Below, piece by piece: positions 1 through 64,000 of a stretch of 64,000 bases of DNA; the first letter of the stretch is position 1, and each line of letters begins with the position of its first letter. The notes under the pieces are model-generated. The model saw nothing but the letters and a program-made list of their open reading frames with translations. It was not told the DNA's origin and ran no database searches. The translations under genes and the position numbers were made by a program. Origin of the DNA: a virus; IMG/VR virus record IMGVR_UViG_3300036828_000547, positions 1-64,000 of that record; one strand, 5' to 3'.

Positions 1-123
1 ACCTATCAGACAACTGAGACTTCAAAAACCGATTTTATATTGAGATCCAAAACCAGACCCTACCCCAATACCTCCGGTCCCCAGTCCACTCCCCAAAAAC
101 CGAGAACCCCTCCCCCCGTACCC

Positions 124-453
124 TTATTCTACTCTCTTATACCAAACCCAATGACGATCGTCGCCCTTTCCTAACACCCGGCATCTCCATCTGTGCCGGA
201 CACACCAGTCTTCCATCTCACCAAATGGTTCGACAATGACCGGCGTCAATCCATCTTGTTGCACTCGTGCAAGAAGACGGGTAAAAGCTCCCGTGTGGGG
301 ATGTCGTGCGTCTAAAATCACAAATCGCACTCGATCACCATCACGGGAGATAATAGTTCCTGGCAGCCAATCATCACCGGCATAGTCGTCGGTGACGATC
401 GTATACCCTCGCTTCAACTCGCCTTGTATTAAAATCTGGCTCCATCGCTGCAT
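124..453 (-). CDS. hypothetical protein, weak GNAT-like segment
   Basis: 109-aa ORF; HPHTGAFTRLLARV loosely resembles GNAT motif A. Confidence 0.55.
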   Translation of the reverse strand: MQRWSQILIQGELKRGYTIVTDDYAGDDWLPGTIISRDGDRVRFVILDARHPHTGAFTRLLARVQQDGLTPVIVEPFGEMEDWCVRHRWRCRVLGKGDDRHWVWYKRVE

Positions 454-461
454 GAAGACTT

Positions 462-854
462 TCAGTCCTTAAACCCTTCCCACTCCCAAGCCCAGTCCTG
501 GATGGCACGGGTAAGGAATTCTGGACTTAGCCCTGAGTCCTTACCCGCTTCTACCCCATTCTTAAGCTTCTCAGCTATCCCAGCACCCATCGTTATAGCT
601 TCTCGGTAAGGTAGCGCCACAATCAATTCCGCAATTCGTTGGTTGCGGGTACGGGTTGCTGTCTCTGGTTCCCTGTAGGTGTTCATCGGGACCTCGGCCA
701 TCCTTTGTTCAACCATCTTCTCTACCACTTGCCGGACCTGCTGCGGAGCGTACCCTCTAATCTCTTCCAACGGGTCCGTCTCAGGGTCTTCGATGCTTTC
801 CAGTAAGCGGCCCATGAATTGCCGCGATCCAGGCTTTAGGTTTCCGTTAGTCAT
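462..854 (-). CDS. hypothetical protein
   Basis: start re-called to ATG 854 (MTNGNLK), preceded by AAAGGA. Confidence 0.7.
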   Translation of the reverse strand: MTNGNLKPGSRQFMGRLLESIEDPETDPLEEIRGYAPQQVRQVVEKMVEQRMAEVPMNTYREPETATRTRNQRIAELIVALPYREAITMGAGIAEKLKNGVEAGKDSGLSPEFLTRAIQDWAWEWEGFKD

Positions 855-922
855 TATGTATTCCTTTTGTGATTGTAACAATCTGTGTAGTCCGTAATTG
901 CTTCTTTTTCCTTGTACCCCCC

Positions 923-952
923 TTGTCATTGGCATACTAGCTGTGGTATGAG
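923..952 (+). promoter_or_regulatory. putative sigma70-type promoter upstream of the terS candidate
   Basis: TTGTCA-18nt-TATGAG with TGTGG extended -10. Confidence 0.4.
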
Positions 953-1049
953 TCAAACGACTCACGGCGGACGAAGTGCTAGAGCCACGTTCGCAGTCTT
1001 ATCCTCCGGTGTTCCTCCGGTAGTGCTGCTGCATTGATTAGATAATGCC

Positions 1050-1370
1050 TTGGCAAAGAATCCAGAATCAGAAATCCTTGGGCCTGAATCCCTTGAACCT
1101 GCATACAATGCCCCTGGATTATCCCCACAGGATTTCCTGGTCGCTGTGTACAGTGACAAGCGGCTTCCGATGGCCTCACGCATCGACGCCGCGTCAAAGG
1201 TTTCCGTATACATGCATCCCCGGCTAGCACAGGTCACGCAAGATATCACAGCGGGTATCACCATTCGCATCGAGGGTGGTCTTCCTGCATTGCCGGGAAC
1301 GGACATTATCATGCCTGATAACGAGAAAAGCCCTCTACCGGCTAAGGGCAATGGTAAGGATTCTACCTGA
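1050..1370 (+). CDS. putative terminase small subunit
   Basis: SPQDFLVAVYSD..P...RIDAASKVSVYMHPRLA motif recalled from TerS-like proteins; lies upstream of terL; TTG start. Confidence 0.55.
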   Translation: MAKNPESEILGPESLEPAYNAPGLSPQDFLVAVYSDKRLPMASRIDAASKVSVYMHPRLAQVTQDITAGITIRIEGGLPALPGTDIIMPDNEKSPLPAKGNGKDST

Positions 1371-1650
1371 TCTTGTGGACTCCTCTCGTGTTTGGGTGCA
1401 GGTCTAACACACGCGGCTCATCGTCATCTACTATGTTTATGATGATGTTAAACCCTTCGTCCTCTTCCGGTGCTCTGCGGGCGTTCAACCACTGGTCCCC
1501 CAACCATGCGAAGGGCATGAGCGCGGCTATCACGGCTATAGCGGCCCAAGATCCGATCATCACAACCAGCAATCCAATCCAATAAACAAAGAGGATGGCA
1601 AATCGGATAACGGCAAATGCTAGGATTGCAACTAATATGATGGTAATCAC
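1363..1650 (-). CDS. hypothetical membrane protein
   Basis: long hydrophobic N-terminus; 4-nt overlap with the upstream gene. Confidence 0.65.
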   Translation of the reverse strand: MITIILVAILAFAVIRFAILFVYWIGLLVVMIGSWAAIAVIAALMPFAWLGDQWLNARRAPEEDEGFNIIINIVDDDEPRVLDLHPNTRGVHKIR

Positions 1651-1832
1651 TCTTCGCTCCTATTAAGGGTCTTGCCATCCTTATCCAACACGAACCGTAT
1701 CGGCTTATCCACTCTCTTGCTGAGCCGATACCCAAAGTACAAAACAGCGAAAGCCACCGCAGTCAAAGCAAGCGTTTGCTCTGTATAGTTATAGAGCAAG
1801 AGAAAATACAATGAGACAGGATTTGGTCTCAT
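1647..1832 (-). CDS. small membrane protein
   Basis: one TM segment; AAGGAG RBS; ATGA overlap. Confidence 0.65.
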   Translation of the reverse strand: MRPNPVSLYFLLLYNYTEQTLALTAVAFAVLYFGYRLSKRVDKPIRFVLDKDGKTLNRSEE

Positions 1833-2008
1833 AGCTCCTTCTCTCGCTTAACTTGATTGTCCACCCAAGCTAGAGCCATGTCATAACTTTCGGTCTTGGC
1901 GACTACTTCACCTACGGAATTGAGAATCCAATAGCCACGATGCGTTGGGCTAAAGTCAATTACATAAGTGTGGTAGACGTCTAGGAAATCGGGGTCAGAT
2001 TTCTCCAT
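1829..2008 (-). CDS. hypothetical protein (59 aa, not in the ORF track)
   Basis: manual translation MEKSDPDFLDVYHTYVIDFSPTHRGYWILNSVGEVV...KEL*; fills the gap with an ATGA overlap. Confidence 0.6.
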   Translation of the reverse strand: MEKSDPDFLDVYHTYVIDFSPTHRGYWILNSVGEVVAKTESYDMALAWVDNQVKREKEL

Positions 2009-2011
2009 GTG

Positions 2012-2266
2012 TCACCTGCGACGGTCGGTTGGGACCAATTGGTCGGTGGATGTGCGCCAGTTCGCGGCGATATCCGTACCGGCAGACACGCCAGCCCAAG
2101 TCTGCCCCGGTTCGACCACGGTGTCAATGTACTCGGCCATTGCCCGGTTACTGTACGACCAGATGAAATAATAGTTGCCCTTCTTGATGGCGTACAGGGT
2201 CTGGTTAGGTTGAACGTTAGTCCCGCGCACATGACGTTTGGCTTTTGAGCGGTATTCGATAATCAT
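2012..2266 (-). CDS. hypothetical protein
   Basis: start re-called to MIIEYRSK, downstream of the promoter at 2310-2338. Confidence 0.6.
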   Translation of the reverse strand: MIIEYRSKAKRHVRGTNVQPNQTLYAIKKGNYYFIWSYSNRAMAEYIDTVVEPGQTWAGVSAGTDIAANWRTSTDQLVPTDRRR

Positions 2267-2301
2267 GGGTATAACCTTTTGTTTGAGTTGAGAATTAACC
2301 T

Positions 2302-2338
2302 TGTAAAGCATTATAACAGGTGGCGGTTTGGAATGCAA
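2302..2338 (-). promoter_or_regulatory. sigma70-type promoter followed by a GCTTTACA box
   Basis: TTGCAT-17-TATAAT then GCTTTACA. Confidence 0.7.
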
Positions 2339-2361
2339 GGCTGAAGCAATAGGAGCCTAGT

Positions 2362-2598
2362 ATGGCAAAGAGATCGAACACCACGGAACAAGAAGAGGAA
2401 CAAGTTGTGGCAGACGAACCAGTAGTCATCGAATCTTCGGTAGAGTCCCATCCCTCAACAGACTTTGTCCAGACCCCTGTTCTACTTCCCCTATATTCCA
2501 ATCTCATGGACAGAGGCTATCAGCTCACCCGTGCTGGTCATTTCTATCAGAAAAAAGTACAAGAGATGATGAGGTCTCTTGGTAAAAAGAGATACTGA
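2362..2598 (+). CDS. hypothetical protein
   Basis: AGGAG RBS; TGATG overlap with terL. Confidence 0.7.
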   Translation: MAKRSNTTEQEEEQVVADEPVVIESSVESHPSTDFVQTPVLLPLYSNLMDRGYQLTRAGHFYQKKVQEMMRSLGKKRY

Positions 2599-3887
2599 TG
2601 AATATCCACGTTTCCGAACCTAAGACTATTCATCTGCCTCGGTTTCATGATGGACAAGTGGAAGCATTCAATGTTCCTGCCCGGTTCAAGGCTCTGCGAT
2701 GCGGACGACGGTGGGGCAAGACTCAGTTTCTGAAAACGATAGCGTGCGATTTTGCGGCCAAAGGTGCTCAAGTCGGTTGGTTTGTTCCAAACTATCGTTA
2801 TGCATCTGAAGCCTACTCTGAGACTGAATTTACACTGGAACCGGCAGTCAAGTCTAGTTCCAAAAATCTTGGTATCATTCATACAACGACTGGTGGCCGG
2901 ATTGAACTATGGACGTTGGAAGATGAAAAGGCAGGTCGGTCTCGTCGATATCACCTAGCTATCATTGATGAGGCCGCGTTCACTAAAAGAAATACGATTG
3001 ATATTTGGACCAAAGCCATACGGCCGACATTGTTGGATTTTCGTGGTGCTGCGATCATTGCTTCAAATACCAACGGTATCAACGAGGATAATTTTTTCTG
3101 GCGAATTTGTAACTTACCGGAATATGGATTTGTTGAATATCACGCTCCTTCTCATAGCAATCCATTCCTCCCTGCGGATGAGTTAGAACGTCTCGAGCAT
3201 GATAATCACCCGCTCGTGTACGCGCAGGAGTATATGGCGGAGTTTGTTGATTGGTCTGGTGAAGCATTTTTCTCATTAAATAATTTGCTGACCGAAGGTA
3301 AGCCAGAGCCATTTCCATCTCGTTGTTTATATGTCTTTGCGACCTTGGATACTGCTGTAAAAACAGGAAAAGAAAACGATGGCACAGGCGTCATCTATTG
3401 GGCCTATGAGCAATTGGGGGATGAGAAATGGCTTAAAATCATTGACTATGAATACTTACAAATTGAAGGTTCCGTGCTCGAGCTCTGGTTGCCCGTTGTT
3501 TATCGAAATTTGGACGAGTATGCCACTGCCTGTGGAGCTCGTTTGGGTAGCAAGGGATGTCTTATCGAAGATAAAGCATCAGGATCTATACTTATCCAAC
3601 AAGCTCGAAGACGAAATTTACCCGTTGGTGAACTACCCCAGAAACTGACGCAGTTAGGGAAATCAGAACGTGCGATCAACGTCAGTGGGTACGTGTTTCG
3701 TGGTCAGGTTAGAATTCTTGAAACTGCCTACAACCGCATCATAACTTACAAGCAAGTCTCAAAGAATCATTTGCTTGGACAGGTTCTAGGTTTCCGTGTT
3801 GGTGATGTCGAAGATCGGCCAGACGACCTGCTAGACTGTTTCACATACGGAGTTGCTATCTCACTCGGTAACTTTGAAGGGTACTAA
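2598..3887 (+). CDS. terL: terminase large subunit
   Basis: Walker A CGRRWGKT, Walker B IIDEAAF, QEYMAEF, nuclease motifs LDTA/IEDKASG/DDLLD. Confidence 0.95.
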   Translation: MNIHVSEPKTIHLPRFHDGQVEAFNVPARFKALRCGRRWGKTQFLKTIACDFAAKGAQVGWFVPNYRYASEAYSETEFTLEPAVKSSSKNLGIIHTTTGGRIELWTLEDEKAGRSRRYHLAIIDEAAFTKRNTIDIWTKAIRPTLLDFRGAAIIASNTNGINEDNFFWRICNLPEYGFVEYHAPSHSNPFLPADELERLEHDNHPLVYAQEYMAEFVDWSGEAFFSLNNLLTEGKPEPFPSRCLYVFATLDTAVKTGKENDGTGVIYWAYEQLGDEKWLKIIDYEYLQIEGSVLELWLPVVYRNLDEYATACGARLGSKGCLIEDKASGSILIQQARRRNLPVGELPQKLTQLGKSERAINVSGYVFRGQVRILETAYNRIITYKQVSKNHLLGQVLGFRVGDVEDRPDDLLDCFTYGVAISLGNFEGY

Positions 3888-3908
3888 CTCATCATTGGAG
3901 TAAAGCCC

Positions 3909-4115
3909 ATGATGACAGGTGACAGAGTCAAGTTAAATGGCGTCACGGCCAAGACGATGAGTAAATTGAGCCGAGGTTCACACAAGGTTGATTGGTGTAA
4001 ACGTCGTGGCACCATAGCCGAAGTCAGAAAAAATGGGACTTGTGGCATTCGTTGGGATGGTCGAAGTTCACTAGATTACTACGCGCCTCGGGCATTGGTA
4101 AAAGGTGATAAATGA
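3909..4115 (+). CDS. hypothetical basic protein (SH3/KOW-like pattern)
   Basis: GDRVKL...RGTIAEV...GIRWDG; GGAG RBS. Confidence 0.6.
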   Translation: MMTGDRVKLNGVTAKTMSKLSRGSHKVDWCKRRGTIAEVRKNGTCGIRWDGRSSLDYYAPRALVKGDK

Positions 4116-4132
4116 AGCTCCTCCCTAAACTA

Positions 4133-4160
4133 GCGCGGTTAAAGAGCCGCGCGCTTCTTT
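4133..4160 (+). terminator. intrinsic terminator-like hairpin preceded by CTCCTCCC
   Basis: GCGCGGTT-AAAG-AGCCGCGC then GCTTCTTT. Confidence 0.5.
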
Positions 4161-4170
4161 GGAGGATACC

Positions 4171-4401
4171 ATGGCTAGAAAGATAGTAAAGATCAAAGCA
4201 GCTAAGAAAGTAAGGGCCAAGAAGACTCTTATCATACCTTGGGAATATCTTCTTGTAGAAGTAGTAGCATCAGATATTCAAACACTCCAAGACAAATGTA
4301 ATGAAGTAGGAATGGAAGGTTGGAATCTTCTTTTTTCTACTCCTGTTACTGGTCCGCCTGAAGCTGAAAGAATGTGGTTTACGCGACCTAAGGAAACCTG
4401 A
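4171..4401 (+). CDS. hypothetical protein, DUF4177-like
   Basis: WEY....L...CNEVGMEGWNL pattern; GGAGG RBS. Confidence 0.6.
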   Translation: MARKIVKIKAAKKVRAKKTLIIPWEYLLVEVVASDIQTLQDKCNEVGMEGWNLLFSTPVTGPPEAERMWFTRPKET

Positions 4402-4403
4402 TC

Positions 4404-5012
4404 ATGGCTATAACCACACTCAGTTATGATTATGAGTCTTTTGGCGGCGATCCACCGGCTGGATGTTGCTATCAGACCACTAGTCAGCCTAATCTGGTTT
4501 TGTTCAGTTACACTGATAATCAGGCTGTTCCTGTTGATCAGACAACATTTTTACAGTCAGTGGTTGTCGATGACCAAATAACCGTGAATGGTGTTACTTG
4601 GATTATTACTGCTGTTCAACAAAGCACTGATTCTGTTACATTTACTGTTGATCCAGCCGTGGATGCTCCACCGCTTGGAGCAAGTGATTTTAGTTTTAGT
4701 CAAGCTGGTCAGGCTCCAAACATTACGTCAGTTACAGTAACTGATGTTGATGAAGGTACTACGATTGCGACGAATGGCTTATTGTTCAGTGTTCAGTTTG
4801 TAACTGCCCAGTCTGGTGATTATCATGACACTTTCTCATTGGTTGATGATTCCGCCGGGGAAGTTCCTTTGTTTAGTATGCATCCCGCCGTGCAGTATAT
4901 CTCCCCCGGTGCGATTTATCCCATTAGTGGTCATCCTTTTGGGAATCTAACGGTAAAAAGTATTCCTCAGGGTAGTTCATTCACCATTGAGTACAGTCCA
5001 CAAGGAGTTTGA
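4404..5012 (+). CDS. putative virion beta-sandwich protein (paralog 1 of 3)
   Basis: Thr/Ser/Val rich; C-terminal domain similar to the ORFs at 5015 and 5649. Confidence 0.6.
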   Translation: MAITTLSYDYESFGGDPPAGCCYQTTSQPNLVLFSYTDNQAVPVDQTTFLQSVVVDDQITVNGVTWIITAVQQSTDSVTFTVDPAVDAPPLGASDFSFSQAGQAPNITSVTVTDVDEGTTIATNGLLFSVQFVTAQSGDYHDTFSLVDDSAGEVPLFSMHPAVQYISPGAIYPISGHPFGNLTVKSIPQGSSFTIEYSPQGV

Positions 5013-5014
5013 TC

Positions 5015-5389
5015 ATGGCAGATAAACCAGAAACACAGGCCGATGCGCCGGAACAATTTGTTCATGGAGCTAAACCTATTACTGGAGCTCTGGTAGGGAC
5101 CGTACTTGATACCAATGGAACTATTAATCAGATCCTTTATACAGGACCTCCTACATCGTATGAAATACCACAGTTTGATCCAGGTTCTGGATTGCCGACG
5201 AAGGGTTATTTCACATTAATCGATACAGGCTTTACGCCACCTGTAGTTCTCTTCAGTACCAATGGTCATAATAATGGTGCCCATTCACCTCATGCCACGC
5301 ATAAAATGGCTGGATACCTGATACCGTTTATAAGTCTCGTACTCCAGTCATGCCCCGCTGGAGCAACTTATTCAGTCACAACGCAGTGA
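5015..5389 (+). CDS. putative virion beta-sandwich protein (paralog 2 of 3)
   Basis: AAGGAG RBS; shared motif with neighbours. Confidence 0.6.
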   Translation: MADKPETQADAPEQFVHGAKPITGALVGTVLDTNGTINQILYTGPPTSYEIPQFDPGSGLPTKGYFTLIDTGFTPPVVLFSTNGHNNGAHSPHATHKMAGYLIPFISLVLQSCPAGATYSVTTQ

Positions 5390-5401
5390 GGCTATCTGAT
5401 T

Positions 5402-5656
5402 ATGGCTATATTTTCTATTATCATAGAAGACGCCATATTGAAAGCTCCTGGTATTGTAATATATGACAACCGGCGCGTTGAATCTATTGATGCTGATGAT
5501 TTGAATGATGCTTGGATGCAAGCCAGACGCAAGTATAATATTCAAAGGGCCGAACCCAACACTCAAATCGTAGATATTAAGCCAGGAACAGTCGTTCTCC
5601 AAGAGGAACCTCAGACAGAACCAACCCTCCCACTTCAGAGTGAAGAAAATGGCTGA
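5402..5656 (+). CDS. hypothetical protein
   Basis: GAGG RBS; ORF within the operon. Confidence 0.65.
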   Translation: MAIFSIIIEDAILKAPGIVIYDNRRVESIDADDLNDAWMQARRKYNIQRAEPNTQIVDIKPGTVVLQEEPQTEPTLPLQSEENG

Positions 5657-6038
5657 TAAAACTCCAGCACCATTAGTTGTGACTCCATATACAGTGAATG
5701 CTGCTAGTGTTGGGACAGCTCTGGTAGCTGTCGCTGGAACTATCAGTGCTTTTACTCTAACTCAACCCACAGCTACAGCCACGGATGATTTAACTCCATT
5801 GACTCTAGTTGATGCTGCCGCAGCTCCTACCCCCACTTCACTTCCTCCCCGTGTTTTATATTCAGCAAGTTTGAGGGCATTGGCTTGTGAAAATGAGCCA
5901 AGACCAGGAGTTGCTCTTACTCCCGGCATGACTGCTCCGACTTGGCCGAAGAGTCTTAGCTCAATTCCTATTCCATTTTCAAATGGATGTTTCGTTAAGA
6001 GTTGTCCAGCTAACGTGACATTTACGGTCTCAATTTAA
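5649..6038 (+). CDS. putative virion beta-sandwich protein (paralog 3 of 3)
   Basis: shared motif; TAATG overlap with portal. Confidence 0.6.
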   Translation: MADKTPAPLVVTPYTVNAASVGTALVAVAGTISAFTLTQPTATATDDLTPLTLVDAAAAPTPTSLPPRVLYSASLRALACENEPRPGVALTPGMTAPTWPKSLSSIPIPFSNGCFVKSCPANVTFTVSI

Positions 6039-7567
6039 TGGCATCAATCGCTTCACCTGGAATTGGTACAGCCCCCGGCAATGCTCTTCAAGAGCTGTTG
6101 GTGGCACCTGATATTGTACCTGGAGATGTTATATCATATGAAACTTGTAAAGAAATCTATCTTTATCATCCATTAGGCGCACGTATTGCTGAGGGGCCGG
6201 TGAGTTTAGCACTCTCGCAAAAACGTGAGGTCAAAATTCCCAATAGTCCAGCAGAACATTGTGCTGACGCTTTTCAAGATGAATGGAGAAATATAGGGGC
6301 TGACTATCTCGTTCACAACCTTATGACTGTTAGTCGTATCTATGGTATAGGATCCATAGCACTTTTGGTTGATGGAGTAACGAGCAATGAACCTATTGAT
6401 TACTGGGATCTCCCTGAGCTTAATTTTAGTTTCAACATCTTGGATCCTCTTAATACTGCTGGTAGCCTTGTTTTGAACCAGAATCCTAATGCCATGGACT
6501 TTATGAAATATCGGCAAATCGCCGTGAGTGGTACTCTTTATCATGCCTCTCGTACTGTCACGGTGACTAATGAAAAGCCTATTTATCTGGGGTACACTAC
6601 TTCTGCTTTTGGTTTTGTTGGTCGGAGTTCTTATCAGCGTGCGTTCTATCCCCTCAAATCTTATATTAAATCATTAATCGCAGATGATCTTGTGGAAACC
6701 AAAGTCGGCGTTTTGGTAGCGAAGATTAAACAACCCGGCAATTTCGTCGATAATATCATGTCATGGGCGGCGGCTTACAAACGTTCTATCGTTAAGGAAG
6801 CAGAAACTGGCAATGTAATCAATGTTACACCGGACGAAGGCGTTGAATCTCTGAATATGCAAAACTTGGAGGGTCCGCATGTCCTCGCACGACGTAATAT
6901 ACTTGAAAACATCGCAAATGCGACCGACATGCCAGTCAAACTTCTCACTCAGGAAAGTTTCGCCGAGGGATTCGGCGAAGGTTCTGAAGATGCCAAAGCG
7001 GTCGCCAGATATATTGACCGAATGCGTGAAACTATGGATCCTATATATCGATTTTTGGACCGAATTGTTATGCACCGGGCTTGGACCCCAGAATACTTCA
7101 AGATGATACAGAAGAAGTATCCAGCAAAATACGGAAAGATGGCATATAAAGAAGCATTTTATGAGTGGGTAAATAGTTATCAAGCAGTTTGGCCTCCATA
7201 TTTGCGTGAACCTGATTCTGATCAAGTAAAAGTTGATGATACTAAGATGAAAGCTGCGATTTCTATTTACCAAATCTTGGAGTTTAGTTTTGATCCAGAA
7301 AATAAGGCTCGGTTAATTCAATGGATGGCTGACGCAATTACGAATAACAAGCTCTTGTACTCTAGTCCATTAGATTTGGACTATAAGGCGCTGCTGAGAC
7401 AACTTAAAAAAGATGATAAGCTTGCTCATGAGCAAAAAGAAGCGGGTATTGATCCCTCAAAAGATGCAGCACCTGATATTCCAAAAGTTAAGATGTCTCG
7501 TGCTGATGATGTACAGGATACACAGGTTGTAAAACTCTTGGAGCATATCCGTGGCGCTGCCAAGTGA
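6038..7567 (+). CDS. portal protein (DUF1073-like)
   Basis: 509 aa, between terL and head protease; YLYHPLGARIAEGP, FAEGFGEGSEDAK motifs. Confidence 0.85.
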   Translation: MASIASPGIGTAPGNALQELLVAPDIVPGDVISYETCKEIYLYHPLGARIAEGPVSLALSQKREVKIPNSPAEHCADAFQDEWRNIGADYLVHNLMTVSRIYGIGSIALLVDGVTSNEPIDYWDLPELNFSFNILDPLNTAGSLVLNQNPNAMDFMKYRQIAVSGTLYHASRTVTVTNEKPIYLGYTTSAFGFVGRSSYQRAFYPLKSYIKSLIADDLVETKVGVLVAKIKQPGNFVDNIMSWAAAYKRSIVKEAETGNVINVTPDEGVESLNMQNLEGPHVLARRNILENIANATDMPVKLLTQESFAEGFGEGSEDAKAVARYIDRMRETMDPIYRFLDRIVMHRAWTPEYFKMIQKKYPAKYGKMAYKEAFYEWVNSYQAVWPPYLREPDSDQVKVDDTKMKAAISIYQILEFSFDPENKARLIQWMADAITNNKLLYSSPLDLDYKALLRQLKKDDKLAHEQKEAGIDPSKDAAPDIPKVKMSRADDVQDTQVVKLLEHIRGAAK

Positions 7568-7742
7568 GGTCGTTAAGTCTTTAAGCTTTTTGCGAAGACA
7601 GTACAAGGTCTCGGAACGTGATCTGACGGCTTTGGCTAAGAAATTAACGATTAAAGAAGAGCCAGAGGAAAGCTGGGAAGAGATCACAGTTAGGTACCTT
7701 CGAAATCGACAGGGAAGATTCACCCGGCAAGGTCGTAGATGA
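7551..7742 (+). CDS. hypothetical protein
   Basis: C-terminal RNRQGRF motif; overlaps neighbours. Confidence 0.5.
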   Translation: MALPSEVVKSLSFLRRQYKVSERDLTALAKKLTIKEEPEESWEEITVRYLRNRQGRFTRQGRR

Positions 7743-7942
7743 CTAGTCGTGTATTAATTGATAATGCTTTGCGGGCGCGTGTAGTGAATCATCTTTGGGT
7801 GAATAAGACTGCTTATGTTGATCCTAGTGGTTCTACTTCTACTCTTTCTGCTAAAAGAATTAGATTTAATTATTCTTGGAAGCCAGATAAAGCTGAAGCC
7901 CATAGAATCAAACGGTTGAGTAAAGGCTATGCCTCTTACTAA
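7739..7942 (+). CDS. hypothetical basic protein
   Basis: ORF in the head operon with coupled overlaps. Confidence 0.5.
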   Translation: MTSRVLIDNALRARVVNHLWVNKTAYVDPSGSTSTLSAKRIRFNYSWKPDKAEAHRIKRLSKGYASY

Positions 7943-8321
7943 AAAAGGTCATAAGATCTTAAGCCAGATGAGGAGGCAATATGGATATGAAGAGGGTAAT
8001 CGTGTCTTCAATGCAGCTAAGAATGCAGGTAAAATCGCGGGTGTAGATGGCACCAAATCTGATGATGATCCAAAATGGAATGTTCATTTGGATACACATC
8101 CAAATAAAGACTGGAAGAGGCTAGATGATAATCAGCATATGGGATTTTCTAGTGGTCAGGCTACTAAGATTGAGGAATTAGTTGCAGATTGTGATGCATT
8201 GATCGCGCGCCTTGATGCATTTGAGAATTGGAATCACCAGAAACAACCAGAAAAGGTAAAGCCAAGGACTAAAGATTATATGCAGCCATCAAACCCGCAT
8301 CCCAAGGAAGTTAAAGAATGA
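7929..8321 (+). CDS. putative head-associated protein
   Basis: MPLTKKGHKILSQM..QYG.EEG.RVF.A.KN.GKI.GVD N-terminus recalled from phage head operons; ATGA overlap with protease. Confidence 0.65.
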   Translation: MPLTKKGHKILSQMRRQYGYEEGNRVFNAAKNAGKIAGVDGTKSDDDPKWNVHLDTHPNKDWKRLDDNQHMGFSSGQATKIEELVADCDALIARLDAFENWNHQKQPEKVKPRTKDYMQPSNPHPKEVKE

Positions 8322-9433
8322 TCCTTGCTGCTGGCATTTTGTTTCGTTCACCTGCGGGTAAGGTTCTATTTTGTAGGAGGACTGATGGTGAAGGATGGGC
8401 GTTTCCCGGTGGAGTAAAGAAAGATCATGAAACGATTGAGCAGTGTGCCATACGTGAATGTATGGAAGAAACTGGTTATCGTGCCGGTCATCATGGAAAC
8501 TTCCTCTGTAGAAGGGTCAACGGTAATGTGGACTTCACCACCTTTTTATATGAGTGTGATGATGAATTCATTCCTAAGTTTAATCATGAGCACGATTCCT
8601 TTGTATGGGTAGATCCAAATTACGCGGGCAGCTTGAATATGCATCCTGGCTGCTTAATTGCTCTGCGTAAAATGAAGGGTATGACCGAATTGGAGTTGGC
8701 TGAGGCTATTCGGGATGAGGAATTAACATCTCCACAGTTTGTAGAAAATATATGTCTAGTGGATATGCGAATTAGTGGTACAGGATTTAGTTATAGGCCG
8801 AAACTCAATGAATGGGTCTACAGACGTGACACCGTATATCTTACTCCTGAGTTTCTGCAACGTTGCAATGGCCTCCCAATTATTATGGATCATCCTGATT
8901 CACAGATTCTTAACTCTGACGAATTTGCAAAACGAGTTGTTGGTACGATGTCTCTTCCCTACATTAAGGGAGATGATGTCTGGGGAGTGGCACGAATCTA
9001 TGATAAAGATGCTGTGGAAATGATAGTAAATAACCAGATGTCTACTTCTCCAAGTGTTATTTTTAGGGACACTGGTGTCAATTATACTATAGAGCTTGAA
9101 GATGGTGGGACATTATTGGTTGAGGGCAAACCAAGCTTCGTGGATCATTTAGCAATTTGTGAAAAAGGCGTGTGGGATAAGGGTGGAGATGCAAGTGGTA
9201 TTCGGATAGACTCTGAGGCTGCTGGTCAACCTTTGGAACAGGTAGTAACTGCAAAGAAGGATGCAAGTGAGCCGCCGGCTCCATCTTTACCACTTCCAGC
9301 AGCGGAATCTGGATCACCTACTCCTAACATGCAAGGTATTCCACCCGATTTGTTTGAATTTGCTGATGGACTTAGTAAGCTTGCTGATCGAATAGATAAG
9401 TTTGTATCGAGAAGAGACTTAATGGTTCGTTGA
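8318..9433 (+). CDS. NUDIX hydrolase fused to DUF2213-type prohead protease
   Basis: intact Nudix box GVKKDHETIEQCAIRECMEETGY; C-terminal LPIIMDHP..STSPSV..DHLAICEKGVWDKGG. Confidence 0.85.
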   Translation: MILAAGILFRSPAGKVLFCRRTDGEGWAFPGGVKKDHETIEQCAIRECMEETGYRAGHHGNFLCRRVNGNVDFTTFLYECDDEFIPKFNHEHDSFVWVDPNYAGSLNMHPGCLIALRKMKGMTELELAEAIRDEELTSPQFVENICLVDMRISGTGFSYRPKLNEWVYRRDTVYLTPEFLQRCNGLPIIMDHPDSQILNSDEFAKRVVGTMSLPYIKGDDVWGVARIYDKDAVEMIVNNQMSTSPSVIFRDTGVNYTIELEDGGTLLVEGKPSFVDHLAICEKGVWDKGGDASGIRIDSEAAGQPLEQVVTAKKDASEPPAPSLPLPAAESGSPTPNMQGIPPDLFEFADGLSKLADRIDKFVSRRDLMVR

Positions 9434-9491
9434 AGTCGGTCGTGCGGTGTCGTACGATTTATGAAGTAGCTGCTAACATTAGGAGGTTATC

Positions 9492-10496
9492 ATGGCAGCA
9501 GGTAGCGCAAGCGTCGACACTCTACTCGCCGACGCAATTTCTAAAATGGATGGACTTTCAAAGAGAATGGATGCTCTTGAAACAGGAGAAGGGAGTAAGA
9601 ACCCTATTAAGGGTGATGCTGTCAAGAAATCTGATGATGACGATGATAAGAAGAATGATGCAGTCAAAAAGGCTGATGATGACGACGATAAGAAAGATGA
9701 CGCCACCAAACCTAAGACTCACATCTGTGATGATGATGATGACAAAAAGGATGATGCAGCAACAGTGAAGTTTGGTGATGATGGTGAGCTCGAGATTAAA
9801 CACGAGCCTGGAGAAAAGAAAGGCGACAAAAAGAAGAAGTCAGATTCTGTAAAGGCAGATTCGAAGAAAGCAGATGCCAAGAAGGCTGATGCCAAAAAGG
9901 CTGATGCCAAAAAGGCTGATGATGATGACGACGACGATGACAAAAAGGATGATGACACCAAAGATGATGATGACGATGATGATAAGAAGGATGATGCTGT
10001 TAAGGCTGATTCCGTCTCTGATTTGCGTCGTCAAATGGCTGAACAATCGGCAACCATCAGGCGTCTTGAGTCCTTGATGAAACCCAAAAGTGATGATGAA
10101 CATGCTGCTTTTGCGGATGCTCAAGCTCGAGCTGATACGGTCTTCAATGGTTTTGGGCAACGAGCGCCTCGGCCTCTTGAGGGCGAAGCTCTTGTTGACT
10201 ATCGCAAGAGGCTCGCTACGAAGTTGAAGAGCTATTCACCGGCCTGGAAGAATGTTAAGTTCTCCGTGCTTCCGGAAGAGGCTTTCAGTATTGCGGAAAC
10301 TCAAGTATATTCAGACGCAACCGCAGCAGCTTCTAGTCCGACGGATCTTGGGGCTGGTGAACTTAGAATGGTTACGAAGGTCGACCCAACAACCGGCGTT
10401 CGGACCAATGTCTTCTACGGAAAGGAGTCGTTTGTCAAAGCAATGGGTCGTCCGGGACGAAGGGTTGCCTCCTTCCGTACCTTGGCTTCTCAGTAA
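9492..10496 (+). CDS. capsid scaffolding protein
   Basis: AGGAGG RBS; D/K low-complexity tracts; position between protease and capsid genes. Confidence 0.75.
   Translation: MAAGSASVDTLLADAISKMDGLSKRMDALETGEGSKNPIKGDAVKKSDDDDDKKNDAVKKADDDDDKKDDATKPKTHICDDDDDKKDDAATVKFGDDGELEIKHEPGEKKGDKKKKSDSVKADSKKADAKKADAKKADAKKADDDDDDDDKKDDDTKDDDDDDDKKDDAVKADSVSDLRRQMAEQSATIRRLESLMKPKSDDEHAAFADAQARADTVFNGFGQRAPRPLEGEALVDYRKRLATKLKSYSPAWKNVKFSVLPEEAFSIAETQVYSDATAAASSPTDLGAGELRMVTKVDPTTGVRTNVFYGKESFVKAMGRPGRRVASFRTLASQ
9615..10010 (+). repeat. coding tandem repeats (KKADA, DDDDDKKDD)
   Basis: AAGGCTGATGCCAAA-type 15-mers and GAT/GAC runs. Confidence 0.85.
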
Positions 10497-10526
10497 ACCT
10501 GACCAGCATAAGGAAGGATAACTCAC

Positions 10527-11168
10527 ATGGCAGCGAATATAGCCTTCAACCCTTACATTCAGACCTCTGCGGCCGGGATGTTCAACATTGAGTCCGACGG
10601 GTTTATTGTCGGAACAGCTATGCCTGATCCAGCAGCACGGTTCGCGCTGTCTGGCGGCTGGCTTGCACAAGCGGAGACCCTGCCGATGTTCGGTGGTGTT
10701 GCGATTAATGAGAGTGTTCCACTTGAACGAACCACTGCCCCGGCAACTCCGACTCGTCCGGATATTTCCTTGGGCGGTATCATTGCTCGTGCGACTACTC
10801 TAGCGGCTGGGGCCGGAAGTGTTACCGGGTTCAGTGTCTTCGATCAGAACTATGCGGCAGTGAATACACCACAATCACCAGTTCCTGTTGTTGGAAGCGG
10901 TGGTATGGTGAATTTCTATCGTCTTGGTTCTGGTGCTCGTGTTGCATTGGCAATCGATCCGGCGTTGGTGACTTTGGAGGGTGGTTTGATTACCCAACAA
11001 GTCTCCTGGGATTTCTCTCTCCAAAGGATTATTGCCTTTGCAACCAATGCTCTCGCCGTCAAGATCTTACAGATCAAGTCGTCGGGATGTATGCTTCCGG
11101 TTTATACTTCTGGAACCGGCTTTACTACCTGGAACTATAATGGAGCAGCCGCTCTTTGTCTTTTGTAA
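10527..11168 (+). CDS. capsid decoration/cement protein
   Basis: immediately upstream of MCP; PMFGGVAINE and VNFYRLGSGARV motifs. Confidence 0.7.
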   Translation: MAANIAFNPYIQTSAAGMFNIESDGFIVGTAMPDPAARFALSGGWLAQAETLPMFGGVAINESVPLERTTAPATPTRPDISLGGIIARATTLAAGAGSVTGFSVFDQNYAAVNTPQSPVPVVGSGGMVNFYRLGSGARVALAIDPALVTLEGGLITQQVSWDFSLQRIIAFATNALAVKILQIKSSGCMLPVYTSGTGFTTWNYNGAAALCLL

Positions 11169-11221
11169 CCGCTTAACCTGAAGGCCGGGGCCAACTCTGG
11201 CCTAACCCATAGGAGTGAACG

Positions 11222-12244
11222 ATGGCCAATATCTCCCCGGCATTCGTTCAGGTACATCCATCTTATATGATGCCTGACACATTGATGCCGTATTCTCAAG
11301 CATCTGGTGCTTTTGAGTTGCTCGCTTCTGGTGCGCCGCTCATTAGACTATCAGATGGTGATCTATATGCTTACATCAAGCGTGTAGATCTTCGTACTCG
11401 GATGGCTGCTGGTCAGTCGGCTTATAACCAACTGCCCGGTGTCAATTTTGCACTGTCGCAAATCAGTGCTCCGACGTACCTGTTGCGTGTTCGTGCTGAA
11501 TATGATCATCACGATACCGCAGCTATGGCTCGGTGGGGTCTTTCTATTGTGGATGCTCACCGGCTTGGTATGCGTCAGGCAACATTCCAGCTTATTCGGA
11601 ATGGTCTGTTGTTTGGGTTCAATCCCGCCAATGGTGAGGGATTGGTCAATGCTTCAGGCGCGACGGCTATCACCCTCCCGGCTGATAGTGCCGGGAACAC
11701 GACCGTTGTGACTTACGACAATGGTCAAATGGCATTTTTCATTATTTCTCAGATCAGTGCCATAAAAACCAGAACAAATCAGCTTGGCATTGGGCGCAAG
11801 TTTGTTGTCGTGGGTCCGCAGAGGACCCTTGGTGCAATGGAATACCAGAACATTGTTCAGCTCACCAGCTATCAGCGTGTTGGGGCTGGTTCGACCAGCA
11901 CGGCGGGCGTGGTGAAAGATGTTTTGGAAATGAACGATGATGATATCGTCTGGGCCTATGATGATACGCTTATTGGCAAAGGCGCTGGAGGTAATGATGC
12001 AATCCTTGTTGTTATGCCGGAAGTTGAGCAGCCCAAGGGAGGCGCAATTAATACCAACGAGTTTGCAAAACTGACTCCTTCTCTGTCGGCCTGTACTCTT
12101 CAACTTGCTGACATGGCAGCACCGAAAGAAATTCCAGTACCTCTTGCTGGTGGTGCGATTGACGTGCTTGCAGAACAACGTGTTACTTCTGGATGGGCAG
12201 TTCGTCCTGAAGCAGTTACAATTGTGACGATGCAGTATCAGTAA
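11222..12244 (+). CDS. major capsid protein (DUF2184-like, HK97 fold)
   Basis: 340 aa; AGGAG RBS; RVTSGWAVRPEA C-terminus; gene order. Confidence 0.85.
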   Translation: MANISPAFVQVHPSYMMPDTLMPYSQASGAFELLASGAPLIRLSDGDLYAYIKRVDLRTRMAAGQSAYNQLPGVNFALSQISAPTYLLRVRAEYDHHDTAAMARWGLSIVDAHRLGMRQATFQLIRNGLLFGFNPANGEGLVNASGATAITLPADSAGNTTVVTYDNGQMAFFIISQISAIKTRTNQLGIGRKFVVVGPQRTLGAMEYQNIVQLTSYQRVGAGSTSTAGVVKDVLEMNDDDIVWAYDDTLIGKGAGGNDAILVVMPEVEQPKGGAINTNEFAKLTPSLSACTLQLADMAAPKEIPVPLAGGAIDVLAEQRVTSGWAVRPEAVTIVTMQYQ

Positions 12245-12245
12245 T

Positions 12246-12365
12246 CTGTACCTTCCATCGTGCGGAACTACGAGTCCGATAAGATGTAGGTACAGCTCTG
12301 CGTCAGCACGAAGAAACGTGCTTCAAACTGTAGGGACGACTGTAAGCGTCCGGCGCAGACAGTTT
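12246..12365 (+). ncRNA. candidate structured RNA element (hairpin plus 3-way junction/pseudoknot)
   Basis: five complementary stem pairs within 120 nt; see findings. Confidence 0.5.
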
Positions 12366-12383
12366 TAAATAGGGAGAACAACC

Positions 12384-12926
12384 ATGCCTGAATTATTTAT
12401 CGGAAACGTATCGAAGCAAATTCAACAGTTTTCGTATCGTTCACCAGAACGACCGGGTGTTATTGTTCAGACTATCCCGATCGGTGGGCAAATTCGTATT
12501 TCACCAAATGGTTCTCATACTGATTTGAGTACCCCTGAAATTGATGCGATTATTAGTCAGCATCGCACCTATGGGCTGGTAGAAATAGATGAAATCGATA
12601 GTAAACAGAGTCCATTTAATGGAGTTTGTTATTCTATTGGTAAGCCGATGTCTGTAGAAAAGTTGCGTCGGGCAATGCTGAAAAAGGATGAGGCGTTGAA
12701 AGCCTTTGGGTCAAAGCTTAGGCAAGAAGCTGCTCTTGCTGTTAATTCTCAGATCGAAGAACAGATTGGTGCTCCGTTACGCGAATTGGAAATGAGTTTT
12801 CAGGAAGTAGAACCTAAAGGTGGGTACTCAGAAGAAATGGATCACATTGCTGAAGGTGTTCGTGTCACCAGATCCCAGCAAGAAGGTGTTACTTCCCTCG
12901 ATACAGGACGTCGTAGCCGCCGATGA
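12384..12926 (+). CDS. conserved virion-operon protein downstream of MCP
   Basis: LFIGNVSKQ...F.YR.PE pattern; GGGAG RBS. Confidence 0.75.
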   Translation: MPELFIGNVSKQIQQFSYRSPERPGVIVQTIPIGGQIRISPNGSHTDLSTPEIDAIISQHRTYGLVEIDEIDSKQSPFNGVCYSIGKPMSVEKLRRAMLKKDEALKAFGSKLRQEAALAVNSQIEEQIGAPLRELEMSFQEVEPKGGYSEEMDHIAEGVRVTRSQQEGVTSLDTGRRSRR

Positions 12927-13447
12927 ATGATATTGTTCTGGTAGAGCCAAGAACGCTACCTCCGGTTGGATTACCAGCGGGAGATCCTACTTTTGTGGGA
13001 TTCCAGTGGTTTGTTGCTAATATCATGGGTATTCCTACTGCTTCTATACCTCCTGCCTCTTGGCTTCAAGTTGCTTATGATGAAGCTATTAATCTAACAT
13101 ATTGGGCGTTAGATACTGTTCCTAGTCAACCAACTACTCCTTCTATTTATGCCTTTGCAGTCTATAATCTAGGATGTGCAATGTTGTTGGAGTTTGCTCA
13201 GGATGATCCTACGGCACAACCACCAAGCACATTCTGGTCTGATTTACGAACAAAATTAGGAATGAATTCATTTTCACCTGGATTGATAACCAGTGCATCA
13301 GATCAAGGTACTGCTGAAAGCATGTACATACCTGAACAAATAAAGGGTATGACTATGATGGATTTGCAGTTGGCGAAGTCACCATGGGGCCGGAAGTATC
13401 TAATGATTGCTGGTCAGTGGGGCTCAATCTGGGGTATTACATTTTGA
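12923..13447 (+). CDS. head-tail adaptor (DUF4054-like)
   Basis: AVYNLG..LL, GLITSASDQGT, KSPWGRKYL motifs. Confidence 0.75.
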   Translation: MNDIVLVEPRTLPPVGLPAGDPTFVGFQWFVANIMGIPTASIPPASWLQVAYDEAINLTYWALDTVPSQPTTPSIYAFAVYNLGCAMLLEFAQDDPTAQPPSTFWSDLRTKLGMNSFSPGLITSASDQGTAESMYIPEQIKGMTMMDLQLAKSPWGRKYLMIAGQWGSIWGITF

Positions 13448-13962
13448 AATTACATCTTGGTTTCGAGGATCATGCATACGATGTTCGATACGAGGAGTTA
13501 TCTCCATTAGCTCGTTCGACCAAAAGCAACCGTCCAAAGGTAATGAGTCGTGCTCAGCAAGCATATGGACAGGGTAAAACGACACGTGAAGTTGCTGCTG
13601 AATTAGAAACCAAGTATAAAATTGTAGAAACGTTTTGGGAATTAGAAGAAGATAACTTTATTGAAGTGCTGGAGGATGCATTTGCTGAGGATCTTGAAGA
13701 AGTTATGCAAATGTCAACAACTGTTAAGGGACCTGTACTGACGAAAGAAACAGAAAAAATCGAGGCTAAATTCAGGCGAAATCTCTCTAACCGAAGATAT
13801 GATGGTATAATTCCTGGGTTCCCAACAACAGCCGCACAAAAAGGTGTTTCACATCTTCGAAAACATCCCTATGCAAAAAGCAATCCCTCCAGGCCAAGCG
13901 CCATTGATACAGGGATGTATATGCGAAGCTTTAGAGCATGGGTGGAGGAAACAGATGAATAG
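13444..13962 (+). CDS. neck/tail completion protein
   Basis: TTGA overlap start; RPSAIDTGMYMRSFRAWV motif. Confidence 0.65.
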   Translation: MKLHLGFEDHAYDVRYEELSPLARSTKSNRPKVMSRAQQAYGQGKTTREVAAELETKYKIVETFWELEEDNFIEVLEDAFAEDLEEVMQMSTTVKGPVLTKETEKIEAKFRRNLSNRRYDGIIPGFPTTAAQKGVSHLRKHPYAKSNPSRPSAIDTGMYMRSFRAWVEETDE

Positions 13963-13971
13963 GAGGATATC

Positions 13972-14202
13972 ATGATTGATATCGCAATAAATCTCCTTTG
14001 GATTCTCATAGGTGTCATCGTCATTTGTGCGGTAATCTATTTTGTGTTTTATGTTCTTCGATCTGTTATGCAAATTCCAATTCCGCAGCGAATTGAACAA
14101 GCAGTGTGGTTGATCGTACTTATCCTTGTTATCATCGCATTGTTGTCGTTGCTCGCTGGGGGTGGCGGCAATTTGCACTTTCCAAGACTCTCGGTCCACT
14201 GA
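13972..14202 (+). CDS. two-TM membrane protein, possible holin
   Basis: AGGAGG RBS; two hydrophobic helices. Confidence 0.65.
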   Translation: MIDIAINLLWILIGVIVICAVIYFVFYVLRSVMQIPIPQRIEQAVWLIVLILVIIALLSLLAGGGGNLHFPRLSVH

Positions 14203-14262
14203 CATTGAGGTAATGCCGCCGATCCCGCCGGGACCACCAAATATCTGCAAGGGATGTTAGCT

Positions 14263-14364
14263 ATGAGGTTCGGTCCATTGGATAATGCAAAACGCTCGAC
14301 GTGGGTCTTGGTTGGTGTCGTCGTAATAGTTGTCGTTATAGTTATCATTTTAATATCACGGTGA
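14263..14364 (+). CDS. 33-aa single-TM peptide
   Basis: manual translation MRFGPLDNAKRSTWVLVGVVVIVVVIVIILISR*. Confidence 0.45.
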   Translation: MRFGPLDNAKRSTWVLVGVVVIVVVIVIILISR

Positions 14365-14367
14365 TCT

Positions 14368-14640
14368 ATGGCTAGTTGGGTTCTACCATACCCTGCTCAG
14401 TTACCGCAGGATTACTATGCAAAGGGATTGCCTCCAGCATCTGTTCCTGTTCCTCCTGTTGTTGTGACTTCTCCTGCTCCTATTCCTGTTCCTCCTGCTA
14501 CAGTGAGCAGTGGTGGTGTTTATTATGGACCTACTCCACCAGATGATCCACAGTATGGCTGGCTTTGGACTATGGGACAAGGTCGTCTTTTCGTGTATAT
14601 GGAACCCGGTGTTTGGACTCAGGTATCTACGAACTGGTAA
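14368..14640 (+). CDS. Pro-rich fibre-associated protein
   Basis: GPTPPDDPQYGWLW...GRLFVY...W resembles fibre/adaptor repeats. Confidence 0.55.
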   Translation: MASWVLPYPAQLPQDYYAKGLPPASVPVPPVVVTSPAPIPVPPATVSSGGVYYGPTPPDDPQYGWLWTMGQGRLFVYMEPGVWTQVSTNW

Positions 14641-14646
14641 TATCTG

Positions 14647-17298
14647 ATGAACGCTCCATTTCGTCGCAATACTGTTACTCCTCTTGCTGCTTGGACCGAC
14701 TTTACCCCAGTCGGTCCATGGGCGGATGGGACTACTGTTGTTCGTAATCTTGATGGTATCGGATTTACGTATTCTGCTTCTTTAAATGCTTTGATTGTTA
14801 TTCCGAATGAATCTTTTAGTATAAAGGATGCGAATAATTTTATTGTTCAAAATCTACCAGCACCGACTAATGGAGGTGACGCAGCAAACAAGACCTATGT
14901 AGATGGTCATGCCGGTGGTGGTGGACTTGCCGATGCACCATCCGACAGTACTCTCTATGGTCGTATGAATGCTACTTGGACACATGCTGTTCCACTAGCT
15001 GGTGGAACAATGACAGGGTTACTTACTCTTTCTGCTGATCCTACAGCACCGCTTGGAGCGGTGACTAAACAATATTCTGATCTAAAAGCACCTTTAGCTT
15101 CTCCAACTTTCACTGGTGTTCCAGCGGCTCCAACTCCTGCCACTGTTGATAATAGTACAAAGATTTCAACAACTGCTTTTGTAAAGGCTCAAGGTTATCT
15201 AGTCACTAATGCAACAATTACTCTTTCTGGTGATATCAGTGGTTCTGGTACTACAGCTATTTCTGCAATACTCGCAACGGTCAATAGCAATGTAGGAACA
15301 TATCAAGGAATTACAGTCAATGGCAAGGGGCTCGTCACAGGCGCTGTGAATATGAGCTATGCGCCATTGGCTTCGCCTACCTTTACAGGTGTCCCAGCCG
15401 CTCCTACTCCAGCCACTGCTGACAATAGCACGACTTTAGCAACGACTGCTTTTGTTAAAGCTCAAGGTTATTTAATTACTAACCAAACGATCACATTATC
15501 TGGTGATATTTCAGGCACAGGCACAGGCGCAATCACTACAACATTACCGACTGTCAACAGCAATGTAGGAACATTTCAAGGTATCACGGTTAATGGTAAA
15601 GGTCTAGTTACTGGTGCAGTGAATATGAGTTATGCACTGGCGTCTTCAGTTCCGTCTCCATCAGGCACAACTCCTATTATGGATGGAACTGCTGCTGCTG
15701 GTGTCGCAGTCGCTTATTCTAGAGGAGATCACGTACACCCTACAGATACAACGCGAGCACCTCTAGCTTCTCCGACATTTACAGGAACTCCAGCCGCTCC
15801 AACCCCAGCGACTGCTGATAATAGCACAACAATTCCAACAACTGCTTTTGTAAAGGCTCAAGGTTATCTTATCGGAAACCAAACTGTCACGTTGTCTGGA
15901 GATGTTACCGGTTCTGGCGCGACTGCGATTACGACTGCAATTGCTGCGAATGCTGTCACTAATGCTAAGATGGCAACGGCTCCTGCTTTTACTTTGAAGG
16001 GTAATGCGACTGGAAGTGTTGCCGCTCCTCAAGATTTTACAATTGCTGGTTTGACAGCTAAGGCGACTCCAGTAGCTGCTGATAGTCTTTTACTATCCGA
16101 TAGTGCAGCATCTGGTGCTCTAAAACAAATTCTTTGGTCTTCATTGCCGAGTGGTGGAGGTGGTATTACTGATGCACCTTCTGACAGTACATATTATGGT
16201 CGTTTCAATGGAACATGGGCAAATGTTCTCCCACTTACTGGTTCAGCGGTGCGTTATGATATTACACAGTCACTAACAGCGTCGCAATTAGTCCAAGCAC
16301 GACAGAATATCTACGCTGCACCATTCGATGCACTTGCCTATAATGGAATACAGATTAATGGCTCGATGGAGGTCAGCCAGCAGTGGGGAACGACCGCTAC
16401 AACCGGTGGGTATACTATCGATGGATGGGTGGGGGCCGTTAGCGGAACGATGGTCCTATCGTGCGCGCAAGTGGCAGATGCTCCTTCGGGTTACAGTAAT
16501 TCGTTCAAGATTTCTGTCACGACTGCGGAGGCGTCGCTGGGGGCGAATGACTATGCGGCTATTTTCCAGATCATGGAAGGTTTTCGGACTTCACGCCTTG
16601 CTTTCGGGAAAGCGACGGCGCAGCCGATCTCGATTGGGTTCTGGACAAAAATCCACCGCACCGGTATGTATTCAGGATCAATCCGTAATTCTCCATCCAA
16701 CCGTTCCTACCCGTTCTCGTTCACCCAAAATGTTGCTGACACTTGGGAATACAAGACGATTACGATCCCCGGTGATGTTACCGGAACGTGGACTGGTAAT
16801 ACGAATGCGGCGAGTTTTATCCTGACTCTTAGCATGGCCTGCGGAACCACATATCAAGCTACAGCCGGGGCATGGACAGGAGTGGGCCAGTCTTTCGCAG
16901 TTACAGGCACCACCAACGGCGTCGCCGCGACGACCGACACTTTCCAGATCACTGGTGTGGTTGTTCTCCCAGGCATCGAGCTTCCATTGGCCGCCCGCGC
17001 GCCGTTTATCATGCGGCCATTCGATGAAGAATTGCGGATATGTCAGCGTTATTATGAAGTCAGTGTGAGTGGTGTCTCGCAGTTTCCTGCTGCTGGGACG
17101 GGCACGATGATTTATTCTTGGCATGAAACGAAGAGAATTAATCCCACTGCTGCCTTCATAACTGGTCCTAGTTACTCAAATGCGAATAGTGCTGTTATCA
17201 ATTCTGCTAATGTGGATATGTATGTTCTACAATTTACAACCACCGCTATCGGAGGCTATATATTTGGAATGGTAGTTTCCGGAGATGCGAGACTCTAG
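14647..17298 (+). CDS. long fibre protein (neck/head or tail fibre)
   Basis: DAANKTYVD and PLASPTFTG fibre repeats, two foldon-like DAPSD..YGR...W motifs, C-terminal beta-sandwich. Confidence 0.8.
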   Translation: MNAPFRRNTVTPLAAWTDFTPVGPWADGTTVVRNLDGIGFTYSASLNALIVIPNESFSIKDANNFIVQNLPAPTNGGDAANKTYVDGHAGGGGLADAPSDSTLYGRMNATWTHAVPLAGGTMTGLLTLSADPTAPLGAVTKQYSDLKAPLASPTFTGVPAAPTPATVDNSTKISTTAFVKAQGYLVTNATITLSGDISGSGTTAISAILATVNSNVGTYQGITVNGKGLVTGAVNMSYAPLASPTFTGVPAAPTPATADNSTTLATTAFVKAQGYLITNQTITLSGDISGTGTGAITTTLPTVNSNVGTFQGITVNGKGLVTGAVNMSYALASSVPSPSGTTPIMDGTAAAGVAVAYSRGDHVHPTDTTRAPLASPTFTGTPAAPTPATADNSTTIPTTAFVKAQGYLIGNQTVTLSGDVTGSGATAITTAIAANAVTNAKMATAPAFTLKGNATGSVAAPQDFTIAGLTAKATPVAADSLLLSDSAASGALKQILWSSLPSGGGGITDAPSDSTYYGRFNGTWANVLPLTGSAVRYDITQSLTASQLVQARQNIYAAPFDALAYNGIQINGSMEVSQQWGTTATTGGYTIDGWVGAVSGTMVLSCAQVADAPSGYSNSFKISVTTAEASLGANDYAAIFQIMEGFRTSRLAFGKATAQPISIGFWTKIHRTGMYSGSIRNSPSNRSYPFSFTQNVADTWEYKTITIPGDVTGTWTGNTNAASFILTLSMACGTTYQATAGAWTGVGQSFAVTGTTNGVAATTDTFQITGVVVLPGIELPLAARAPFIMRPFDEELRICQRYYEVSVSGVSQFPAAGTGTMIYSWHETKRINPTAAFITGPSYSNANSAVINSANVDMYVLQFTTTAIGGYIFGMVVSGDARL
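15088..15950 (+). repeat. three internal fibre repeats (about 91 aa, third partial)
   Basis: APLASPTFTG.PAAPTPAT.DNST...TTAFVKAQGYL..N.T.TLSGD at 15088, 15361 and 15757. Confidence 0.85.
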
Positions 17299-17306
17299 AG
17301 AGAACA

Positions 17307-18647
17307 ATGCCTTCTGCATCAGAAACATTAAATTCTAAACCTCCACTCGGTGCAGCACTTGCAGAAGGTGTTCGTGTACTATCTGCAGATCAAGAATTAG
17401 CATTCTCTTTATATCGGCGGTATGTGTTTCCTTTAGATGGTATGAATTATTGGATTAGGATTCCATCGAGTTCTGGATCTGTTACTACTCCCGGTATTCA
17501 GACAACTCCGGGACTAATTTCACAAACAGATGATGGTGGTGCGGCTATTCAGGTATCACCGGGTGGAATAGGTGCAGAAGATGTTGTTGGAGGTACGATA
17601 ACGAATCCATTGTCTGCTACTGATCAAGGGCTTACGACTGCTGAATCCTTATTTGTAGATTTTACTGGTCCAGCTTATGATGAAGTAACAGCGACAACCA
17701 GTGAATTGAAACCTGGAGCTAGCATAAATATCCCGGCTAATTGTACGACTGGAGCATGGGTCTGTTCTCCATCAGATAACCATCAATTTTCTGTTGTTTT
17801 ACAGCAATCAGTAACGTCTGTTACTATGCCTACAGATGTTCAGGTTAAAGGTTCATTTCATTATAGCTCACAAATTAATCAGGATGAGGATGCTGTTTTT
17901 GATTCTAACAGTGTAGTTTTTACGTCATTATCGGAAATTCAGCCGTTTAACCAAATTGGTCCTGATTATCTGTATATCTGTCACTATGACGATTTAACGT
18001 TTGCATTTGCTTCACGTGGTCGTTTATACGAGCAAGCAGACTTATATCATTATCAAGGTAGTGCTCTTAGGAGTAGACACGCTACTCAAATTATTGAGGA
18101 TGCTAGCCAATTTAATCCAACGCTTATCGTTTCTAACTCACTTCCTATCTGGCTTAACATGCCGAATTATGTTCCACCTTATCCAGGATTTACTTGTCCT
18201 CTTCCTTTGTACCCTTCCTATTTGGTTGATGATAATTTACCACCTCCTTTCGGTGCTATTCATATAGAAGATACGGAATGTATAGAAATGGGATCTGCTT
18301 ATGGGCCGCGTCTACAACAATCTCAATTGTCTAGGGAAAAGGTTAAAGTTCATTTGTATGGCGCAGATAACTTGATGGCGAGTAATTTTGTATCTTTTGT
18401 AGAACAATATTCATTAGATTGGATGAAACTTGGTTTGTCAGATTCACCAGCAATTAAGGATATCAAGTTAACACATCCAGAGTTTAAGATTTTAGCTCAG
18501 CGCAAGCTTGTAGAATTTAATATCAATTACCGGCAAAATGTTGTTCGTGATGAAGCCAGACAGTTTATCCTACATGCCAAGGTTCAGTTTTATAGTCCTC
18601 ATTGGCTAACAGATCCACAAATGGGAGAAGCTTATGCCACAGAATAA
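17307..18647 (+). CDS. head-closure/tail-terminator type protein with an inserted DQG module
   Basis: YRRYVFPLDG, GSFHY, YEQADLYHYQG, VSNSLPIWL motifs; precedes sheath. Confidence 0.65.
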   Translation: MPSASETLNSKPPLGAALAEGVRVLSADQELAFSLYRRYVFPLDGMNYWIRIPSSSGSVTTPGIQTTPGLISQTDDGGAAIQVSPGGIGAEDVVGGTITNPLSATDQGLTTAESLFVDFTGPAYDEVTATTSELKPGASINIPANCTTGAWVCSPSDNHQFSVVLQQSVTSVTMPTDVQVKGSFHYSSQINQDEDAVFDSNSVVFTSLSEIQPFNQIGPDYLYICHYDDLTFAFASRGRLYEQADLYHYQGSALRSRHATQIIEDASQFNPTLIVSNSLPIWLNMPNYVPPYPGFTCPLPLYPSYLVDDNLPPPFGAIHIEDTECIEMGSAYGPRLQQSQLSREKVKVHLYGADNLMASNFVSFVEQYSLDWMKLGLSDSPAIKDIKLTHPEFKILAQRKLVEFNINYRQNVVRDEARQFILHAKVQFYSPHWLTDPQMGEAYATE

Positions 18648-18963
18648 TGTTCTACCAGATTGGCGTGCCACTTATCCGAATGATGCTCCAGCGCAGAAAC
18701 CGGGTGGTGTGACCGTTTCGACAACTGCCACTGCTCCTCGTGTTCCAAACAAGTTCACCTATAATGCTGGAACTATTCAGATGGTGAGTGCAGAAGGAGT
18801 TCTTCAATTTCTAACTCCTGAAGGGGAATCTGTGGTAGAAGAACCACAGGCTGCAACTGAGACTGTGGAAGAAGAGACTGTGGAAGAACCTGTGGAAGAG
18901 GAATCGGTGGAAGAAGAGGAAGAAGCTCCTACTCCCACGAAGGGTAAGCCTCGTCGTCGCTAA
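18634..18963 (+). CDS. hypothetical protein with acidic tail
   Basis: GGGAG RBS; Glu-rich C-terminus. Confidence 0.65.
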   Translation: MPQNNVLPDWRATYPNDAPAQKPGGVTVSTTATAPRVPNKFTYNAGTIQMVSAEGVLQFLTPEGESVVEEPQAATETVEEETVEEPVEEESVEEEEEAPTPTKGKPRRR

Positions 18964-18992
18964 TCAATTCACATTCGTAAAGGGACGTAGCC

Positions 18993-20453
18993 ATGGCAAT
19001 CCAAACTCAATTTAGTACGGATCCCAATGCGATTGTTACGGTTCACGTTTCAATCATTGAGGCTCCAACTCCTAACACTTATCAGCGCACAGGTGCGCTG
19101 GTTTCATGTGGTGCGACGAATTTACTACCGGCGAATAATACTGCACTTTTGACTCAATTTGAGGATCTTATACCTCTGCTTAATCCTCCAATTGCCATTA
19201 CGACAACGACTTGGGCGGCGGGTATCGCAACGTGTGTAGCATCAGCCCCACTTCCTGGACCACCAGTAGTCGGTGATACATTCACGTATGTTCTTTCTGG
19301 GTTCACTCCTGCTGGCTATAATGGAAGATATGTGTGTACGGCGACAGCACCGAACACGTTTACATTCCCATTGGCAGTTAGTCCGGGAGCAGTAACGATT
19401 GAAGGAACTGCTGTTCAAGCAACTGTCATTGAACTTCAGCAAATGGCCACGACCTATTTTGGGCAGGGTAATGAAATTGGTGTCTGGGTTCTGGAACTTG
19501 GATATCAGTCATCTTTCCCAAATCGTGTAACGGCTCTTCAAAATTGGTTGAACAACAATCCATTAACAATTTATAATTTCTTATTGCCGCGTGAATGGGG
19601 TACGGCAACGAATATCGTTTTGGCTGAAAACTTGCTGAAGCAATATCAAGCTCCAGAAAAAATGGAATATTTCTGGATAACCGTTCAACAAGCCGCAATG
19701 TCAATTCTGGGGTCAACATATAAAGATGTAATCCAACTGATTGAAGCCCCTTCGCTTACTGACCCGACTCTATCGAACCTGAATGCCACCAATGGTGAAT
19801 TTACGCTGGCTTCGATGCTCTACAATGCGTTGCAATATCGTGCATCGAATACCAATCGTATCTGCCCCATGGCATTCAAGTATCTATATGGAGTCACCCA
19901 ATATCCACAAAAGGGGAACGGCCCACTTCTTGTAAGCTTTAAGACAGCGAATACGAATTATGTCACAACTGGTGCTGAAGGTGGTATTGCCTTTACGATG
20001 GTCTATGAGGGCGTAACACTAGATGGTCATGATTTCTTTAACTGGTGGTATACGATTGATTGGGTCCAGATTGAAGTTAATCTGAATTTGTCGAATGCTA
20101 TCATCAACGGTTCCAACAATCCGTTAGCACCACTCTATTATAACCAGGACGGGATCAACTACCTTGAAGTGGTGCTGATGGGTACGATGCAGGATGCTCA
20201 GACTTTTGGAATGGTGCTAGGAAAGATTGAGATGACCCAATTAGATGGTCCTGATCTCACTGCGGCCATCTACAGTGGGCAATTCGCTGCTAAGTGTGAT
20301 GTAAATGCAGTTCCATTCCTCAATTATACCTTATCAAATCCTGGTGATTATAAGATTGGTGAATATGATGGACTTTCCACTCTATTCATCCCAGCACGAG
20401 GCTTTATTCATATTCTTGTGAATATAGTCGTTAGTGATCTAGTTTCAATCTAA
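18993..20453 (+). CDS. tail sheath protein
   Basis: 486 aa; WWYTIDWVQI, LSNAIINGSNNPLAPLYYNQDGI and PARGF motifs of DUF3383-like sheaths. Confidence 0.85.
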   Translation: MAIQTQFSTDPNAIVTVHVSIIEAPTPNTYQRTGALVSCGATNLLPANNTALLTQFEDLIPLLNPPIAITTTTWAAGIATCVASAPLPGPPVVGDTFTYVLSGFTPAGYNGRYVCTATAPNTFTFPLAVSPGAVTIEGTAVQATVIELQQMATTYFGQGNEIGVWVLELGYQSSFPNRVTALQNWLNNNPLTIYNFLLPREWGTATNIVLAENLLKQYQAPEKMEYFWITVQQAAMSILGSTYKDVIQLIEAPSLTDPTLSNLNATNGEFTLASMLYNALQYRASNTNRICPMAFKYLYGVTQYPQKGNGPLLVSFKTANTNYVTTGAEGGIAFTMVYEGVTLDGHDFFNWWYTIDWVQIEVNLNLSNAIINGSNNPLAPLYYNQDGINYLEVVLMGTMQDAQTFGMVLGKIEMTQLDGPDLTAAIYSGQFAAKCDVNAVPFLNYTLSNPGDYKIGEYDGLSTLFIPARGFIHILVNIVVSDLVSI

Positions 20454-20463
20454 GGAGTGACCC

Positions 20464-20904
20464 ATGGCCTTTCAGTTCACACCTCCTGGAGTTCTGAATA
20501 GGCTCCGGGCATCTGTCACCTATAGTGATCATCCTGAACTTAACGTCACATCCAGCTTTCTCACAACAGAGGGAATTCGGCTGGCATTGGAAGGAAATGC
20601 AACAGACTTACTCCCGGCTATGGTGAGTCTGGTCAGTAGTCCTGCTCCATATCTTGCGGCATCAATAACAATGTCGATTGTGCGTAGTTCTGCACTGGCA
20701 CAACTCTATAAGCTTCAGATTGAAGATACGACTCTTATGGGTCTTGTCACAATATGGCCTGATACAGATGTGCTGACACCATTTGTACTGAATAATGTAG
20801 CACTGGAAAGTGTCCGGGAAATGGCGATGGCGGGAATGGAAGCCGCCATGGTTGTGACGGCTCGTGGTTACTATAACGTGAACACAACGTTCTTTGGTAC
20901 GTAA
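20464..20904 (+). CDS. tail tube protein
   Basis: follows sheath; GVLNRLRASV...LNVT and GYYNVN motifs. Confidence 0.8.
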   Translation: MAFQFTPPGVLNRLRASVTYSDHPELNVTSSFLTTEGIRLALEGNATDLLPAMVSLVSSPAPYLAASITMSIVRSSALAQLYKLQIEDTTLMGLVTIWPDTDVLTPFVLNNVALESVREMAMAGMEAAMVVTARGYYNVNTTFFGT

Positions 20905-20913
20905 AGCAAAATG

Positions 20914-20942
20914 TTGCGGTTCACGATATAGTGTGGTATAAT
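20914..20942 (+). promoter_or_regulatory. sigma70-type promoter of the moron
   Basis: TTGCGG-17-TATAAT with TGTGG extended -10. Confidence 0.75.
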
Positions 20943-20979
20943 ATTCATCTTACTCATCTACAACAAATGGGAGATATAA

Positions 20980-21639
20980 ATGCCGTTCGTAAAAGGCTAT
21001 CTCGAGATTATTGGTGACGCACCGGGTTATCCGGCACATCCTATCGCTCCTGGTGGTCCGCCTCCGCAAGTTTGGCCGGGACCTGGATATCCAGCGCATC
21101 CGATTGCACCGGGCGGTCCGCCTCCACAGGTTTGGCCGGGACCGGGTCAGCCAACGCATCCGATCGTTATCCCACCGGATGCAATTGCACCGGGAGTACC
21201 GACGCATCCGATCTATATTCCGGTGTATCCAGGTCACCCAATTGTGATTCCACCGGGTAGCCTCGGAGGTGGCAAGCCTGAACATCCTATCTATCTGCCG
21301 CCGCCTGAGGTCTGGCCGGGACCGGGTCTACCGACGCATCCGATTGCTCCTGGTGGTGGACCAGCGCATCCGATTGTTATCCCACCGGACTCGGTTGCTC
21401 CGGGCGTACCATCTCATCCGATTGTGATTCCACCTCCACCGCTCGGCATCTGGGGTGGCGCTCCGGTTCCTGTCCCTACGCCGCCAATCTTCCTGCCACC
21501 TGATACTCCAGATGAGGAAAGGAAGAAGCTGATTACTTGGCACATTGGTTGGAGTGAACCCACTGGATGGGTCGTTGTCGGTACACCCAATGTTCCGGCA
21601 CCGGCACCGTCTGCTGCGAAGCCTGCTGCGAAGACTTAA
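20980..21639 (+). CDS. proline-rich PxHPI-repeat protein (moron)
   Basis: GGGAG RBS; nine HPI repeats. Confidence 0.85.
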   Translation: MPFVKGYLEIIGDAPGYPAHPIAPGGPPPQVWPGPGYPAHPIAPGGPPPQVWPGPGQPTHPIVIPPDAIAPGVPTHPIYIPVYPGHPIVIPPGSLGGGKPEHPIYLPPPEVWPGPGLPTHPIAPGGGPAHPIVIPPDSVAPGVPSHPIVIPPPPLGIWGGAPVPVPTPPIFLPPDTPDEERKKLITWHIGWSEPTGWVVVGTPNVPAPAPSAAKPAAKT

Positions 21640-21645
21640 GAAATC

Positions 21646-21680
21646 AGGGTCTGCTACCTAATGGTAGCAGACCCTTCTTA
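21646..21680 (+). terminator. intrinsic terminator hairpin with weak U-tract
   Basis: AGGGTCTGCTACC-TAAT-GGTAGCAGACCCT then TCTTA. Confidence 0.7.
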
Positions 21681-21701
21681 CTAGGAAATCGGAGAAAAGT
21701 A

Positions 21702-22271
21702 ATGGCGGAAGTAAAGCTAAACAGAAAACTCAATCTGGTAATGGATGTTGAAACTGGTGAGGGTATTATTCATGTCCATTCAGTGCCGATTAGCAGGGAG
21801 GTATTCGAAGATAACTTTCTTGTCATATCGAGAACATTCACGGCGGTTTACACGAATGGCCTTGGACCAGTGACCGGGCCGCGAGTAGCGGCCCTTCTTC
21901 TAAAGCAAGAAGCTGAAGCATTGGGTGTATGGCCACGCACTCAACAATCCTTGATGGCTGAAATCTATCGGCTAACGAATGTGATTGCTCCTGGTCCTAC
22001 TGGTTGGGAATCTATGCCGTTTGATGTTGCCAAGAAGCGTGGCATTCTTGATGACGATGCAGCCGCAGAAGTGGAGAACTGTATCGTATATTTTACATGC
22101 GCCTCGTCGATCCACCTAAAAGCGGAGCTAACGGTGGCGACGGAGGGCTTGAGCACACTCTGGGGCGCGCAAACCATCTCATCGAATGCTATGGAATATA
22201 CTCGTTCTTTGCCGATCTTGACGCAGGAAGAGACTACTGGCGAGAGTCTGAAAACGGCGACGAATCCATAG
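21702..22271 (+). CDS. tail assembly chaperone (G-like)
   Basis: GGAG RBS at ATG 21702; between tube and tape measure. Confidence 0.75.
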   Translation: MAEVKLNRKLNLVMDVETGEGIIHVHSVPISREVFEDNFLVISRTFTAVYTNGLGPVTGPRVAALLLKQEAEALGVWPRTQQSLMAEIYRLTNVIAPGPTGWESMPFDVAKKRGILDDDAAAEVENCIVYFTCASSIHLKAELTVATEGLSTLWGAQTISSNAMEYTRSLPILTQEETTGESLKTATNP

Positions 22272-22402
22272 TTCAATCTTGTTTGTCGTGGTTGGTGGAC
22301 GAAGGATTCAAAGCATTCTTCGATCAATTTGAAATGTCGTGGCCGCATAACTCCCGGTTAGAGTGGCAGCAGCGATATATGATTGCTATGTGGAAAGCTT
22401 GA
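22055..22402 (+). CDS. -1 frame extension of the tail chaperone (GT-like), putative programmed frameshift
   Basis: -1 frame open 22055-22402, stop abuts TMP ATG, no well-spaced RBS. Confidence 0.55.
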   Translation, partial: RCSRRSGELYRIFYMRLVDPPKSGANGGDGGLEHTLGRANHLIECYGIYSFFADLDAGRDYWRESENGDESIVQSCLSWLVDEGFKAFFDQFEMSWPHNSRLEWQQRYMIAMWKA

Positions 22403-25111
22403 ATGGCTACAATTCCTATAACAGTCCCGCAAGACTTCTTCAAGAACATGAACCAATTCATGGCGAATGTTCAGAAGATGCAGCAACTTACGGATAAATT
22501 TCTTCGACAGGCGCAACAGTTGTCATCGGCGCAAAGTCTTATTCTATCACATAAGGCTATGACCAGTCGAATGAGTCAATTACTTCAAGTGTTGCGAAAA
22601 ATTTCCGCATCACTTCAGAGAACCCTTGATATGATCGTGAATGCACTAGGACCAACAGCTAGGATATTCATGCGAAGTTTGGCTTTAGCTGGAGAGGTTC
22701 TTGGCCCTATTATAGCTATTTCTATTGGGATAGGAGGTATGGCTATTTCTGCCGCAATGTTTGGAATGAAGTGGTTCTGGGATAAGATGGTTTCTCTTGG
22801 TGATTCTATGCTCCAAGATTTTCTGCTTGCTTCTGGATCTCTTTCTTCGATTGGTGGATTACGAGCATTCCGTGCTGCTTTTGGTGGATTGCCAGGAGAT
22901 CTTGGTTTGCCGGGAATGGTACAAGCACGTGGATATCAAGCTTCTCCGCAATTTGCTGCTTTGAAATTATTGGGGATCAAAGCTCAAGCAGATACTATAG
23001 ACATGATGTTACAGACAACTCTGGCGGCAGCGGCGTTTATGAAACGTCAGCCAAAAGGGCTTACACTAGGAATGGCTGAAGCAACTGGTTTAACTTCAAT
23101 CTTTAGTCCAGAACGTTTAATGGCATTAAGAGAAATGGATGAGAAAGAACTACAAGCCTATAAAGAAGTATATGAACGATATAAACCGTTGATGCAAATA
23201 ACTGATAAGGTACGCAAAAGCTGGATGAATTTTTCGTTTCAAATAAAGGCGGCAGGAGCACAGATCGTAGCAATAATTGTAGAAAAGTTGGCTGATCCTA
23301 ATGCTCCATTTACTCAAGCTGTAACTCATTTAAGTGAGAGTATCGTGAAGTTTTTTAGAGTTTTTATGGAGACCCCGCTCACAAAAAAGTTAATAGAAAG
23401 ACTTGGATACTATATTGATGAATTTGCAAAATGGATGAAAAAGCCAGAAACTACTCAAACAATAGAAAAATTGATAGAAGATATAGGTGATATAGTAAAG
23501 TCTACAATAGAGGCGATAAGTTATCTCAAACAGATAGTAGAGATGTTTCGTGGGGTTACACCAGAACATCTTCATGGTAGAAGAGCTCTTGCACAACAAT
23601 TAGGAATGGAACATCCTGGAAGAGCTCGTGCTGAGTTTGTTGCTAGACATCCAGGTATGGCTAGATTTACACATAGGATTGGAATAGAACGACCTGCTGG
23701 TGCTCCTCCTGCTGCTGTTCCCAGTGCAGCGCCCATTTCGCGATATCCTGGTAGAGAAAGATTTCATGAGAAGATTGGAATAGCCCGTCCTCCAACGGCT
23801 CCTAGGATTTCTCCTAGAACTGGGAAAAGTGAAATTAGCAGTGGTCGACGTGGATACAGGGGTGACTATGGCGACATTAAACCTTCAACTGGAACATTAA
23901 GAGAAGGACAGGTTAATTCATCTGATTTATATAATTCGTACAAGGAGAAATTTAAAAATTCTTCTCTCAATGGTTATGTTCCAAAAGATGGTGCCCGGTG
24001 GGGTATCACAAAAGGTACACCAGAAGAATGGGCTCGGTTGGCTACAGCAACTTCGAAACAAGAATCTGGCTTAAACTCTAATGCCGGAGGTGGTGGTCTT
24101 AATCAATTTCAATCAAATGATCTTCGTAATTATGGTGTAAGTGGAAGTGTGAATGACCCCAATGTACAGGTTGATGCACTGGTAAATCAATGGTCTAAAC
24201 ATATTCGTCAAGATGGTGTAGTTTCACAACCGGCACCTGGGAATGATGGACGAGGAAATAATTGGCTTGGTGCTGGTCGTTACTTCGGGTCAATGCGTGA
24301 TCAAGGATGGCATGGGAAAAAACAAGCTGATGTTGATAAACATCTAGGTGAGAATGGATGGGCTGACAAAGCTCAGAGACAGGCAGAAGGAAAAGCACCA
24401 CCTCCTAGAGTTCCAGTTGGTGGTGATGCTGGTGGGGTTTCAAGAACTTATGAACGACGTAAAGGTGAGCCGGGTGAATTTAACTATGCCGCGACTGGTG
24501 CTCTCGGTGCTCCGGGTCAAAATTTAACGACAGTTACATTTAAGGATGGACAGACAGCAACAGTCAATAAAAATGTAGCAGAACGATATACTGGATTTGT
24601 AAATGAAATGATAGATAAAGGATACCCGGTTGATTTAAAGGGTGGTGGTGGATACGCAGATCGTGGAAAGCGCGGTGGTGGTGGTCTTTCGATGCATTCA
24701 TATGGTGCAGCATTAGATATCAATGTGTCGAAGAATGCATATAAAGGCAGCACAACTGATCTACCAAGTGATGTTGAAGAAACTGCTTGGAAACATGGAT
24801 TATCTTGGGGTGGTCGTTTTGGTGACCCTATGCATTTTGAGCCTATGAGTCCTGAAGCTTGGGAGCATAAACGTAAGATATTAGAAGGACAGGGAAAAGA
24901 CCAAACAACAGCGACAACTACACCTTCACCATCAGTTCAAACGCAATGGCCAGATCCAAAAATAACAAGATTGCCAGAGCGTACAAATCCTGTTGATCAC
25001 GTGAAGATTGATAATCGCTCTGATCATGATATCAGTGAGACTAAGACGCATTCTGACAATGATTCAGGTAAAACAGAAAATGCGGATCAGTTAGAACCAG
25101 CAGATCAATGA
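22403..25111 (+). CDS. tape measure protein 1 with SLT-like and M15 peptidase domains
   Basis: helical N-terminal half; KQESGLN..GLNQF; SMHSYGAALDIN..WGGRFGDPMHFE. Confidence 0.8.
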   Translation: MATIPITVPQDFFKNMNQFMANVQKMQQLTDKFLRQAQQLSSAQSLILSHKAMTSRMSQLLQVLRKISASLQRTLDMIVNALGPTARIFMRSLALAGEVLGPIIAISIGIGGMAISAAMFGMKWFWDKMVSLGDSMLQDFLLASGSLSSIGGLRAFRAAFGGLPGDLGLPGMVQARGYQASPQFAALKLLGIKAQADTIDMMLQTTLAAAAFMKRQPKGLTLGMAEATGLTSIFSPERLMALREMDEKELQAYKEVYERYKPLMQITDKVRKSWMNFSFQIKAAGAQIVAIIVEKLADPNAPFTQAVTHLSESIVKFFRVFMETPLTKKLIERLGYYIDEFAKWMKKPETTQTIEKLIEDIGDIVKSTIEAISYLKQIVEMFRGVTPEHLHGRRALAQQLGMEHPGRARAEFVARHPGMARFTHRIGIERPAGAPPAAVPSAAPISRYPGRERFHEKIGIARPPTAPRISPRTGKSEISSGRRGYRGDYGDIKPSTGTLREGQVNSSDLYNSYKEKFKNSSLNGYVPKDGARWGITKGTPEEWARLATATSKQESGLNSNAGGGGLNQFQSNDLRNYGVSGSVNDPNVQVDALVNQWSKHIRQDGVVSQPAPGNDGRGNNWLGAGRYFGSMRDQGWHGKKQADVDKHLGENGWADKAQRQAEGKAPPPRVPVGGDAGGVSRTYERRKGEPGEFNYAATGALGAPGQNLTTVTFKDGQTATVNKNVAERYTGFVNEMIDKGYPVDLKGGGGYADRGKRGGGGLSMHSYGAALDINVSKNAYKGSTTDLPSDVEETAWKHGLSWGGRFGDPMHFEPMSPEAWEHKRKILEGQGKDQTTATTTPSPSVQTQWPDPKITRLPERTNPVDHVKIDNRSDHDISETKTHSDNDSGKTENADQLEPADQ

Positions 25112-26493
25112 GATATTACAACATCAAAATTGACGGAGCACCGTCTGTATTCCCGGCTAGGTATGATGGAGGTGCGCAATGGGGAACTACATTGAATGGT
25201 GTGCATGATCCAAATGCACAACAAATTGATTTTCAATTAATAGCATGGGATTCAGGAGCACCTACTGAAAATAGTGTTCTTACCGTTTATGGTGTTAGTT
25301 GGGATCAAATTAAAGCATGTAATCAATTAGTCGGTAAGCCGATTGCAGTTAATGGAGGAATGTCAAGTCCTGGACTGCCTCTTGCTGAATTTCAGTCTCA
25401 TAGACCTAAAAATTTGATATATGGTACAATTCTTAAGTGTTGGGGAAACTGGATTGGGAATGAAACTTCTATTGGATTTGCCTTCTTACCTTCTGGAGCA
25501 GTCTCCGCTGGGAGTGATATCGGTGGAGGTGGTGGTGGAGGGGGAGGAAATGGTGGGGGAGATGGTGGTGCTGCTAGTCCCGGAGGACAGAGCTTTAGTG
25601 TAAATCGCTCTGGATTACGCTCAATAGATCGTAGGTCATTTTCCGTAGGTCGCCCTTCAGTTGATAATCGTGCTTTTTCTCCATTAGGTGTGGATCCATC
25701 AACCCTTGCACAACAGATAGGAGGGAAAATTATTTCTGATTTTGATATTGGTCCTGCAACATCACAAATTGGAGGTGTCATTAATTCATTTTTTGGTGGT
25801 GGTAACGTTTCTCCATTGTCTAAACCTTTGAATTTAATCCATAATATGATGCCAAATATACCTTTGTCGAGCGCAATGCAAGAAACATTATCGAAAGCAT
25901 TTCCTCATGCTGATCTCAATATAGCTATTTCTTCAGCGTTGAAATTAGGATATCAAGATGCAGGTATGTATCAATCTGTTGAACAATATATTGGATATAT
26001 CAATAAGCTTAGTCAATCTATTTTTGGAACTAAATCATATCCTGGTGTTCATTTAAGTACAATAGATAATAAACTAGACGTATGGGATGGATCCTCATCT
26101 ATTGGTAGCGGTGATATTAATTATTTAGAGTTAATTGGGCAACCGACTTGGATAGAAGTAAATGTGGTGAATATTAAAGTTGTATTGCGAGGTGGATTTA
26201 GGGTTGGCATGGATCTTACATTACCTCAAACTGTGGTTAATTTCAGTGGACCAGATGCATTTTCCGCAGCTCCTGACCAAAGATCACACATTTCACTTCC
26301 AGGTGTTTATAAGATTCGAAAAATCCTTCATGTTGGTGATTTCCGAAATCCAGATGGGGCAAATTGGAGCACTAATATAGAAGCATGGGGTAATGCTTCA
26401 GTAACCGGTGCTCAGGATTCTGAGCCACAACCACCACAGACTGAAACTGTGATTACAGTACGTCCACCTCCAGGCGGATTCCCAGGTCATTAA
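25108..26493 (+). CDS. baseplate hub protein
   Basis: MRYYNIKI, GNWIG, LIGQPTWI and HVGDFRNPDGANW motifs. Confidence 0.7.
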   Translation: MRYYNIKIDGAPSVFPARYDGGAQWGTTLNGVHDPNAQQIDFQLIAWDSGAPTENSVLTVYGVSWDQIKACNQLVGKPIAVNGGMSSPGLPLAEFQSHRPKNLIYGTILKCWGNWIGNETSIGFAFLPSGAVSAGSDIGGGGGGGGGNGGGDGGAASPGGQSFSVNRSGLRSIDRRSFSVGRPSVDNRAFSPLGVDPSTLAQQIGGKIISDFDIGPATSQIGGVINSFFGGGNVSPLSKPLNLIHNMMPNIPLSSAMQETLSKAFPHADLNIAISSALKLGYQDAGMYQSVEQYIGYINKLSQSIFGTKSYPGVHLSTIDNKLDVWDGSSSIGSGDINYLELIGQPTWIEVNVVNIKVVLRGGFRVGMDLTLPQTVVNFSGPDAFSAAPDQRSHISLPGVYKIRKILHVGDFRNPDGANWSTNIEAWGNASVTGAQDSEPQPPQTETVITVRPPPGGFPGH

Positions 26494-28131
26494 ATGGCGA
26501 AGCAACCAAACTTAACGATTAATGTAAATTCGCAACAGTTTAAACAGTTTGCGACGCAGTTCAATGCGTTTTCTGGGCAGATCAAGAATATGAATGCTCA
26601 GTTTAGTCAGATTAATGCTTCTCTTAATAGATCAAACATACTAATTCGATCAGCTACAGCTTCAATGACTCCATTCTTATATGCCGCTAGGTCGGTTCAT
26701 TCAGTAGTTTCAGGGATTACGAAGAAGTTGTTAAGTTGGGGAACGATTGTTGGTGGTGTTACTGCTCTATTAGGGATGGGAGGTGGTCTGTTTGGTATTG
26801 AGCGACTCGCTGCTTCTATCATGGCAAAAAGGAGAATGACACTAGGTTTAGGTCAGGATTATGGTCGGACCCAAGCAAGTATGATCTTTCGTCAAGGTAT
26901 GACGGATTCACCCGGCAATGTAATGAAAAATATCCGGATGGGTATGGCCGGGTCTTCTGATCAGATGACTGCTCTGATGGGCTTGGGAATCAATCCATTT
27001 GATCCTTCGACGCAAAAATTGAGTCCAGATGAACTTATGGATAAGATTGAAAAAAGAATTCCTGATATTCTGAATAGAGCTGGGAAGGGTAGAGAATTAA
27101 TGATGGCTCAATCATATAAACTTGAGTCATTAGGTTATAGTCCAATGGACCTGTTGCGGAGGGCAACTCCAGAAGGACAAAAAGAAATTGAGGAAGAACG
27201 ACAATTGAAAGAGAAATATGCGCCTTTAATGGTAATATCAAAGGCAGCACAAAAAGCATGGACTGAATTAGAATTACAGTTTCAAGCGGCTAAATCGCAG
27301 CTAGAATCAGTATTTGGTGAAAAGCTTGCTGACCTTGCTGAACCATTAAAGCATTTGAGTGAGGGATTCACACAACTGGTTCGTACGTTAATGCAATCTC
27401 CGGCAGTTCAAGCAGTGATAAAGCAATTAGCAGAGTGGATAGATACTCTTGCCAAAAAGATGAAAGAGCTAACTGAAGATGATATTCAAAAGTTTATAAC
27501 TAAGATAGAAACATTGCTTCCTACAATGGAGCAATTTAAGACTGCTATGAAAGACTTTGTGGAAGTTCTGCAAGCTGCTGTTTCTGTATTACGTTTTATT
27601 AAAGACTTAGTTCCAGGTGGGGGAACTATGGCGGGCGCTGCTCAGGCTACTGGAGCCGGAGCGGTGCATGGCTGGTTGGGTAAGCATCTTACCCCCTACG
27701 GAAAAGAACTTCTTGGCTTTGATTCTGGTATAAAAGGAAGTCCAACATCTGCTTCAGCAGCAACGGCTGGAGGAAATGTATTTAATGCTTTTGGTGGAAG
27801 AGGAGGAGGCTTTAGCGGTAGTAGTCCAGGATTAGCTTCTGGATTTGGTTGGCAACATACACTTTTTAATCAAGGTCTTGCTCCAGAGAGTGGGACTCTA
27901 CCATCATCAATAGCTGGTCCTTGGTCTAGTGCTGCTTCTAAAATGGCTCCTCCAAAAACTAGTGGTGGTGATGGATCAATATTTGGTCCTGTTCCTGATG
28001 CAGCTAAAGGAGGAAAAGCCGTAGGACCATTATCTATGGATAACTGGCAAATGAATAGAACAGCGAGTCTTGTTGTACGTAATGTTCCAGGAGCCAATAT
28101 CTTTATGACCGCAGCGGGGATGACAGGATAA
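26494..28131 (+). CDS. tape measure protein 2 (paralog of 22403-25111)
   Basis: alignable by eye with TMP1 over ~120 aa; helical. Confidence 0.7.
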   Translation: MAKQPNLTINVNSQQFKQFATQFNAFSGQIKNMNAQFSQINASLNRSNILIRSATASMTPFLYAARSVHSVVSGITKKLLSWGTIVGGVTALLGMGGGLFGIERLAASIMAKRRMTLGLGQDYGRTQASMIFRQGMTDSPGNVMKNIRMGMAGSSDQMTALMGLGINPFDPSTQKLSPDELMDKIEKRIPDILNRAGKGRELMMAQSYKLESLGYSPMDLLRRATPEGQKEIEEERQLKEKYAPLMVISKAAQKAWTELELQFQAAKSQLESVFGEKLADLAEPLKHLSEGFTQLVRTLMQSPAVQAVIKQLAEWIDTLAKKMKELTEDDIQKFITKIETLLPTMEQFKTAMKDFVEVLQAAVSVLRFIKDLVPGGGTMAGAAQATGAGAVHGWLGKHLTPYGKELLGFDSGIKGSPTSASAATAGGNVFNAFGGRGGGFSGSSPGLASGFGWQHTLFNQGLAPESGTLPSSIAGPWSSAASKMAPPKTSGGDGSIFGPVPDAAKGGKAVGPLSMDNWQMNRTASLVVRNVPGANIFMTAAGMTG

Positions 28132-28913
28132 TGCCTCCTCCTAATACAGCAATTCAATTATCATACCAAGTGTGTCCGATCATTCTATCTGGTGGGGCAG
28201 CGGCTCAGATTCCTGGTGGCATGTTACCGATATTGAGTTTATTTTCTGGAGTGGGTGCTAATTCAATAGGGCTTCCATTTGATATTGGTGACCTAGATGA
28301 TGCTTTTGGTGCATTCAACGTTTTACCGGGAGGTATGCTAATAAATCAGCAGATTGCGAAATATCCATTTGCTAATCAGTCAGTGGCGGCAAATGCGACT
28401 ATTCGAGAACCATTGACCTTGTCTGTTATTATGGATGCTCCCATGCGAGGACCTTCTGCATGGGCTTATAAACAAATGATAATGACAGCATTAAAGGCGA
28501 CACTTGATAATCATAATAATCAAGGGGGAACCTATGTTGTCATCACTCCAGCTTATATGTATACAGATTTAATTATGACTTCTTTAACTGATAACTCTCG
28601 TGGGAATAATTCACTACCACAGAATGCATGGCGCTTTGATTTTGAAAAACCGTTGGTTTCTTTAGCTGATCTCCAAGGTGCTCAAAATCAACTAATGTCT
28701 AAAATCTCAAATCAAGTACCAACTGGTGTAAATCAGTCAGGTATCCAAGTCGGAACGCCAGTTGCACAGCCACAGCTTCAGTTAGATCCAAGTGTAGGAT
28801 TAGGGGCTAGTCTCTCAACTGGTTCTCCAACCGTGATGAATACAGCACAATCTTTTCTTAATTATCCAGCACTTCAAAGTGGGGCTTCTTTCCCATTCAG
28901 TGGTATTTCATGA
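28131..28913 (+). CDS. tail tube initiator/baseplate protein
   Basis: YPFANQSVAANATI and LDNHNNQGGTY..ITP motifs. Confidence 0.65.
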   Translation: MPPPNTAIQLSYQVCPIILSGGAAAQIPGGMLPILSLFSGVGANSIGLPFDIGDLDDAFGAFNVLPGGMLINQQIAKYPFANQSVAANATIREPLTLSVIMDAPMRGPSAWAYKQMIMTALKATLDNHNNQGGTYVVITPAYMYTDLIMTSLTDNSRGNNSLPQNAWRFDFEKPLVSLADLQGAQNQLMSKISNQVPTGVNQSGIQVGTPVAQPQLQLDPSVGLGASLSTGSPTVMNTAQSFLNYPALQSGASFPFSGIS

Positions 28914-29431
28914 CTACGGTTATTCCATTCCTGCCATCTAATTTAGTGGCTCCTAAATTTATTGTGACGTTAGATGGGATTGATTATCAGACTGTAGTTA
29001 CTTGGAACGTTGCTGCACAGAGATATTATGTCAATATTTATGGGTCAGATGGTACGTGGATTGTAACAGTACCTCTTATTCAAACACCTCCAGCTCGTGG
29101 AATTGAAGCTGTTAGCTATGATAATTTACGAAGAGTTGTAACCGTGACGATGGTAGATCCATCACAATGGCCGATTCCATTGTCTTCAGCCGGACTTTCG
29201 ATACCTCCCGGCACAATCGTTGACTATACTCTAGACAATTTTGATCCACCTGTATTTAATGCGACATGGAGATCACTGCATGTAAATGATACTACGTTTT
29301 CGTTTCCATTAGCTACTGATCCTGGTGAAGTGCTTATTGTTGGTTCTGTTTCTCGATTAATGAATATGGTCGGAGGACTTTTTAATTCTACATTTGTCTA
29401 TCGCAACGGAGCCTTTGAGGTAACACCATAA
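28910..29431 (+). CDS. baseplate protein with inserted beta-barrel
   Basis: VTWNVAAQRYYVNIY N-terminus; FVYRNGAFEV C-terminus. Confidence 0.65.
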   Translation: MTTVIPFLPSNLVAPKFIVTLDGIDYQTVVTWNVAAQRYYVNIYGSDGTWIVTVPLIQTPPARGIEAVSYDNLRRVVTVTMVDPSQWPIPLSSAGLSIPPGTIVDYTLDNFDPPVFNATWRSLHVNDTTFSFPLATDPGEVLIVGSVSRLMNMVGGLFNSTFVYRNGAFEVTP

Positions 29432-30282
29432 TGGGACGCTACGACTCACATAAACATCCATTCCACTATCAGATGAACCAATGGGCGTCTAAGAGGATAA
29501 ACACGAATAGTGAACAGAGTGCTAAGTCTATTCCATGTCATGTTCAGAAAGTTGATAAAGATTTTATTACTGTGGCATTCGAAACTCAGAATGGTATCTT
29601 TACTCCGCCGACTGTTAAGATTCCTCAATCGATGTCACAATATGGCCGTGATCCAACTCAAGTAGGAGATAAGGGATATGCGGTTCCTGGAGATTATTAT
29701 CTTGGTGGTGTTACTGGCGACGCTGGCGGCAATACGAACTTTTATCCCCGTGGAAACCTCACGACATTATCCTTCCAGCCGGTAAGTCATAAGCAAAATC
29801 CTAGCAGGGATTATGATCAAAATACACATATGGGTGGACCAAATGGCTGGACTGTTGGGCCATATCAAAAACAACAACAAGATCAACAAAGTCAACAAAA
29901 TGGTGGCAGTCAAACAGGAACAGGGTCAACAAATTCATTTAGAGCTCAGCAAGAAAGACTGCATAGCAAAATGGTGAAAGCTGGGACACTCGCCACAAAT
30001 GGAAGTAGCAGTAGCGGAAGCAGTGGGAGTGGAAGTAGTCAACAAGGTCAAAGTCAAGATAGTGACAAAACACAGTTTAGTTTTGATAAGGATGGCAAGG
30101 CGGTAATGCAGAGTAAAGATGCGGATCATGTTATTACTGTAGATCAAAAGAACTCAAAAATTACAATCAAAGTACCAACTGGTCATAAGATCTATGTTGG
30201 TGGTGATGGTTCAGAAGGTCAATATGCGCAGCTTACTACTGTGAAAGGTCCTGTCATTAATGCTTTAGGGCGGATTGGCTAA
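29431..30282 (+). CDS. baseplate spike protein
   Basis: IPCHV..V, PTQVGDKG..VP.D.YLGG OB-fold motif. Confidence 0.7.
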   Translation: MGRYDSHKHPFHYQMNQWASKRINTNSEQSAKSIPCHVQKVDKDFITVAFETQNGIFTPPTVKIPQSMSQYGRDPTQVGDKGYAVPGDYYLGGVTGDAGGNTNFYPRGNLTTLSFQPVSHKQNPSRDYDQNTHMGGPNGWTVGPYQKQQQDQQSQQNGGSQTGTGSTNSFRAQQERLHSKMVKAGTLATNGSSSSGSSGSGSSQQGQSQDSDKTQFSFDKDGKAVMQSKDADHVITVDQKNSKITIKVPTGHKIYVGGDGSEGQYAQLTTVKGPVINALGRIG

Positions 30283-30674
30283 TGCGAACTTATGGCCGTA
30301 CCAGAGATGTTCTTACCGGTGCAAAGAAATGGTGGGTTGTCGTTACTGATAGTAATGGATACAATGATTCAGTTTGGGTCACTACTCTTGCTCAGGTGTG
30401 TAAATTGAACTTGGGTGAAAGTCCGTTTTTTGCTAATTATGGCATTCCGGCTCATCCTGCTGTTGTAACTCAAGTTTATCCTGATTTTTATATGGTTCGT
30501 ACTCAACAACAATTCGTTGGTTTCTTTGCTTCATTAATGCTAACGAGGCAACTAAACGCTGAAGATGATGATAATAGACCTGCACCATCATATCTTATAA
30601 ACGCACTCACGAACTACGGTTCCAGGATTGGTGTACGGACTGCTCCCGGCTATCCTCTCGATCAACCTATCTGA
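30282..30674 (+). CDS. baseplate wedge/sheath initiator (gp25/W-like)
   Basis: MRTYGR...LNLGESPFFANYGIPA. Confidence 0.7.
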   Translation: MRTYGRTRDVLTGAKKWWVVVTDSNGYNDSVWVTTLAQVCKLNLGESPFFANYGIPAHPAVVTQVYPDFYMVRTQQQFVGFFASLMLTRQLNAEDDDNRPAPSYLINALTNYGSRIGVRTAPGYPLDQPI

Positions 30675-30680
30675 GTCAAC

Positions 30681-32108
30681 ATGGCACTCTTACCTCTTAT
30701 AATGACTGCACAGGGATTACAACCGGCAGCTCCGGCTGATTTGCGGGGAAGACTGATTACATTGGTTGCTGCTAGCAATCCAGACTATACAGCGAATTTG
30801 CCGGGGTCATTAATAGAAGATATATCGAGTACAGATGTCTTTGCTCTGGTTGTTAGTGACAGTTTTCTTGTTGATTTAGTCAATTCTGTTACGCCTTATG
30901 CTGCAAATCCATACTTACTGAATCAACTTGGCATTCTGTATGGTGTTGATCGACAACCGATCACTAATACTTCTGTTTATGTCGTATTTTCTGGTACTCC
31001 CGGCTATGTGATTGCGCAAGGGTTTGTTGTATCTGATGGAACTTATCAGTATGTTTGTCAGACTGGTGGTATAATTGGAGTTAGTGGAACTTCACTACCA
31101 ATCTATTGTTTAGCAACTCAAGATGGTGCATGGCCTGTTCAAGCGAATACCGTTGTACAGATGGCAACGTCAGTTCCAGCCAATGTTTCGCTTGTTGTAA
31201 ATAATCCAGTGTCTGGTATTCCGTCTCAATCTGGTGAACCAATCAGTATCTATAGAGAACGTTGTTTCACGGCTGGTTTAGCTTCATCCACAGGAATGGC
31301 TCGTTATTTAAAGACATTGGTGGGAAATATTCCCGGTGTACAGAGTCGTTTGATCTCTGTACAAGAGCAAGAAGATTTAGAGGCATATACAATCATCGTA
31401 GGTGGAGGAGACCCATATCAAGTTGCGTATCAAATCTGGTGTTCAAATTTCTATACTCCAGGTTTAACTGGAGCAGTTATTCGTGTTTCAGGAATTTCAA
31501 ATACCAACCCTGTGAGAATTACCACAGCAGATAATCATAATTTGTCAACAGGAAATATTGAAGTTGTATCTGGAAATGTTGGATTTCCTTATATTAATAA
31601 TCAACCATATCCTATTACTGTAACGGGACTAAAAACCTTTACCATTCCAGTTGATGGTACACAGTATGGAACATGGCAATATGGTGGCGTGGTAACTCCT
31701 AATCCTATAAACGAACTTGTTACTGTTTCTGATTATCCAGATGGATTTAGTATCCCATTTGTAATCCCTCCTCAAGAAACTGTAAATATTATTGCGACTT
31801 GGGTAACAGATTCACCAAACTATGTATCTGCCGCAGCTATCGCACAAGCTGCATCCCCGGCTATTATTGATTATATCAATAGCTTACCGGCTGGGACTAC
31901 TCCAATTAATCTCAATGTGCTGAATGAAGTTTTTCTTGATTCTATTGCCAATATTCTTGCTGGTGAATTGGTTATTGATATTTCATGGACTATTTCTATT
32001 AGTGGAGTTGGAGCACTTCCACAATCTGGTACTCAAGTTATCTATGGAGATAGATATAGTTACTTCTATACAGATACTTCGCAGGTCTCAGTTATTCAGG
32101 GTCTGTAA
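30681..32108 (+). CDS. baseplate J-like protein with inserted beta-barrel
   Basis: TANLPGSLIEDISST, GEPISIYRER, IVGGGDPYQVA motifs. Confidence 0.8.
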   Translation: MALLPLIMTAQGLQPAAPADLRGRLITLVAASNPDYTANLPGSLIEDISSTDVFALVVSDSFLVDLVNSVTPYAANPYLLNQLGILYGVDRQPITNTSVYVVFSGTPGYVIAQGFVVSDGTYQYVCQTGGIIGVSGTSLPIYCLATQDGAWPVQANTVVQMATSVPANVSLVVNNPVSGIPSQSGEPISIYRERCFTAGLASSTGMARYLKTLVGNIPGVQSRLISVQEQEDLEAYTIIVGGGDPYQVAYQIWCSNFYTPGLTGAVIRVSGISNTNPVRITTADNHNLSTGNIEVVSGNVGFPYINNQPYPITVTGLKTFTIPVDGTQYGTWQYGGVVTPNPINELVTVSDYPDGFSIPFVIPPQETVNIIATWVTDSPNYVSAAAIAQAASPAIIDYINSLPAGTTPINLNVLNEVFLDSIANILAGELVIDISWTISISGVGALPQSGTQVIYGDRYSYFYTDTSQVSVIQGL

Positions 32109-33352
32109 TGTTTATTCTTAAACCAGCACTCTTTACTCAAGTTAGTGTTGGTGGGCAATCTGTACAGATTGCTGATACTACGATGGGTGCTAAAGGAGGG
32201 TTAATTATTAATCCTCTTAATCCTCAAGATCAAGGATTAGCGGTTTCTGAGTCATTGTGGGTTAATCTTTTAGGATCTGCTGTTACGGCGGCTGTTAATG
32301 GAACAGTTGAAGTTCTTCCCGGTCAAACATTTCTTGTTCCACCTAATGTGAATGTTTGGGTCACAGCAGTAACTTCAGGTCATCAATTTTCAGCATATTT
32401 CTCCTCGAATTATTCAGTCCCATTTCCTCCAGGTATAGTTCCCGGTCAGCCAGGAAGTGGGACCGGGGCCACCTTGGGTGGATTTACAGGAGGACAACCA
32501 TTTCCTCCGAGTGATGTGACAGGATTGAAGAAAACAATCCCATCATATCTGTATCAAGAATATAGTGATGATGATGATTGTCAAGGTTTCGTAGATGCAC
32601 AGAATCAATGTCAAGACGACTATGTCGATACATTCAATGCGTTAAATCTACCAATCTATCCTGGTCCTATTGTTTCTGAGAAATTGCTTGATTGGGTAGG
32701 AACAGGTTTATATGGGATGGCTCGTCCAGCACTTAGTTCTGGTCGGCCGGTGCTTATGGGTCCACTTAATACGTGGGGTCCAAATTGGATATTCCCACAG
32801 TGGGGCATGGCACCTTCAAATCAGGCAGTATTCTTTGGTTTGAATGAACTACAATTCTTGAGTCCCGGTGATATCGTTATAACAGATGATGATTTGTACC
32901 GTCGTATTCTTACATGGCATCTGTACAAGGGGGATGGCAATTATTTCAATATTCGATGGATGAAGCGACGTATCTGGCGATTCCTCTATGGAGTAAATGG
33001 AACAGCTCCAGAAGTAGTTCCGCCCGGTACAGGTGATTCTTCAATTGCAGATACTGAGCAAATTAGTCTAAGTTTAGGTGTTGACCAGAATGTTACAATT
33101 CGATTTGTTCTAGGACATAGGAAGGTTACTGGTGGGTCATTACTCAATGCATTTGGATGCAATGGGTTTGAGCCTGCAATCGCTAAAACTCCACCATGGG
33201 ATATAGGGGTTGCTTCAATCACGTTAAATGATTTAGAAACGACGTATGTCCCTTATCTACCGCTTCCTTATATGTCGACGTTTAAAGAAGCGTTGGATTC
33301 TGGGGTCTTAGAAGTTCCGTATCAATTCAACTTCACTTGTCATGTTGGATAG
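32108..33352 (+). CDS. baseplate wedge protein (DUF2612-like) with N-terminal DQG module
   Basis: IPSYLYQEYSDD, LLDWVGTGLYG, DDDLYRRILTW motifs. Confidence 0.75.
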   Translation: MFILKPALFTQVSVGGQSVQIADTTMGAKGGLIINPLNPQDQGLAVSESLWVNLLGSAVTAAVNGTVEVLPGQTFLVPPNVNVWVTAVTSGHQFSAYFSSNYSVPFPPGIVPGQPGSGTGATLGGFTGGQPFPPSDVTGLKKTIPSYLYQEYSDDDDCQGFVDAQNQCQDDYVDTFNALNLPIYPGPIVSEKLLDWVGTGLYGMARPALSSGRPVLMGPLNTWGPNWIFPQWGMAPSNQAVFFGLNELQFLSPGDIVITDDDLYRRILTWHLYKGDGNYFNIRWMKRRIWRFLYGVNGTAPEVVPPGTGDSSIADTEQISLSLGVDQNVTIRFVLGHRKVTGGSLLNAFGCNGFEPAIAKTPPWDIGVASITLNDLETTYVPYLPLPYMSTFKEALDSGVLEVPYQFNFTCHVG

Positions 33353-33361
33353 GGCGTCAAA

Positions 33362-34804
33362 ATGACCATTCTCTGGAGCAATAACGCCTCTACCACGGTA
33401 TCAGGCACAATTACGGCTGCAAGTACATCTGTTCAACTTGCTGCTGGCACGGGAGTCTTGTTCCCTAATCCAACAGGAGGAAACTATTACGTCGCAACTT
33501 TCTATGATCAGGCAACTAAGACTGTAAACGAAATTGTGCATGTCACAGCTATGGCGGGGGATGTTGCGACCCTTGTGCGTGCTCAAGAAGGAACTACTGC
33601 AAGAGTCTGGAATGCTGGTGATATATTTGCCAATTTGGTGACTGCTGGAACGTTGAATGCTTTTGTTCAGGCTGGAGTTGGTCCTGCAAATACGGCTCAG
33701 GTTTATGTCGGTACAGACGTTTCAGCAACTCCGGGAACAATCATTTGTCCTACGAATCCTGTGCCAGCGTCACTTGCAGTTGGAATGCTTTTTGATATTA
33801 AGGTCGCCAATCTAAATCCTGGGCCTGTTTTATTGCAATTCAATGGTAATGCAGGAATTGCAGCGGTACGAACCGATGGCTCTGCTATGGTCGGTGGCAA
33901 TCTGGTTGCCGGTGAAAATTATTTGTTCTTATATAATGGAGTGAATTTCACTTCTACAATTCCACCAATTCCTCTACAACCACCAGTGACTACATTTTAT
34001 GTTAGACCGGATGGTAATGATAATAATAGTGGATTTGCGAATACTCCTACAAGTGCCTTCTTAACTATTTCTGGAGCAATGTATTCAATCAAATCTCGAT
34101 ATATATCTCAAAGTACAATCACTATTCGTGTTGCTGATGGTACTTACCTTGATAGCCCTGCTGAGAGTCAAAGTTACATTGCTTCTTGGGCGATTATTGG
34201 TAATACAGCTAATCCTGGCAATGTTGTTATCAATGCAACATCAGTTAGCCAAGCAGCGTATCCTCCCCATGCAAGTATTGCTCGTGGAATTAATGCACAA
34301 CAAACGGCAAATATCTCTATAAGTGGGTTTACTTTTCAATCTTATCTTGAAAACGCAGTGGCGGATGGTGGTGGTGTTCTTTACATCACTAATTGTAATT
34401 TCACAGCATCGACTTCTGGAACAGGAGCGCCAATTATTGCAAATTCTGGAGGTAAACTTTCTCTTTTTGGAAATTGTCAATATAGTGGTGCAACACCGAT
34501 GCAATCTATATTTAATTGTGGTAGTGGATCAAATATGGGCTTCGGATATGATGATGGTATCAATAGTGTCCCTCTTACATTTAATATCGCAGGAACTCCT
34601 CCGATTACTCTCGCCACAGTACTTGCTACTGAAGCAGGAGTTGTGACAATCTTTGAAACAGTTACCTCTTTTACCGGAGGAGTTCCTGCGTGTCACCAAT
34701 ATGAATGTACGACAGGTGGTGGTATCGGCTTTACTACTGGTGTCACTACAATATTCCCTGGAACATTGCCAGGAGTTGTAACATCCCCTGGATGGATCGC
34801 TTAA
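33362..34804 (+). CDS. tail fibre/spike with beta-helix-like C-terminus
   Basis: EIVHVTA..GD..T.VRAQEGT N-terminus; FYVRPDGNDNNSG...AFLTI; IRVADGTY. Confidence 0.75.
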   Translation: MTILWSNNASTTVSGTITAASTSVQLAAGTGVLFPNPTGGNYYVATFYDQATKTVNEIVHVTAMAGDVATLVRAQEGTTARVWNAGDIFANLVTAGTLNAFVQAGVGPANTAQVYVGTDVSATPGTIICPTNPVPASLAVGMLFDIKVANLNPGPVLLQFNGNAGIAAVRTDGSAMVGGNLVAGENYLFLYNGVNFTSTIPPIPLQPPVTTFYVRPDGNDNNSGFANTPTSAFLTISGAMYSIKSRYISQSTITIRVADGTYLDSPAESQSYIASWAIIGNTANPGNVVINATSVSQAAYPPHASIARGINAQQTANISISGFTFQSYLENAVADGGGVLYITNCNFTASTSGTGAPIIANSGGKLSLFGNCQYSGATPMQSIFNCGSGSNMGFGYDDGINSVPLTFNIAGTPPITLATVLATEAGVVTIFETVTSFTGGVPACHQYECTTGGGIGFTTGVTTIFPGTLPGVVTSPGWIA

Positions 34805-34816
34805 GGAGTATACGCA

Positions 34817-35125
34817 ATGGCTACGACTCCAGTTGTTGGACTTGCAACGCAAACCTCTCCTACTGCTGGTATTCCGGTTAATGCTATATCTGCTAACCAG
34901 AGTGGTGGATATATTGTCAATCCCTTGCTTGCCGCAGATCAAGGACTTGCGTCGGCTGAGCCATTATATGTCAATCAGGTCGGTGCGGCTGTTGTCGTTG
35001 CTAATGGAACAACCATAGCTCTACAACCGGGGCAATCGTATACAGTAATCCCACAAACCACAACTCCTGTCAGTGTTGCTTCTTCTAGTCCCAACCATAA
35101 ATTCACGGCGGTGATGTGGCCATGA
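34817..35125 (+). CDS. stand-alone DQG-module virion protein
   Basis: AAGGAG RBS; similar to modules in the 17307 and 32108 ORFs. Confidence 0.7.
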   Translation: MATTPVVGLATQTSPTAGIPVNAISANQSGGYIVNPLLAADQGLASAEPLYVNQVGAAVVVANGTTIALQPGQSYTVIPQTTTPVSVASSSPNHKFTAVMWP

Positions 35126-35877
35126 CTGAACTTGAACCAACACCACTAGAGAATGTTCTAGGATCAGGAGCTGGAGGACCGCTTACGGCTCCTACCCCAT
35201 GGATCCAATACACTGGATATCTTCAATATGCGGGTGGTATTGTCATTGGCAGTCCGACAGGAGGGAATGAAGGTGCTGGAACAGTAAATGCTTCAGCAGT
35301 CTATACCAATGGAACCCAAATCATCCCGGCTAATTATGTCAAGTTAGCCGGAGGAATTATGACTGGTATACTGACCTTATCAGCAGACCCGGTTAATCCG
35401 CTTGATTCTGTGACCAAACAATATTCAGATACAAAGATTCCTTTTACTGGTGGGACTATGTCTGGTTTACTGACTCTGTCAGCAGACCCGACAGCAGCTC
35501 TTGGTGCTTCGACCAAACAGTATGTTGATACGAAAGCAGGGAACTATCTTCCCTTAACAGGTGGAACATTGACGGGATTCCTGACTTTGTCAGGAGCTCC
35601 TACTGGTAATCTACATGCGGCAACCAAGCTATATGTTGATGGTCAAATCACCACAGTCAATGGGACATTTGCAAATTATCTTCCTATTGCCGGAGGTACT
35701 CTTACGGGGCCGTTGACGTTAGCCGCAGACCCTACACTAGCTCTTGGTGCAGCCACGAAGCAATATGTAGATACACGAGCATCAGGGTTTACCATACCTG
35801 ATGCTCCGAGTGATGGTAATACTTATGGTCGGAAGAACGCCGCATGGTCAAATGTCATTGACGCGGGGACTTTTTGA
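35122..35877 (+). CDS. fibre shaft protein with GGTLTG.LTL.ADP..ATKQYVD repeats and foldon-like end
   Basis: four repeats; IPDAPSDGNTYGRKNAAW. Confidence 0.75.
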   Translation: MTELEPTPLENVLGSGAGGPLTAPTPWIQYTGYLQYAGGIVIGSPTGGNEGAGTVNASAVYTNGTQIIPANYVKLAGGIMTGILTLSADPVNPLDSVTKQYSDTKIPFTGGTMSGLLTLSADPTAALGASTKQYVDTKAGNYLPLTGGTLTGFLTLSGAPTGNLHAATKLYVDGQITTVNGTFANYLPIAGGTLTGPLTLAADPTLALGAATKQYVDTRASGFTIPDAPSDGNTYGRKNAAWSNVIDAGTF

Positions 35878-37178
35878 TGGCCAATATTATTAAAGTTCTT
35901 CGTTCACTAACAGCCGGGATTCGTCCTTCTGGTCATACATATGGTGAGCCATATGTCAATTTCTCTGATAATCAATTTGGTATCTTAGATTCTGGCAATA
36001 CTCCTCGTGATTTGATTGGTGTTCCGTTCTTTTCTCCTAGTACGACCTATAGTTCAGGTCAGCCGGTTAATTATCAAGGTCAGCTTTTTGTAGCAAATAT
36101 GAACATTGTGGCAGGGGCATGGAATCCATTACAATGGAATTTGATTACGTCTCGAGTGAAAAATTACATCATCAACGGCGCGATGATGTTTAGTCAGCAG
36201 AATGGGTCGAACGCGGTCACGACGAATAACTCTTATCCGGTTGATATGTTTACCTTTTACTTTGGTACTGGCACATTCACCGGACAACAAGTGCAAGTCA
36301 CGACACCGGGTGGATCGTACTATCGCCTTCGCTGGACGATTAATACCGCAAGCTCACTTGGTGTCTCCGATTTCTTAATGATTCAGCAGAGCATCGAGGG
36401 ATATCGAATGTCTGATCTGTTGTTTGGATCGGCAGCAGCCAAGACAATTACGGTCCAATTCGGCTTCAAGGGTCCGGCTGGAAACTACGCTCTGTCATGT
36501 CGTACTGTATCAGGTAATCGTTCCTATATCGTGCCATTTACGATCTCTTCTGGCCAAGCCAACATTGATCAGCGGATAGCGATCACCATTCCGCCCGACC
36601 AAACCGGCTCGTGGCCGATCGGCAATGTGGCCTCGATGACCGTCAGTTGGGTGTGCTTCTGTGGAGTGAACTATCAGGGCACACCGAATACGTGGCAGAA
36701 TGGAAACCTTATTTGGCCGACAGGTGTGACTGGAGTCAATGTTCCTGGCAGCGTATTCGAATTATTCGACGTCGGACTCTATGTAGGCACCGTCGCGCCC
36801 GTGTTTCAGGTACCGGATTCTACAACTGAATGGACTGCTTGTCTACGATATTATTTTAATGCATATCTTCAGGGTACCGGTTTTCGACTCAATACTCATC
36901 CGGCAGGTACCTTTTCGGTCCCTCTAACTTGGCCTTGTGTGATGCGTGTGGCTCCAACTTTCACTGCTGCATGGGGTGGTGCAGTACGAAGTTCCGATGG
37001 GCAGTATGGCTTTTCAAGTACATCTGGTCCAACATATGCCAACTATTATCCATCAAATAATGCTGATATTAGCCAGTTTGGTGGAACGATTGGCTTTGCT
37101 ATGCCCACCACTATTCCGACTACGTTCGATCGACCTCAAGCAGTATCGGTCCTGCTAGACGGTTCGGCGAGGATGTGA
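35877..37178 (+). CDS. fibre tip/receptor-binding protein
   Basis: KNYIINGAM..SQ beta-sandwich paralogous to the C-terminus of the 14647 ORF. Confidence 0.7.
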   Translation: MANIIKVLRSLTAGIRPSGHTYGEPYVNFSDNQFGILDSGNTPRDLIGVPFFSPSTTYSSGQPVNYQGQLFVANMNIVAGAWNPLQWNLITSRVKNYIINGAMMFSQQNGSNAVTTNNSYPVDMFTFYFGTGTFTGQQVQVTTPGGSYYRLRWTINTASSLGVSDFLMIQQSIEGYRMSDLLFGSAAAKTITVQFGFKGPAGNYALSCRTVSGNRSYIVPFTISSGQANIDQRIAITIPPDQTGSWPIGNVASMTVSWVCFCGVNYQGTPNTWQNGNLIWPTGVTGVNVPGSVFELFDVGLYVGTVAPVFQVPDSTTEWTACLRYYFNAYLQGTGFRLNTHPAGTFSVPLTWPCVMRVAPTFTAAWGGAVRSSDGQYGFSSTSGPTYANYYPSNNADISQFGGTIGFAMPTTIPTTFDRPQAVSVLLDGSARM

Positions 37179-38104
37179 AAATGAATATTGTCATATCATC
37201 CGGCCATGGTAAGCTCGTTCGCGGTGCGAGCGGCTATATTGATGAGGTTGATGAAGCTCGCAAGGTTGTAGAAAAACTAGCGGATAACTTATCAGATATT
37301 AACATCAATGTTTTAACATTTCATGATGATACATCGACCACACAGGATGAAAATCTGAAAACGATTGTAGATTTCCACAATAGCTGTCAGCGTGATTTAG
37401 ACGTGTCTGTACACTTTAATGCTTACGAAACTACAAGTGAGCCAATGGGAACTGAGGTATTATATGTCACACAAGGGGACCTCGCGTCGGAAATCGCGCA
37501 GGCGATCTCGAAAGCCGGGAGGTTGCTTAACAGGGGTCCTAAGAAACGCTCTGACCTTTATTTTCTTAATAACACCAATGAACCAGCCATTCTGATAGAG
37601 GTTTGCTTTGTCGATAGTTCTGCTGATACAAATACATATCGAACTCATTTCAAAGCAATTTGCAGAGCTATCGCAGATGTTGCGAGACCAACTGATCCAA
37701 ACATACAGATCAATAACCCGGCTCCTGTACCGGAAAACCAGAAAGATATCATTGCTTCTGTGTTTGGCGGTGAAGATGACTATAATACTTCTGCTTATGA
37801 TCCTGACAAAGTTCTTAATGATACAGATCTATATGTTGCGTTGCCAGATAAATTTATTGAAGAAAGGCCTCTTGTCAGGGTGTATAACCCGCAGATAAAC
37901 GAATTCGCAACAGCAGAAATCTTGGACGTAGGGCCGTGGAATACGGACGATCCATATTGGGATAAGGGAACACGTCCACAAGCAGAATCTGGTACTGATA
38001 TGACGGGTCGCACAACGAACGGTGCCGGGATAGACCTATCCCCGGCCTTAGCCAAGCTTTTGAAGATAGATGGGATGGGTATGGTCGACTGGGAATTTAT
38101 CTAA
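37175..38104 (+). CDS. endolysin: Amidase_3 plus C-terminal DPBB/RlpA-like domain
   Basis: ISSGHG..E, SVHFNA, AILIEVCFVD; DVGPW...IDLSPALA. Confidence 0.85.
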   Translation: MKMNIVISSGHGKLVRGASGYIDEVDEARKVVEKLADNLSDININVLTFHDDTSTTQDENLKTIVDFHNSCQRDLDVSVHFNAYETTSEPMGTEVLYVTQGDLASEIAQAISKAGRLLNRGPKKRSDLYFLNNTNEPAILIEVCFVDSSADTNTYRTHFKAICRAIADVARPTDPNIQINNPAPVPENQKDIIASVFGGEDDYNTSAYDPDKVLNDTDLYVALPDKFIEERPLVRVYNPQINEFATAEILDVGPWNTDDPYWDKGTRPQAESGTDMTGRTTNGAGIDLSPALAKLLKIDGMGMVDWEFI

Positions 38105-38123
38105 TTGGGGGAGGAATTAATGA

Positions 38124-38378
38124 ATGATAAACGCGGGAATAACCTCTTTGGTCGTTTATCATTTACTCATGATGCATTTGCCGGGAGGGCGACCGATTTA
38201 TATCAATCCAGGTGAAGTAGTGATACTACGTGAACCTCCGCATCCGAAGCAGGGTTATGTGCATGAGGATACGATGTGCGTTGTGCAGACTACAGATGGT
38301 AAAAACACCAATGTGATCGAGACCTGTGAGCAAATTAGGAAACAGATTGAGGAAATCAAACAGAATGGGAACAAATAA
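38124..38378 (+). CDS. small protein with FlbD-like pattern
   Basis: PIYINPGEV...TTDGK...VIETCEQI; GGAGG RBS. Confidence 0.6.
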   Translation: MINAGITSLVVYHLLMMHLPGGRPIYINPGEVVILREPPHPKQGYVHEDTMCVVQTTDGKNTNVIETCEQIRKQIEEIKQNGNK

Positions 38379-38381
38379 CCT

Positions 38382-38465
38382 ATGCTGGCGCCGAAGGACG
38401 CCATACTCGTTAACTTCGGGCTGTGGGTTATAGTAATTGTGATTGTCTGGTATATGGTGTCATGA
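38382..38465 (+). CDS. 27-aa single-TM peptide
   Basis: MLAPKDAILVNFGLWVIVIVIVWYMVS*. Confidence 0.45.
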   Translation: MLAPKDAILVNFGLWVIVIVIVWYMVS

Positions 38466-38551
38466 ATAATAATGGTGTGATTTGGTCGTTAATCGGTGCA
38501 GCTCTGGTTTTAATCGTGTTTCTTTGGTTATGGGCGGCTTTTGTACATTAG
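38462..38551 (+). CDS. 29-aa single-TM peptide
   Basis: MNNNGVIWSLIGAALVLIVFLWLWAAFVH*; ATGA overlap. Confidence 0.45.
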   Translation: MNNNGVIWSLIGAALVLIVFLWLWAAFVH

Positions 38552-38568
38552 AAAGCTATTTTCAGCCC

Positions 38569-38649
38569 CTACGGTGCCCCGTGGTGCGTTATTTCTGGGT
38601 GCCCGCTAGGGTAGTAACCCCCCTTGGTTCCGCCTACCAGTGGCCTTTA
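38569..38649. repeat. dispersed spaced-motif element, copy A (copy B at 45167-45249)
   Basis: shared blocks CCCGTGG, TGCGTT-13-CGCTA, CCAGYGGCCTTTA. Confidence 0.55.
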
Positions 38650-38708
38650 AAACGCGTGAACTTATTGTCCAGCAAAAACAAGGGGTTAGCCCCTCTTTAA
38701 TCTTCCCA

Positions 38709-38927
38709 TTACTTCAACCACCCTTCCTTCCTCCAGTGATTATATAATAGACATGCTCCCTGGGCAGACATCCCAATAATAGGCCCTATCGTTCGCCATT
38801 GCAGCCTTTCTTCATCTCTTAGGCGGGCGATCTCTAGTAGCCTTTCAGGATTTCTCGGTGCGCCGTGTGGGTATCTACTCACACGGCTTTTCTTTTTTGG
38901 TGGTGATAGTTCAGTTATATCAGCCAT
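38709..38927 (-). CDS. small HTH DNA-binding protein
   Basis: IARLRDEERLQWRTIGPIIGMSAQGA HTH pattern. Confidence 0.6.
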   Translation of the reverse strand: MADITELSPPKKKSRVSRYPHGAPRNPERLLEIARLRDEERLQWRTIGPIIGMSAQGACLLYNHWRKEGWLK

Positions 38928-40390
38928 TGCTTGAATGCATCTCCTTGTAGGGTTGATGCCATATTAATCTTTTTTCTAAGCACTTGAATTAATCGTTCGT
39001 CGATAGTACCTTTGGTACGTAGATCAATATAAGTCACATATTTAGTTTGGCCAATGCGATGAGCTCTGTCTTCGCTTTGCTGGCGGTCTTCGTTATCAAA
39101 TGAATTTGCATAATAAATCACTAAATTACAACTCGTCCACGTATTTCCAAACTTGCCGACACTTTGATTACTCACAATAAACCTGCACTTGTCATCATTC
39201 TGTATTCGATTCCGAGCTACTAGTCTTTCCTCTAGCTTTGTTTCCCCCCAATAGCAAACGGTACTGTCTTCACCAAACTCTTCACATAACCTATTCGCAA
39301 TCTTACGTAAGGCTTGTGGATATGGTGCCCATATTATAGCTTTACCAGCGTATTCATGCAATATTTCAACAACGGCCTCAGTACGATTTTCTGGAATATC
39401 GTGTAATGTCCCATCTTCCTGACGAATATGCCCACACAGAATATGCTGCATTTTTCCTAATTGGTCAAGCTTCATAGTGGCTGTCGCATAGCTATTTTCC
39501 GAGAGTTTTGTCATGGCGATGTCACGCATCTCCCGGTAATTACGCTCCTGCTCCGCAGTAAGCTCGACATCCCAAAACTTATAGATCTTTGGTAATAGAT
39601 CTAAGACTTCATCCTTGGTAACACGGTAACTCTTTGTCATAATTTTTTGATTAAGTTCATTTAAATTACGGAACTCAACGATAACCGGTGCCTTACGAAA
39701 TGGTCTGTCATTGTTGCGAAGGTGTGCAGGTCTGAAATCTATTTCTTCAACTATAGCATAACGATTTCTAAAACCGTAGAAGCTACGTTGACCAATAATT
39801 TTCCAGTCTAAAAAGTGATATTGAGAGTATAGGTCCATAGGAGATTCTGGAGCAACTAGGCCAGATAATATGCGCCTAGTAACGAATCGATGTGCCACAT
39901 CACGAAGTAGAAATTCAGTCCTCTTTGCAGATTCATGAGCTATGGTTGTGGACTCATCAATAACTCCTATGACTTTGCGACCTTCAACAAATTTAAGGAG
40001 ATATAGTCGCGCAGCACCTGGACGATTCAGTGCTTCTATATTCATAGCAAGGAATCGTGGTACTGTGGCATGAAGCAACTGCTTCGTAGCTGACTGCTGC
40101 GCGGCGGTACCACCGCTCACCCATGGTGCAACAAGAATCTTATCTTTCCATTCATCAGAAACCCACTTATCTAATTCACCCGGCTCCTCGTCAGTACCGA
40201 TCCAATTCATATAACAGCCTTTAGGAGCCAGTACCACAAGGTCATCAGCCAGTCCCGCCGCAATTCGGTTCAACCAGTCATCAATAACAGGTCGTGACTT
40301 ACCGGTGCCCTGCTCCATGATCAAGGCATAGTTTTCATGACTTAATAATAGATCTTTGGCTGTTAGTTGGTGCTTGAAATGTGGGTCCAT
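38915..40390 (-). CDS. SNF2-family helicase
   Basis: MEQGTGKS, IDEST, QSEDRAHRIGQ. Confidence 0.9.
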   Translation of the reverse strand: MDPHFKHQLTAKDLLLSHENYALIMEQGTGKSRPVIDDWLNRIAAGLADDLVVLAPKGCYMNWIGTDEEPGELDKWVSDEWKDKILVAPWVSGGTAAQQSATKQLLHATVPRFLAMNIEALNRPGAARLYLLKFVEGRKVIGVIDESTTIAHESAKRTEFLLRDVAHRFVTRRILSGLVAPESPMDLYSQYHFLDWKIIGQRSFYGFRNRYAIVEEIDFRPAHLRNNDRPFRKAPVIVEFRNLNELNQKIMTKSYRVTKDEVLDLLPKIYKFWDVELTAEQERNYREMRDIAMTKLSENSYATATMKLDQLGKMQHILCGHIRQEDGTLHDIPENRTEAVVEILHEYAGKAIIWAPYPQALRKIANRLCEEFGEDSTVCYWGETKLEERLVARNRIQNDDKCRFIVSNQSVGKFGNTWTSCNLVIYYANSFDNEDRQQSEDRAHRIGQTKYVTYIDLRTKGTIDERLIQVLRKKINMASTLQGDAFKQWLI

Positions 40391-40410
40391 ATTCCTGCCC
40401 GTGTAGGTCG

Positions 40411-40797
40411 CTATTTTCCGTTTGGCTTCTTTTTAGGTCTGCGCTTTTTCTTCAGCCCCTGCTTCAATAACCAATTGGCTTGCTTCTCAATTTCCTTTTC
40501 GTAATCCAGTTTGGTGCCAGAAGCTTTGACGAACCCAACGACCACTTGGCCGTCAGGCTTTAATTCATCCCGGCGCACGTAGCCAAGAGCCGCAGCGACT
40601 TGCGTAATAGTGGCATTTTGCGGACGACGAACCCCACCATCAAACCATCCATCGAATGTGCTGGCAGTGACTCCTGTTATTCTTTCTGCTCGTCCATTGG
40701 TTAGTTTTTCATCGCTCCTAACCATAGTCTTTGCAGCATATAGAATAGGGTCCTTATCCAGGAACCGGTAATTGCGGTAGATGCGGACTTTAGCCAT
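40411..40797 (-). CDS. XRE-like HTH regulator
   Basis: TGVTASTFDGWFDGGVRRPQNATITQVAAALG. Confidence 0.65.
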   Translation of the reverse strand: MAKVRIYRNYRFLDKDPILYAAKTMVRSDEKLTNGRAERITGVTASTFDGWFDGGVRRPQNATITQVAAALGYVRRDELKPDGQVVVGFVKASGTKLDYEKEIEKQANWLLKQGLKKKRRPKKKPNGK

Positions 40798-41209
40798 GCT
40801 TCGCCGCCTTTCTAGCTGCCTGATGGCGTAACCTATCCTTCATCTTTTTGGTGAGGACGTAGCCATCTCCTGTGTTTTCGACTAGGCCCTCTCCTTTATA
40901 AGTAAAGATAATAGAATGCACTGAATTTGGTGACCTACCATCGTCTTCGAAAGCTTGACGAAGGGCTGATGCCTGTTGTGGTTTTCCTTTTGCTAAAAGC
41001 TTGATAAGGAAATCCCTGCCAGTTATCCCGAATACCTTCTTTGGTACTCCAACACCAGCATGAGGTTTACCGGAACCATTTGGCTTTGGTTTGGTATCTC
41101 CCATGTCAAGATCTAGTTTGGCTACTCCTTCTAAATTATGCAGTAGGCGCATCACGCGTCCTACAGCTACTTCCTCCACCTCGATGGATATAGAGAATAG
41201 TTTAGGCAT
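40790..41209 (-). CDS. putative DNA-binding protein (winged-helix-like C-terminus)
   Basis: AAAGGAG RBS; GRSPNSVHSII...GLVE..GDGYVLT. Confidence 0.6.
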   Translation of the reverse strand: MPKLFSISIEVEEVAVGRVMRLLHNLEGVAKLDLDMGDTKPKPNGSGKPHAGVGVPKKVFGITGRDFLIKLLAKGKPQQASALRQAFEDDGRSPNSVHSIIFTYKGEGLVENTGDGYVLTKKMKDRLRHQAARKAAKHG

Positions 41210-41241
41210 TCGGTTTTTATCTCCTTTACTCTAGTATGTTA

Positions 41242-41277
41242 GTAAAGTATTTTAGCACGCCGGTATAATGAATGCAA
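41242..41277 (-). promoter_or_regulatory. sigma70-type promoter followed by ACTTTAC box
   Basis: TTGCAT-17-TAAAAT then ACTTTAC. Confidence 0.7.
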
Positions 41278-41283
41278 CTTGCT

Positions 41284-41709
41284 TTAAAACCTGACTTCTA
41301 AAGTTAAGATCTTTGAAATTTCATCCCAATTCCAGTTGCTCGGTCCTCCTCCCCAACACATTGCAGTTGTTCCATTCAACCCATCATAATAAAGAGCTTC
41401 AGCTTGGTCGCCAGACATGAGCCACAACTCATCCAGATGATTATACTTTACGGCTGAAGGAGTACGACGCACAGCGATCCACGCGTTGCCTCCATACCGG
41501 CAACGACGCATGAGCCATGCAACTTGTAGTGGTTTGATTACAACAAAGAAGATTGTGGTTTGTTTGAATTCTATCCAACCTTGAATACCGGTTGGTGTAC
41601 AGAATTCAGAATCAGGGACGCCACTGGCAGTCCCGGCAGTCTCGATACTGGACCATTGCCATGCCTTAAATTTTTGACGAAATAGTGGTCTTAAGCCACC
41701 ATCCTTCAT
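41284..41709 (-). CDS. PD-(D/E)xK nuclease (VRR-NUC/Holliday junction resolvase-like)
   Basis: IET...SGVPD....WIEFK...PLQVAW. Confidence 0.8.
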   Translation of the reverse strand: MKDGGLRPLFRQKFKAWQWSSIETAGTASGVPDSEFCTPTGIQGWIEFKQTTIFFVVIKPLQVAWLMRRCRYGGNAWIAVRRTPSAVKYNHLDELWLMSGDQAEALYYDGLNGTTAMCWGGGPSNWNWDEISKILTLEVRF

Positions 41710-42491
41710 GACTGTAAGATAGAATCCAATGTAAATTTTAGGTCTTCGTCAAGATTAGATTGTCCCCTTAGCCATTGAAGATAGTCTCTAGGGATCTGAC
41801 TAAAGTCAGTCCCTTTATGCTTACCGAATCCAATGTTTTGTAATCGTTGTGGAGTATTTGCAATCCGATACAATTCTTCTGGAGAATGTTTCTCTAGCAT
41901 TTTTTGTAAGATACCGACAGTTGTTGCAACATCATAAAGAGCTTGATGCGGAGCTCTTTGTTTGATAGTTGGTGCCATTCCCAAATTTGGTTTTATCCCA
42001 AGCCAATAGCGAAGAACTTGATTAGCATGACCGGGAGCTTCTGGCCAGATTCGTTTAGCTATGCGAAGAGTACAGATCCATGGGTTTGTAAGTTCTGGCA
42101 AGAATTTACGATCAAAATCTACGTTATGGGCAACTAAGAAAGAATCTGGTTGGATCTCATTTAAAAGATCGGCCACAGCTTGTTCTCTTAGTATAGCTCC
42201 ACGTTCTGCGGTTAAACAGTCGGCTCTAATGTGATGAGAAGCTTGTGCGCGTGGATCCATTGGGCCAGAATATTGAATATAGTTTTCGTATGCAGAAGAT
42301 GTCACCCAATTGGCTCCATCTAGTGATACTACCATCCACGCTAATTCAATCATTTGACCTCCTGATTCAGGAAGGCCAGACGTTTCTGTGTCTAGAACAA
42401 TTAGTTTCATGTCCGGTGCCTTCGCCCATTCGCGCCATGAATTTATGTCGCTTTCTACATGAGGCCAATCAATAAATTGGTTCATGCTCAT
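41706..42491 (-). CDS. DEDDh 3'-5' exonuclease (ExoX-like) with DUF3820-like C-terminus
   Basis: LDTETSG, VAHNVDFD, HQALYD, FGKHKG...IPRDYLQW. Confidence 0.85.
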   Translation of the reverse strand: MSMNQFIDWPHVESDINSWREWAKAPDMKLIVLDTETSGLPESGGQMIELAWMVVSLDGANWVTSSAYENYIQYSGPMDPRAQASHHIRADCLTAERGAILREQAVADLLNEIQPDSFLVAHNVDFDRKFLPELTNPWICTLRIAKRIWPEAPGHANQVLRYWLGIKPNLGMAPTIKQRAPHQALYDVATTVGILQKMLEKHSPEELYRIANTPQRLQNIGFGKHKGTDFSQIPRDYLQWLRGQSNLDEDLKFTLDSILQS

Positions 42492-42495
42492 AAAC

Positions 42496-42527
42496 CAAAA
42501 AGAACCCCGCTAGAAATCTAGCGGGGT
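42496..42527 (-). terminator. intrinsic terminator
   Basis: ACCCCGCTAG-ATTT-CTAGCGGGGT then TCTTTTTG on the minus strand. Confidence 0.75.
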
Positions 42528-42535
42528 CCAATTGA

Positions 42536-43024
42536 TTACTCAGCAGCGGCTTGCTTCGGTTCAGACTTCGCAGCCTTTTCTGGCTTGGCTGGCGGCTCAG
42601 GAATCGGAACAACCGTTGGGCCGATGTTGATGAGTTTGCGATTTGGATCTGTATCCCACCGCAAGTCAGCATATACCTGACCAACTGTACGGTTCCAAGG
42701 TTCAGCAGTCATTTTGTCAATGTATGTTTTCACCGTCATCCCGTTCACATATTCATCATAGCGTTTGCCAGATTCACGAATCTTGGCTTTGGGTCTGAGA
42801 ACCGTGATAACATGGGTCTCATCAAACTTGGGCAGACGAGGACGTGAAACACCGGTCTTCGGCTTTGCCACCTTTTTCTCTTTCTTCGGCTTCTCACCCT
42901 CTGTCGCTGGAGCAGATGCCGCAGCCGGTGCTGATGCACCCGGCGCTGATGCTGATACTGGTTTTGATGCTGGATGGACTACTCCAGGTGCAGGAGCAGA
43001 ACTAGGAATACTAGGATTTGCCAT
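42536..43024 (-). CDS. putative abundant DNA-binding protein
   Basis: AAAGGAGG RBS; Ala/Pro/Lys tails; RYDEY.NGMTV..Y...ADLRWD core. Confidence 0.65.
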   Translation of the reverse strand: MANPSIPSSAPAPGVVHPASKPVSASAPGASAPAAASAPATEGEKPKKEKKVAKPKTGVSRPRLPKFDETHVITVLRPKAKIRESGKRYDEYVNGMTVKTYIDKMTAEPWNRTVGQVYADLRWDTDPNRKLINIGPTVVPIPEPPAKPEKAAKSEPKQAAAE

Positions 43025-43133
43025 ATAAAACCTCCTTTACATATACGACAACAATATGCTTAACATACTTTTTGACAGAATACAACCCATGATTGATATA
43101 ATAATTTTTCTTTTATTGTCCAAAATAAAAATA

Positions 43134-45134
43134 TTATTTCTTTAAGTCACCCCATGATTTACCGATCTTAATGTCTGTTAACATTGGGATAGTAATAGAT
43201 GGCACTGCTTTCTCCATTATCTCTGCACAGAGCTTGGCATGAGCTTGGTTACTGAAACTAAAGCATAATTCATCATGAACTTGCAACAGTGGTGTGAATC
43301 CTGCGTTATGAACATTAACCATCGCTTTCTTAATTTGTCGTGCAGCATCCCCTTGTATTTTTCGATTGAATGATTTGTGTGTGAATGAGCGTCTAAGCGC
43401 ACTGTTATGCCACGGATGTTCTGGATCATTAACTCGTTGTAGAGCTTCTTCATGTGAGCATGAAAATGTATCAATCTGCTTATTTGGGTATCTCTCTTGA
43501 TACCAACTGATATCAAAATTACGATATTCTGCTGGTTCCCACAAATTAAAATGACTTCGTGCTCCATCTATTAATTCAATATACCCTTGTCGTTTTGCCA
43601 TCCATGTATACTCATTATAGGCTTGACGAACAAATGGTAGTCTTTCATCATACTGTTTTAATGTAGATTCAGCCTCAGTTTCATCCATACCAGTCATCAA
43701 GGCAAACTTTCCAACACCGGCTCCATAACTGACTGCGAAGTTAACATCCTTGGCTCGTCTGCGCTCTAGACGAGTTATGGATGCTACATAATCATGAAAA
43801 TCAGTATTAGGATCATTGCGATACATATCCGCAGCTTGTTTCGCACCCCTCGCCCGTAACTTTTCAGCGACATAAACGATAAGCCGATATTCCTGTTGCC
43901 GGTAGTCAATGCTGCACCATTCCTCACCATCCTCAGGTTCAAAGCAAGATCGTATGAGCGGAGCCCACTCTTCATCCCGGCTAGGCATTTGTTGAAGTGG
44001 TGGATCAGAATAACTAAAGCGATGACTTCTTGCGCCACCACTTTCACTTCTAAATTGATTAACTGTTGGATAAACACGACCTTTATGGGCATATTCACAA
44101 ATATAGCCTAACAGAAACTTTTCTGCCAGTTCTGTATCATGTTTAATCTTGTGTATAAGCCGAGGAAATTCTTCCTTATAGCTTTCCATCACTTCCTTAC
44201 TGAAACTCGGATTGCCGCGTGCAGTTCGGAAGATTAAAATACCTCTTTTTTGAAACTGTTCAGAGAGCCATTGACTCTTACGTATTTCTTTGATTGTAAC
44301 TTTATTACCTGTTTCCCTACTGAGCTCATTTAGTTTAACTTCACAATTTGCCGATATACTCTTAGCTAATTTCCTAGCTCTATCTGTATTGACTTTCACC
44401 CCACGTTGTTTCATCTTCAGCGTGATAGGAAGTAAATCACGTTCGATTTGATATGCCTCGTCTAAGTATTCTGCTGATAACTGTGGCCGCAGCTTTTGAG
44501 CCAGACCCAATGTGCTCATTGCATCTTGTTCGGAATACGGTCCTACATATCTACCCGGTAAACGCCACAGACCCGCTTTTCCGGTGGCTGAATAAGCCAA
44601 TCCGGCTAAGTTTAATAATGATTCATCTTTACCGGGTAGTCCTTGCCATTGACATAGATTCTCTAGGCTAAATGAAAATTGGTTTTCATCTAGCATGGCG
44701 GCCATTGCTCCCGTGTCATCTAATAATTTGGGTGGCTCCAAACCAAAGGTGGCTTGAATCCATCCCCAATCGTATTGAAAATGATGGAATATAAATCGTG
44801 TTTGATTTTGTGCTCTAAGACACTTGAGCCAATCATAAACCTTATTATGATCAAAGCATTTTGTTTCTGGATGGCGTAAAGGGATATAGATTGATTGATC
44901 TCGCCATGCAGCAGATATTCCACAAATGTAACCAGTTCTTAAATTAGTTCGTTCATATTGGTGAAATCCAGGACCTAGGTCTTTGGCTAAAAGATCGTCA
45001 CGAGTCTCTGTATCAATGGCTACCTCAGTTTCCCGGCTAAGGTCAGGAAGCTGTTCTGGAGATTGCCAGTCACTATCAGGTGTAAATAAGGGAAGTTGAT
45101 CTGGTGAGGGTTTTCCCTTGCTTATTTTTGCCAT
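43134..45134 (-). CDS. DNA polymerase, family A, with 3'-5' exonuclease
   Basis: AIDTET; motif A DYRQQEYR; motif B RRAKDVNFAVSYG; motif C QVHDEL. Confidence 0.95.
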   Translation of the reverse strand: MAKISKGKPSPDQLPLFTPDSDWQSPEQLPDLSRETEVAIDTETRDDLLAKDLGPGFHQYERTNLRTGYICGISAAWRDQSIYIPLRHPETKCFDHNKVYDWLKCLRAQNQTRFIFHHFQYDWGWIQATFGLEPPKLLDDTGAMAAMLDENQFSFSLENLCQWQGLPGKDESLLNLAGLAYSATGKAGLWRLPGRYVGPYSEQDAMSTLGLAQKLRPQLSAEYLDEAYQIERDLLPITLKMKQRGVKVNTDRARKLAKSISANCEVKLNELSRETGNKVTIKEIRKSQWLSEQFQKRGILIFRTARGNPSFSKEVMESYKEEFPRLIHKIKHDTELAEKFLLGYICEYAHKGRVYPTVNQFRSESGGARSHRFSYSDPPLQQMPSRDEEWAPLIRSCFEPEDGEEWCSIDYRQQEYRLIVYVAEKLRARGAKQAADMYRNDPNTDFHDYVASITRLERRRAKDVNFAVSYGAGVGKFALMTGMDETEAESTLKQYDERLPFVRQAYNEYTWMAKRQGYIELIDGARSHFNLWEPAEYRNFDISWYQERYPNKQIDTFSCSHEEALQRVNDPEHPWHNSALRRSFTHKSFNRKIQGDAARQIKKAMVNVHNAGFTPLLQVHDELCFSFSNQAHAKLCAEIMEKAVPSITIPMLTDIKIGKSWGDLKK

Positions 45135-45166
45135 GTACCACCCCTATTAAGATGCCTCTAGGAAGG

Positions 45167-45249
45167 CTAGCGTGGCCCGTGGGTGCGTTTTGAACCGGGG
45201 TGCGCTACCATGCCCTAGCTAGGTGCGACAGGCCATCCAGCGGCCTTTA
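45167..45249. repeat. dispersed spaced-motif element, copy B (in the polymerase 5' leader)
   Basis: shares blocks and spacing with copy A. Confidence 0.55.
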
Positions 45250-45256
45250 TTTGGCT

Positions 45257-45285
45257 ATCGTAAAGCATTTTTCCATGAATTGCAA
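45257..45285 (-). promoter_or_regulatory. sigma70-type promoter for DNA polymerase
   Basis: TTGCAA-17-TACGAT; spacer overlaps ATGCTTTAC. Confidence 0.6.
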
Positions 45286-45301
45286 GCATCAGCATATGCG
45301 A

Positions 45302-45324
45302 TCTGTTACACTGTACACTTACAA
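45302..45324. repeat. 23-bp inverted repeat, left arm
   Basis: TCTGTTACACTGTACACTTACAA is the exact reverse complement of 46431-46453. Confidence 0.95.
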
Positions 45325-45338
45325 GCCCGTTGCAGCTT

Positions 45339-46412
45339 TTATTGTTCCTTGTCTTTCTTATCTTTTGTCACCACCTTTAGCGAGGGCTTTGATGGTTTTA
45401 GATATCTACGCCACATCTCTTCGAAGTCTGCACGGATATAGCATCGTTCTAGCCGCCTATATTCAGACCAACGTGTAGGTTTATTTTTGATTTGAAAATC
45501 ACTAAGTATATGAGCTAGTATGGTCAATGTTAAGCGTGACCATTCGCCTAGACCATTATCTAACTTAAATAGTCTGGCTAGAAGTGTATGACTGGGCAGC
45601 ACTTCAGCTTGTGCTTCATCAAACACTATACGCACATCATGCAGCAATTCTAATTTTCTATTGGTGGGGGCATCTTCTTTAGCAAATTGAATTGCAGCCT
45701 CACGTGCTATATCCCCACGGCCTAATGCATTTGCAATAGATATCAGTACGCGCCAGTTTTCTGCCCCACGACCCTTTGTGACTATTGGCGGCATAGTGGG
45801 GTCTAGATTCAAGTTAACTAGTTTGCTCTTAACCTGTTCGGCCCACTGTTCGATTTTTATTCCTATATTAGCTAATTCTTCAGCATAAGTGATACTGCTG
45901 AATCTCATTTTTGAATAGGAACGGTGCATACGGATAATAACTGAACGTGATAAAAGTGGGCCGGGTAAAGAGCCTATTCCTGCAAGAGCAACAGGGCCAA
46001 AAACCGGAAATAAAATCATTTCCCCATCTATCTTGCGTGGTACAACTCCATCCCTTCCATGGCCCGCGTTTAAAATACCTCTCAGGTCTTTATCCATACG
46101 CACATTATCGACTTCATCAATAAGTAATGTATGGCTCTGTGAGAAATGGTATATGGTTGACCTTGGATCTATAAGTAGTTTTGGCTTCCAAGCCATCCCT
46201 AGAAGAATTTTTAGGGCTGTGCTTTTTCCAGTCTCTTCTACCGGGCTAAGAATTGCAAGTCTAGGAGACACATCAAATTTATTATAGATGTGTGTGTGGA
46301 AAGGCCATAGCGCCATTCCAATTAGTTGATGAGGTTTTGCATCAACATGTCGTTCAAGAAAACTATGAACAAGACCAAAGATATCCTCTTCTTTTTTGAC
46401 CTTCCTTTTCAT
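45339..46412 (-). CDS. DUF3631-type AAA+ ATPase (putative replication helicase/initiator, no primase domain)
   Basis: SPRLAILSP..TGKS, LLIDEVD, GILNAGH, ALAGIG.LP..L.SRS, WRVLISIA. Confidence 0.75.
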   Translation of the reverse strand: MKRKVKKEEDIFGLVHSFLERHVDAKPHQLIGMALWPFHTHIYNKFDVSPRLAILSPVEETGKSTALKILLGMAWKPKLLIDPRSTIYHFSQSHTLLIDEVDNVRMDKDLRGILNAGHGRDGVVPRKIDGEMILFPVFGPVALAGIGSLPGPLLSRSVIIRMHRSYSKMRFSSITYAEELANIGIKIEQWAEQVKSKLVNLNLDPTMPPIVTKGRGAENWRVLISIANALGRGDIAREAAIQFAKEDAPTNRKLELLHDVRIVFDEAQAEVLPSHTLLARLFKLDNGLGEWSRLTLTILAHILSDFQIKNKPTRWSEYRRLERCYIRADFEEMWRRYLKPSKPSLKVVTKDKKDKEQ

Positions 46413-46430
46413 AAGTAACCCCTAACGGTG

Positions 46431-46453
46431 TTGTAAGTGTACAGTGTAACAGA
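46431..46453. repeat. 23-bp inverted repeat, right arm
   Basis: TTGTAAGTGTACAGTGTAACAGA. Confidence 0.95.
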
Positions 46454-46469
46454 CCTCCTCATGGTTGCC

Positions 46470-46514
46470 TGTAAAGCATTTTACCATACCCAAACAGGAG
46501 GTACAAGTTTGATT
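46470..46514 (-). promoter_or_regulatory. sigma70-type promoter with upstream AATCAAAC and downstream GCTTTACA
   Basis: AATCAAAC-TTGTAC-17-TAAAAT-GCTTTACA. Confidence 0.7.
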
Positions 46515-46515
46515 A

Positions 46516-47313
46516 TTAGTTTTCCTGTTTGCGGAATGGAGTTTCCACGTCGCACATAGGCGCATCAACCTGACTAAGTCTCTTGTGACCTAGCATCCTT
46601 TCTGCCAATATCTGACCCCACTTTTTTATCCCTTTAAATTCAATTGCCAGTCGTTGTTTGGCAACTTCATCCATTTGGTCTACGTACAGTGACAATTGGA
46701 ACAACTCGTGACAATGTTGATTTACTTCTCTTATATGTTCATAAAACCTTTGCTTGGCGTTATCTGGCATCCGTCCAATCGGAACATCATCCTCTACAAC
46801 AATCCAAGCTTTATACCCTTCTTTTTCATTCAATTGTTGAAGCATTTCTCTTTCAGCCAATTGATGTTTGCTTAGAACCGGGGGTTGTGGTATAGTGGGT
46901 CCAGGAAAAGTTTTTTCAGCTATTTCCACAGCATGTTTACGCGGCCCGCGTAAACATACATCTTGGTTACGTGGAATTGGTTGTTCACGTAACCCAGATT
47001 CTACCAAAAAAGGGATTGTTTCTTCTCGCCAAATGTGTTGCCAAGAAGCAAGGTGAGTACGTATTAACACCTCTTTAGCTTTTTCCCTATACTTAGGATT
47101 TCCCATATTAATAAGGGAACTTCGATCTTGATGACTTATTACAGTTTTACCATATCCTTGTTCTGTTAGCCATTGCCCAAAAGATTTATCGGCACTGTGA
47201 CCTTGACCAAGGTTCTCACGTGCTTCCCACAGAGTTACCGCAAGCTCCATAGTTCCATCAACCCAATCAACTGTGACTTTTTTCCAGGCTTGGTCTAAAC
47301 GTTCCTTATACAT
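46516..47313 (-). CDS. hypothetical protein, DUF3102-like N-terminus
   Basis: AGGAG RBS at ATG 47313; LWEARE....FGQWL motif. Confidence 0.65.
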   Translation of the reverse strand: MYKERLDQAWKKVTVDWVDGTMELAVTLWEARENLGQGHSADKSFGQWLTEQGYGKTVISHQDRSSLINMGNPKYREKAKEVLIRTHLASWQHIWREETIPFLVESGLREQPIPRNQDVCLRGPRKHAVEIAEKTFPGPTIPQPPVLSKHQLAEREMLQQLNEKEGYKAWIVVEDDVPIGRMPDNAKQRFYEHIREVNQHCHELFQLSLYVDQMDEVAKQRLAIEFKGIKKWGQILAERMLGHKRLSQVDAPMCDVETPFRKQEN

Positions 47314-47331
47314 CTGTATTCTCCTAAAGAA

Positions 47332-47382
47332 AAGGCCGCACATAATAATACCATGTGCGGCCTTAGATTAGCAAATTTGATT
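47332..47382 (-). promoter_or_regulatory. promoter embedded in a terminator-like inverted repeat
   Basis: TTGCTA-18-TATTAT; the -10 lies in the loop of a 12-bp IR followed by TTCTTT. Confidence 0.6.
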
Positions 47383-47995
47383 ATGCTGTTTTTCTGTAAT
47401 AACCTTCCACAGCCCATCGTGACTTTGGTAGCCCATTCTGAGCAGCTTTTTGTCCCGGGACACTGATTGGTTTCACAATCGGTTTGGTTTCTACTACTTC
47501 CTTATTATTATTTTCAGCTTTTGGAGCTTCCTTAATATCATTCTCAGCTTTTGAAAGAATCTGACTTACTAAAGTAGCTTTAGGAGGTCCAGGCCTAAAC
47601 TTTTCTACTCGTCTCGATGACTTACGTTGCCGATTCTTCTGTTTACCTGAACGAAAGTGAATGGAAATTACTGTGGGGTGAACATCGCTCCTATTTATGT
47701 CGAACATATTTGCTAAGTCCCATGCTTCTTCTGACATGTAGAACTCAAGTTCCCATTTTTCATCACCAAAGTCTATCCATACATAGATATGATTGCCAGC
47801 TACTTCAGCTCTATAACAAGACTCAATGGCAGAATGAAGTGCCCGAACAAAGGCACAATTCCGCTTATCTCCAGGAATAGCATCGTCTATATTTTCTTGG
47901 GAAACATAGATTGTAATGCGTCTTCCTGGAGTTAGACCTAGCAAATCTTTTGCTGTATAACGAACAAAAGACGTAGCTGTATCTAGGCTTGACAT
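47381..47995 (-). CDS. hypothetical protein
   Basis: AAGGAGG RBS; IDDAIPGDKRNCAFVRAL motif. Confidence 0.7.
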   Translation of the reverse strand: MSSLDTATSFVRYTAKDLLGLTPGRRITIYVSQENIDDAIPGDKRNCAFVRALHSAIESCYRAEVAGNHIYVWIDFGDEKWELEFYMSEEAWDLANMFDINRSDVHPTVISIHFRSGKQKNRQRKSSRRVEKFRPGPPKATLVSQILSKAENDIKEAPKAENNNKEVVETKPIVKPISVPGQKAAQNGLPKSRWAVEGYYRKTA

Positions 47996-48098
47996 GTTAT
48001 CCTCCTTAATCTTAGTGTTCCCGTACGAGGTCTAACCCTAAGGTACGTACACTAAAATTAAGTAGCACACCTTAATATGAGAGCACAAGTTTGATTGT

Positions 48099-48533
48099 TT
48101 AGTCTTCCATTCTTGAGTGATGACCTCCATCTTCCGGTGTCCCAGGTCTATTCTGCTCTTCTGTAGCCAGAGCAAGGATTTTTGTAAGAATCTGGTGAGC
48201 ACCTTTCAGTGCCCTTTCATTTTGGTATGTACACAGTATGAATAAATATCGCTGCTCTAATTGGCTTAGATTGTTTGCTTCTGCGAACCGGTTAAGCTCC
48301 ATGTCTATCTCAACATTGTTTCGCTTAACATCGTAAGTTGCAACCTCAATCAATTTATCTAGATAATGCATTGCTTTCTGTAGATCTTGGACTCCAAGTT
48401 TCTTACGCCATCTAGCAACATGCTTGGTCGTACATCCCTCTAGGTAGCCTAGAGGGATTTTCACGCATAGATCCCAATGTTGGTATGATGTCTGATAATG
48501 ATTTCCACCAACTTGACTTTCATTCGCTGGCAT
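48099..48533 (-). CDS. DUF3310 family protein
   Basis: QVGGNHY...QHWD...YLEG...K...RWRKK.GVQDLQKAMHYL. Confidence 0.8.
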   Translation of the reverse strand: MPANESQVGGNHYQTSYQHWDLCVKIPLGYLEGCTTKHVARWRKKLGVQDLQKAMHYLDKLIEVATYDVKRNNVEIDMELNRFAEANNLSQLEQRYLFILCTYQNERALKGAHQILTKILALATEEQNRPGTPEDGGHHSRMED

Positions 48534-49125
48534 TTGGTTTCTCCCATTTCTCAATAAACCACCAGTCTTCTTCCATTCCATACACAAAGGCTGTAGGACA
48601 CTGTCTAAAAAATAACTTCAACCTAAGCGCGACATATCCTGCTAAACGAGGGCTGGGTGAGCTTTCATACACAGATTTGAGACATCTGTTGGCAATAATA
48701 AATCCATGATTATTGCCTATTGTGACTTGATCTAAACCAAACTCTGCCATTTCTACAAGTTCAATCTGTTTAAAGAATGCCTTATCAGTATCTGATAAGA
48801 CTGTTTGTCTAAAAGAATTCCAGTACTCCATCTGGGTAGCTTGAGATTTTAATTCTAAAAATTCCATCTGTTCCTTTAGTACAGGATTATCCCGCTTAAC
48901 CGGGTATGGAATATCTCCGGTAGAATGTTCTCCTATATCGTGGAACATAATATGCTGAATCATGTGTAGATCTGGTGTATTTGTAATACTAAGATAGATT
49001 CGTAAGATCTGCCAGCAGTGTTCTGCGACAGACTGCTGACCCACAATCGGCCAAGTGTGGTATCTACGAATCTGACCAGCTAATCGGATATCTAGACGTA
49101 CACATTCATCATCATTTTCTGACAT
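48520..49125 (-). CDS. HD-domain nucleotidase (YfbR-like)
   Basis: RRYHT...QSVAEH...FHDIGEHSTGDIPYPVK. Confidence 0.85.
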   Translation of the reverse strand: MSENDDECVRLDIRLAGQIRRYHTWPIVGQQSVAEHCWQILRIYLSITNTPDLHMIQHIMFHDIGEHSTGDIPYPVKRDNPVLKEQMEFLELKSQATQMEYWNSFRQTVLSDTDKAFFKQIELVEMAEFGLDQVTIGNNHGFIIANRCLKSVYESSPSPRLAGYVALRLKLFFRQCPTAFVYGMEEDWWFIEKWEKPNASE

Positions 49126-50131
49126 TGCGCCTCTCCAACCATTCACGACCAGCTTGTTTCCAGTCTGGAGCAGATACTGCTTCAACAACATCTAAAGCGT
49201 CTACCATCTTTCCATTTTTATATAGGTGATGTGCCATAGCCATTCTGAGGACTACTTCACGTAAAAACGTATTCGAAATATTTCCATCGTATATTTGCAG
49301 ATCACCATGATGCATCGCATCTACAAAGGCCATGATCTCTAATAGTTCTTCATCGAACACTAGAGGACGCTCTATCAATGGTAATTTCGGGCCATAGACA
49401 CTGGTATCTAAAAGATGGTAGTCTAATCTATCATTGATCATGTCTTTATTTAGACGCTTCTGTAAAAGTTCAATATGGTCCGTATACAAATGTAGATTAG
49501 TTGTAATCTGCCAATACTCACCAATATCAACACCAATTCTACTGGCAAGATACTCTTGTAAGATTGGAAAATGGACTGCATTCGCACCACAACATCCCCA
49601 CATCAAATCGTTAGAACGATTAAATACTACCATGTTTAGTTTACGATCCATAATCCTGAATGTGACAACAAGATTACATGGCACGGCAGAATAAGCTCTT
49701 AAGTCATCTCTACCTGCTCCCCACATTTGTAGAACCATTTGCCGGGTGGAGGGATTCTTCCGAAGCTGGTTGACGATATTATCCAACTGGTTGTATCCTA
49801 GACCATATCTCCATCTTTGCCCATAGGCATCCATCACAATACCATTGGTCGCAAACATCTTACTAAAATATGAAATGTAATTATCCAGGAATGCCCCGTC
49901 ATCCCTCCCGGCTAACATCCACATGGCTTCCATTAAATGGAAGAATGGATTGGCATCTCGGACCGGGTTTAATAAGACATGTTCTTTGGGATATGTATAA
50001 CGGATTGTAACGGGCTCAGGAAATACCAGTGCTTTTCCAATTCTGGTATCTTCTTCTACGCCATGGTCTAGAAGAAGTCCTACAGCCGCTGGAAAAGCAT
50101 CACGGAGATTATTAGCATTGATGACGTGCAT
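49112..50131 (-). CDS. thymidylate synthase homolog, likely dUMP hydroxymethylase
   Basis: RDANPFFHLMEAMWML, PCN, NRSNDLMWG..GAN (Asn suggests dUMP specificity), NLHLY; GAGGAGG RBS. Confidence 0.8.
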   Translation of the reverse strand: MHVINANNLRDAFPAAVGLLLDHGVEEDTRIGKALVFPEPVTIRYTYPKEHVLLNPVRDANPFFHLMEAMWMLAGRDDGAFLDNYISYFSKMFATNGIVMDAYGQRWRYGLGYNQLDNIVNQLRKNPSTRQMVLQMWGAGRDDLRAYSAVPCNLVVTFRIMDRKLNMVVFNRSNDLMWGCCGANAVHFPILQEYLASRIGVDIGEYWQITTNLHLYTDHIELLQKRLNKDMINDRLDYHLLDTSVYGPKLPLIERPLVFDEELLEIMAFVDAMHHGDLQIYDGNISNTFLREVVLRMAMAHHLYKNGKMVDALDVVEAVSAPDWKQAGREWLERRNVRK

Positions 50132-50960
50132 GTTTGCCCTCCTCATATGCTTTTTGCCATTGAACCATTACATCAGAACGCTCTTCCATGTCCTTCCAGA
50201 CTGACCCAGCAGTTTTGGTAACAAGAGTCACATATTCAGGGTGATACTGTTGAAGTTGTTTTGCGGCTTGTGTCTGCATCTCTTCAGTCCGATATTTACT
50301 ACATCCACCTTTCGCACCACTGCCACGTTGATTCCAAACGTATTGATATGATACACGGTTTGGATAACCTTTACGCAAGAGTTGCAATGTCAGGTCAAAA
50401 TCTTCCATAACCGGGATACGGCCAAACTCGACGCCTAACTCCTGCAATGCCTGAACATCATAAGCGTAGGCATTCATCATGCGGGTAACATCACGATACG
50501 GTTCTGGGCCTAAGAAATGATTGCTACCTTGCCGTGCGGCGAGGCCAATATGAACAAATCCTTCTGCCAGCCATTGTTCAAGTCGTAGAAACATAGCCTC
50601 TAAACGTTTAGAATCTTTTATTGTTTCAAGAGCAGGATCACTCATGATAGGTCTATAACAAAAATCCATGTCATCATCTAACATCAATATATGCCGTTCT
50701 CCACGGGATGCAGCATACTCTGTCATAATCCATTTGCGGGTGTGCGAAATGCCATAATGTTCATTAGGCACGTAAGCATCTGTTAACTTTAACATCGGAT
50801 TCTCATCTCTTATAAAGTTAATATTGTTGATATAACTAATCCGTTCATTTCTGGGAATGCACAGCACAACCTCACGCTGTGACTTCATATCAATGAAATT
50901 ACGCACTGTCACCTGTTCTTTCCAGTGCCCTCTACCACTGCTAGGAATGCAGATTAACAT
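50112..50960 (-). CDS. GT-A fold glycosyltransferase (TAGT/JGT/GREB1-like)
   Basis: ICIPSSGR, GISHTRKWI, MLDDD, EDFDLTLQLLRKG, GGCSKYRT. Confidence 0.75.
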   Translation of the reverse strand: MLICIPSSGRGHWKEQVTVRNFIDMKSQREVVLCIPRNERISYINNINFIRDENPMLKLTDAYVPNEHYGISHTRKWIMTEYAASRGERHILMLDDDMDFCYRPIMSDPALETIKDSKRLEAMFLRLEQWLAEGFVHIGLAARQGSNHFLGPEPYRDVTRMMNAYAYDVQALQELGVEFGRIPVMEDFDLTLQLLRKGYPNRVSYQYVWNQRGSGAKGGCSKYRTEEMQTQAAKQLQQYHPEYVTLVTKTAGSVWKDMEERSDVMVQWQKAYEEGKHARHQC

Positions 50961-50970
50961 ACCTCTCTCC

Positions 50971-51867
50971 TTAGATATGACGGAACACCTGCCTTGGACG
51001 ACCTATACCTAACCGAGTCTTTTCATACTTGCTAAACTCACAACAATGGTTTTGTGTATCCTGACAATGGAATGGCCCTAGATCCTTTAGTGCTTCGTTT
51101 TCTCGCAGATTTAAACATTGAATTTCGACTTGCCACTCTTTCTCATTCCAATGTGTAGCCATAAATCGATTGAGTACAGCGTTCAGACCTTTCTGGCTAC
51201 CCGGTCCCGGTGCCGCCCATGTCCACCAGTCCTCAACTTCACGCATGAATGGCAAATATTTCAGGTCTGCTACAAGTTGAGCAGCCATGAATGGACCTAG
51301 TCCATTACAGTCTTCACGAAGCCAATCGTACATCTGTTGTAGTGTTGGCGGGGTCTCCAGTAACCATTCTTTCCATTGCTCCTCCCATGGCTTCTTACAC
51401 CATTCATGGAAGTAACAGACAACCCCGACACCCTTATCGTGACCCGGCTTTCCATTTATAATGAATGCTCCTGTCACATGTGGCGTTGGAATCTTTTCTA
51501 AGCACTCAAGCAAAATTCTTATATCTCTATTGCCATCAATGTATCGTTCGAATACTGATTTCCCCCCAAAGTCTGGTTCATTAAATAAAGCATCACAAGT
51601 TGATATCCTATTGAACCACCGATAAAGGACTGTTGCCGGGAGAACCCACGCATCGTCTTGGGTGTAGGGGTTACGTATGGTTTTCTGATAATGCAGAGAA
51701 GTACGGTCTCGTTCCCGGTAAATATCTGTGAAGCGATAAAACTGTAAGATTCTATCTTCTGTCCAAGGCCAAGGCTCGCCACCAGTCTTTCTATGATATA
51801 TCTCATTTCTCTCGCGGATGAACGCGATATACCGATCGAATGGGTCTTCGATGTCAGTGATACTCAT
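50971..51867 (-). CDS. aGPT-Pplase1/HMUDK-helical family DNA base-modification protein (HhH-glycosylase-like)
   Basis: FIRER..I...K.GG..PWTEDRIL..YRFT.IYRE.DR, RWFN, GLGPFMAAQLVADL, GPGSQKGL, CEFSKY. Confidence 0.8.
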   Translation of the reverse strand: MSITDIEDPFDRYIAFIRERNEIYHRKTGGEPWPWTEDRILQFYRFTDIYRERDRTSLHYQKTIRNPYTQDDAWVLPATVLYRWFNRISTCDALFNEPDFGGKSVFERYIDGNRDIRILLECLEKIPTPHVTGAFIINGKPGHDKGVGVVCYFHEWCKKPWEEQWKEWLLETPPTLQQMYDWLREDCNGLGPFMAAQLVADLKYLPFMREVEDWWTWAAPGPGSQKGLNAVLNRFMATHWNEKEWQVEIQCLNLRENEALKDLGPFHCQDTQNHCCEFSKYEKTRLGIGRPRQVFRHI

Positions 51868-53423
51868 TCGAACAGCCTCTCAAAGTGATATCGTCTATCT
51901 GGATGTACAAGGATAAGATCTTGATATGTCCTAGTCACACCGGTATAGAAAACCCTTGTTTCTTCGTCCATATTACCAGTCCCAAATCTTTCTGCTGCCT
52001 TGGCAGTATCTGAGAGCAAGATGACCTTGTCAGCTTGCCCTCCCTTAACGCGATGGATAGTAGAAATATGTACTGAAGGAATCTGTAAAAGTGAGTTGCC
52101 ATTATTCAAAACCTTTTCTATATATTCAACATCTCTTTGTTCTATTTCTACAAAAGCTTCTTGCCATGTTCCCTGAGCCAGTAGGCCATAATCTCGTCTT
52201 AATTCGTGTAGTGTAACATCAATTGTTTCACTTTGTCCAGCTAGACGTTTCAATCTAGCTTTATGACCATAAGCAACTCCCGGTTTTTTCTTACTTGGGT
52301 TTCCTTCACCTGGAAGTAGCTCATAAATTTTGAGAGCATCGGTCGCTGGTATAGTCTTACCTTCGTGTAGATCAACCCAAGCTGTGATTGCTCTGGCATA
52401 GGTTGGTTTGATACTATTAGCATCAAAATAACGATATAGAATACCTTGACTACGGCAATATGGAATGAACTTCCGTCGTAATGATTTTACAGTACGCCCC
52501 AGCATCATCACACTCTTGCCAGAGTCTAAGATACTTGGGTCTAATTGTGATATGCCCTCTAATGTACTGCAACTACCCTCGGCTGATCGAGGGAGCCAAT
52601 GCTTTTCACGGCGATTGTAGATTTTACTAATCATACGATTAGCTAACTGATGAACAGTTGTTGGAACCCTATAGCTTTGTTTGAGAACAGTGACTTGACC
52701 GGGTAACGAAATAAACCGCGTACTCGCTCCGGCCCAAGTAAAGATTGTTTGGTCATCATCACCAGCCACGTACATTCGTTTAACGAATCTTGCTAATTGT
52801 TCAACCATCAACCATTGCAACTCACTCAAATCTTGTGCTTCATCAACAATAAGAACTTCTAGGCGTGGTGGGTCATCTATTTTAATAAACTCTTCTAGCA
52901 TATCAGTAAAATCAAGCAATTGTCGCTCTGTTTTATATTGCCTGAACTCTTTGATTATTCGTTGTGCGCGCTCAAAATCTGGTACAATAAAATCATTCTG
53001 TAACAATACAGCATCTACTGATTGTCGGGTAATACGGGCAAAGTTTTCAAAGAATAAAACTAAATCATCTCCATAGAAATTCGTATAAGTACCATCGTCA
53101 GATGATAAGCTGCCACGAATCTCGTATCCATACTCTTCACCAAACTCCTGCACTTTTCTACCGGTAAAAACCTGATTAGTGTTGAGACCTAGTTGTCTGA
53201 ACGCTGCTGAGTGCAGTGTGTTGAAATACCGAAACCGGCTGCGGGGTAGCTGAAATCGTTCACTCGCACGAGTGATGGCTTCCTCTACACCGCGCTTTGT
53301 GAATGTCATGAACCCTATGTGATCTGGTGGGATACCGCGGTCCATTTCCATGTCCACGGTATCCAACAGAGTTGTGGTTTTCCCGGTGCCGGGGGGACCG
53401 ACGAATATGGTGGGTTTTATCAC
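51864..53423 (-). CDS. UvrD/Rep-family SF1 helicase
   Basis: GPPGTGKT, VDEAQD, AGDDDQTIF, QSYR, STIHRVKG, FYTGVTR. Confidence 0.9.
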   Translation of the reverse strand: MIKPTIFVGPPGTGKTTTLLDTVDMEMDRGIPPDHIGFMTFTKRGVEEAITRASERFQLPRSRFRYFNTLHSAAFRQLGLNTNQVFTGRKVQEFGEEYGYEIRGSLSSDDGTYTNFYGDDLVLFFENFARITRQSVDAVLLQNDFIVPDFERAQRIIKEFRQYKTERQLLDFTDMLEEFIKIDDPPRLEVLIVDEAQDLSELQWLMVEQLARFVKRMYVAGDDDQTIFTWAGASTRFISLPGQVTVLKQSYRVPTTVHQLANRMISKIYNRREKHWLPRSAEGSCSTLEGISQLDPSILDSGKSVMMLGRTVKSLRRKFIPYCRSQGILYRYFDANSIKPTYARAITAWVDLHEGKTIPATDALKIYELLPGEGNPSKKKPGVAYGHKARLKRLAGQSETIDVTLHELRRDYGLLAQGTWQEAFVEIEQRDVEYIEKVLNNGNSLLQIPSVHISTIHRVKGGQADKVILLSDTAKAAERFGTGNMDEETRVFYTGVTRTYQDLILVHPDRRYHFERLFE

Positions 53424-53596
53424 TGGCGACTCTTAATGAATGCACGCATTTCTGCTTCAGTCACTGGCATACCCAACTTCTTCTTTTCCTTGTCAGTCAT
53501 TAAGATATAACCGGGTTCTTGGTTCAATCGGGCAACTTCCAACTTCAACCATCCTGGAGGCCATTCCTCCAGAGGTACGTCTCTGATATGCGGCAT
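53420..53596 (-). CDS. hypothetical protein (58 aa, not in the ORF track)
   Basis: MPHIRDVPLEEWPPGW...KSRQ*; GTGA overlap with helicase. Confidence 0.55.
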   Translation of the reverse strand: MPHIRDVPLEEWPPGWLKLEVARLNQEPGYILMTDKEKKKLGMPVTEAEMRAFIKSRQ

Positions 53597-53607
53597 GTAT
53601 TACCCCA

Positions 53608-54378
53608 TTAGAATGGAATATCTTCACCTTTTCCACCATCGATGGGTGCTTCAGCTTTCTTTTCACCCTCTGCGATTGCATTGCTGAATGCTATACAAGC
53701 TTTTATCTCTTCAACTGTAGATTTACCGACATCTTCAAACTTGAGGCCGAACCATTTTCCCTTGACGTTGCTTTGTGGAACAGTCGAAAGACGATATTTG
53801 TGTGCAAAAGCTGGCATGATTTTGCCGGTTGTCGGGTGCTTAAACCGGTGGAACATGGTCTGCCATTGACGTGCGAATGTGTGTTTTGTTGAACTGCATG
53901 GGAATACATATGGATCCCCATCAACTATGAGATAAAATTCTCTAGTGTCTACAATGAAATTTCCATTCCCACGTACCATGACTTCTCGTTCCTTGCCATC
54001 ATCACCGATTATTGTCTTAGCAACCATATCCATTGGTGGACTATCATGACGAGTTACAAACCCACCTCGGTTAGGAAGCCATTCAATCCATGTACGGAAC
54101 ATTTCAACAGGAATAGCCTCAATTCCTTCTTCACCGTTACGAATAGGGTCGAGGGAATTGCGTAACCAGAAGTCCCCAGCCTCTGCGCCTTCAATATAGT
54201 TATCCCCGCGTTTCTCTACTTGAGGCGACAATGCTTGTAGAACGTAGATCAAAGGTACAAGCTGATCTTCTGCCTTGAAGCTTACGCCCCTCTCAGCATA
54301 CTGTTCTGTGAGGGAAAGGTACTCATCCTGCTCGGCAGGAAGTTGTGTTTCTACTGTTTTTAGCGCCTTATCTGCCAT
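53608..54378 (-). CDS. putative single-stranded DNA-binding protein
   Basis: P.I.VLQALSPQV, IEGAEAGD, N.KGKWFG, acidic EDIPF C-terminus; AGGAGG RBS. Confidence 0.7.
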   Translation of the reverse strand: MADKALKTVETQLPAEQDEYLSLTEQYAERGVSFKAEDQLVPLIYVLQALSPQVEKRGDNYIEGAEAGDFWLRNSLDPIRNGEEGIEAIPVEMFRTWIEWLPNRGGFVTRHDSPPMDMVAKTIIGDDGKEREVMVRGNGNFIVDTREFYLIVDGDPYVFPCSSTKHTFARQWQTMFHRFKHPTTGKIMPAFAHKYRLSTVPQSNVKGKWFGLKFEDVGKSTVEEIKACIAFSNAIAEGEKKAEAPIDGGKGEDIPF

Positions 54379-54393
54379 TTTGCTCCTCCTAGG

Positions 54394-54735
54394 TTAGAAT
54401 GGTAGCTCCTTGTCCGGGAATTCATCTTCGCCCATAATACTTGACCATGAGATAACCACATATCGTTCAGGACTATCTCTTTGGTCACCATGGTTATACA
54501 ACCAGATAGCTCTTTCAAAAGAAACAAGCTGCTGTTCTTCTCTCTTATTTTGAAATAGCACTGACTCTATTTTTAAATAATAAGCGACCTTAAAATCTTC
54601 GTGGTTTATGGAACAATTTTCATGTTCAGACGATTTACTGAATAATGCCGTACCAACATCCATACCGATATCTTCATATACACGTATAAGATCAGCCTTA
54701 TATAAACGGAGTATCTTTCTGGGTCTCCATTTCAT
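54394..54735 (-). CDS. hypothetical protein
   Basis: GGGAGG RBS; ends in ELPF. Confidence 0.65.
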   Translation of the reverse strand: MKWRPRKILRLYKADLIRVYEDIGMDVGTALFSKSSEHENCSINHEDFKVAYYLKIESVLFQNKREEQQLVSFERAIWLYNHGDQRDSPERYVVISWSSIMGEDEFPDKELPF

Positions 54736-54745
54736 GTCACCCTCC

Positions 54746-54790
54746 CATCGTGGAAAATATAGTGTAAGCCATTATTTCCATGATGCGCAA
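54746..54790 (-). promoter_or_regulatory. promoter embedded in an inverted repeat
   Basis: TTGCGC-18-TACACT; arms CATCGTGGAAA and TTTCCATGATG flank the -10. Confidence 0.5.
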
Positions 54791-54808
54791 GCCTTTATAA
54801 TGGCTTTG

Positions 54809-55366
54809 TTATTTGATCTTAATCTCATCAAACACAAATACTCCTAGAAGGTCCATAGGAATTTGATGTCCTTTGAGTATCTCGGATTTTACAAACGCCT
54901 TCAATGTCATGTGATGTACAGACTCGTTTGTGTAGTATTGGACTTTGGCATCACTCAATATTTTCATAACTCGTAAACGCTCTTCATGCTCCTGCATTCC
55001 GAAGAAGATATTAATGACTGACTTGACCAAGTCACCATGGTCATTCTGCTCTAACCATTCAAATGCTGCTTGGCGCTTGTCTTCAGGAATCTTTGCATTG
55101 TAAACCGTCCCTCGTTCGGCTACGAATGCTGGATGGTTCCCCGTCGCCTCTACGGTAACACTGGAAATACGAGCTTGAGTAAACATTTCCGGCAGTTCTT
55201 CGCGCTCGATTTTCTTAATGTTGTTTTCTACGAGCTTAACTTGATTCTCCAGATCAGTTTTCTTGAGGTACGCATCACGCAATTCTGAAGCACGCTTCCG
55301 AATTGTGTTGAGGTCCACCGGCTTTTCGTAGCCTTCGAGAAGGTCTAATGCTTCTTGATCAGTCAT
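54809..55366 (-). CDS. conserved phage replication-cluster protein
   Basis: AGGAG RBS; LPEMF, AFEWL...HGDLVK, VHHMTLKAFVK motifs. Confidence 0.75.
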   Translation of the reverse strand: MTDQEALDLLEGYEKPVDLNTIRKRASELRDAYLKKTDLENQVKLVENNIKKIEREELPEMFTQARISSVTVEATGNHPAFVAERGTVYNAKIPEDKRQAAFEWLEQNDHGDLVKSVINIFFGMQEHEERLRVMKILSDAKVQYYTNESVHHMTLKAFVKSEILKGHQIPMDLLGVFVFDEIKIK

Positions 55367-55390
55367 TGGGTTGCTCCTGATAGAAAAGAT

Positions 55391-55529
55391 GCGTGGGTTT
55401 GCTTTGCAACATTGCATCGCTTCTGGTGTCCTTGGACCGACTACGACATTGCCCTCTAACTAGAAACGGCAGGACACCTTTCATTTGAGCAGAGCCTACT
55501 TCTGGCTTTGCCGAATCCGACGCCCACGC
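55391..55529. ncRNA. candidate multi-stem structured RNA/leader
   Basis: closing stem GCGTGGG/CCCACGC enclosing two 8-bp stems. Confidence 0.4.
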
Positions 55530-55548
55530 TCGCCGAACAGGTTACTTT

Positions 55549-55782
55549 CTAGCGAGGGAACTCGGTTGTTGACATTGAAAGCGCGGGCCACGCACTTTCT
55601 ACAAGCTGATACAAGCCACGCTGAAGGCGTATCACCTTACCAGCTTCGATCAGTACTTGCAGCTCCGCAGCCATCTTGAAGCACTCACCTTTGGAAAAGT
55701 TTTCCATTTTACCGAGCACCAGAGCACTGCGGCAAAACTCTACCCAACGAAACGTATTAGCTGGTCGTAAGCTATGTATCAT
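55549..55782 (-). CDS. hypothetical protein
   Basis: AGGAG RBS; promoter upstream. Confidence 0.6.
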   Translation of the reverse strand: MIHSLRPANTFRWVEFCRSALVLGKMENFSKGECFKMAAELQVLIEAGKVIRLQRGLYQLVESAWPALSMSTTEFPR

Positions 55783-55816
55783 CTTATTTCTCCTATGGGC
55801 GCTGAATGCGCTACTT

Positions 55817-55862
55817 TGTAAAGCATTATACCCCCAAAACCCATGAATTACAAGGGGTTAGC
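55817..55862 (-). promoter_or_regulatory. sigma70-type promoter followed by GCTTTACA
   Basis: TTGTAA-17-TATAAT-GCTTTACA. Confidence 0.75.
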
Positions 55863-55873
55863 TGTGGATCTGG

Positions 55874-56077
55874 TTATGCGTCTTCCTTACCCTCATCCTC
55901 ATCATCATCGTCATCACCATCAGTCTCAAACCAAGATATGAATTCCTCGAAAGCTGTCTCTAGTCTTTCATTTGCAACAAGAGCCTGTCTTATTGCATCT
56001 CGCTTTATGGTCCAACGTTGGCTGTCATCGTCCACCACATCTGCGATGAGGTCAAGCAGTATCCCTATTTTACCCAT
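55874..56077 (-). CDS. small acidic-tail protein
   Basis: GGAG RBS at MGKIG; third gene of the Ubl operon. Confidence 0.6.
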   Translation of the reverse strand: MGKIGILLDLIADVVDDDSQRWTIKRDAIRQALVANERLETAFEEFISWFETDGDDDDDEDEGKEDA

Positions 56078-56097
56078 GCTTATCTCCATTGAGTTTA

Positions 56098-56751
56098 CTA
56101 GTGTCGATTAGCTACCCGTAGAAAGTCATCTTCTGCTAATTCAATCATAACTTTCTGCGTTAACAAGTGATCAAAGTGTGGCACCATACCGTGTGGAGCA
56201 TGGGCACAGAGTCGATGGTTCTTACCAAGTACGTCGATATTACCTGATATGCTACTCCCATTAATGCGATACTTCTGCTTGGTCCTACCTCCTTCGACAA
56301 TAAACCAACCATTTTCATTAAACGTCTTACGTTGTTCTGCTGTTAAATGTGACAGCAGTAGTTCTTTGGCTCTATTATTGGCCGTCCTAAGTAGTTCCTG
56401 TTCTATTGCCCGAGCGGCTTCTCGCTCAGCTTGCCGCGCCGCGCTGGCAATACGGTCTTCTTCCCTTTCATGCTGGTCAGACAGCCTGCGGATGATAGCC
56501 GGGGTGTAGGGAACAAACTGTGATACCAGTTGAGGCACCACCATCATCTGTTCTTCCATATTGGAAAGACCGTACCATAACCGAGGAATAGTACTCGTTG
56601 TTTGATTTATGGTTGGATAGATGATAGGAGTCGCAAGAGTGGTCGCAACAGGTGATATCCACTGTGGCCATGTTGGCAATGTGCTTGATATCCACTGTGG
56701 CCATGTCGGCAATGTGCGAGGGTACGAACGGACCTGATACATTGGAACCAT
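56098..56751 (-). CDS. Ubl-partner protein with single Cys (putative E2-like/ligase)
   Basis: starts 2 nt after the Ubl stop; C-terminal domain GNIDVLGKNHRLCAH..P..D..L.QK. Confidence 0.7.
   Translation of the reverse strand: MVPMYQVRSYPRTLPTWPQWISSTLPTWPQWISPVATTLATPIIYPTINQTTSTIPRLWYGLSNMEEQMMVVPQLVSQFVPYTPAIIRRLSDQHEREEDRIASAARQAEREAARAIEQELLRTANNRAKELLLSHLTAEQRKTFNENGWFIVEGGRTKQKYRINGSSISGNIDVLGKNHRLCAHAPHGMVPHFDHLLTQKVMIELAEDDFLRVANRH
56653..56717 (-). repeat. 33-bp tandem duplication (TLPTWPQWIS x2)
   Basis: two near-identical units with period 33. Confidence 0.9.
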
Positions 56752-56753
56752 GT

Positions 56754-56981
56754 CTAGCCGCCACGCAACTGAGGCACGAACATAACCTTGGAGGCTTTGG
56801 GGTCAAAGGTATCCATCCGTGATCCCTGCCCTCCAGAACCAGTCATATTGAATGCCCGATAGCCCTTCCCGATCATATCATCAAAGGTGCTTTCGGCCGC
56901 TTCGACTTCGACTTCAACAGCCGGGTCCCATGTCACGCTAGTATGACCAGTGTGATCTAACTTAATAGTTTCATGCCTCAT
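56754..56981 (-). CDS. ubiquitin-like (beta-grasp) protein ending in LRGG
   Basis: GGAG RBS 7 nt before ATG 56981; 75 aa; C-terminus KVMFVPQLRGG. Confidence 0.7.
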   Translation of the reverse strand: MRHETIKLDHTGHTSVTWDPAVEVEVEAAESTFDDMIGKGYRAFNMTGSGGQGSRMDTFDPKASKVMFVPQLRGG

Positions 56982-57011
56982 GAATCTACTCCATTGGTTT
57001 CTACAACTATA

Positions 57012-57079
57012 ATGGTGCCACAAACAATTATGAATGTAAAGTAAATTTACTTGTAACTTTTATGTGATTATGTTACAAT
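57012..57079. promoter_or_regulatory. divergent sigma70-type promoters
   Basis: minus TTTACA-17-CACCAT; plus TTGTAA-17-TACAAT. Confidence 0.6.
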
Positions 57080-57108
57080 GGCTTACGGGTGACTCATGCA
57101 GGTGACTC

Positions 57109-57366
57109 ATGGGCAAAATTTATGAAATCAAAACTGGACAACGAAGAAGGGTGGGTCGCACAGAGTTCATCGGAATGTTAGAAACTGCTGAAAAATACAT
57201 TGGACAGCTAAACTTTAAGAATTCTAATGAAGCAATAGATATTATTACCACCATGAAATGGAATGGAATGTTTAGTCCAAAATTTCGTGACGCCAATACC
57301 GAACCGTTGGAAGAATTGCTTGACGATCTCTACCTTAAACTTAACGAAGAAGGGGATGGTGCATGA
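57109..57366 (+). CDS. hypothetical protein
   Basis: AGGTGA RBS; follows promoter. Confidence 0.65.
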   Translation: MGKIYEIKTGQRRRVGRTEFIGMLETAEKYIGQLNFKNSNEAIDIITTMKWNGMFSPKFRDANTEPLEELLDDLYLKLNEEGDGA

Positions 57367-57629
57367 ACACGCTTAAAAAGTTGTGGATGCGCCTATTCCA
57401 TAGGCATAGTTACGAAATGGTGTTTGAAGGAGATGAGCTAAACTTCAAACTCATTTGCCGGTGTGGTGACATTGCCGCAGACTTTACCGAGGCCCTTGCA
57501 AAGATGGAGAATGTAGTAAAAGAAAACGAAAGGAAGAATTATGAGTTACTTCGCATGGGTGAGGGGACACCAACCTTGGTCCCCGGTGATGATATCCCCT
57601 CAGATCATCTGGGACGAAAAGATGGCTGA
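57363..57629 (+). CDS. hypothetical protein with H-x-H and CxCG
   Basis: ATGA overlap. Confidence 0.6.
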   Translation: MNTLKKLWMRLFHRHSYEMVFEGDELNFKLICRCGDIAADFTEALAKMENVVKENERKNYELLRMGEGTPTLVPGDDIPSDHLGRKDG

Positions 57630-57738
57630 CTACGTTAAATCGCAAGGGCACCTGGACGTAGCCCAGAAGCATCAGTTAACAGAAGAAGAGGAAAAGCTCA
57701 CATTAGACCAACTTGCGGCAAAGTATCCATTCAAATGA
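57622..57738 (+). CDS. small hypothetical protein
   Basis: overlaps both neighbours. Confidence 0.5.
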   Translation: MADYVKSQGHLDVAQKHQLTEEEEKLTLDQLAAKYPFK

Positions 57739-57935
57739 TTAGATTTCTAATAAGCTGCTTTCACCGTCTAAACCGCAGAACAGACATGCAAATACTCTGG
57801 CCTGCGTGTAAGGAACACGCTGGCGACCTAGATCATGCTAAAGCTGCATTCTTCCTTCACGTATCCAACGACCCAGCGTGGACAGACCACTACTCACACG
57901 GGGAGCTTATTAACTTCGTAGGATCGCTTAAATGA
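57735..57935 (+). CDS. hypothetical protein
   Basis: ATGA overlap; D.QILWP.CK...DLDHAKAAF..H...DPAW. Confidence 0.6.
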   Translation: MIRFLISCFHRLNRRTDMQILWPACKEHAGDLDHAKAAFFLHVSNDPAWTDHYSHGELINFVGSLK

Positions 57936-58024
57936 GGGGAATCCTAGGAGACGATCTTGGGGGCAAAACCGCCTCCTAGGTCCACTACACAGAAGGTGTG
58001 AGACCTCTGCGTAATGTCTGATTA

Positions 58025-58393
58025 TTAGGGTCTAACGTTGGTGAATCCAATACCGACGCCAGCGCCCACATTGTTCGACAGACCACCCGAAACCGCAGCA
58101 CCGTTACCGATGCTGAGAGCACCGGACGCGGCGTTGCTCTGACCTGCGGAAGCACCGACCGCAGACGAGAGGCTACCAGCCGGGGAGTTCGCGGCAATGC
58201 CAGCACCAAGAGAGGTGTTGGTTCCGGTCGCAATTGAACCAGCCGCAGCCGATCCAGTTGAGGCCGCACCAGTCGCGGTCTGTACGTGACCGAAGTTAAA
58301 CCCCGTGCCAATGGCAACGGTCGATCCAGCCTGAGCCGGACTGACCGCAGCAATAAGAACGAGCAAAGATACAGACGCCAATAGCTTCTTCAT
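58025..58393 (-). CDS. secreted Gly/Ala/Ser-rich protein
   Basis: signal peptide MKKLLASVSLLVLIAAVSPAQA; AGGAG RBS. Confidence 0.75.
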   Translation of the reverse strand: MKKLLASVSLLVLIAAVSPAQAGSTVAIGTGFNFGHVQTATGAASTGSAAAGSIATGTNTSLGAGIAANSPAGSLSSAVGASAGQSNAASGALSIGNGAAVSGGLSNNVGAGVGIGFTNVRP

Positions 58394-58421
58394 GTGGGGA
58401 CTCCTAATGCTGCCAGAAAGA

Positions 58422-59099
58422 TTAATGTGCCCAGACACGGCAGCGTTGCTTGGGACCATCATAGTCGTTGCACAGCCGATCCTTTCCGGTTGTGCCTTCG
58501 ACTAACCAGATTTGACCACCCTTGAGTTCCTGATTGAATGTGGCTCTGAAGTTGTCCATTAAGTTGTTGGACTTCTCAGCACTAGCGGTGCTGAGAACAA
58601 CTGGCTGCGGTTGCGCCTGTGGAAGATAGCGCCAGCACACCTCAGGCATGGCCCGGTATATGTCTGTATTCAGACATAGACGGGCAACAGCGGCCTTTTT
58701 GAGCCCGAAGGACCATAAAGTACGAGCGTCCAAACGAGCCGCGCATCCCGGATCAGGGATGGTTGTACCGAAGCTGAAGCCAGTCCCGACGAATGCGCCG
58801 CCTCCGGAAACGGAGCCGAGGCACGTTTCCAGACCCGCTGCTGCAAGTCCAGGAGCGAATTCGGTGGGAACGTTTTTTATGGTTTGAGTCGCTGGAATAG
58901 TTGTGCCAGCGTTGACGACTGTAGTCGTTTTAACGGCCCCGACTCCGGTCCCCCCTTGACCAGATATGGCAACAGCCTTGGAGGCTGAATTAGAGTTAGC
59001 AGTGCCGGTTCCGGTGCCAATCGCTGTTGTTGTTTGTGCCATAGCAGAAGTAGAGACTCCACACATAGCTATGATGGAAGCCACGACTAATGGTTTCAT
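58422..59099 (-). CDS. secreted Cys-containing protein
   Basis: signal peptide ending AMA-Q; APGL..ETCLGSVSGG..GFSFG...DPGC..LDARTL..AAVARLC. Confidence 0.75.
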   Translation of the reverse strand: MKPLVVASIIAMCGVSTSAMAQTTTAIGTGTGTANSNSASKAVAISGQGGTGVGAVKTTTVVNAGTTIPATQTIKNVPTEFAPGLAAAGLETCLGSVSGGGAFVGTGFSFGTTIPDPGCAARLDARTLWSFGLKKAAVARLCLNTDIYRAMPEVCWRYLPQAQPQPVVLSTASAEKSNNLMDNFRATFNQELKGGQIWLVEGTTGKDRLCNDYDGPKQRCRVWAH

Positions 59100-59146
59100 G
59101 ATTGTTCCCCAAGATGGTTAGGAGGCACCCCCGCCCCGAAGGTAAC

Positions 59147-59175
59147 ATGATGGCACAAATAGGGCCATAAAGCAA
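59147..59175 (-). promoter_or_regulatory. putative promoter of the secreted pair
   Basis: TTGCTT-17-CATCAT with TG extended -10. Confidence 0.45.
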
Positions 59176-59228
59176 TAGTGAATATGGACTAAAGCTATTT
59201 TATGGCTGGAGTGTGGTATTGATGCCAC

Positions 59229-59444
59229 TTATTCACCGAATTCGCTATGATACATCAGTTCGGCATCATCATCTTTTACGAGGACTCCTCCTTTGACTTT
59301 GTCAAACACAAACTTCCCGCACTCAGGGCAATAGTTTGGGAAGCGTGGATTGACCCAGCACGCCAGGAAGTTACAGCACGGCATCTGGATCAATCTAAAT
59401 ACCACTCGCTGAGTTGTCTTCATCGTTGGGATTTTCCTTGCCAT
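59229..59444 (-). CDS. small zinc-ribbon protein
   Basis: MPCC...YCPECG. Confidence 0.6.
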   Translation of the reverse strand: MARKIPTMKTTQRVVFRLIQMPCCNFLACWVNPRFPNYCPECGKFVFDKVKGGVLVKDDDAELMYHSEFGE

Positions 59445-59751
59445 TGAGGCCACCCTTTTCAAGCCAAGCTTCGTATCGTTCTGCACTACCCCAACAGTCA
59501 TGAGGAGCGTAGTTATACAGAAACTTGACGTAATTGGGAAGTATCGTTATATTAATGTTGTCAGCACGTTCGACCGCTCCAGTAAGATCGTTCCTAAAAA
59601 CAGCCCGAAGAAAGTCCCCCGGTTGAATACCATCTTCAATGTATCTCCTCAACCCTCCTATCATGTACTCTGGAATAAGGGTCCAGTCTATATCTTGACC
59701 AATCGTGTAATCAATCGGGTGTGGATAGGTCTTTTCTGCGGGGTATCTCAT
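59395..59751 (-). CDS. conserved phage hypothetical protein
   Basis: L.RYIEDGIQPGDFLRAV..NDL..AV.RAD...AP..CWGS. Confidence 0.7.
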   Translation of the reverse strand: MRYPAEKTYPHPIDYTIGQDIDWTLIPEYMIGGLRRYIEDGIQPGDFLRAVFRNDLTGAVERADNINITILPNYVKFLYNYAPHDCWGSAERYEAWLEKGGLNGKENPNDEDNSASGI

Positions 59752-60074
59752 GGCTGTTCCTCCGTATCATCAGGGTTAACGAATCCATCATCCTCATCAT
59801 CTTCGACAGCACGGTGGAAATGTTCATCATTTAGCCCTGTCATCAGCATTTCACGATTTACCGGTGATAAGCTAGGAAGAACGTCTTGAATCAGCATACC
59901 ATCCAGCCACATCTGATAGCCGATGTATTGCTCGGCCGTTAGCCTGACGATAGCCGTCGGTGGATTTTTGAAGAACGCGCGTGGCGGGGTGACTTCAATA
60001 ATGAAGGTACCATCGCTCTGAGGTTTCACTACACGTGTCGGGCCAAAGCCCAGATTATCGATTGGTTTGATCAT
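59748..60074 (-). CDS. conserved phage hypothetical protein
   Basis: GMLIQDVLPSLS..RE.LMTG. Confidence 0.7.
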   Translation of the reverse strand: MIKPIDNLGFGPTRVVKPQSDGTFIIEVTPPRAFFKNPPTAIVRLTAEQYIGYQMWLDGMLIQDVLPSLSPVNREMLMTGLNDEHFHRAVEDDEDDGFVNPDDTEEQP

Positions 60075-60079
60075 CTTAG

Positions 60080-60265
60080 TTAATCCTCCGGTTCGATTGG
60101 CTCATCTGCCCAATAGTTGGGGTCCTCCAAGACATCCTTACGGTACTTGGACATCTGCTTGTCATGGCAGTTTTCGCACGTGCGGCATAGTTCTATGCCC
60201 CTTGCATCGAACTGCCATTTACTTTCTTTCCCTGAACCGCAGGGACATAGCCTTATCCTTGCCAT
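60080..60265 (-). CDS. small zinc-binding protein (CPCGSGK, CxxCxxC)
   Basis: motifs; TAATG overlap. Confidence 0.65.
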   Translation of the reverse strand: MARIRLCPCGSGKESKWQFDARGIELCRTCENCHDKQMSKYRKDVLEDPNYWADEPIEPED

Positions 60266-60768
60266 TACTCAGCCGCCTCAAGAACAGGGACACCCAGCAC
60301 TTCGTCAACTAACTTGCCGGTGATAATAGCCTTGAGCAATTGCTGCATAAGGATTCTCATGTCCATACCCTTGGCACGGGCTTTCTTATCGTATACCATC
60401 AGAACATCAGGGCCAAGGTGGAGCTTAACGTGTTGAGCTTTGCTGAAATACAAAGCCTTCTCATATGTCATTGGCTCGTGTTTCATATCCAATGTGCGTA
60501 GGGTGATACCACGACGGCAGCATTGAACCTGGAGTGTCTGGGGTGTACAGCCAAAGTATGCTGCGATCTGATGCTTGTTCCAGCCATCAGCAATCAGCTC
60601 AGGAATCCATGCGTAGTGCTCTGGCATTAATACTTTCTTGCCGTTCATAGCTTTTGGTTCCTGTTGTTCCATAAGTTTGAGTAATTTTTCATGATCGTGC
60701 TCAATTCGCCAGAGCATGAAATTACGCGCCTTGATTTGTATATCAAGGCGCTTAATCTCTGACTGCAT
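60265..60768 (-). CDS. HTH-containing protein
   Basis: GWNKHQIAAYFGCTPQTLQVQCCRRGITL; start re-called downstream of promoter. Confidence 0.65.
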   Translation of the reverse strand: MQSEIKRLDIQIKARNFMLWRIEHDHEKLLKLMEQQEPKAMNGKKVLMPEHYAWIPELIADGWNKHQIAAYFGCTPQTLQVQCCRRGITLRTLDMKHEPMTYEKALYFSKAQHVKLHLGPDVLMVYDKKARAKGMDMRILMQQLLKAIITGKLVDEVLGVPVLEAAE

Positions 60769-60814
60769 TATGAACCATCCTCTATCGCTTATCTCGTGCT
60801 TATGCACGCAACAC

Positions 60815-60851
60815 AATATACTTTACAAAATGTGGACGCGCAAGTGTGATT
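60815..60851 (-). promoter_or_regulatory. sigma70-type promoter with upstream AATCACAC
   Basis: AATCACAC-TTGCGC-17-TATATT. Confidence 0.55.
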
Positions 60852-60936
60852 GTGTAAAGTTCACTGTTGTAATCACGGGCAATACACTTTACTATTACAT
60901 GGTGCAATTAGAACGGGTAAGAGGAGTTTCTTGGCG

Positions 60937-61269
60937 ATGAGATATATCACAAACTATGGTGTGCAAATCACACTATTGCATCCTAATTGCACGCTTGAGC
61001 ATCTTGGCTTCCTTCCAGGATGGCTGGATGAAAATGACCCGACACCGGCTAAGGAGCAATTGGGTCGGAACTATATGCATGGTGGTGGATGGAGGCCATT
61101 CACTGGATTTAAAATGATAAGAGAGTTCTGCTTAAAGTTTCCTGGTGATCCTATACTCAGGCCAATCGCACAATTCAAACTGCATAATGAATTTATATTC
61201 ATGTACGACCATGCATGGGTATCGATCGTACAGCCAGATAAGACGTTTGAAGTATGCAGAATGGATTAA
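60937..61269 (+). CDS. conserved phage hypothetical protein
   Basis: GAGGAG RBS; LGFLPGWLDENDP..AKEQ...Y.HGGGW.PF, EVCRMD. Confidence 0.7.
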   Translation: MRYITNYGVQITLLHPNCTLEHLGFLPGWLDENDPTPAKEQLGRNYMHGGGWRPFTGFKMIREFCLKFPGDPILRPIAQFKLHNEFIFMYDHAWVSIVQPDKTFEVCRMD

Positions 61270-61643
61270 TAAAAACTGTAATCGTTGTGACGGTTCTTGG
61301 GTTTGGAATCGTTGCCTTTGGCGCAGCGGTAGAAGAGACTATACGACAATGGCAGCAGCAGAATGCTCCAGAAGAAGGTCAGACCAGTACCCCTAAAAGC
61401 GATCGGGAAAAGATAACAGCCAGAATTGAGTCAGTTGTACCAAAGAACACTGCTCCGATACCGGAACCTATGCCGGAGCCAGTAATCGTTAAGGTTGAAG
61501 AGGCTAATAAGATTGACCTAAAGCAAGCAGCCGAAGAACGGCATACAAAGAAACCAAAGAATATTTGTGAACGAGGAGGAGGACGTAAGGAAATCTACAG
61601 AAGGGGTAGATCATGGCGGTGCATCTATGAGCACAAACCGTAA
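61254..61643 (+). CDS. membrane-anchored/exported protein
   Basis: N-terminal TM; C-terminal IC...K....RSWRC. Confidence 0.6.
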   Translation: MQNGLIKTVIVVTVLGFGIVAFGAAVEETIRQWQQQNAPEEGQTSTPKSDREKITARIESVVPKNTAPIPEPMPEPVIVKVEEANKIDLKQAAEERHTKKPKNICERGGGRKEIYRRGRSWRCIYEHKP

Positions 61644-61668
61644 AGTCTTGGAGTACAAATCATAAACA

Positions 61669-62334
61669 TTGAAGGATAACAGAATCATGAGAGAACTAAA
61701 TGAGCGTATAAAGAATATCCCGATCCCGGATAGACTGCGTAAGCTGTTAATCGATGATCGTGGTTTTCCAATTCCAAAGTTTGTGCCATATGTGGACGGC
61801 AAGCCTGAGTTTCGTGGCATGGACGGCCCACATCTCAAAATGTGTGTAAGATTGAAACGATGTTGGGTGTGTGGTCAGCCACTCGGGGTTCATATGACAT
61901 TCGTCATTGGGCCAATGTGTGCGGTCAATCGTGTTAGTTCAGAGCCTCCAAGTCATAATTCTTGTGGCAAGTACGCCGCTCTAGCATGTCCGTTTCTGAC
62001 ACAACCAAGAATGCGCCGAAATGAAAAGGATATGCCACTGGAAAAAGGTGAAGTTGCTGGAATTATGATAAAGCGAAACCCCGGTGTAGCCCTCTTGTGG
62101 ACTACACGGTCTTATAAGATAATGAAAACACCAACCGGACCATTATTCAGAATAGGAGACCCAGAGCAGATAGAGTTCTATGCAGAAGGACGTCAGGCCA
62201 CTCGCGAGGAAATAATGACCTCAATTGAAAGTGGTATGCCAATTCTACGGGATATGGCGAAAGAAGATGGTCCTGAAGCCGAGAAACAACTACAGCAACA
62301 GTATCATGATGCAATGGAACTGGTGCCAGCATGA
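61669..62334 (+). CDS. conserved phage protein with putative Zn site
   Basis: RGFPIP.FV, CWVCG, EPPSH..C..YA..ACPFL. Confidence 0.75.
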   Translation: MKDNRIMRELNERIKNIPIPDRLRKLLIDDRGFPIPKFVPYVDGKPEFRGMDGPHLKMCVRLKRCWVCGQPLGVHMTFVIGPMCAVNRVSSEPPSHNSCGKYAALACPFLTQPRMRRNEKDMPLEKGEVAGIMIKRNPGVALLWTTRSYKIMKTPTGPLFRIGDPEQIEFYAEGRQATREEIMTSIESGMPILRDMAKEDGPEAEKQLQQQYHDAMELVPA

Positions 62335-62759
62335 GTATACTTATCATAGGACCTGAAGAGCAAGAAGCAATCCGTGTTGCAATTGCAATGGCACGAAGCA
62401 ATCCTGTTCCGTGGGAAGTTATGCAAAGCATTGCTGACCCGACACCTACGTCAACTCTACGTATGGATCAAGAAAAACAAAAAATTGTGGATGATGTCTA
62501 CAAGCAATATCCATCACAAAGCTTGACTTTGGGAAACTGCCGGGTGGCATTCAGTTTCGAATATCAACCAGCAGGGTTGTTCAGGCACTTATCTGTATCG
62601 GTACAGAGGAAAAGAAAAGTTCCTCATTACGAGGTTGTGAAGATGCTTGCTCTAGAGTTTGGATTTTCTAGCTTTCCGCCAGAACGTCCGTTCAGAATCT
62701 GGAACGAAGAATATGAAAAAGACCACTTTGCCGTGAATATAATTGAGATAGAACCATAA
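62331..62759 (+). CDS. hypothetical protein
   Basis: FSFEYQPAG.FRHLSVSV; ATGA overlap. Confidence 0.7.
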   Translation: MSILIIGPEEQEAIRVAIAMARSNPVPWEVMQSIADPTPTSTLRMDQEKQKIVDDVYKQYPSQSLTLGNCRVAFSFEYQPAGLFRHLSVSVQRKRKVPHYEVVKMLALEFGFSSFPPERPFRIWNEEYEKDHFAVNIIEIEP

Positions 62760-62787
62760 AATCCCTGTGTATAACTAATTTGAATGC

Positions 62788-62830
62788 TTGCCATTCTTGG
62801 GGCCGTATTGTAAAGTAATATTGCCCCAAG
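62788..62830 (+). promoter_or_regulatory. promoter embedded in an inverted repeat
   Basis: TTGCCA-17-TAAAGT; arms CTTGGGGC/GCCCCAAG. Confidence 0.55.
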
Positions 62831-62858
62831 TAGGGGTGATTGAGCAAGGTGGAGGGTT

Positions 62859-63089
62859 ATGGATAGGGAAGGACTAGGCAAGCTTGAATTGCTTGTTAAT
62901 GAGTATGGACTAACCGGTGTGTTGTCAGGGCTTTCATATATTTGTGGTGAGAAATCGCAGCACATTGCAGCACACTGGCAAGATGAGGATTTGTCCAATT
63001 TGTGGATGGGCCATGCGGCCAGATTGGACAGGGTGGCAGCTCGCATAGAAAGCAGGGGAAATGGAAGACTTGGTGAAACGAAACAATGA
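62859..63089 (+). CDS. hypothetical protein
   Basis: GGAGG RBS. Confidence 0.65.
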   Translation: MDREGLGKLELLVNEYGLTGVLSGLSYICGEKSQHIAAHWQDEDLSNLWMGHAARLDRVAARIESRGNGRLGETKQ

Positions 63090-63240
63090 TCGACTGAAAC
63101 TGCTCAATGACTTAGAGGAAGCACTAGAGCGGTTCAATGCACTAGAGGCATATCTTAACATAGATACAAGTGAAGATAGGGCCGAACTACGCATGGTTAT
63201 GATGCGTATTCAAAAATGGCGAGGGGTTGGGGAGCATTAG
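63061..63240 (+). CDS. hypothetical coiled-coil protein (59 aa, not in the ORF track)
   Basis: MEDLVKRNNDRLKLL...GEH*. Confidence 0.5.
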   Translation: MEDLVKRNNDRLKLLNDLEEALERFNALEAYLNIDTSEDRAELRMVMMRIQKWRGVGEH

Positions 63241-63272
63241 CTCCCCTTCTTGCTTTTAATCAAGGGGAAACA

Positions 63273-63500
63273 ATGGTCGCAAGTCATACAACTGTAGAGC
63301 AGATTGTTAAGATTATGCTCAAGTACATGAATAAAAAGGATGCTCTTCGAATGGCAAGGGAAATCCACAACCACGTCAAGGGCAATCAAAGCGTGACCCA
63401 TACATTCCATAGGATTGTACAGGAACTTGTGGAAATGGATGGGGATTTAGTAAGTGTGATCAATCGAGTAATAAATAGGGAGAGTGGTGAGTATGAGTAG
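63273..63500 (+). CDS. hypothetical protein
   Basis: AAGGGG RBS at MVASHTT. Confidence 0.6.
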   Translation: MVASHTTVEQIVKIMLKYMNKKDALRMAREIHNHVKGNQSVTHTFHRIVQELVEMDGDLVSVINRVINRESGEYE

Positions 63501-63828
63501 AAACATATTTGGGTGGTCTCTACCTCCCGGTGTTACCAACAAGATGATCGACGAGGCTGCTGGAATGGACCAGCCTTGTGCGGTCTGTTGTATGGATGTC
63601 GCAGACTGCTGTTGTCCAGAGTGTCCGAACTGCGGGGAGCAGGGAAATCCAAAGTGTTACAAGGAACATGGGCTCAAGCTCAATAAAGAACAGGTTACTA
63701 ACCGGGTGAACTGTCGTATCTTTCAGCTAAATCTACAAATTGCTGATGAACAGCAATATCTTGGATACCTCGCAATAACAGGGCAAACGGAATGGGATAT
63801 AAGCGAAACTCGAGATCCTTTTGGTTAG
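63493..63828 (+). CDS. Cys-rich zinc-binding protein
   Basis: FGWSLPPG, CAVC...CCCPECPNCG..GNPKCY..HG. Confidence 0.65.
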   Translation: MSRNIFGWSLPPGVTNKMIDEAAGMDQPCAVCCMDVADCCCPECPNCGEQGNPKCYKEHGLKLNKEQVTNRVNCRIFQLNLQIADEQQYLGYLAITGQTEWDISETRDPFG

Positions 63829-63837
63829 GAGGGTACA

Positions 63838-64000
63838 ATGAAATGGAAGAAGCGCCTAGAGGAATTAATTAGACTACGCGCCAAGCATGGCCGGGATAGG
63901 CACTTGGCACGAAGCTTCCCCAACCTCAAGGTGGAGCAGCGTACCGCGCCCACATCAGACAGGATGGGTCCTCCGCCATTGCTGAGTAAAGAACAGCTAA
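63838..64000 (+). CDS. hypothetical protein, truncated by the window end
   Basis: AGGAGG RBS; open to the end. Confidence 0.5.
   Translation, partial: MKWKKRLEELIRLRAKHGRDRHLARSFPNLKVEQRTAPTSDRMGPPPLLSKEQL

Follow-up and report, generated by a model that had tools for sequence, protein, structure and literature searches.

The locus raises the question of why one phage gene should be bracketed by two long inverted repeats. The window, which is the whole stretch of 64,000 nucleotides that was analysed, was reported in the first-pass annotation to carry perfect 23-bp inverted repeats around exactly one gene, a DUF3631 ATPase. Three explanations were offered there: a bipartite origin with opposed iterons bound by the enclosed ATPase, which could also repress its own gene; an invertible on/off switch; or a small mobile replicon cassette. 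The enclosed gene, its two arms and the neighbouring polymerase gene are as follows.

45339..46412, minus strand: RepAM-type (DUF3631) initiator/helicase gene, 357 aa, with a Pfam DUF3631 match
46424..46453, minus strand: predicted upstream (5') iteron array, in the putative leader at about +17 to +46
45302..45331, minus strand: predicted downstream (3') iteron array, an inverted copy, 23/23 in the core and 28/30 overall
43134..45134, minus strand: family A DNA polymerase with a 3'-5' exonuclease domain, the downstream neighbour and the synteny anchor to relatives

The bracketing of a single gene by perfect 23-bp repeats was confirmed. Each arm is 30 nt long (45302-45331 and 46424-46453), 28 of the 30 positions (93%) are complementary, and the 23-nt perfect core of both arms is TCTGTTACACTGTACACTTACAA. 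The only sizeable open reading frame between the arms is that of the 357-aa protein. Two matches with three or fewer mismatches were observed in the window, as against none when the window was shuffled 100 times. The complete virus record of 78,660 bp contains only this pair of arm copies. Reading the arm as TTGTAAGTGTACAGTGTAACAGA recovers the three TGTA units that had been described in each arm, with spacings of 6 and 7 nt. On the coding strand, the 5' array reads TCTGTTACACTGTACACTTACAACACCGTT and consists of the units TGTTACAC, TGTACAC and TTACAAC, and the Shine-Dalgarno sequence AGGGG (46419-46423) directly adjoins its inner end. The 3' array also consists of three units. It begins 8 nt past the initiator stop codon (7 nt lie between) and is located about 42-71 nt upstream of the -10 box of the putative polymerase promoter. 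The AT content beside the arms is 0.53-0.70, and a distinct AT-rich unwinding element is found at neither arm. Neither CTTGAT nor ATCAAG occurs near either arm, local hairpins at the arms are limited to weak folds of -5 to -8 kcal/mol, and the GC skew of the window tracks gene orientation with nothing marking the arms.

By its Pfam score, the enclosed protein is a member of the RepAM family. It matches DUF3631 (PF12307) with an E value of 5.9e-21 and 75.9 bits, which is above the cut-off of 24 (77.8 bits in the genome scan). PF12307/DUF3631 is listed as RepAM, the replication initiator protein of pMEA300 (Bordeleau et al., PMC3218068). In purified form, RepAM binds to several identical 8-bp repeats within the 3' end of the gene that encodes it, a region regarded as the putative ori (PMC2440964). 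The protein in the window possesses a Walker A motif GKS (G62, K63 and S64), a Walker B motif DEVD (D99, E100 and D102) and an LLSRS motif in which R156 sits. Residues G62, K63, D99, E100, D102 and R156 are invariant across 70 homologues, and the closest homologues (P0002 and P0003) are 62-64% identical. The LLSRS motif resembles the LLSRFD motif of MCM, and we take R156 to be a candidate arginine finger in an SRF-like motif.

An AlphaFold2 model of the initiator was built from the 70 homologues, with a mean pLDDT of 92. Residues 3-248 of the model align to the MCM AAA+ core in both Foldseek and VIA-align. The best MCM alignment is to 3f8t (Z 17.4, rmsd 3.5 A, 217 residues), dozens of MCM chains, many of them MCM2-7, are matched at Z 15-17, and some of the alignments extend to residue ~330 and cover the MCM C-terminal region. 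The identity to MCM sequences is 12-17%. The helicase domain of phage NrS-1 was also matched by Foldseek. The C-terminal third of the model has a strand-helix-helix-strand-strand order, and this topology suggests a winged-helix-like domain. The predicted fold of the initiator is an MCM-type AAA+ core with a C-terminal winged-helix-like domain. The N-terminal OB-fold/zinc domain is absent from the model: residues 3-248 already align with the AAA+ portion of MCM chains, and only two helices come before the P-loop strand. Neither a profile search against PDB sequences nor a search of PHROGs with the initiator gave a match.

The genes from ~38.9 to 56 kb are all located on the minus strand and form the replication and nucleotide-modification arm of the genome. 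Besides the polymerase, this region encodes an SNF2-like helicase, an RNase T-type exonuclease, an HD hydrolase, a thymidylate-synthase homologue, a TET-associated glycosyltransferase, a 5-hmdU DNA kinase helical-domain protein, a UvrD-like helicase, Pam3 gp34-like and gp33-like proteins, and two proteins that are encoded upstream of the initiator.

46516-47343, minus strand: g275 (275 aa), just upstream of the initiator gene
47381-47995, minus strand: g204 (204 aa), upstream of the initiator gene

Neither g275 nor g204 has a match in Pfam or PHROGs, g275 matches only uncharacterised viral clusters in the protein atlas, and both genes are absent from the related contig L005. The whole genome gave no match to DnaB_C, Toprim_2 or Prim-Pol, so the DUF3631 protein is the only recognisable hexameric-helicase-type ATPase of this genome.

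On the coding strand, the order of elements around the arms is putative promoter, 5' arm, AGGGG, ATG, gene, stop codon, 7 nt and 3' arm. A second copy of the promoter motif is found 25 nt beyond the 3' arm, and it is followed by a leader of ~120 nt and the polymerase gene.

46471..46506, minus strand: putative initiator promoter, outside the arm, with a -35 box, a 17-nt spacer, an extended -10 box and GCTTTAC
45260..45276, minus strand: second promoter-motif copy ATGGAAAAATGCTTTAC, direct repeat D2, before the DNA polymerase leader
2303-2319, 41242-41258, 45260-45276, 46471-46487 and 55818-55834, minus strand: copies of TAnAATGCTTTAC, a -10 box with a conserved discriminator/start region

The initiator promoter consists of the -35 box TTGTAC (46501-46506), the spacer and the extended -10 box TGgTAAAAT (46478-46486). 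The conserved GCTTTAC follows the extended -10 box, and a further 17 nt separate it from the 5' arm. The motif TAnAATGCTTTAC has five minus-strand occurrences in the window as compared with 0.53 expected. It is also found upstream of the homologous gene in L005, and similar motifs occur in L005 and L008. The copies of TAnAATGCTTTAC are taken here as putative phage promoters, in which case the direct repeat outside the arms (D2) would simply be two promoters. The earlier placement of the initiator promoter at 46478-46506, outside the right arm, is plausible, though a simple sigma-70 promoter scan called neither of the two putative promoters.

The polymerase leader (45135-45262, minus strand) is a conserved G+C-rich element of ~120 nt with a partial second copy near 38560-38660 on the same strand. 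It is present in all relatives, with or without the initiator module, contains invariant blocks (GTAGC and CGCA among them) and matches no Rfam family. It may control the polymerase, either as an RNA element or by binding a protein. It forms the fixed downstream border of a variable interval.

The position of the promoter outside the arms and of the gene inside them is the layout expected of an invertible switch, in which the gene would be turned around with respect to the outside promoter through site-specific recombination at the arms, and arms of 23-30 bp fit the typical size of an invertase site. We nevertheless consider this explanation very improbable. No match to Resolvase (PF00239), Phage_integrase (PF00589) or rve was found in the whole genome, in a search that covered rve among the transposase families, and neither a serine nor a tyrosine recombinase was found. 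The arms are also not internally dyad-symmetric crossover sites. Inversion was looked for in one public run that is probably the source sample, and as the run was available as contigs only, in which rare forms are invisible, the test is a weak one: both arms are covered by a single contig, which has the reference orientation, and the search reported no joints. Another contig, of 250 nt, matches the right arm and the promoter (46432-46486, with three differences) before it diverges to a different gene start, which points to a co-occurring relative with a similar array and not to an inverted junction. Among the related loci with arms, the orientation of the gene relative to the upstream arm is the same in every case, and the gene faces a recognisable promoter in the three loci where a promoter is seen. 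The proposal of an invertible switch is thus not upheld.

The arms were also searched for around homologues of the initiator. A blastn search against the phage collection and a single-protein scan of viral contigs gave no match. An alignment-based scan for initiator homologues identified 17 viral and 47 metagenome loci, and each locus was scored by the best ungapped inverted repeat between its upstream and downstream flanks. The scores of 150 non-cognate flank pairs served as the null (mean 8.1, 95th percentile 10, maximum 14). The cognate arm scores are as follows.

Window: 24
L009: 26
L005: 23
L023 and L024: 23
L013: 21
L010 and L011: 19
L028: 18
L030: 18
L014 and L017: 16
L027: 15

Several of the scored loci duplicate one sequence, so they represent ~10 independent phage lineages with opposed arms, and the initiators of these lineages are 30-55% identical. 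The arm scores of more distant GC-rich loci are not above the null. Two of the arm-bearing relatives (L003/L009 and L005) share the wider arrangement of the window, with a DUF3631 gene (~54% identical) that is located directly upstream of the polymerase gene and bracketed by inverted repeats. Their arm is TGTAACAGATGTAACACTTGCAACGC, which is unlike that of the window and which matches its inverted copy at 26/26 positions in L003 and at 25/26 in L005. In L015, three units are found 270 nt upstream of the gene and three inverted units right after its stop codon.

The arm sequence varies from phage to phage, yet the two arms match each other within each phage. Each arm in the relatives consists of two or three tandem units of 8-9 nt with the core GTNAC, or GGGTTGC in one clade. 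The units of the window, which are 6-7 nt apart, are less regular. Examples of the units are TGTAACAGA-TGTAACACT-TGCAACGC, TGTAACGA-TGTTACGA-TGTTAC, three copies of GTAACTAG, TGTAACTTA-GTAACTTAG and CGTAATGT-TGTAATGCA-GTAATGC. Three copies of GGGTTGCG accompany an initiator that is only 30% identical to that of the window. Over ten arm pairs, 9 of 230 positions are mismatched, and eight of these nine lie outside the 5-nt cores. The cores make up ~60% of the arm positions, and a rough, post hoc binomial estimate gives p ~0.004 for the avoidance of cores. If the arms are read as RNA, the mismatches are one G.U, three U.U, two C.A, and one each of U.C, C.C and A.G. Selection appears to act on the cores and not on the pairing, since the mismatches avoid the cores and only one of them is G.U.

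When viral contigs were scanned for the window-type arm, four more stretches were found, which represent two distinct sequences, each found twice. Each stretch has a single copy of the arm, no RepAM gene was found with it, and the number is close to our estimate of chance. The only inverted pair of the window-type arm in the viral contigs is that of the contig of L013 itself.

Side features of the arrays were observed in two clades. In L005 (2550-2575), the 3' array is in frame and is translated as SVT/SVA repeats that form a C-terminal tail (...ASVTSVTSVT...). P0005, P0006, P0008 and P0009 belong to the same clade and also have the 3' array within the reading frame, and some gene calls of this clade take the 5' array as an N-terminal extension (VTDATLATP). 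In one other clade, a conserved palindrome, CCTTTTAGGCAAT(A/T)nTGCCA, is located just upstream of the 5' iteron array, and it may be the operator of another regulator.

L010, ~3922-3941: palindromic element
L014, ~3872-3891: palindromic element
L027, ~313-332: palindromic element
L012, ~3895-3914: palindromic element

The arrays are also found in layouts that do not bracket the gene. In L012, both arrays follow the stop codon as TGTAACTTTGTAAC, a spacer of ~105 nt that is AT-rich, and GTTACTAAGTTACA, giving two opposed units on each side. In L053, two inverted units, of which one is imperfect, come after four direct CGAAACAAc units. L045 carries eight TCGGGAAC units, with both orientations represented, within very AT-rich DNA, and nine direct ACGCTCCa units precede the gene in L068. 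At every locus of the GTNAC type, the units read TGTNAC in the first array and GTNACA in the second, so that at any spacing the two arrays are opposed. The spacer between facing arrays is ~30-105 nt in some relatives, where it is AT-rich at least in L012, and 1.1 kb in the window. An AT-rich region lies between or around the arrays in L012 and L045, whereas none stands out in the window. These layouts look as an origin with initiator sites would, and neither cassette ends nor a stem that spans the gene can account for them.

These layouts bear on the explanation that the arms act as RNA, with the leader and the trailer of the initiator mRNA pairing over a long range into a duplex of 28/30 bp. 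Both arms are in the probable transcript, downstream of the promoter, and no minus-strand terminator is found before the polymerase gene. The predicted duplex has a free energy of -65.6 kcal/mol, the inner end of the 5' arm adjoins the Shine-Dalgarno sequence, and the pairing is kept while the sequence changes among phages. Such a stem could be a substrate of RNase III or a translational clamp, and would thereby control the stability or translation of one cistron. We regard the stem as an improbable explanation. Tandem units with a conserved core would be superfluous in a stem, just one of the nine mismatches would be G.U in RNA and the mismatches avoid the cores. Homologues with one-sided arrays, which lie in non-coding AT-rich DNA, or with direct repeats cannot form the stem at all. 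The Rfam search gave only a sub-threshold match to ssnA (16 bits as compared with 37.3). RNA pairing of the arms may still occur as a by-product or an extra layer. That selection is on the recognition of DNA by a protein is argued by the unit structure and the conserved cores, and likewise by the mismatch pattern and the one-sided layouts.

Comparison of gene order shows that the placement of the module varies. Six viral contigs encode a polymerase that is 76-80% identical to that of the window and keep the gene order. The site is not covered in one of them (L004), which begins too near the polymerase gene, so five contigs are informative. The initiator gene is absent from the site in L006, L007 and L008, and also from elsewhere on these partial contigs. 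The polymerases of the relatives without the initiator gene are 76-77% identical to that of the window, and the absence from such close relatives indicates that the module is dispensable or replaceable. In the more distant genome G007 (the phage of L023), the backbone homologues keep their order (UvrD-like helicase 61%, g256 59%, g202 53% and polymerase 58-59% identical), and the RepAM module is located between the homologues of g256 and g202 in the opposite orientation, ~10 kb from the polymerase-proximal site. The module of G007 brings its own promoter-like TGGTATAAT and its GGGTTGCG arms. Since it was relocated together with its arms, the gene and the arms travel as one unit in the mosaic evolution of these phages.

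The interval between the g162b homologue and the polymerase gene is hyperplastic. It was located at 46516-48098 in the window, 1412-1523 in L005, 4690-4990 in L006, 1835-3135 in L008 and 990-1500 in L072. It holds g204, g275 and the RepAM gene in the window, the RepAM gene alone in L005, one Zn-finger ORF (CPCCHG...CNSC) in both L006 and L007, four small ORFs in L008, and a single small Cys-rich ORF in G007.

This portability is the part of the cassette proposal that stands: the gene is missing from close relatives and has another site and orientation in G007. In a transposition version of this idea, the arms would be the terminal inverted repeats of a mobile gene cassette that is moved by a host or helper transposase, or with the enclosed ATPase as part of the machinery. 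The ends of the arms (TGT...ACA) are like those of DDE transposons, and the polymerase-proximal site of G007 is empty of the gene. The other part of the proposal does not stand, and we judge it unlikely that the arms are transposon-like ends. The genome has no rve, resolvase or integrase match, the module is present as a single copy per genome, and no target-site duplication was seen at the arm borders of any locus. The comparison with relatives, which had been suggested as a way to find an empty site, shows that the gene is indeed missing in three of them, but the site is an interval with varied small ORFs and not a clean empty site. Both arrays are located on one side of the gene in L012, L053 and L045 and cannot be the ends of a cassette there, and in the clade of L005 the 3' arm is coding sequence.

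If the arms are sites on DNA, they might be read by a different protein, a phage or host regulator that loops or represses the initiator gene and the polymerase promoter. In favour of this, one arm is situated within the leader and one a short distance before the polymerase promoter, the separate palindrome precedes the 5' array in one clade, and the identity of the C-terminal domain does not track the similarity of the iterons. The arm of L013, for example, differs from that of the window by one base, and its C-terminal domain is only 36% identical. We give this explanation a low probability, given that the arrays accompany the initiator gene at a different site and orientation and in unrelated backbones, and that the precedent in the RepAM family is self-binding (PMC2440964).

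The arms are therefore probably the cognate sites, still putative, of the RepAM-type initiator that they enclose. Their role is best read as a split origin, an autoregulatory operator, or both, as the two may apply together. Of the three original proposals, the opposed iterons of the enclosed ATPase, as predicted sites, are favoured: DUF3631 corresponds to RepAM, and the arrays recur and co-vary. Several observations count against this reading: the less regular unit spacing in the window, the lack of a distinct AT-rich element beside the arms, the missing gene in close relatives, a C-terminal domain whose similarity does not follow that of the iterons, the probable transcription of both arms, and the absence of the local hairpin and CTTGAT motif of pMEA300. 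In the proposed mechanism, each arm would consist of three short recognition units (iterons) in tandem, the two arrays would be opposed, and the protein encoded between them would bind both. On each array, initiator protomers would bind cooperatively to the TGTNAC cores of the units. The facing arrangement would give two oligomers of opposite orientation, as needed for bidirectional helicase loading, and the spacer between the arrays in the phage of the window would be the 1.1-kb initiator gene itself. Occupancy of the 5' array, which is located between the promoter and the ribosome-binding site, should also repress the initiator's own expression. The 3' array, located just upstream of the polymerase promoter, could couple the expression of the polymerase to the level of the initiator. 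The gene and its sites would make up a replicon module complete in itself, which phage recombination would have brought to varied positions on a shared backbone.

A more far-reaching possibility, which we put forward tentatively and consider rather unlikely, is that this is a minimal self-loading MCM-like system. A single protein would read the facing arrays through its winged helix and load two motors head to head, at spacings from ~30 bp to more than 1 kb, in an autoregulated and portable module.

Phages and integrative elements commonly encode RepAM/DUF3631 proteins, of which this search found 665 at E <= 1e-10, and what is known of the family rests on essentially one biochemical study. The family itself and the binding of short repeats at the 3' end of its own gene are already known. 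To the extent that the literature could be searched, four features are undescribed: the occurrence in phages, the MCM-like fold, facing arrays whose spacing is free to vary, and a layout that spans the gene. The MCM-like fold, the facing arrays and the co-varying arms make the family tractable, and together they provide testable predicted origins and operators for uncultured soil phages in which neither a DnaB-type helicase nor a primase is recognisable. Should the split arrangement function as an origin, it would be a simple system for determining the maximal distance between opposed helicase-loading sites.

The closest known system is the RepAM of pMEA300 (te Poele et al. 2006, via PMC2440964; PMC3218068), which belongs to the same Pfam family. 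pMEA300 also has multiple short repeats in both orientations at the 3' end of its own initiator gene, and a regulatory role was suggested for the unusual location of the repeats (PMC2440964). The same source also describes iterons. The inverted 8-bp repeats of pMEA300 are local and form one hairpin with a pC194-like CTTGAT inside the coding sequence, whereas the arrays of the window are 1.1 kb apart, bracket the gene, lack CTTGAT and have units 6-7 nt apart. The element in the window is a lytic-type soil phage without an integrase, and pMEA300 is an actinomycete integrative element.

Theta plasmids and the O protein and ori of phage lambda possess tandem repeats that are bound by the adjacent initiator, with autorepression through sites near the promoter. 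They share with the window tandem short repeats and, in the reading favoured here, an origin in or beside the initiator gene. Their initiators differ in that they are not AAA+ motors and recruit a separate helicase, and their iterons are usually ~17-22 bp long in one cluster beside an AT-rich region.

The alpha protein of satellite phage P4 is a helicase-type initiator with a C-terminal winged-helix origin-binding domain. Its 8-bp iterons (TGTTCACC) are found in two clusters, ori and crr, that are 4.5 kb apart and are both required for replication. The likeness to the window lies in the helicase-type initiator, the winged helix and the two separate iteron clusters, the last two being predicted in the window. 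P4 alpha differs in that it has a primase domain, its motor is of the SF3 type and not MCM-like, and ori and crr do not tightly bracket the gene.

In archaeal and eukaryotic MCM loading, the origins have two inverted loader sites and loading is quasi-symmetric. MCM-like proteins also occur in prophages, for example BcMCM. The AAA+ core of MCM is the closest structural match to the initiator of the window (Z 17), and opposed sites with variable spacing would give two opposite motors. The initiator of the window differs from MCM by its lack of the N-terminal OB/Zn domain and by the low sequence identity (12-17%), no separate loader is evident, and it is presumed to read its sites itself, unlike MCM with its loader. 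If the self-loading system is true, the window would provide a bacterial-virus counterpart of quasi-symmetric MCM loading.

Follow-up and report, generated by a model that had tools for sequence, protein, structure and literature searches.

The soil phage of record IMGVR_UViG_3300036828_000547 (78,660 bp, CheckV 100%) probably carries a sugar on the hydroxymethyluracil (hmU) of its DNA, because a DNA-type glycosyltransferase (GT) stands where other phages have a DNA kinase and an amino-acid transferase. The reading that we favour, with moderate confidence, is that dUMP is converted to hmdUMP, which is incorporated and then O-glycosylated within the DNA. Direct transfer of sugar to hmU in DNA had been put forward in the original prediction, and it is the best reading because of the group to which the thymidylate synthase (TS) homolog belongs, the homology of the GT and the mutual exclusion of this GT family (TAGT) and the kinase; enzymatic activity, acceptor and sugar are all inferred. 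The window analysed here comprises 64,000 nt, positions 1 to 64,000 of the record.

Gene order and search of the whole record

The cluster occupies positions 48099-51867 on the minus strand, and its five genes overlap or lie at most 10 nt from their neighbours. Pfam and phrog matches recovered each gene of the predicted operon in its place, as well as the co-oriented helicase and polymerase:

51864..53423, minus strand: UvrD/Rep-like SF1 helicase (PF00580 E 8e-25; phrog_1967 E 4e-64)
50971..51867, minus strand: PF18723 protein HMUDK_hel, 298 aa (Pfam E 1.2e-38, 133.6 bits)
50112..50960, minus strand: TAGT-family GT-A glycosyltransferase, 282 aa (PF20691 E 8.3e-15, 55.7 bits; phrog_842 E 2e-40)
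49112..50146, minus strand: TS homolog, predicted dUMP hydroxymethylase (PF00303 E 2.8e-26; phrog_5131 E 1e-92)
48520..49191, minus strand: HD protein, YfbR-like 5'-deoxynucleotidase family (PF12917 E 9e-8; PF13023 (HD_3) E 2e-7; phrog_6047 E 1e-25)
48099..48587, minus strand: DUF3310-related protein (phrog_5839 E 2.4e-31; phrog_236 'nucleotide kinase' E 3.6e-12; Pfam DUF3310 E 0.004)
43134..45134, minus strand: family-A DNA polymerase with 3'-5' exonuclease domain (PF00476 E 8e-44; PF01612 E 2e-6)

The family assignments exceed the curated Pfam cutoffs (25 bits for PF18723, 27.5 bits for PF20691), except for DUF3310, whose Pfam match (E 0.004) is below its cutoff. The helicase stop overlaps the start of the PF18723 gene by 4 nt; in related loci, too, the helicase is found upstream of the module, and the family-A polymerase comes directly after DUF3310. 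The arrangement of the five genes is not due to chance, because the order helicase-PF18723-TAGT-TS-HD-DUF3310-PolA is kept in 14 IMG/VR loci with GT identities of 44-83%.

Thymidine hypermodification has been described for the clusters of PaMx11, M6 and YuA (Mesyanzhinovviridae) and of Salmonella phage ViI (PMC5889632, PMC8989533). The window shares with PaMx11, M6 and YuA the order PF18723, dUMP-hydroxymethylase-type TS, HD, DUF3310 and family-A polymerase, at identities of 40% for TS and 33% for PF18723. Its PF18723-TS-HD-DUF3310 core is syntenic with PaMx11 gp50-53 and, extended to PolA, is common to the window, PaMx11, Sonora, YuA and PhiJL001. The last of these (Keylargovirus, AY576273), which infects Alphaproteobacteria, is the sole cultured phage in which we found the same combination of genes, within gp19-gp26: PF18723 is gp19, TAGT gp22 (E 2.7e-53), TS gp24, HD gp25 and DUF3310 gp26, followed by the polymerase. 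It is a distant relative (identities of 28% for the GT and 32% for PF18723) with additional genes that are absent from the phage studied here, namely gp20, gp21, the Nmad5 protein gp23, a dCMP deaminase and a ribonucleotide reductase. The literature search, which did not reach the 2005 genome paper, returned no description of PhiJL001 DNA composition.

The absence of a P-loop kinase, first noticed in the cluster, is valid for the whole 78,660-bp record, where a search with PaMx11 gp49, PF18748 and PF13671 gave no match. In this sense, neither a 5-hmdU DNA kinase (PaMx11 gp49, PF18748) nor an AAA_33 kinase (PF13671) was found in the 78.7 kb, and the same is true of AADT (amino-acid:DNA transferase) and TET/JBP dioxygenase; the reported lack of a radical SAM gene likewise extends to the entire record. 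Among the recognised proteins of the genome, a regular-expression search places a canonical Walker A motif only in the helicase, and the two other matches fall in small or unannotated ORFs (65821-66108 and 76265-76753), with no family match where scanned. Unlike PaMx11, M6, YuA and ViI, the window is without 5-HMUDK kinase, AADT (clade 2) and tailoring enzymes of the radical SAM, FAD or acetyltransferase kind.

The TS homolog and nucleotide supply

The TS homolog, which probably starts at Met6 (50131), is the sole TS-family gene of the genome, in which neither a second TS gene nor ThyX was found. It aligns over its full length, including a C-terminal extension of ~100 aa, with PaMx11 gp51 and PhiJL001 gp24 at 40% identity. 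In alignment A4, this extension is missing from T-even TS and dCMP hydroxymethylase, and nothing in the homolog corresponds to the canonical TS Trp loop (E. coli W80/W83). The catalytic residue is Cys157, followed by Asn instead of His as in PaMx11-type hydroxymethylases. When phage sequences were searched by tblastn, the best matches were Abidjanvirus/YuA-type Pseudomonas phages, and then ViI-like genes annotated as 'deoxyuridylate hydroxymethyltransferase'. Its membership in the dUMP-hydroxymethylase group of M6/YuA/PaMx11-like phages is thus supported by context, because of the full-length identity and the syntenic position. The Asn proposed at the dUMP-specificity position was correctly recognised: the segment GANAVHF aligns to PFNIASY of canonical TS, which puts Asn189 at the N177 position, where T4-like dCMP hydroxymethylase has Asp. 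Together with the Asp at the D169 position, this Asn excludes a dCMP enzyme or a 5-hydroxy synthase (criteria from PMC13326640).

The residue that aligns with E. coli L143, and that correlates with a methyl or a hydroxymethyl product (PMC13326640), makes the assignment less secure for the TS subclade of the window. It is Asp in all nine kinase-type homologs, in YuA and in one ViI-like enzyme, and Ala in the window, unlike PaMx11, M6 and YuA; close relatives have A, S or I. Ala differs from the Asp of proven hydroxymethylases, yet it also differs from the bulky Leu found in true TS. We therefore weighed whether this subclade may be a true thymidylate synthase, or make another C5 product, with ordinary T in the DNA and a protein, a small molecule or another base as the target of the GT. 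The Ala (Ile in two relatives) would fit such a scenario, as would a survey in which ~65% of phage contigs with GT-A/GT-B had no DNA-modification neighbour (preprint 10.1101/2023.12.21.572611). We consider it unlikely, however, given that the TS shares synteny and 40% identity with hydroxymethylases from phages, among them PaMx11 and M6, in whose DNA hmdU-derived bases are proven (PMC8989533, PMC5889632), that it lacks the Trp loop, bears the long extension and has Asn for His after the catalytic Cys, and that half of the GT-type TS homologs retain Asp at the L143 position. Moreover, the GT has DNA GTs among its homologs and is wedged between PF18723 and TS, in either order, in dozens of loci.

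The preferred reading would begin with the conversion of dUMP to 5-hydroxymethyl-dUMP by the TS homolog, as its orthology suggests. The HD protein (likely true start Met23 at 49125), syntenic with PaMx11 gp52 and PhiJL001 gp25, is predicted to act against dTMP/dUMP-type competitors, so that thymidine or uridine nucleotides would be removed. The DUF3310 protein (likely true start Met19 at 48533) is syntenic with PaMx11 gp53 and PhiJL001 gp26. Given that a Pfam search of the T7 gp1.7 nucleotide kinase returned DUF3310 (E 4.5e-23) and no other domain, the protein may be a nucleotide kinase without a P-loop that acts on hmdUMP, and together with host kinases it might bring hmdUMP to the triphosphate. 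The family-A polymerase would have to accept hmdUTP and would place hmdU instead of T. No dCMP deaminase or dCTP deaminase/dUTPase that could supply dUMP was found in the genome, unlike in PaMx11 and PhiJL001, and this counts against the best reading.

The glycosyltransferase and the decoration slot

The TAGT model (pLDDT 93) adopts a GT-A fold and resembles viral TAGTs in BFVD with TM of 0.70-0.86. Across 36 homologs, D95 and D96 of the DxD motif D95-D96-D97 are invariant and D97 is nearly so. The family has many conserved Arg/Lys residues, and the family search gave no match of the glycosyltransferase to a membrane-protein family. With an hhalign probability of 99.1%, the protein is homologous to a T6-type beta-glucosyl-HMC alpha-glucosyltransferase; the T6 enzyme is itself a TAGT (PMC13390438). 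We predict that it is a DNA hmU glycosyltransferase; the characterised TAGTs use hmC or glucosyl-hmC, and the literature search found none demonstrated to act on hmU. The route would be similar to the glucosylation of hmC in T-even phages, where a TS-family enzyme (the dCMP hydroxymethylase gp42) provides a hydroxymethyl pyrimidine nucleotide for the polymerase and a GT then acts on DNA. It would differ in that the pyrimidine is U and not C, with Asn in the window versus Asp at the specificity position, and in that the T6 TAGT extends an existing sugar by a second glucose; the lone TAGT of the window, by contrast, must put the first sugar on the base.

The genomic context of this gene supports its role. 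Among 90 PF18723 loci, the slot beside the core contains a TAGT in 37, a SAM methyltransferase in 23 and a kinase in 11, and in none do TAGT and kinase occur together. The GT fills the decoration slot that in PaMx11/M6-like phages carries 5-HMUDK and AADT. Slot types are mixed across the PF18723 tree, a pattern that indicates swapping of modules. From the family of the TAGT, the position of its gene and its failure to share any of these loci with the kinase, we predict that the enzyme would draw on a host NDP-sugar and attach the sugar to hmU in double-stranded DNA, at the 5-hydroxymethyl oxygen, giving a 5-(glycosyloxymethyl)uracil as a base-J-like product. A hydroxymethyl handle made at the nucleotide level and a decoration added on DNA would follow the logic of PaMx11, M6, YuA and ViI, with a TAGT replacing kinase/AADT and a predicted O-glycoside instead of an amino-acid-derived side chain.

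The sugar might also be added to hmdUMP or hmdUTP prior to incorporation, an option raised in the original prediction that would suit the neighbouring TS, HD and DUF3310 proteins, which act, or probably act, on mononucleotides. We regard it as very unlikely, as the GTs of T-even phages and the TET-associated phage GTs act on polymeric DNA (PMC8256090, PMC13390438), and the polymerase would need to accept a hexosylated dNTP.

The PF18723 protein and the predicted base

PF18723, or HMUDK_hel, was earlier named aGPT-Pplase clade 1. The 'aGPT-Pplase1-like' label was right as to the family (E 1.2e-38), but the transferase of the known pathway is clade 2/AADT. The protein has no P-loop domain and its model (pLDDT 93) shows a helix-hairpin-helix glycosylase-like fold, with PaMx11 gp46 PUGT as best PDB match (8z2n; Z 10.3, 220 residues, rmsd 4.2), tied with HhH DNA glycosylases (Z 7-10). 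Neither residue of the Cys276-Glu277 pair varies in sets of 14 and 24 sequences. In hhalign, a weak alignment (probability 0.2%, 19 columns) sets C276 on the catalytic C247 of PUGT (PMC11472151) and the PUGT metal ligands E243/T244 on Gln/Asn. PF18723 is a Cys-bearing paralog of AADT, retained with the hydroxymethylase under every decoration type. The invariant Cys-Glu pair suggests an additional reaction at C5, and the final base may therefore differ from a simple glycoside. For the proposed route coupling the GT and the aGPT-like enzyme, no evidence was obtained.

Alternatively, the sugar would be an intermediate and not the end product, with the GT activating hmU in the way that the kinase activates it in M6/PaMx11: Cys276 of PF18723 would attack C6 and the C5 substituent would be replaced, rearranged or reduced, leaving a base such as thymine or an adduct formed with another nucleophile. 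The invariant Cys-Glu, the proximity of the fold to PUGT with the weak alignment of the Cys to C247, and the position of the GT, equal to that of the activating kinase in other clusters, all speak for it. In phiW-14, moreover, thymine arises from hmU within the polymer, through an enzyme that is not known to have been assigned. Nevertheless, we find this rather unlikely, since phosphate is a far better leaving group than a glycoside, the PUGT metal ligands align to Gln/Asn, and the sugar tailoring in relatives is sensible only if the sugar remains on DNA. PF18723 also accompanies kinase+AADT systems, where the clade-1 Pplase gp55 of M6 is dispensable for the in vitro reaction (PMC8989533), and methyltransferase-type slots, and because of this distribution its role is probably common to all slot types and not specific to the GT.

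Returning to O-glycosylation of hmU as the end point, the predicted base would be of the same type as kinetoplastid base J, an O-glycosylated 5-hydroxymethyluracil made in DNA by JBP1/2 and the GT-A transferase JGT, of which phage GT-A enzymes have been reported as structural homologs (preprint 10.1101/2023.12.21.572611). The 'base J-like' description may stand in that sense, but it does not extend to glucose: the sequence gives no sugar identity, and relatives carry in the slot a GDP-mannose 4,6-dehydratase (E 7e-107), a second TAGT, an FkbM methyltransferase and radical SAM/SPASM enzymes. Unlike in base J, the hydroxymethyl group would come from a TS-like enzyme before replication and not from a TET/JBP dioxygenase acting on DNA, and T would probably be replaced globally, not to an extent of ~1% at specific sites. 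Sugars on 5hmU are also expected in phage DNA from T-dioxygenase (5mYOX)-GT clusters, according to the consulted passages of PMC13229309, which report no glycosylated hmU product for them; those clusters oxidize T after replication, unlike the pre-replicative supply of hmdUTP proposed here.

Overall, the phage would replace thymidine by combining pre-replicative and post-replicative steps, with a sugar as the decoration. If this is true, the modified DNA would be resistant to restriction endonucleases and to hmU-directed glycosylases, and sugar-bearing hmU would be a base so far unreported from any virus.

Gene content of the cluster and of its genome

The record (78,660 bp), which comes from a soil metagenome assembly, is rated complete by CheckV, and among the sequencing runs searched the stretch was found in its source soil metagenome only. 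On the minus strand we found a packed gene string that starts at a UvrD-like helicase and ends at a family-A DNA polymerase. The helicase stop overlaps the start of the PF18723 gene by 4 nt; a 10-nt gap and then short overlaps follow.

Genes of the string, in order of transcription
51864-53423, minus strand, UvrD-like helicase (PF00580, E 8e-25)
50971-51867, minus strand, PF18723 protein (Pfam, E 1.2e-38)
50112-50960, minus strand, TAGT glycosyltransferase (PF20691, E 8.3e-15; phrog_842, E 2e-40)
49112-50146, minus strand, thymidylate-synthase homolog (PF00303, E 2.8e-26; phrog_5131, E 1e-92)
48520-49191, minus strand, YfbR-like HD protein (E about 1e-7)
48099-48587, minus strand, DUF3310-related protein (phrog_5839, E 2.4e-31)
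47381-47995, minus strand, ORF of 204 aa, without Pfam or PHROG match
46516-47343, minus strand, ORF of 275 aa, without Pfam or PHROG match
45339-46412, minus strand, DUF3631 gene (PF12307, E 5.9e-21)
43134-45134, minus strand, family-A DNA polymerase (PF00476, E 8e-44)

The five-gene string of the original prediction, co-oriented with helicase and polymerase, was recovered in every item by Pfam and PHROG matches at 48099-51867. Its aGPT-Pplase1-like gene corresponds to PF18723, a family that the sources label 'alpha-glutamyl/putrescinyl thymine pyrophosphorylase clade 1' and whose current Pfam name is '5-hmdU DNA kinase, helical domain'. A megablast search of the phage collection with the cluster as query gave no match.

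The 204-aa, 275-aa and DUF3631 genes (45339-47995) lie between the DUF3310 gene and the polymerase and are missing from all related loci, where the polymerase comes within about 0.3-1 kb after DUF3310; for this reason the three-gene block looks like an insertion. Its two ORFs at 47381-47995 and 46516-47343 were rejected as parts of the module, as they have no family, are not in the relatives and have Atlas matches to hypothetical phage clusters only. Near the family-A polymerase, which has a 3'-5' exonuclease domain of its own, there is a separate DnaQ/RNase T-like exonuclease gene (41706-42491; phrog_192 'DNA polymerase exonuclease subunit', E 9e-44). Upstream of the helicase there are homologs of Pam3 gp34 (53608-54378; PF23977, E 1.4e-32), kept in related loci and in phage Sonora, and of Pam3 gp33 (54809-55417; DUF7307, E 1.1e-23). 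An archaeo-eukaryotic-type primase is encoded outside the window, in the plus-strand early region of the full record (G000:C1:72177-73913; phrog_21866, E 1.5e-46; PF22548 at cutoff).

The absence of a P-loop kinase, first noted for the window, holds for the full 78.7-kb record, where searches for a 5-hmdU DNA kinase with PaMx11 gp49, PF18748 and PF13671 gave no match and, by a Walker A regular expression over all ORFs, the helicase was the only recognised protein with a canonical match. Two other Walker-A-like strings, located in small or unannotated ORFs, were rejected as kinases; one of these ORFs was scanned and had no family match. The remaining 14.7 kb of the record, where the original prediction had proposed to look for a kinase, yielded neither a kinase nor any gene of nucleotide metabolism. 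Whole-genome searches with PaMx11 gp46 and PF18724 for an amino-acid:DNA transferase (AADT) gave no match, and whole-genome searches for radical SAM genes, which the earlier reading had not seen either, and for ThyX, dCMP deaminase and dCTP deaminase/dUTPase were also negative. The genome contains exactly one TS-family gene.

Predicted synthesis and glycosylation of hmU

The thymidylate synthase (TS) homolog is syntenic with PaMx11 gp51 and shares with it 40% identity over the whole length, including a C-terminal extension of roughly 100 aa that is not in T-even TS or dCMP hydroxymethylase (alignment A4). In E. coli ThyA numbering, N177 confers specificity for dUMP and Asp at this position for dCMP; 5-hydroxy synthases of the TS family (RB69 gp48 type) are marked by D169N together with N177D, and at the L143 position methyl-forming TS have a bulky residue, hydroxymethylases an acidic one (PMC13326640). 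In the alignment, the window homolog keeps the catalytic Cys157; its N177 position is occupied by Asn, in agreement with the original prediction, and its D169 position by Asp, and the 5-hydroxy-pyrimidine synthase signature (D169N + N177D) is absent. These two residues assign it, at the level of sequence, to the dUMP enzymes and not to the 5-hydroxy synthases.

At the L143 position, Asp is found in 9/9 kinase-type homologs, YuA gp17, a ViI-like enzyme and 33/34 'other' loci, and the GT-type homologs have D (20), A (9), S (6), I (2) and four singletons. With few exceptions, kinase-type and methyltransferase-type homologs carry Asp here, and roughly half of the GT-type homologs have some other residue (A, S, I, G, T, P or Q), a variability that may reflect a changed access of water to the methylene intermediate. 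The window homolog has Ala, encoded within the Ser-Ala-Val codons that precede Cys157 (49682-49690). This Ala is the main sequence-level caveat to a hydroxymethylase, and it is here that the alternative in which the TS product is dTMP and the glycosyltransferase has another target has to be weighed. However, Ala differs from the water-excluding Leu of true TS, and in other features the homolog resembles the proven hydroxymethylase group: it has no Trp loop (A4), its catalytic Cys is followed by Asn, and it carries the C-terminal extension. On these grounds we keep the prediction of a dUMP hydroxymethylase, and regard the dTMP alternative as improbable.

The DUF3310-related protein scores 17.5 bits against a Pfam cutoff of 24 and matches phrog_236 'nucleotide kinase' (E 3.6e-12); its orthologs occupy the same place in PaMx11 and PhiJL001, and that of PhiJL001 scores above the Pfam cutoff. 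The label 'nucleotide kinase' of DUF3310 PHROGs arises because the T7 nucleotide kinase gp1.7 (L021:567-1157, in the T7 genome), an enzyme not known to have a classical nucleotide-binding motif, matches no Pfam family but DUF3310 (E 4.5e-23, residues 122-184). BLASTP of the window protein against T7 gp1.7 was not significant, and phmmer against PDB sequences gave no match for it. A role as hmdUMP kinase is plausible, if weakly supported by these profile matches. In hmU phages such as SPO1, enzymes clear dTMP and dUTP; by analogy, the HD protein, which is a member of the YfbR 5'-deoxynucleotidase family, probably removes competing nucleotides.

The glycosyltransferase (GT) scores 55.7 bits against the PF20691 TAGT profile (cutoff 27.5). 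Its AlphaFold model, built with 36 homologs, has a GT-A fold (pLDDT 93), and in the DxD motif D95-D96-D97 the first two residues are invariant among these homologs and the third nearly so. The model superimposes on viral TAGT models with TM 0.70-0.86, one of them a beta-glucosyl-HMC alpha-glucosyltransferase, and phmmer against PDB sequences gave no match for the GT. The GT family profile aligns with the Tequatrovirus T6-type enzyme at a probability of 99.1% over 224 columns (hhalign), and this enzyme is a TAGT that acts on DNA (PMC13390438). As in T-even phages, the predicted source of the hydroxymethyl group in the window is a TS homolog.

The most likely mechanism, which we favour with moderate confidence, is a three-stage route. 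The TS homolog and a kinase step would convert dUMP to hmdUMP and then to hmdUTP, hmdU would be incorporated into DNA, and the TAGT would O-glycosylate hmU in DNA with a sugar from a host NDP-sugar. The original prediction had also considered addition of the sugar at the nucleotide level; this alternative would sit well with putative nucleotide enzymes in the same cluster, and the DNA-acting T6-type relative of the GT speaks for glycosylation in DNA, so that we consider it highly improbable.

The PF18723 protein and the decoration slot

The PF18723 match is strong (133.6 bits, cutoff 25; profile positions 4-274 of 281). The window protein is a stand-alone polypeptide of 298 aa without a P-loop, and the fusion or adjacency to a kinase that the Pfam name implies was not found, in a genome that has no kinase; 79/90 PF18723 loci have no detectable kinase. 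Its model (pLDDT 93) is all-helical with an HhH-glycosylase-like fold, and the best PDB match is PUGT, the PaMx11 gp46 glycinyltransferase (8z2n; Z 10.3, 220 residues, rmsd 4.2), tied with HhH DNA glycosylases and a queuine salvage hydrolase at Z 7-10, with unrelated rows down to Z 4. Since phmmer against PDB sequences gave no match for PF18723, the link to PUGT comes from fold comparison. Cys276-Glu277 are invariant across GT-type and kinase-type members. A very weak and short hhalign match to PaMx11 gp46 (probability 0.2%), which we use solely to locate the Cys and in combination with the fold match, puts Cys276 on PUGT Cys247, the nucleophile proposed to attack C6 (PMC11472151); in the same weak match the conserved Gln272/Asn273 occupy the places of the PUGT metal ligands E243/T244.

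With such a protein encoded next to the GT, the sugar might be a mere activating group for PF18723 chemistry, a reading that we find rather unlikely: PF18723 is present with the hydroxymethylase under every decoration type. A co-fold of the two proteins, run without controls, scored 0.00 and speaks neither for nor against binding. M6 gp55, of the PF18723 family, is dispensable in the in vitro kinase plus AADT reaction (PMC8989533). Because it is kept under every decoration type in mostly kinase-less loci, PF18723 is probably an enzyme whose substrate in DNA is hmU or one of its derivatives. It is here no 'kinase helical domain', and clade-1 aGPT-Pplase is a catalytic-looking partner always retained with the hydroxymethylase and no appendage of the kinase.

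The order helicase-PF18723-TAGT-TS-HD-DUF3310-PolA is kept in 14 IMG/VR loci found via the GT. A wider scan with the PF18723 alignment matched at least 555 stretches, 80 of which were taken, and the genes beside the PF18723-TS pair (the slot) were counted in 90 non-duplicate loci, a sample biased towards relatives of the window and composed of loci that are not independent.

Slot genes in the 90 PF18723 loci
TAGT: 37/90
Class-I SAM methyltransferase: 23/90
P-loop kinase: 11/90, 5 with AADT
Radical SAM/SPASM: 10/90
FkbM methyltransferase: 5/90
GT-B-like: 3/90
No recognised gene: 8/90

TAGT and kinase occur together in 0/90 loci. In a FastTree of PF18723 the window falls inside a fully supported all-GT group (16-18 rows), and in the rest of the tree GT-type and kinase-type rows are mixed, with supported branches that force at least three changes. 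Given this interspersion, the tree fits a decoration module repeatedly swapped on a stable core.

In GT-type relatives, a gene for GDP-mannose 4,6-dehydratase (E 7e-107) lies immediately upstream of the GT gene, and the slot also contains a second TAGT, FkbM methyltransferase, radical SAM/SPASM enzymes and a dCTP-deaminase-like gene. Extra genes between PF18723 and TS lie, in these relatives, at L015:5000-6007; L011:1044-1775 and 2586-3596; L010:2133-2807; and L016:7885-9045 and 9606-10178. Where phages diversify the glycans on their DNA, genes of such kinds are found alongside (preprint 10.1101/2023.12.21.572611), and their presence in these relatives suggests differing glycans on one base.

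In a second large class of clusters (L037:6168-7007, L043:6156-6995 and another 21 loci of IMG/VR), the gene directly upstream of PF18723-TS encodes a class-I SAM methyltransferase, and there is no GT and no kinase. The enzyme may O-methylate hmU to methoxymethyl-uracil, or have another target; no description of this class was found in the literature examined.

Relation to known pathways and significance

PaMx11 presents the order gp46 AADT, gp47 FAD lyase, gp48 acetyltransferase, gp49 kinase (functions from PMC8989533), gp50 PF18723, gp51 TS, gp52 HD, gp53 DUF3310 and polymerase, of which gp50-53 are common to the window in identical order; Sonora and YuA have the same core. The M6/ViI/PaMx11 pathway and the window both have a dUMP-hydroxymethylase-type TS, whereas kinase and AADT are not in the window genome. 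The cultured marine siphovirus PhiJL001 (Mesyanzhinovviridae) carries PF18723, TAGT (E 2.7e-53), Nmad5, TS, HD and DUF3310 genes, with no kinase in the region examined, and its gp22 is labelled glucosyl transferase in the GenBank record. Base J of trypanosomatids is a glycosylated hmU. In its pathway JBP hydroxylates T on DNA and JGT glucosylates it, unlike the window genome, where no gene for a TET/JBP dioxygenase (PF12851), with which other TAGTs are associated, was found. Iyer et al. reportedly defined TAGT, aGPT-Pplase1-3 and Nmad5 in 2013 and may already show such a neighbourhood.

The component families are all known, and bulk counts of neighbourhoods that combine GT-A and a TS homolog exist (preprint 10.1101/2023.12.21.572611). 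We found no description in the literature examined of a kinase-less and AADT-less Mesyanzhinovviridae-type cluster, of the swappable slot or of an ever-present Cys-bearing PF18723, and no report of glycosylated hmU from a phage (PMC6449724; literature searches).

Taken jointly, these observations lead us to a tentative reading, which as a whole we regard as possible but doubtful. A large group of uncultured soil and water phages of roughly 60-85 kb would have glycosyl-hmU in place of T, made by a minimal route with neither TET/JBP nor DNA kinase. Its PF18723/hydroxymethylase core would carry a slot filled by kinase plus AADT, GT-A, GT-B, SAM methyltransferase or radical SAM, and PF18723 would perform a Cys-dependent, undiscovered reaction on hmU in DNA, e.g. 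the conversion of leftover hmU to T. New DNA glycosyltransferases for 5hmU labelling and a probe of restriction and glycosylase evasion are possible uses. The glycosyl-hmU prediction concerns a common gene set, with more than 200 GT homologs in metagenomes and a TAGT by the core in 37 of the 90 PF18723 loci, and the cultured PhiJL001 makes it testable. If true, it would constitute the first natural base-J-type DNA in viruses.

Follow-up and report, generated by a model that had tools for sequence, protein, structure and literature searches.

The window considered in this study is a stretch of 64,000 nt, positions 1 to 64,000 of an IMG/VR virus from soil, whose genome of 78,660 bp is judged by CheckV to be 100% complete. 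The DNA polymerase of this phage is at most 35% identical to any counterpart in GenBank phages. Among sequencing runs, a single DNA run is listed as containing the sequence, a soil metagenome that may be its source, and no RNA run is listed. Two adjacent genes on the minus strand, which I shall call the small gene and the partner gene, head a leftward operon that continues with genes resembling gp33 and gp34 of Pam3 and with those for helicases, a thymidylate-synthase homologue, a glycosyltransferase and the DNA polymerase. The features of the two genes and of the DNA ahead of them are as follows.

57006-57034, minus: weak candidate promoter of sigma-70 type ahead of the leftward early operon, TTCATA-17-TATAGT
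56989-56992, minus: GGAG ribosome-binding site of the small gene, 7 nt 5' of the ATG, by sequence reading
56754-56981 (stop included), minus: small gene, encoding a predicted beta-grasp (ubiquitin-like) protein of 75 aa that ends VPQLRGG; stop codon TAG
56098-56751 (stop included), minus: partner gene, 217 aa, its ATG 2 nt past the stop of the small gene
56500-56751, minus: partner residues 1-84, a disordered, lysine-free N-terminal region rich in Thr, Ser, Trp and Pro (composition; pLDDT about 50-60, no secondary structure)
56653-56717, minus: tandem duplication of 33 nt within that region, encoding TLPTWPQWIS twice (copies 97% identical)
56347-56499, minus: partner residues 85-135, a long helix rich in Arg, Glu, Ala and Gln, almost lysine-free and likely a coiled coil (model, composition)
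56101-56346, minus: partner residues 136-217, a conserved UBC/RWD-like domain (alpha-beta4-alpha2) with which the small protein is predicted to associate (model, alignment)
56206-56208, minus: TGT codon of the invariant Cys182, where strand 4 ends, ahead of helix 192-205

The original prediction, made from the letters of the sequence, had proposed a 75-aa frame with an LRGG terminus, a good ribosome-binding site ahead of it and a second gene beginning 2 nt after its stop, and the coordinates, the strand, the GGAG and the spacing are all borne out. As for the candidate promoter that it also proposed, a sigma-70-like site does exist at 57034-57006, but it is weak (9/12 matches) and was recognized solely by consensus matching. 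A second sigma-70-like site, divergent from the first, lies on the plus strand at 57051-57079. Just beyond the divergent early region, at 58025-59099 (minus), are two overlapping Gly/Ala/Thr/Ser-rich open reading frames with signal-peptide-like N-termini (MKKLLASVSLLVLIAA... and MKPLVVASIIAMCG...). At the other end, directly after the partner gene, is a gene of 71 aa (55874-56089, minus), whose product ends in a run of Asp and Glu and matches no family.

The AlphaFold model of the small protein is a beta-grasp (pLDDT 90), in agreement with what had been proposed from its sequence. An exhaustive profile search places 2501 clusters (at 50% identity) in its family with E-values of 1e-3 or better, and 806 clusters with E-values of 1e-10 or better, the profile alignments almost always reaching the final residue. 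The tail has the consensus [ILMV]-x-[VI]-P-[QPA]-[LMI]-x-G-G. The terminus is conserved: in a set of 162 representatives sharing no more than 50% identity, 144 (89%) end exactly in GG, nine have one to three further residues after GG (AA, I, R, ANG, ER, L, GMG, A) and eight end in xG (AG or RG). Since 144 of the 162 keep GG and the final residue is Gly in 152, the terminus is not a matter of chance, and the nine members with residues past GG may be likened to the precursors of ubiquitin-like proteins (Ubls). The small protein, then, has a conserved and exposed C-terminal Gly-Gly and, in some members, a short extra tail like that of a precursor. A few members of the family are tandem double domains.

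It might be supposed that the GG codons are retained merely as a Shine-Dalgarno sequence for the partner gene. This is unlikely, because GGCGGC is a poor Shine-Dalgarno sequence, because conservation extends over P-x-[LMI]-x-G-G, and because GG is kept even where gaps of 87-536 nt separate the two genes.

Neither the small protein nor the partner finds a match in Pfam, PHROGs, NCBIfam, PADLOC or the sequences of the PDB. Models of ubiquitin, ThiS, Prok_Ub and their relatives match none of 77 members of the small-protein family at E-values up to 1, and the ESM Atlas yields only unnamed clusters, mostly viral. A phage parallel is the tail assembly protein I (TAPI) of phages Lambda and T1, like the small protein a phage-encoded beta-grasp with a conserved C-terminal Gly (PMC1779556). 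TAPI, however, is a tail-operon product that carries a second, fused domain and goes with the JAB/NlpC peptidase TAPK (PMC1779556), whereas the protein considered here is free-standing, is encoded in early-gene regions and has as its partner a Cys-domain protein with no peptidase signature.

The extent of the partner calls for comment, since a public gene call (P0015) begins it at M70, giving a protein of 148 aa. The homologues align along the full 217 aa, and nearly all loci have a frame that is open all the way from the upstream stop codon, so the longer form appears, from these alignments, more likely than the one that begins at M70. A word search found 68 homologues of the partner, among which the N-terminus is variable; the duplication encoding TLPTWPQWIS points to repeat-driven change in this disordered region. 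The C-terminal domain, residues 136-217, is another matter: it is modeled with pLDDT above 90 as one helix, four strands and two helices, and it contains the residues that are nearly invariant in all clades (F150, Y161, N171, C182, D194, Q199, K200, E204, E207, A214 and N215). An Ala-Ala terminus, which resembles an ssrA-type degradation tail, is found in 32/68 partner homologues and 12/37 viral loci, others ending at least in Ala; the copy in the window ends in ANRH (56098-56103).

Cys182 is the sole Cys of the partner and is followed by D194, both as originally described, and the expectation that the Cys would prove to be conserved is upheld. Among members of the family, C182 occurs in 36 of the 37 aligned (the exception is a shift in the alignment), D194 in 37/37 and N171 in 35/38. 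H184 is a different case, occurring in 26/38 members, all of the nearer clade, while the other 12/38 have Q, R, Y, F, V, I or A in its place; it is lost in the distant clades. Because of these replacements, the Cys-His-Asp triad that had been suggested for the partner is unsupported. Nor can much be made of the sequence MMVVPQL (partner residues 69-75), which had been read as an echo of the small protein's tail: it is conserved in no aligned homologue, it does not figure among DNA repeats of at least 14 nt, and its likeness to VPQL is most likely, judging from the homologues, a coincidence.

The two genes are closely linked. Whichever protein served as the query, 37 of 38 IMG/VR loci have the small gene immediately before the partner gene on the same strand, and the single exception is cut off by the end of its contig. 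The spacing is mostly 1-6 nt or an overlap. Clustering of all open reading frames within about 4 kb found no third gene common to the loci. The idea that the two frames are joined by read-through or frameshifting finds no favor, since relative frames and gaps vary from locus to locus and no fused long forms appear, which is weak evidence. A family of about 90 aa (...FNG...GFV...NY.SN..R.D......FEG...), not present in the window, adjoins the pair in seven loci, including L002:4614-4889, L005:3012-3290 and L027:2830-3114.

The clear copies among GenBank phages are just two, in Rctr197k and in the 595-kb LR756511. In the former (KX853510.1, L001:2309-2563), the 1-3 kb stretch upstream of the pair holds a CRISPR repeat region, as annotated, and a gene resembling a transposase. 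In one jumbo phage, a single small gene is accompanied by three paralogues of the partner. Three Bradyrhizobium plasmids carry a minimal pair, a protein of 73 aa ending in LVGG and a partner of 126 aa that consists of the Cys domain alone; one of these is the conjugative plasmid p195_1 of Bradyrhizobium sp. 195, a culturable rhizobium (NZ_CP082162.1, L046:6680-7336, ...RLVGG), where neither an E1 nor a JAB gene is found among the annotated neighbors. The species genomes of GTDB contain no relative recognizable by the patterns used. The cultured Agrobacterium phage Atu_ph07 (MF403008.1, L049:1038-2589) may carry a very distant copy: AUZ95013 (117 aa, ...KQFAGG) is followed 4 nt later by AUZ95012 (397 aa), which contains a ...KICVY...FDH... 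stretch. The Ubl profile finds the first with an E-value of 0.007 (hhalign probability 47%), the partner profile gives no significant match to the second (probability 0.5%), and the third row for the partner model in BFVD (E 0.045) is a protein of AUZ95012's length and phage. No mention of the tail motif, or of a free Ubl encoded by a phage together with an E2-like partner, was found in the open-access literature searched. Taken together, the pair is very probably a widespread and unnamed phage-borne module of two genes, one for a beta-grasp protein with a Gly-Gly terminus and one for its binding partner, which bears a Cys.

That the two proteins bind each other is supported by the predicted complex. 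Partner residues 118-217 and the small protein together gave a score of 0.84 (three runs: 0.79, 0.84 and 0.86), as compared to 0.03 for the best control. Of 80 solved complexes, 58 attain 0.84, as do 2 of 110 mismatched pairs; since the alignments were my own, these counts are only approximate. At least 93% of contacts are common to the runs, and the partner has a pLDDT of 88 or more. The predicted interface is very large, 86-101 contacts, and takes in nearly all of the conserved residues of both proteins: on the side of the partner, residues 182-186, 188-191 and 194-215 plus the preceding helix, and on the side of the small protein, residues 6, 8-13, 42-55, 67 and 69-75, the last being the whole tail. 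The pairs of lowest error bring small-protein residues 8, 12, 13, 44, 67 and 69 up against partner helix 194-206, so that in the model the sheet face of the small protein (the hairpin of strands 1 and 2, strand 3 and strand 5) rests against the helix just after the Cys. The original prediction had asked whether G75 lies next to C182. What the model gives is a confident complex with both the tail and the Cys loop in its interface, but the pair G75-C182 is not itemized among the contacts.

This arrangement is reminiscent of the closed form of a ubiquitin-charged E2, in which the patch of ubiquitin formed by Leu8, Ile44, His68 and Val70 packs on the crossover helix alpha2 of the E2 (PMC8062481). 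The phage pair, as modeled, is like such closed conjugates (e.g., Cdc34~Ub, PMC8062481) in placing the face equivalent to Leu8, Ile44 and Val70 on the post-Cys helix, with the GG tail as part of the same interface.

Is the partner itself an E2? It had been proposed to resemble a stripped E2. The best structural match to its domain is UBC/RWD-like, though weak, and the invariant Cys sits between strand 4 and the following helix, as it does in the E2/UBC superfamily. The HPN motif is absent, however, and C182 is at the end of strand 4, not about 10 residues later. The alignment of GNIDV...C with the HPN region, on which the proposal in part depended, must be rejected because the model has N171 within strand 3 rather than beyond strand 4 and because the spacing between the N and the C varies. 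The models for UQ_con, Prok-E2_A-E and RWD match none of the 68 partner members at E-values up to 5. Foldseek against the PDB gives no real match to the partner, the top row being the C-terminal domain of Mad1 (E 0.38), and a second structure search of the PDB returned only rows of coiled coils.

The bacterial non-canonical E2s may also be compared. They lack HPN and the last helices of the UBC fold and have, shortly after the catalytic residue, a His, as in the Bil-type operon 6d (PMC1779556), and BubB has S333-x-H335 plus an Asp (PMC11601596). C182-x-H184...D194 of the partner, as found in the clade of the window, is similar, but the His is not family-wide and no E2 model provides a link by sequence.

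If the pair were to work as an E2 and its Ubl do, an activating enzyme would be needed, and none is provided by the phage. ThiF (PF00899) is absent from the complete genome to which the window belongs. Of 33 records that carry the module, 2 have it, each time at a great distance from the module; where completeness is 90% or more, 1 of 12 records has it (it is thus absent from 11/12 complete relatives). Prok-JAB presents the same picture, being absent from nearly all complete genomes. The original remark that no E1 or JAB accompanies the pair therefore extends from the window to the genome and to nearly all of its complete relatives, and with no E1 of the phage's own, a thioester would require an activity of the host.

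The 436-kb IMG/VR jumbo phage G021 (L045:1489-3247; L041:1510-2094) has a separate operon about 190 kb from its module, in the order JAB (184 aa, PF14464), a protein of 89 aa ending in ...KTPFG, a protein of 143 aa and ThiF (194 aa), which may be an independent phage set of Ubl, E1 and JAB. Rctr197k has ThiF and a weak match to JAB, about 3 kb apart.

A further peculiarity of the partner is its scarcity of lysine. The protein in the window has none in residues 1-128 (56368-56751), and the N-terminal region of the 68 homologues has 5 Lys in 4637 residues. Over the same 68 members, the helix is 1.5% Lys and 16.1% Arg and the domain 5.5% Lys and 9.0% Arg, to be compared with 4.7% Lys and 5.2% Arg in the proteome of the phage. 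The desert fades in distant clades, as seen in a more diverse viral set (2.0% Lys, 8.2% Arg). Lysine deserts have been reported for parts of the ubiquitin and pupylation machinery and were interpreted there as protection against self-modification (PMC10169902, PMC10665810). By that analogy, the desert lends soft support to lysine-directed chemistry adjoining the partner domain; alternatively, it may come from low-complexity composition.

The interpretation that I prefer, at a probability of about 0.4, is that the module is a pair of Ubl and E2-like protein without an E1, which relies on an adenylating enzyme of the host. Heading the leftward early/replication operon as a self-contained module of two genes, it would act as follows. 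The long helix of the partner would probably bring about oligomerization, and its small UBC/RWD-like domain would bind the beta-grasp protein tightly, in the manner of closed E2~ubiquitin. A host E1, either of the ThiF/MoeB type or from a defense system, would adenylate the Gly-Gly tail, which would then be handed to Cys182; the partner would thus be an E2-like carrier of a minimal and non-canonical kind, with targets chosen by its variable N-terminal region. The Ubl~Cys182 thioester, the use of a host E1 and any target are points that I only infer. Against this reading stand the lack of an E1 of its own, the lack of HPN, the loss of H184 in distant clades and the fading of the lysine desert in those clades; moreover, the very large predicted interface would fit an obligate, non-covalent heterodimer equally well as a transient E2~Ubl.

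A more ambitious version of the preferred reading may be entertained, though only tentatively. In it, the phage would possess a minimal Ubl tagging system with no E1 of its own, which would either borrow a ThiF/MoeB-type or defense E1 from the host or employ a chemistry new for Ubls, and which would mark proteins of host or phage early in infection, the lysine-free and hypervariable N-terminus serving as a built-in substrate selector.

The heterodimer just mentioned is the most serious rival, although I consider it somewhat unlikely. Here the partner would be a non-catalytic pseudo-E2 or RWD-type adaptor that holds the beta-grasp protein in an obligate complex, the glycines being kept because they fit a narrow groove, the Cys serving a structural or redox-sensing role, and the function (host takeover, scaffolding or inhibition) coming from the N-terminal region and coiled coil. 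The concentration of nearly every conserved residue of both proteins in the predicted interface of 86-101 contacts is what one would expect, as is the absence of E1 and JAB. RWD/Mad1-type domains that lie behind coiled coils are non-catalytic, and the Mad1 domain is the one that heads the Foldseek rows. Furthermore, one Ubl can serve several partner paralogues with differing N-termini (L023, L001). But a Gly kept in 152 of 162 representatives, with extensions past GG in nine, is the pattern of a carboxylate that is used chemically; a single Cys invariant over clades of 30% identity would be unusual for a structural role in a cytoplasmic protein; and the lysine desert is left unexplained.

It is improbable, but worth considering, that the pair serves in counter-defense, as a decoy or trap for host immunity based on Ubls (Bil, Bub or the Cap2/Cap3 of type II CBASS), its tail occupying the E1 or JAB of the defense and its partner draining or blocking the activated intermediate. 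Bacterial defenses with E1, E2 and Ubl do exist and target phage proteins (PMC11601596), an E1 has to come from elsewhere in any case, and both the position of the pair as the first genes of an early operon and its variable neighborhoods across very different phages recall many anti-defense genes. The resemblance to the defenses themselves is that Bil (BilABCD), Bub and type II CBASS Cap2 likewise have a Gly-ended beta-grasp protein encoded beside a compact, non-canonical E2-like protein. They are, however, cellular anti-phage operons, always with E1 and peptidase, whereas the phage pair is two genes, with E1 and JAB absent, finds no Prok-E2, UQ_con or PADLOC match, and adds to its partner a lysine-free disordered N-terminus and a coiled coil. 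The counter-defense idea has the difficulties that neither protein is similar in sequence to any PADLOC defense model, that nothing connects Bil, Bub or type II CBASS with the bacteria that these phages infect, that these systems are patchy in bacteria while the module is very common, and that the copies on Bradyrhizobium plasmids are not obviously anti-defense.

That the small protein is a sulfur carrier, thiocarboxylated by a host E1 and sulfurtransferase and passing its sulfur to be used or relayed by the partner Cys (e.g., in modification of a nucleic acid or cofactor), was raised as an alternative at the outset and is very unlikely. The carriers ThiS, MoaD, TtuB, Urm1 and SAMP do share with it the beta-grasp, the GG end and tight pairing with the product of a neighboring gene, but PF02597 matches none of the 77 members at E-values up to 1, no gene for a ThiF/MoeB, a rhodanese, or a MoaE-, ThiG- or TtuA-like synthase is linked, the domain of the partner is too small and resembles no known fold for sulfur transfer, and the extensions past GG would call for a peptidase. 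Least likely of all is a partner that acts as a Ubl-specific cysteine peptidase or transpeptidase, trimming after GG or, like a sortase, handing the Ubl from an acyl-enzyme to an amine without ATP: the residues beyond GG in 9/162 members, the closeness of C182, H184 and D194 in the near clade and the predicted interface shared by the tail and the Cys loop would all suit it, but 89% of the small proteins end exactly at GG and so offer no leaving group, H184 is replaced in 12/38, and structure searches matched the partner to no peptidase fold.

Conjugation of Ubls in bacteria is known only as a weapon of the host against phages, in Bil, Bub and type II CBASS, and always together with an E1. The pair described here is the phage side, consisting of just two genes, named in none of the libraries searched and very common in environmental phages. 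If it conjugates, then bacterial viruses would use tagging of the ubiquitin type, with an activating enzyme that may be ThiF or MoeB, which, so far as is known, every host has. If it does not, it would be a clear example of how a Ubl and a pseudo-E2 can be redeployed together as a binding module.
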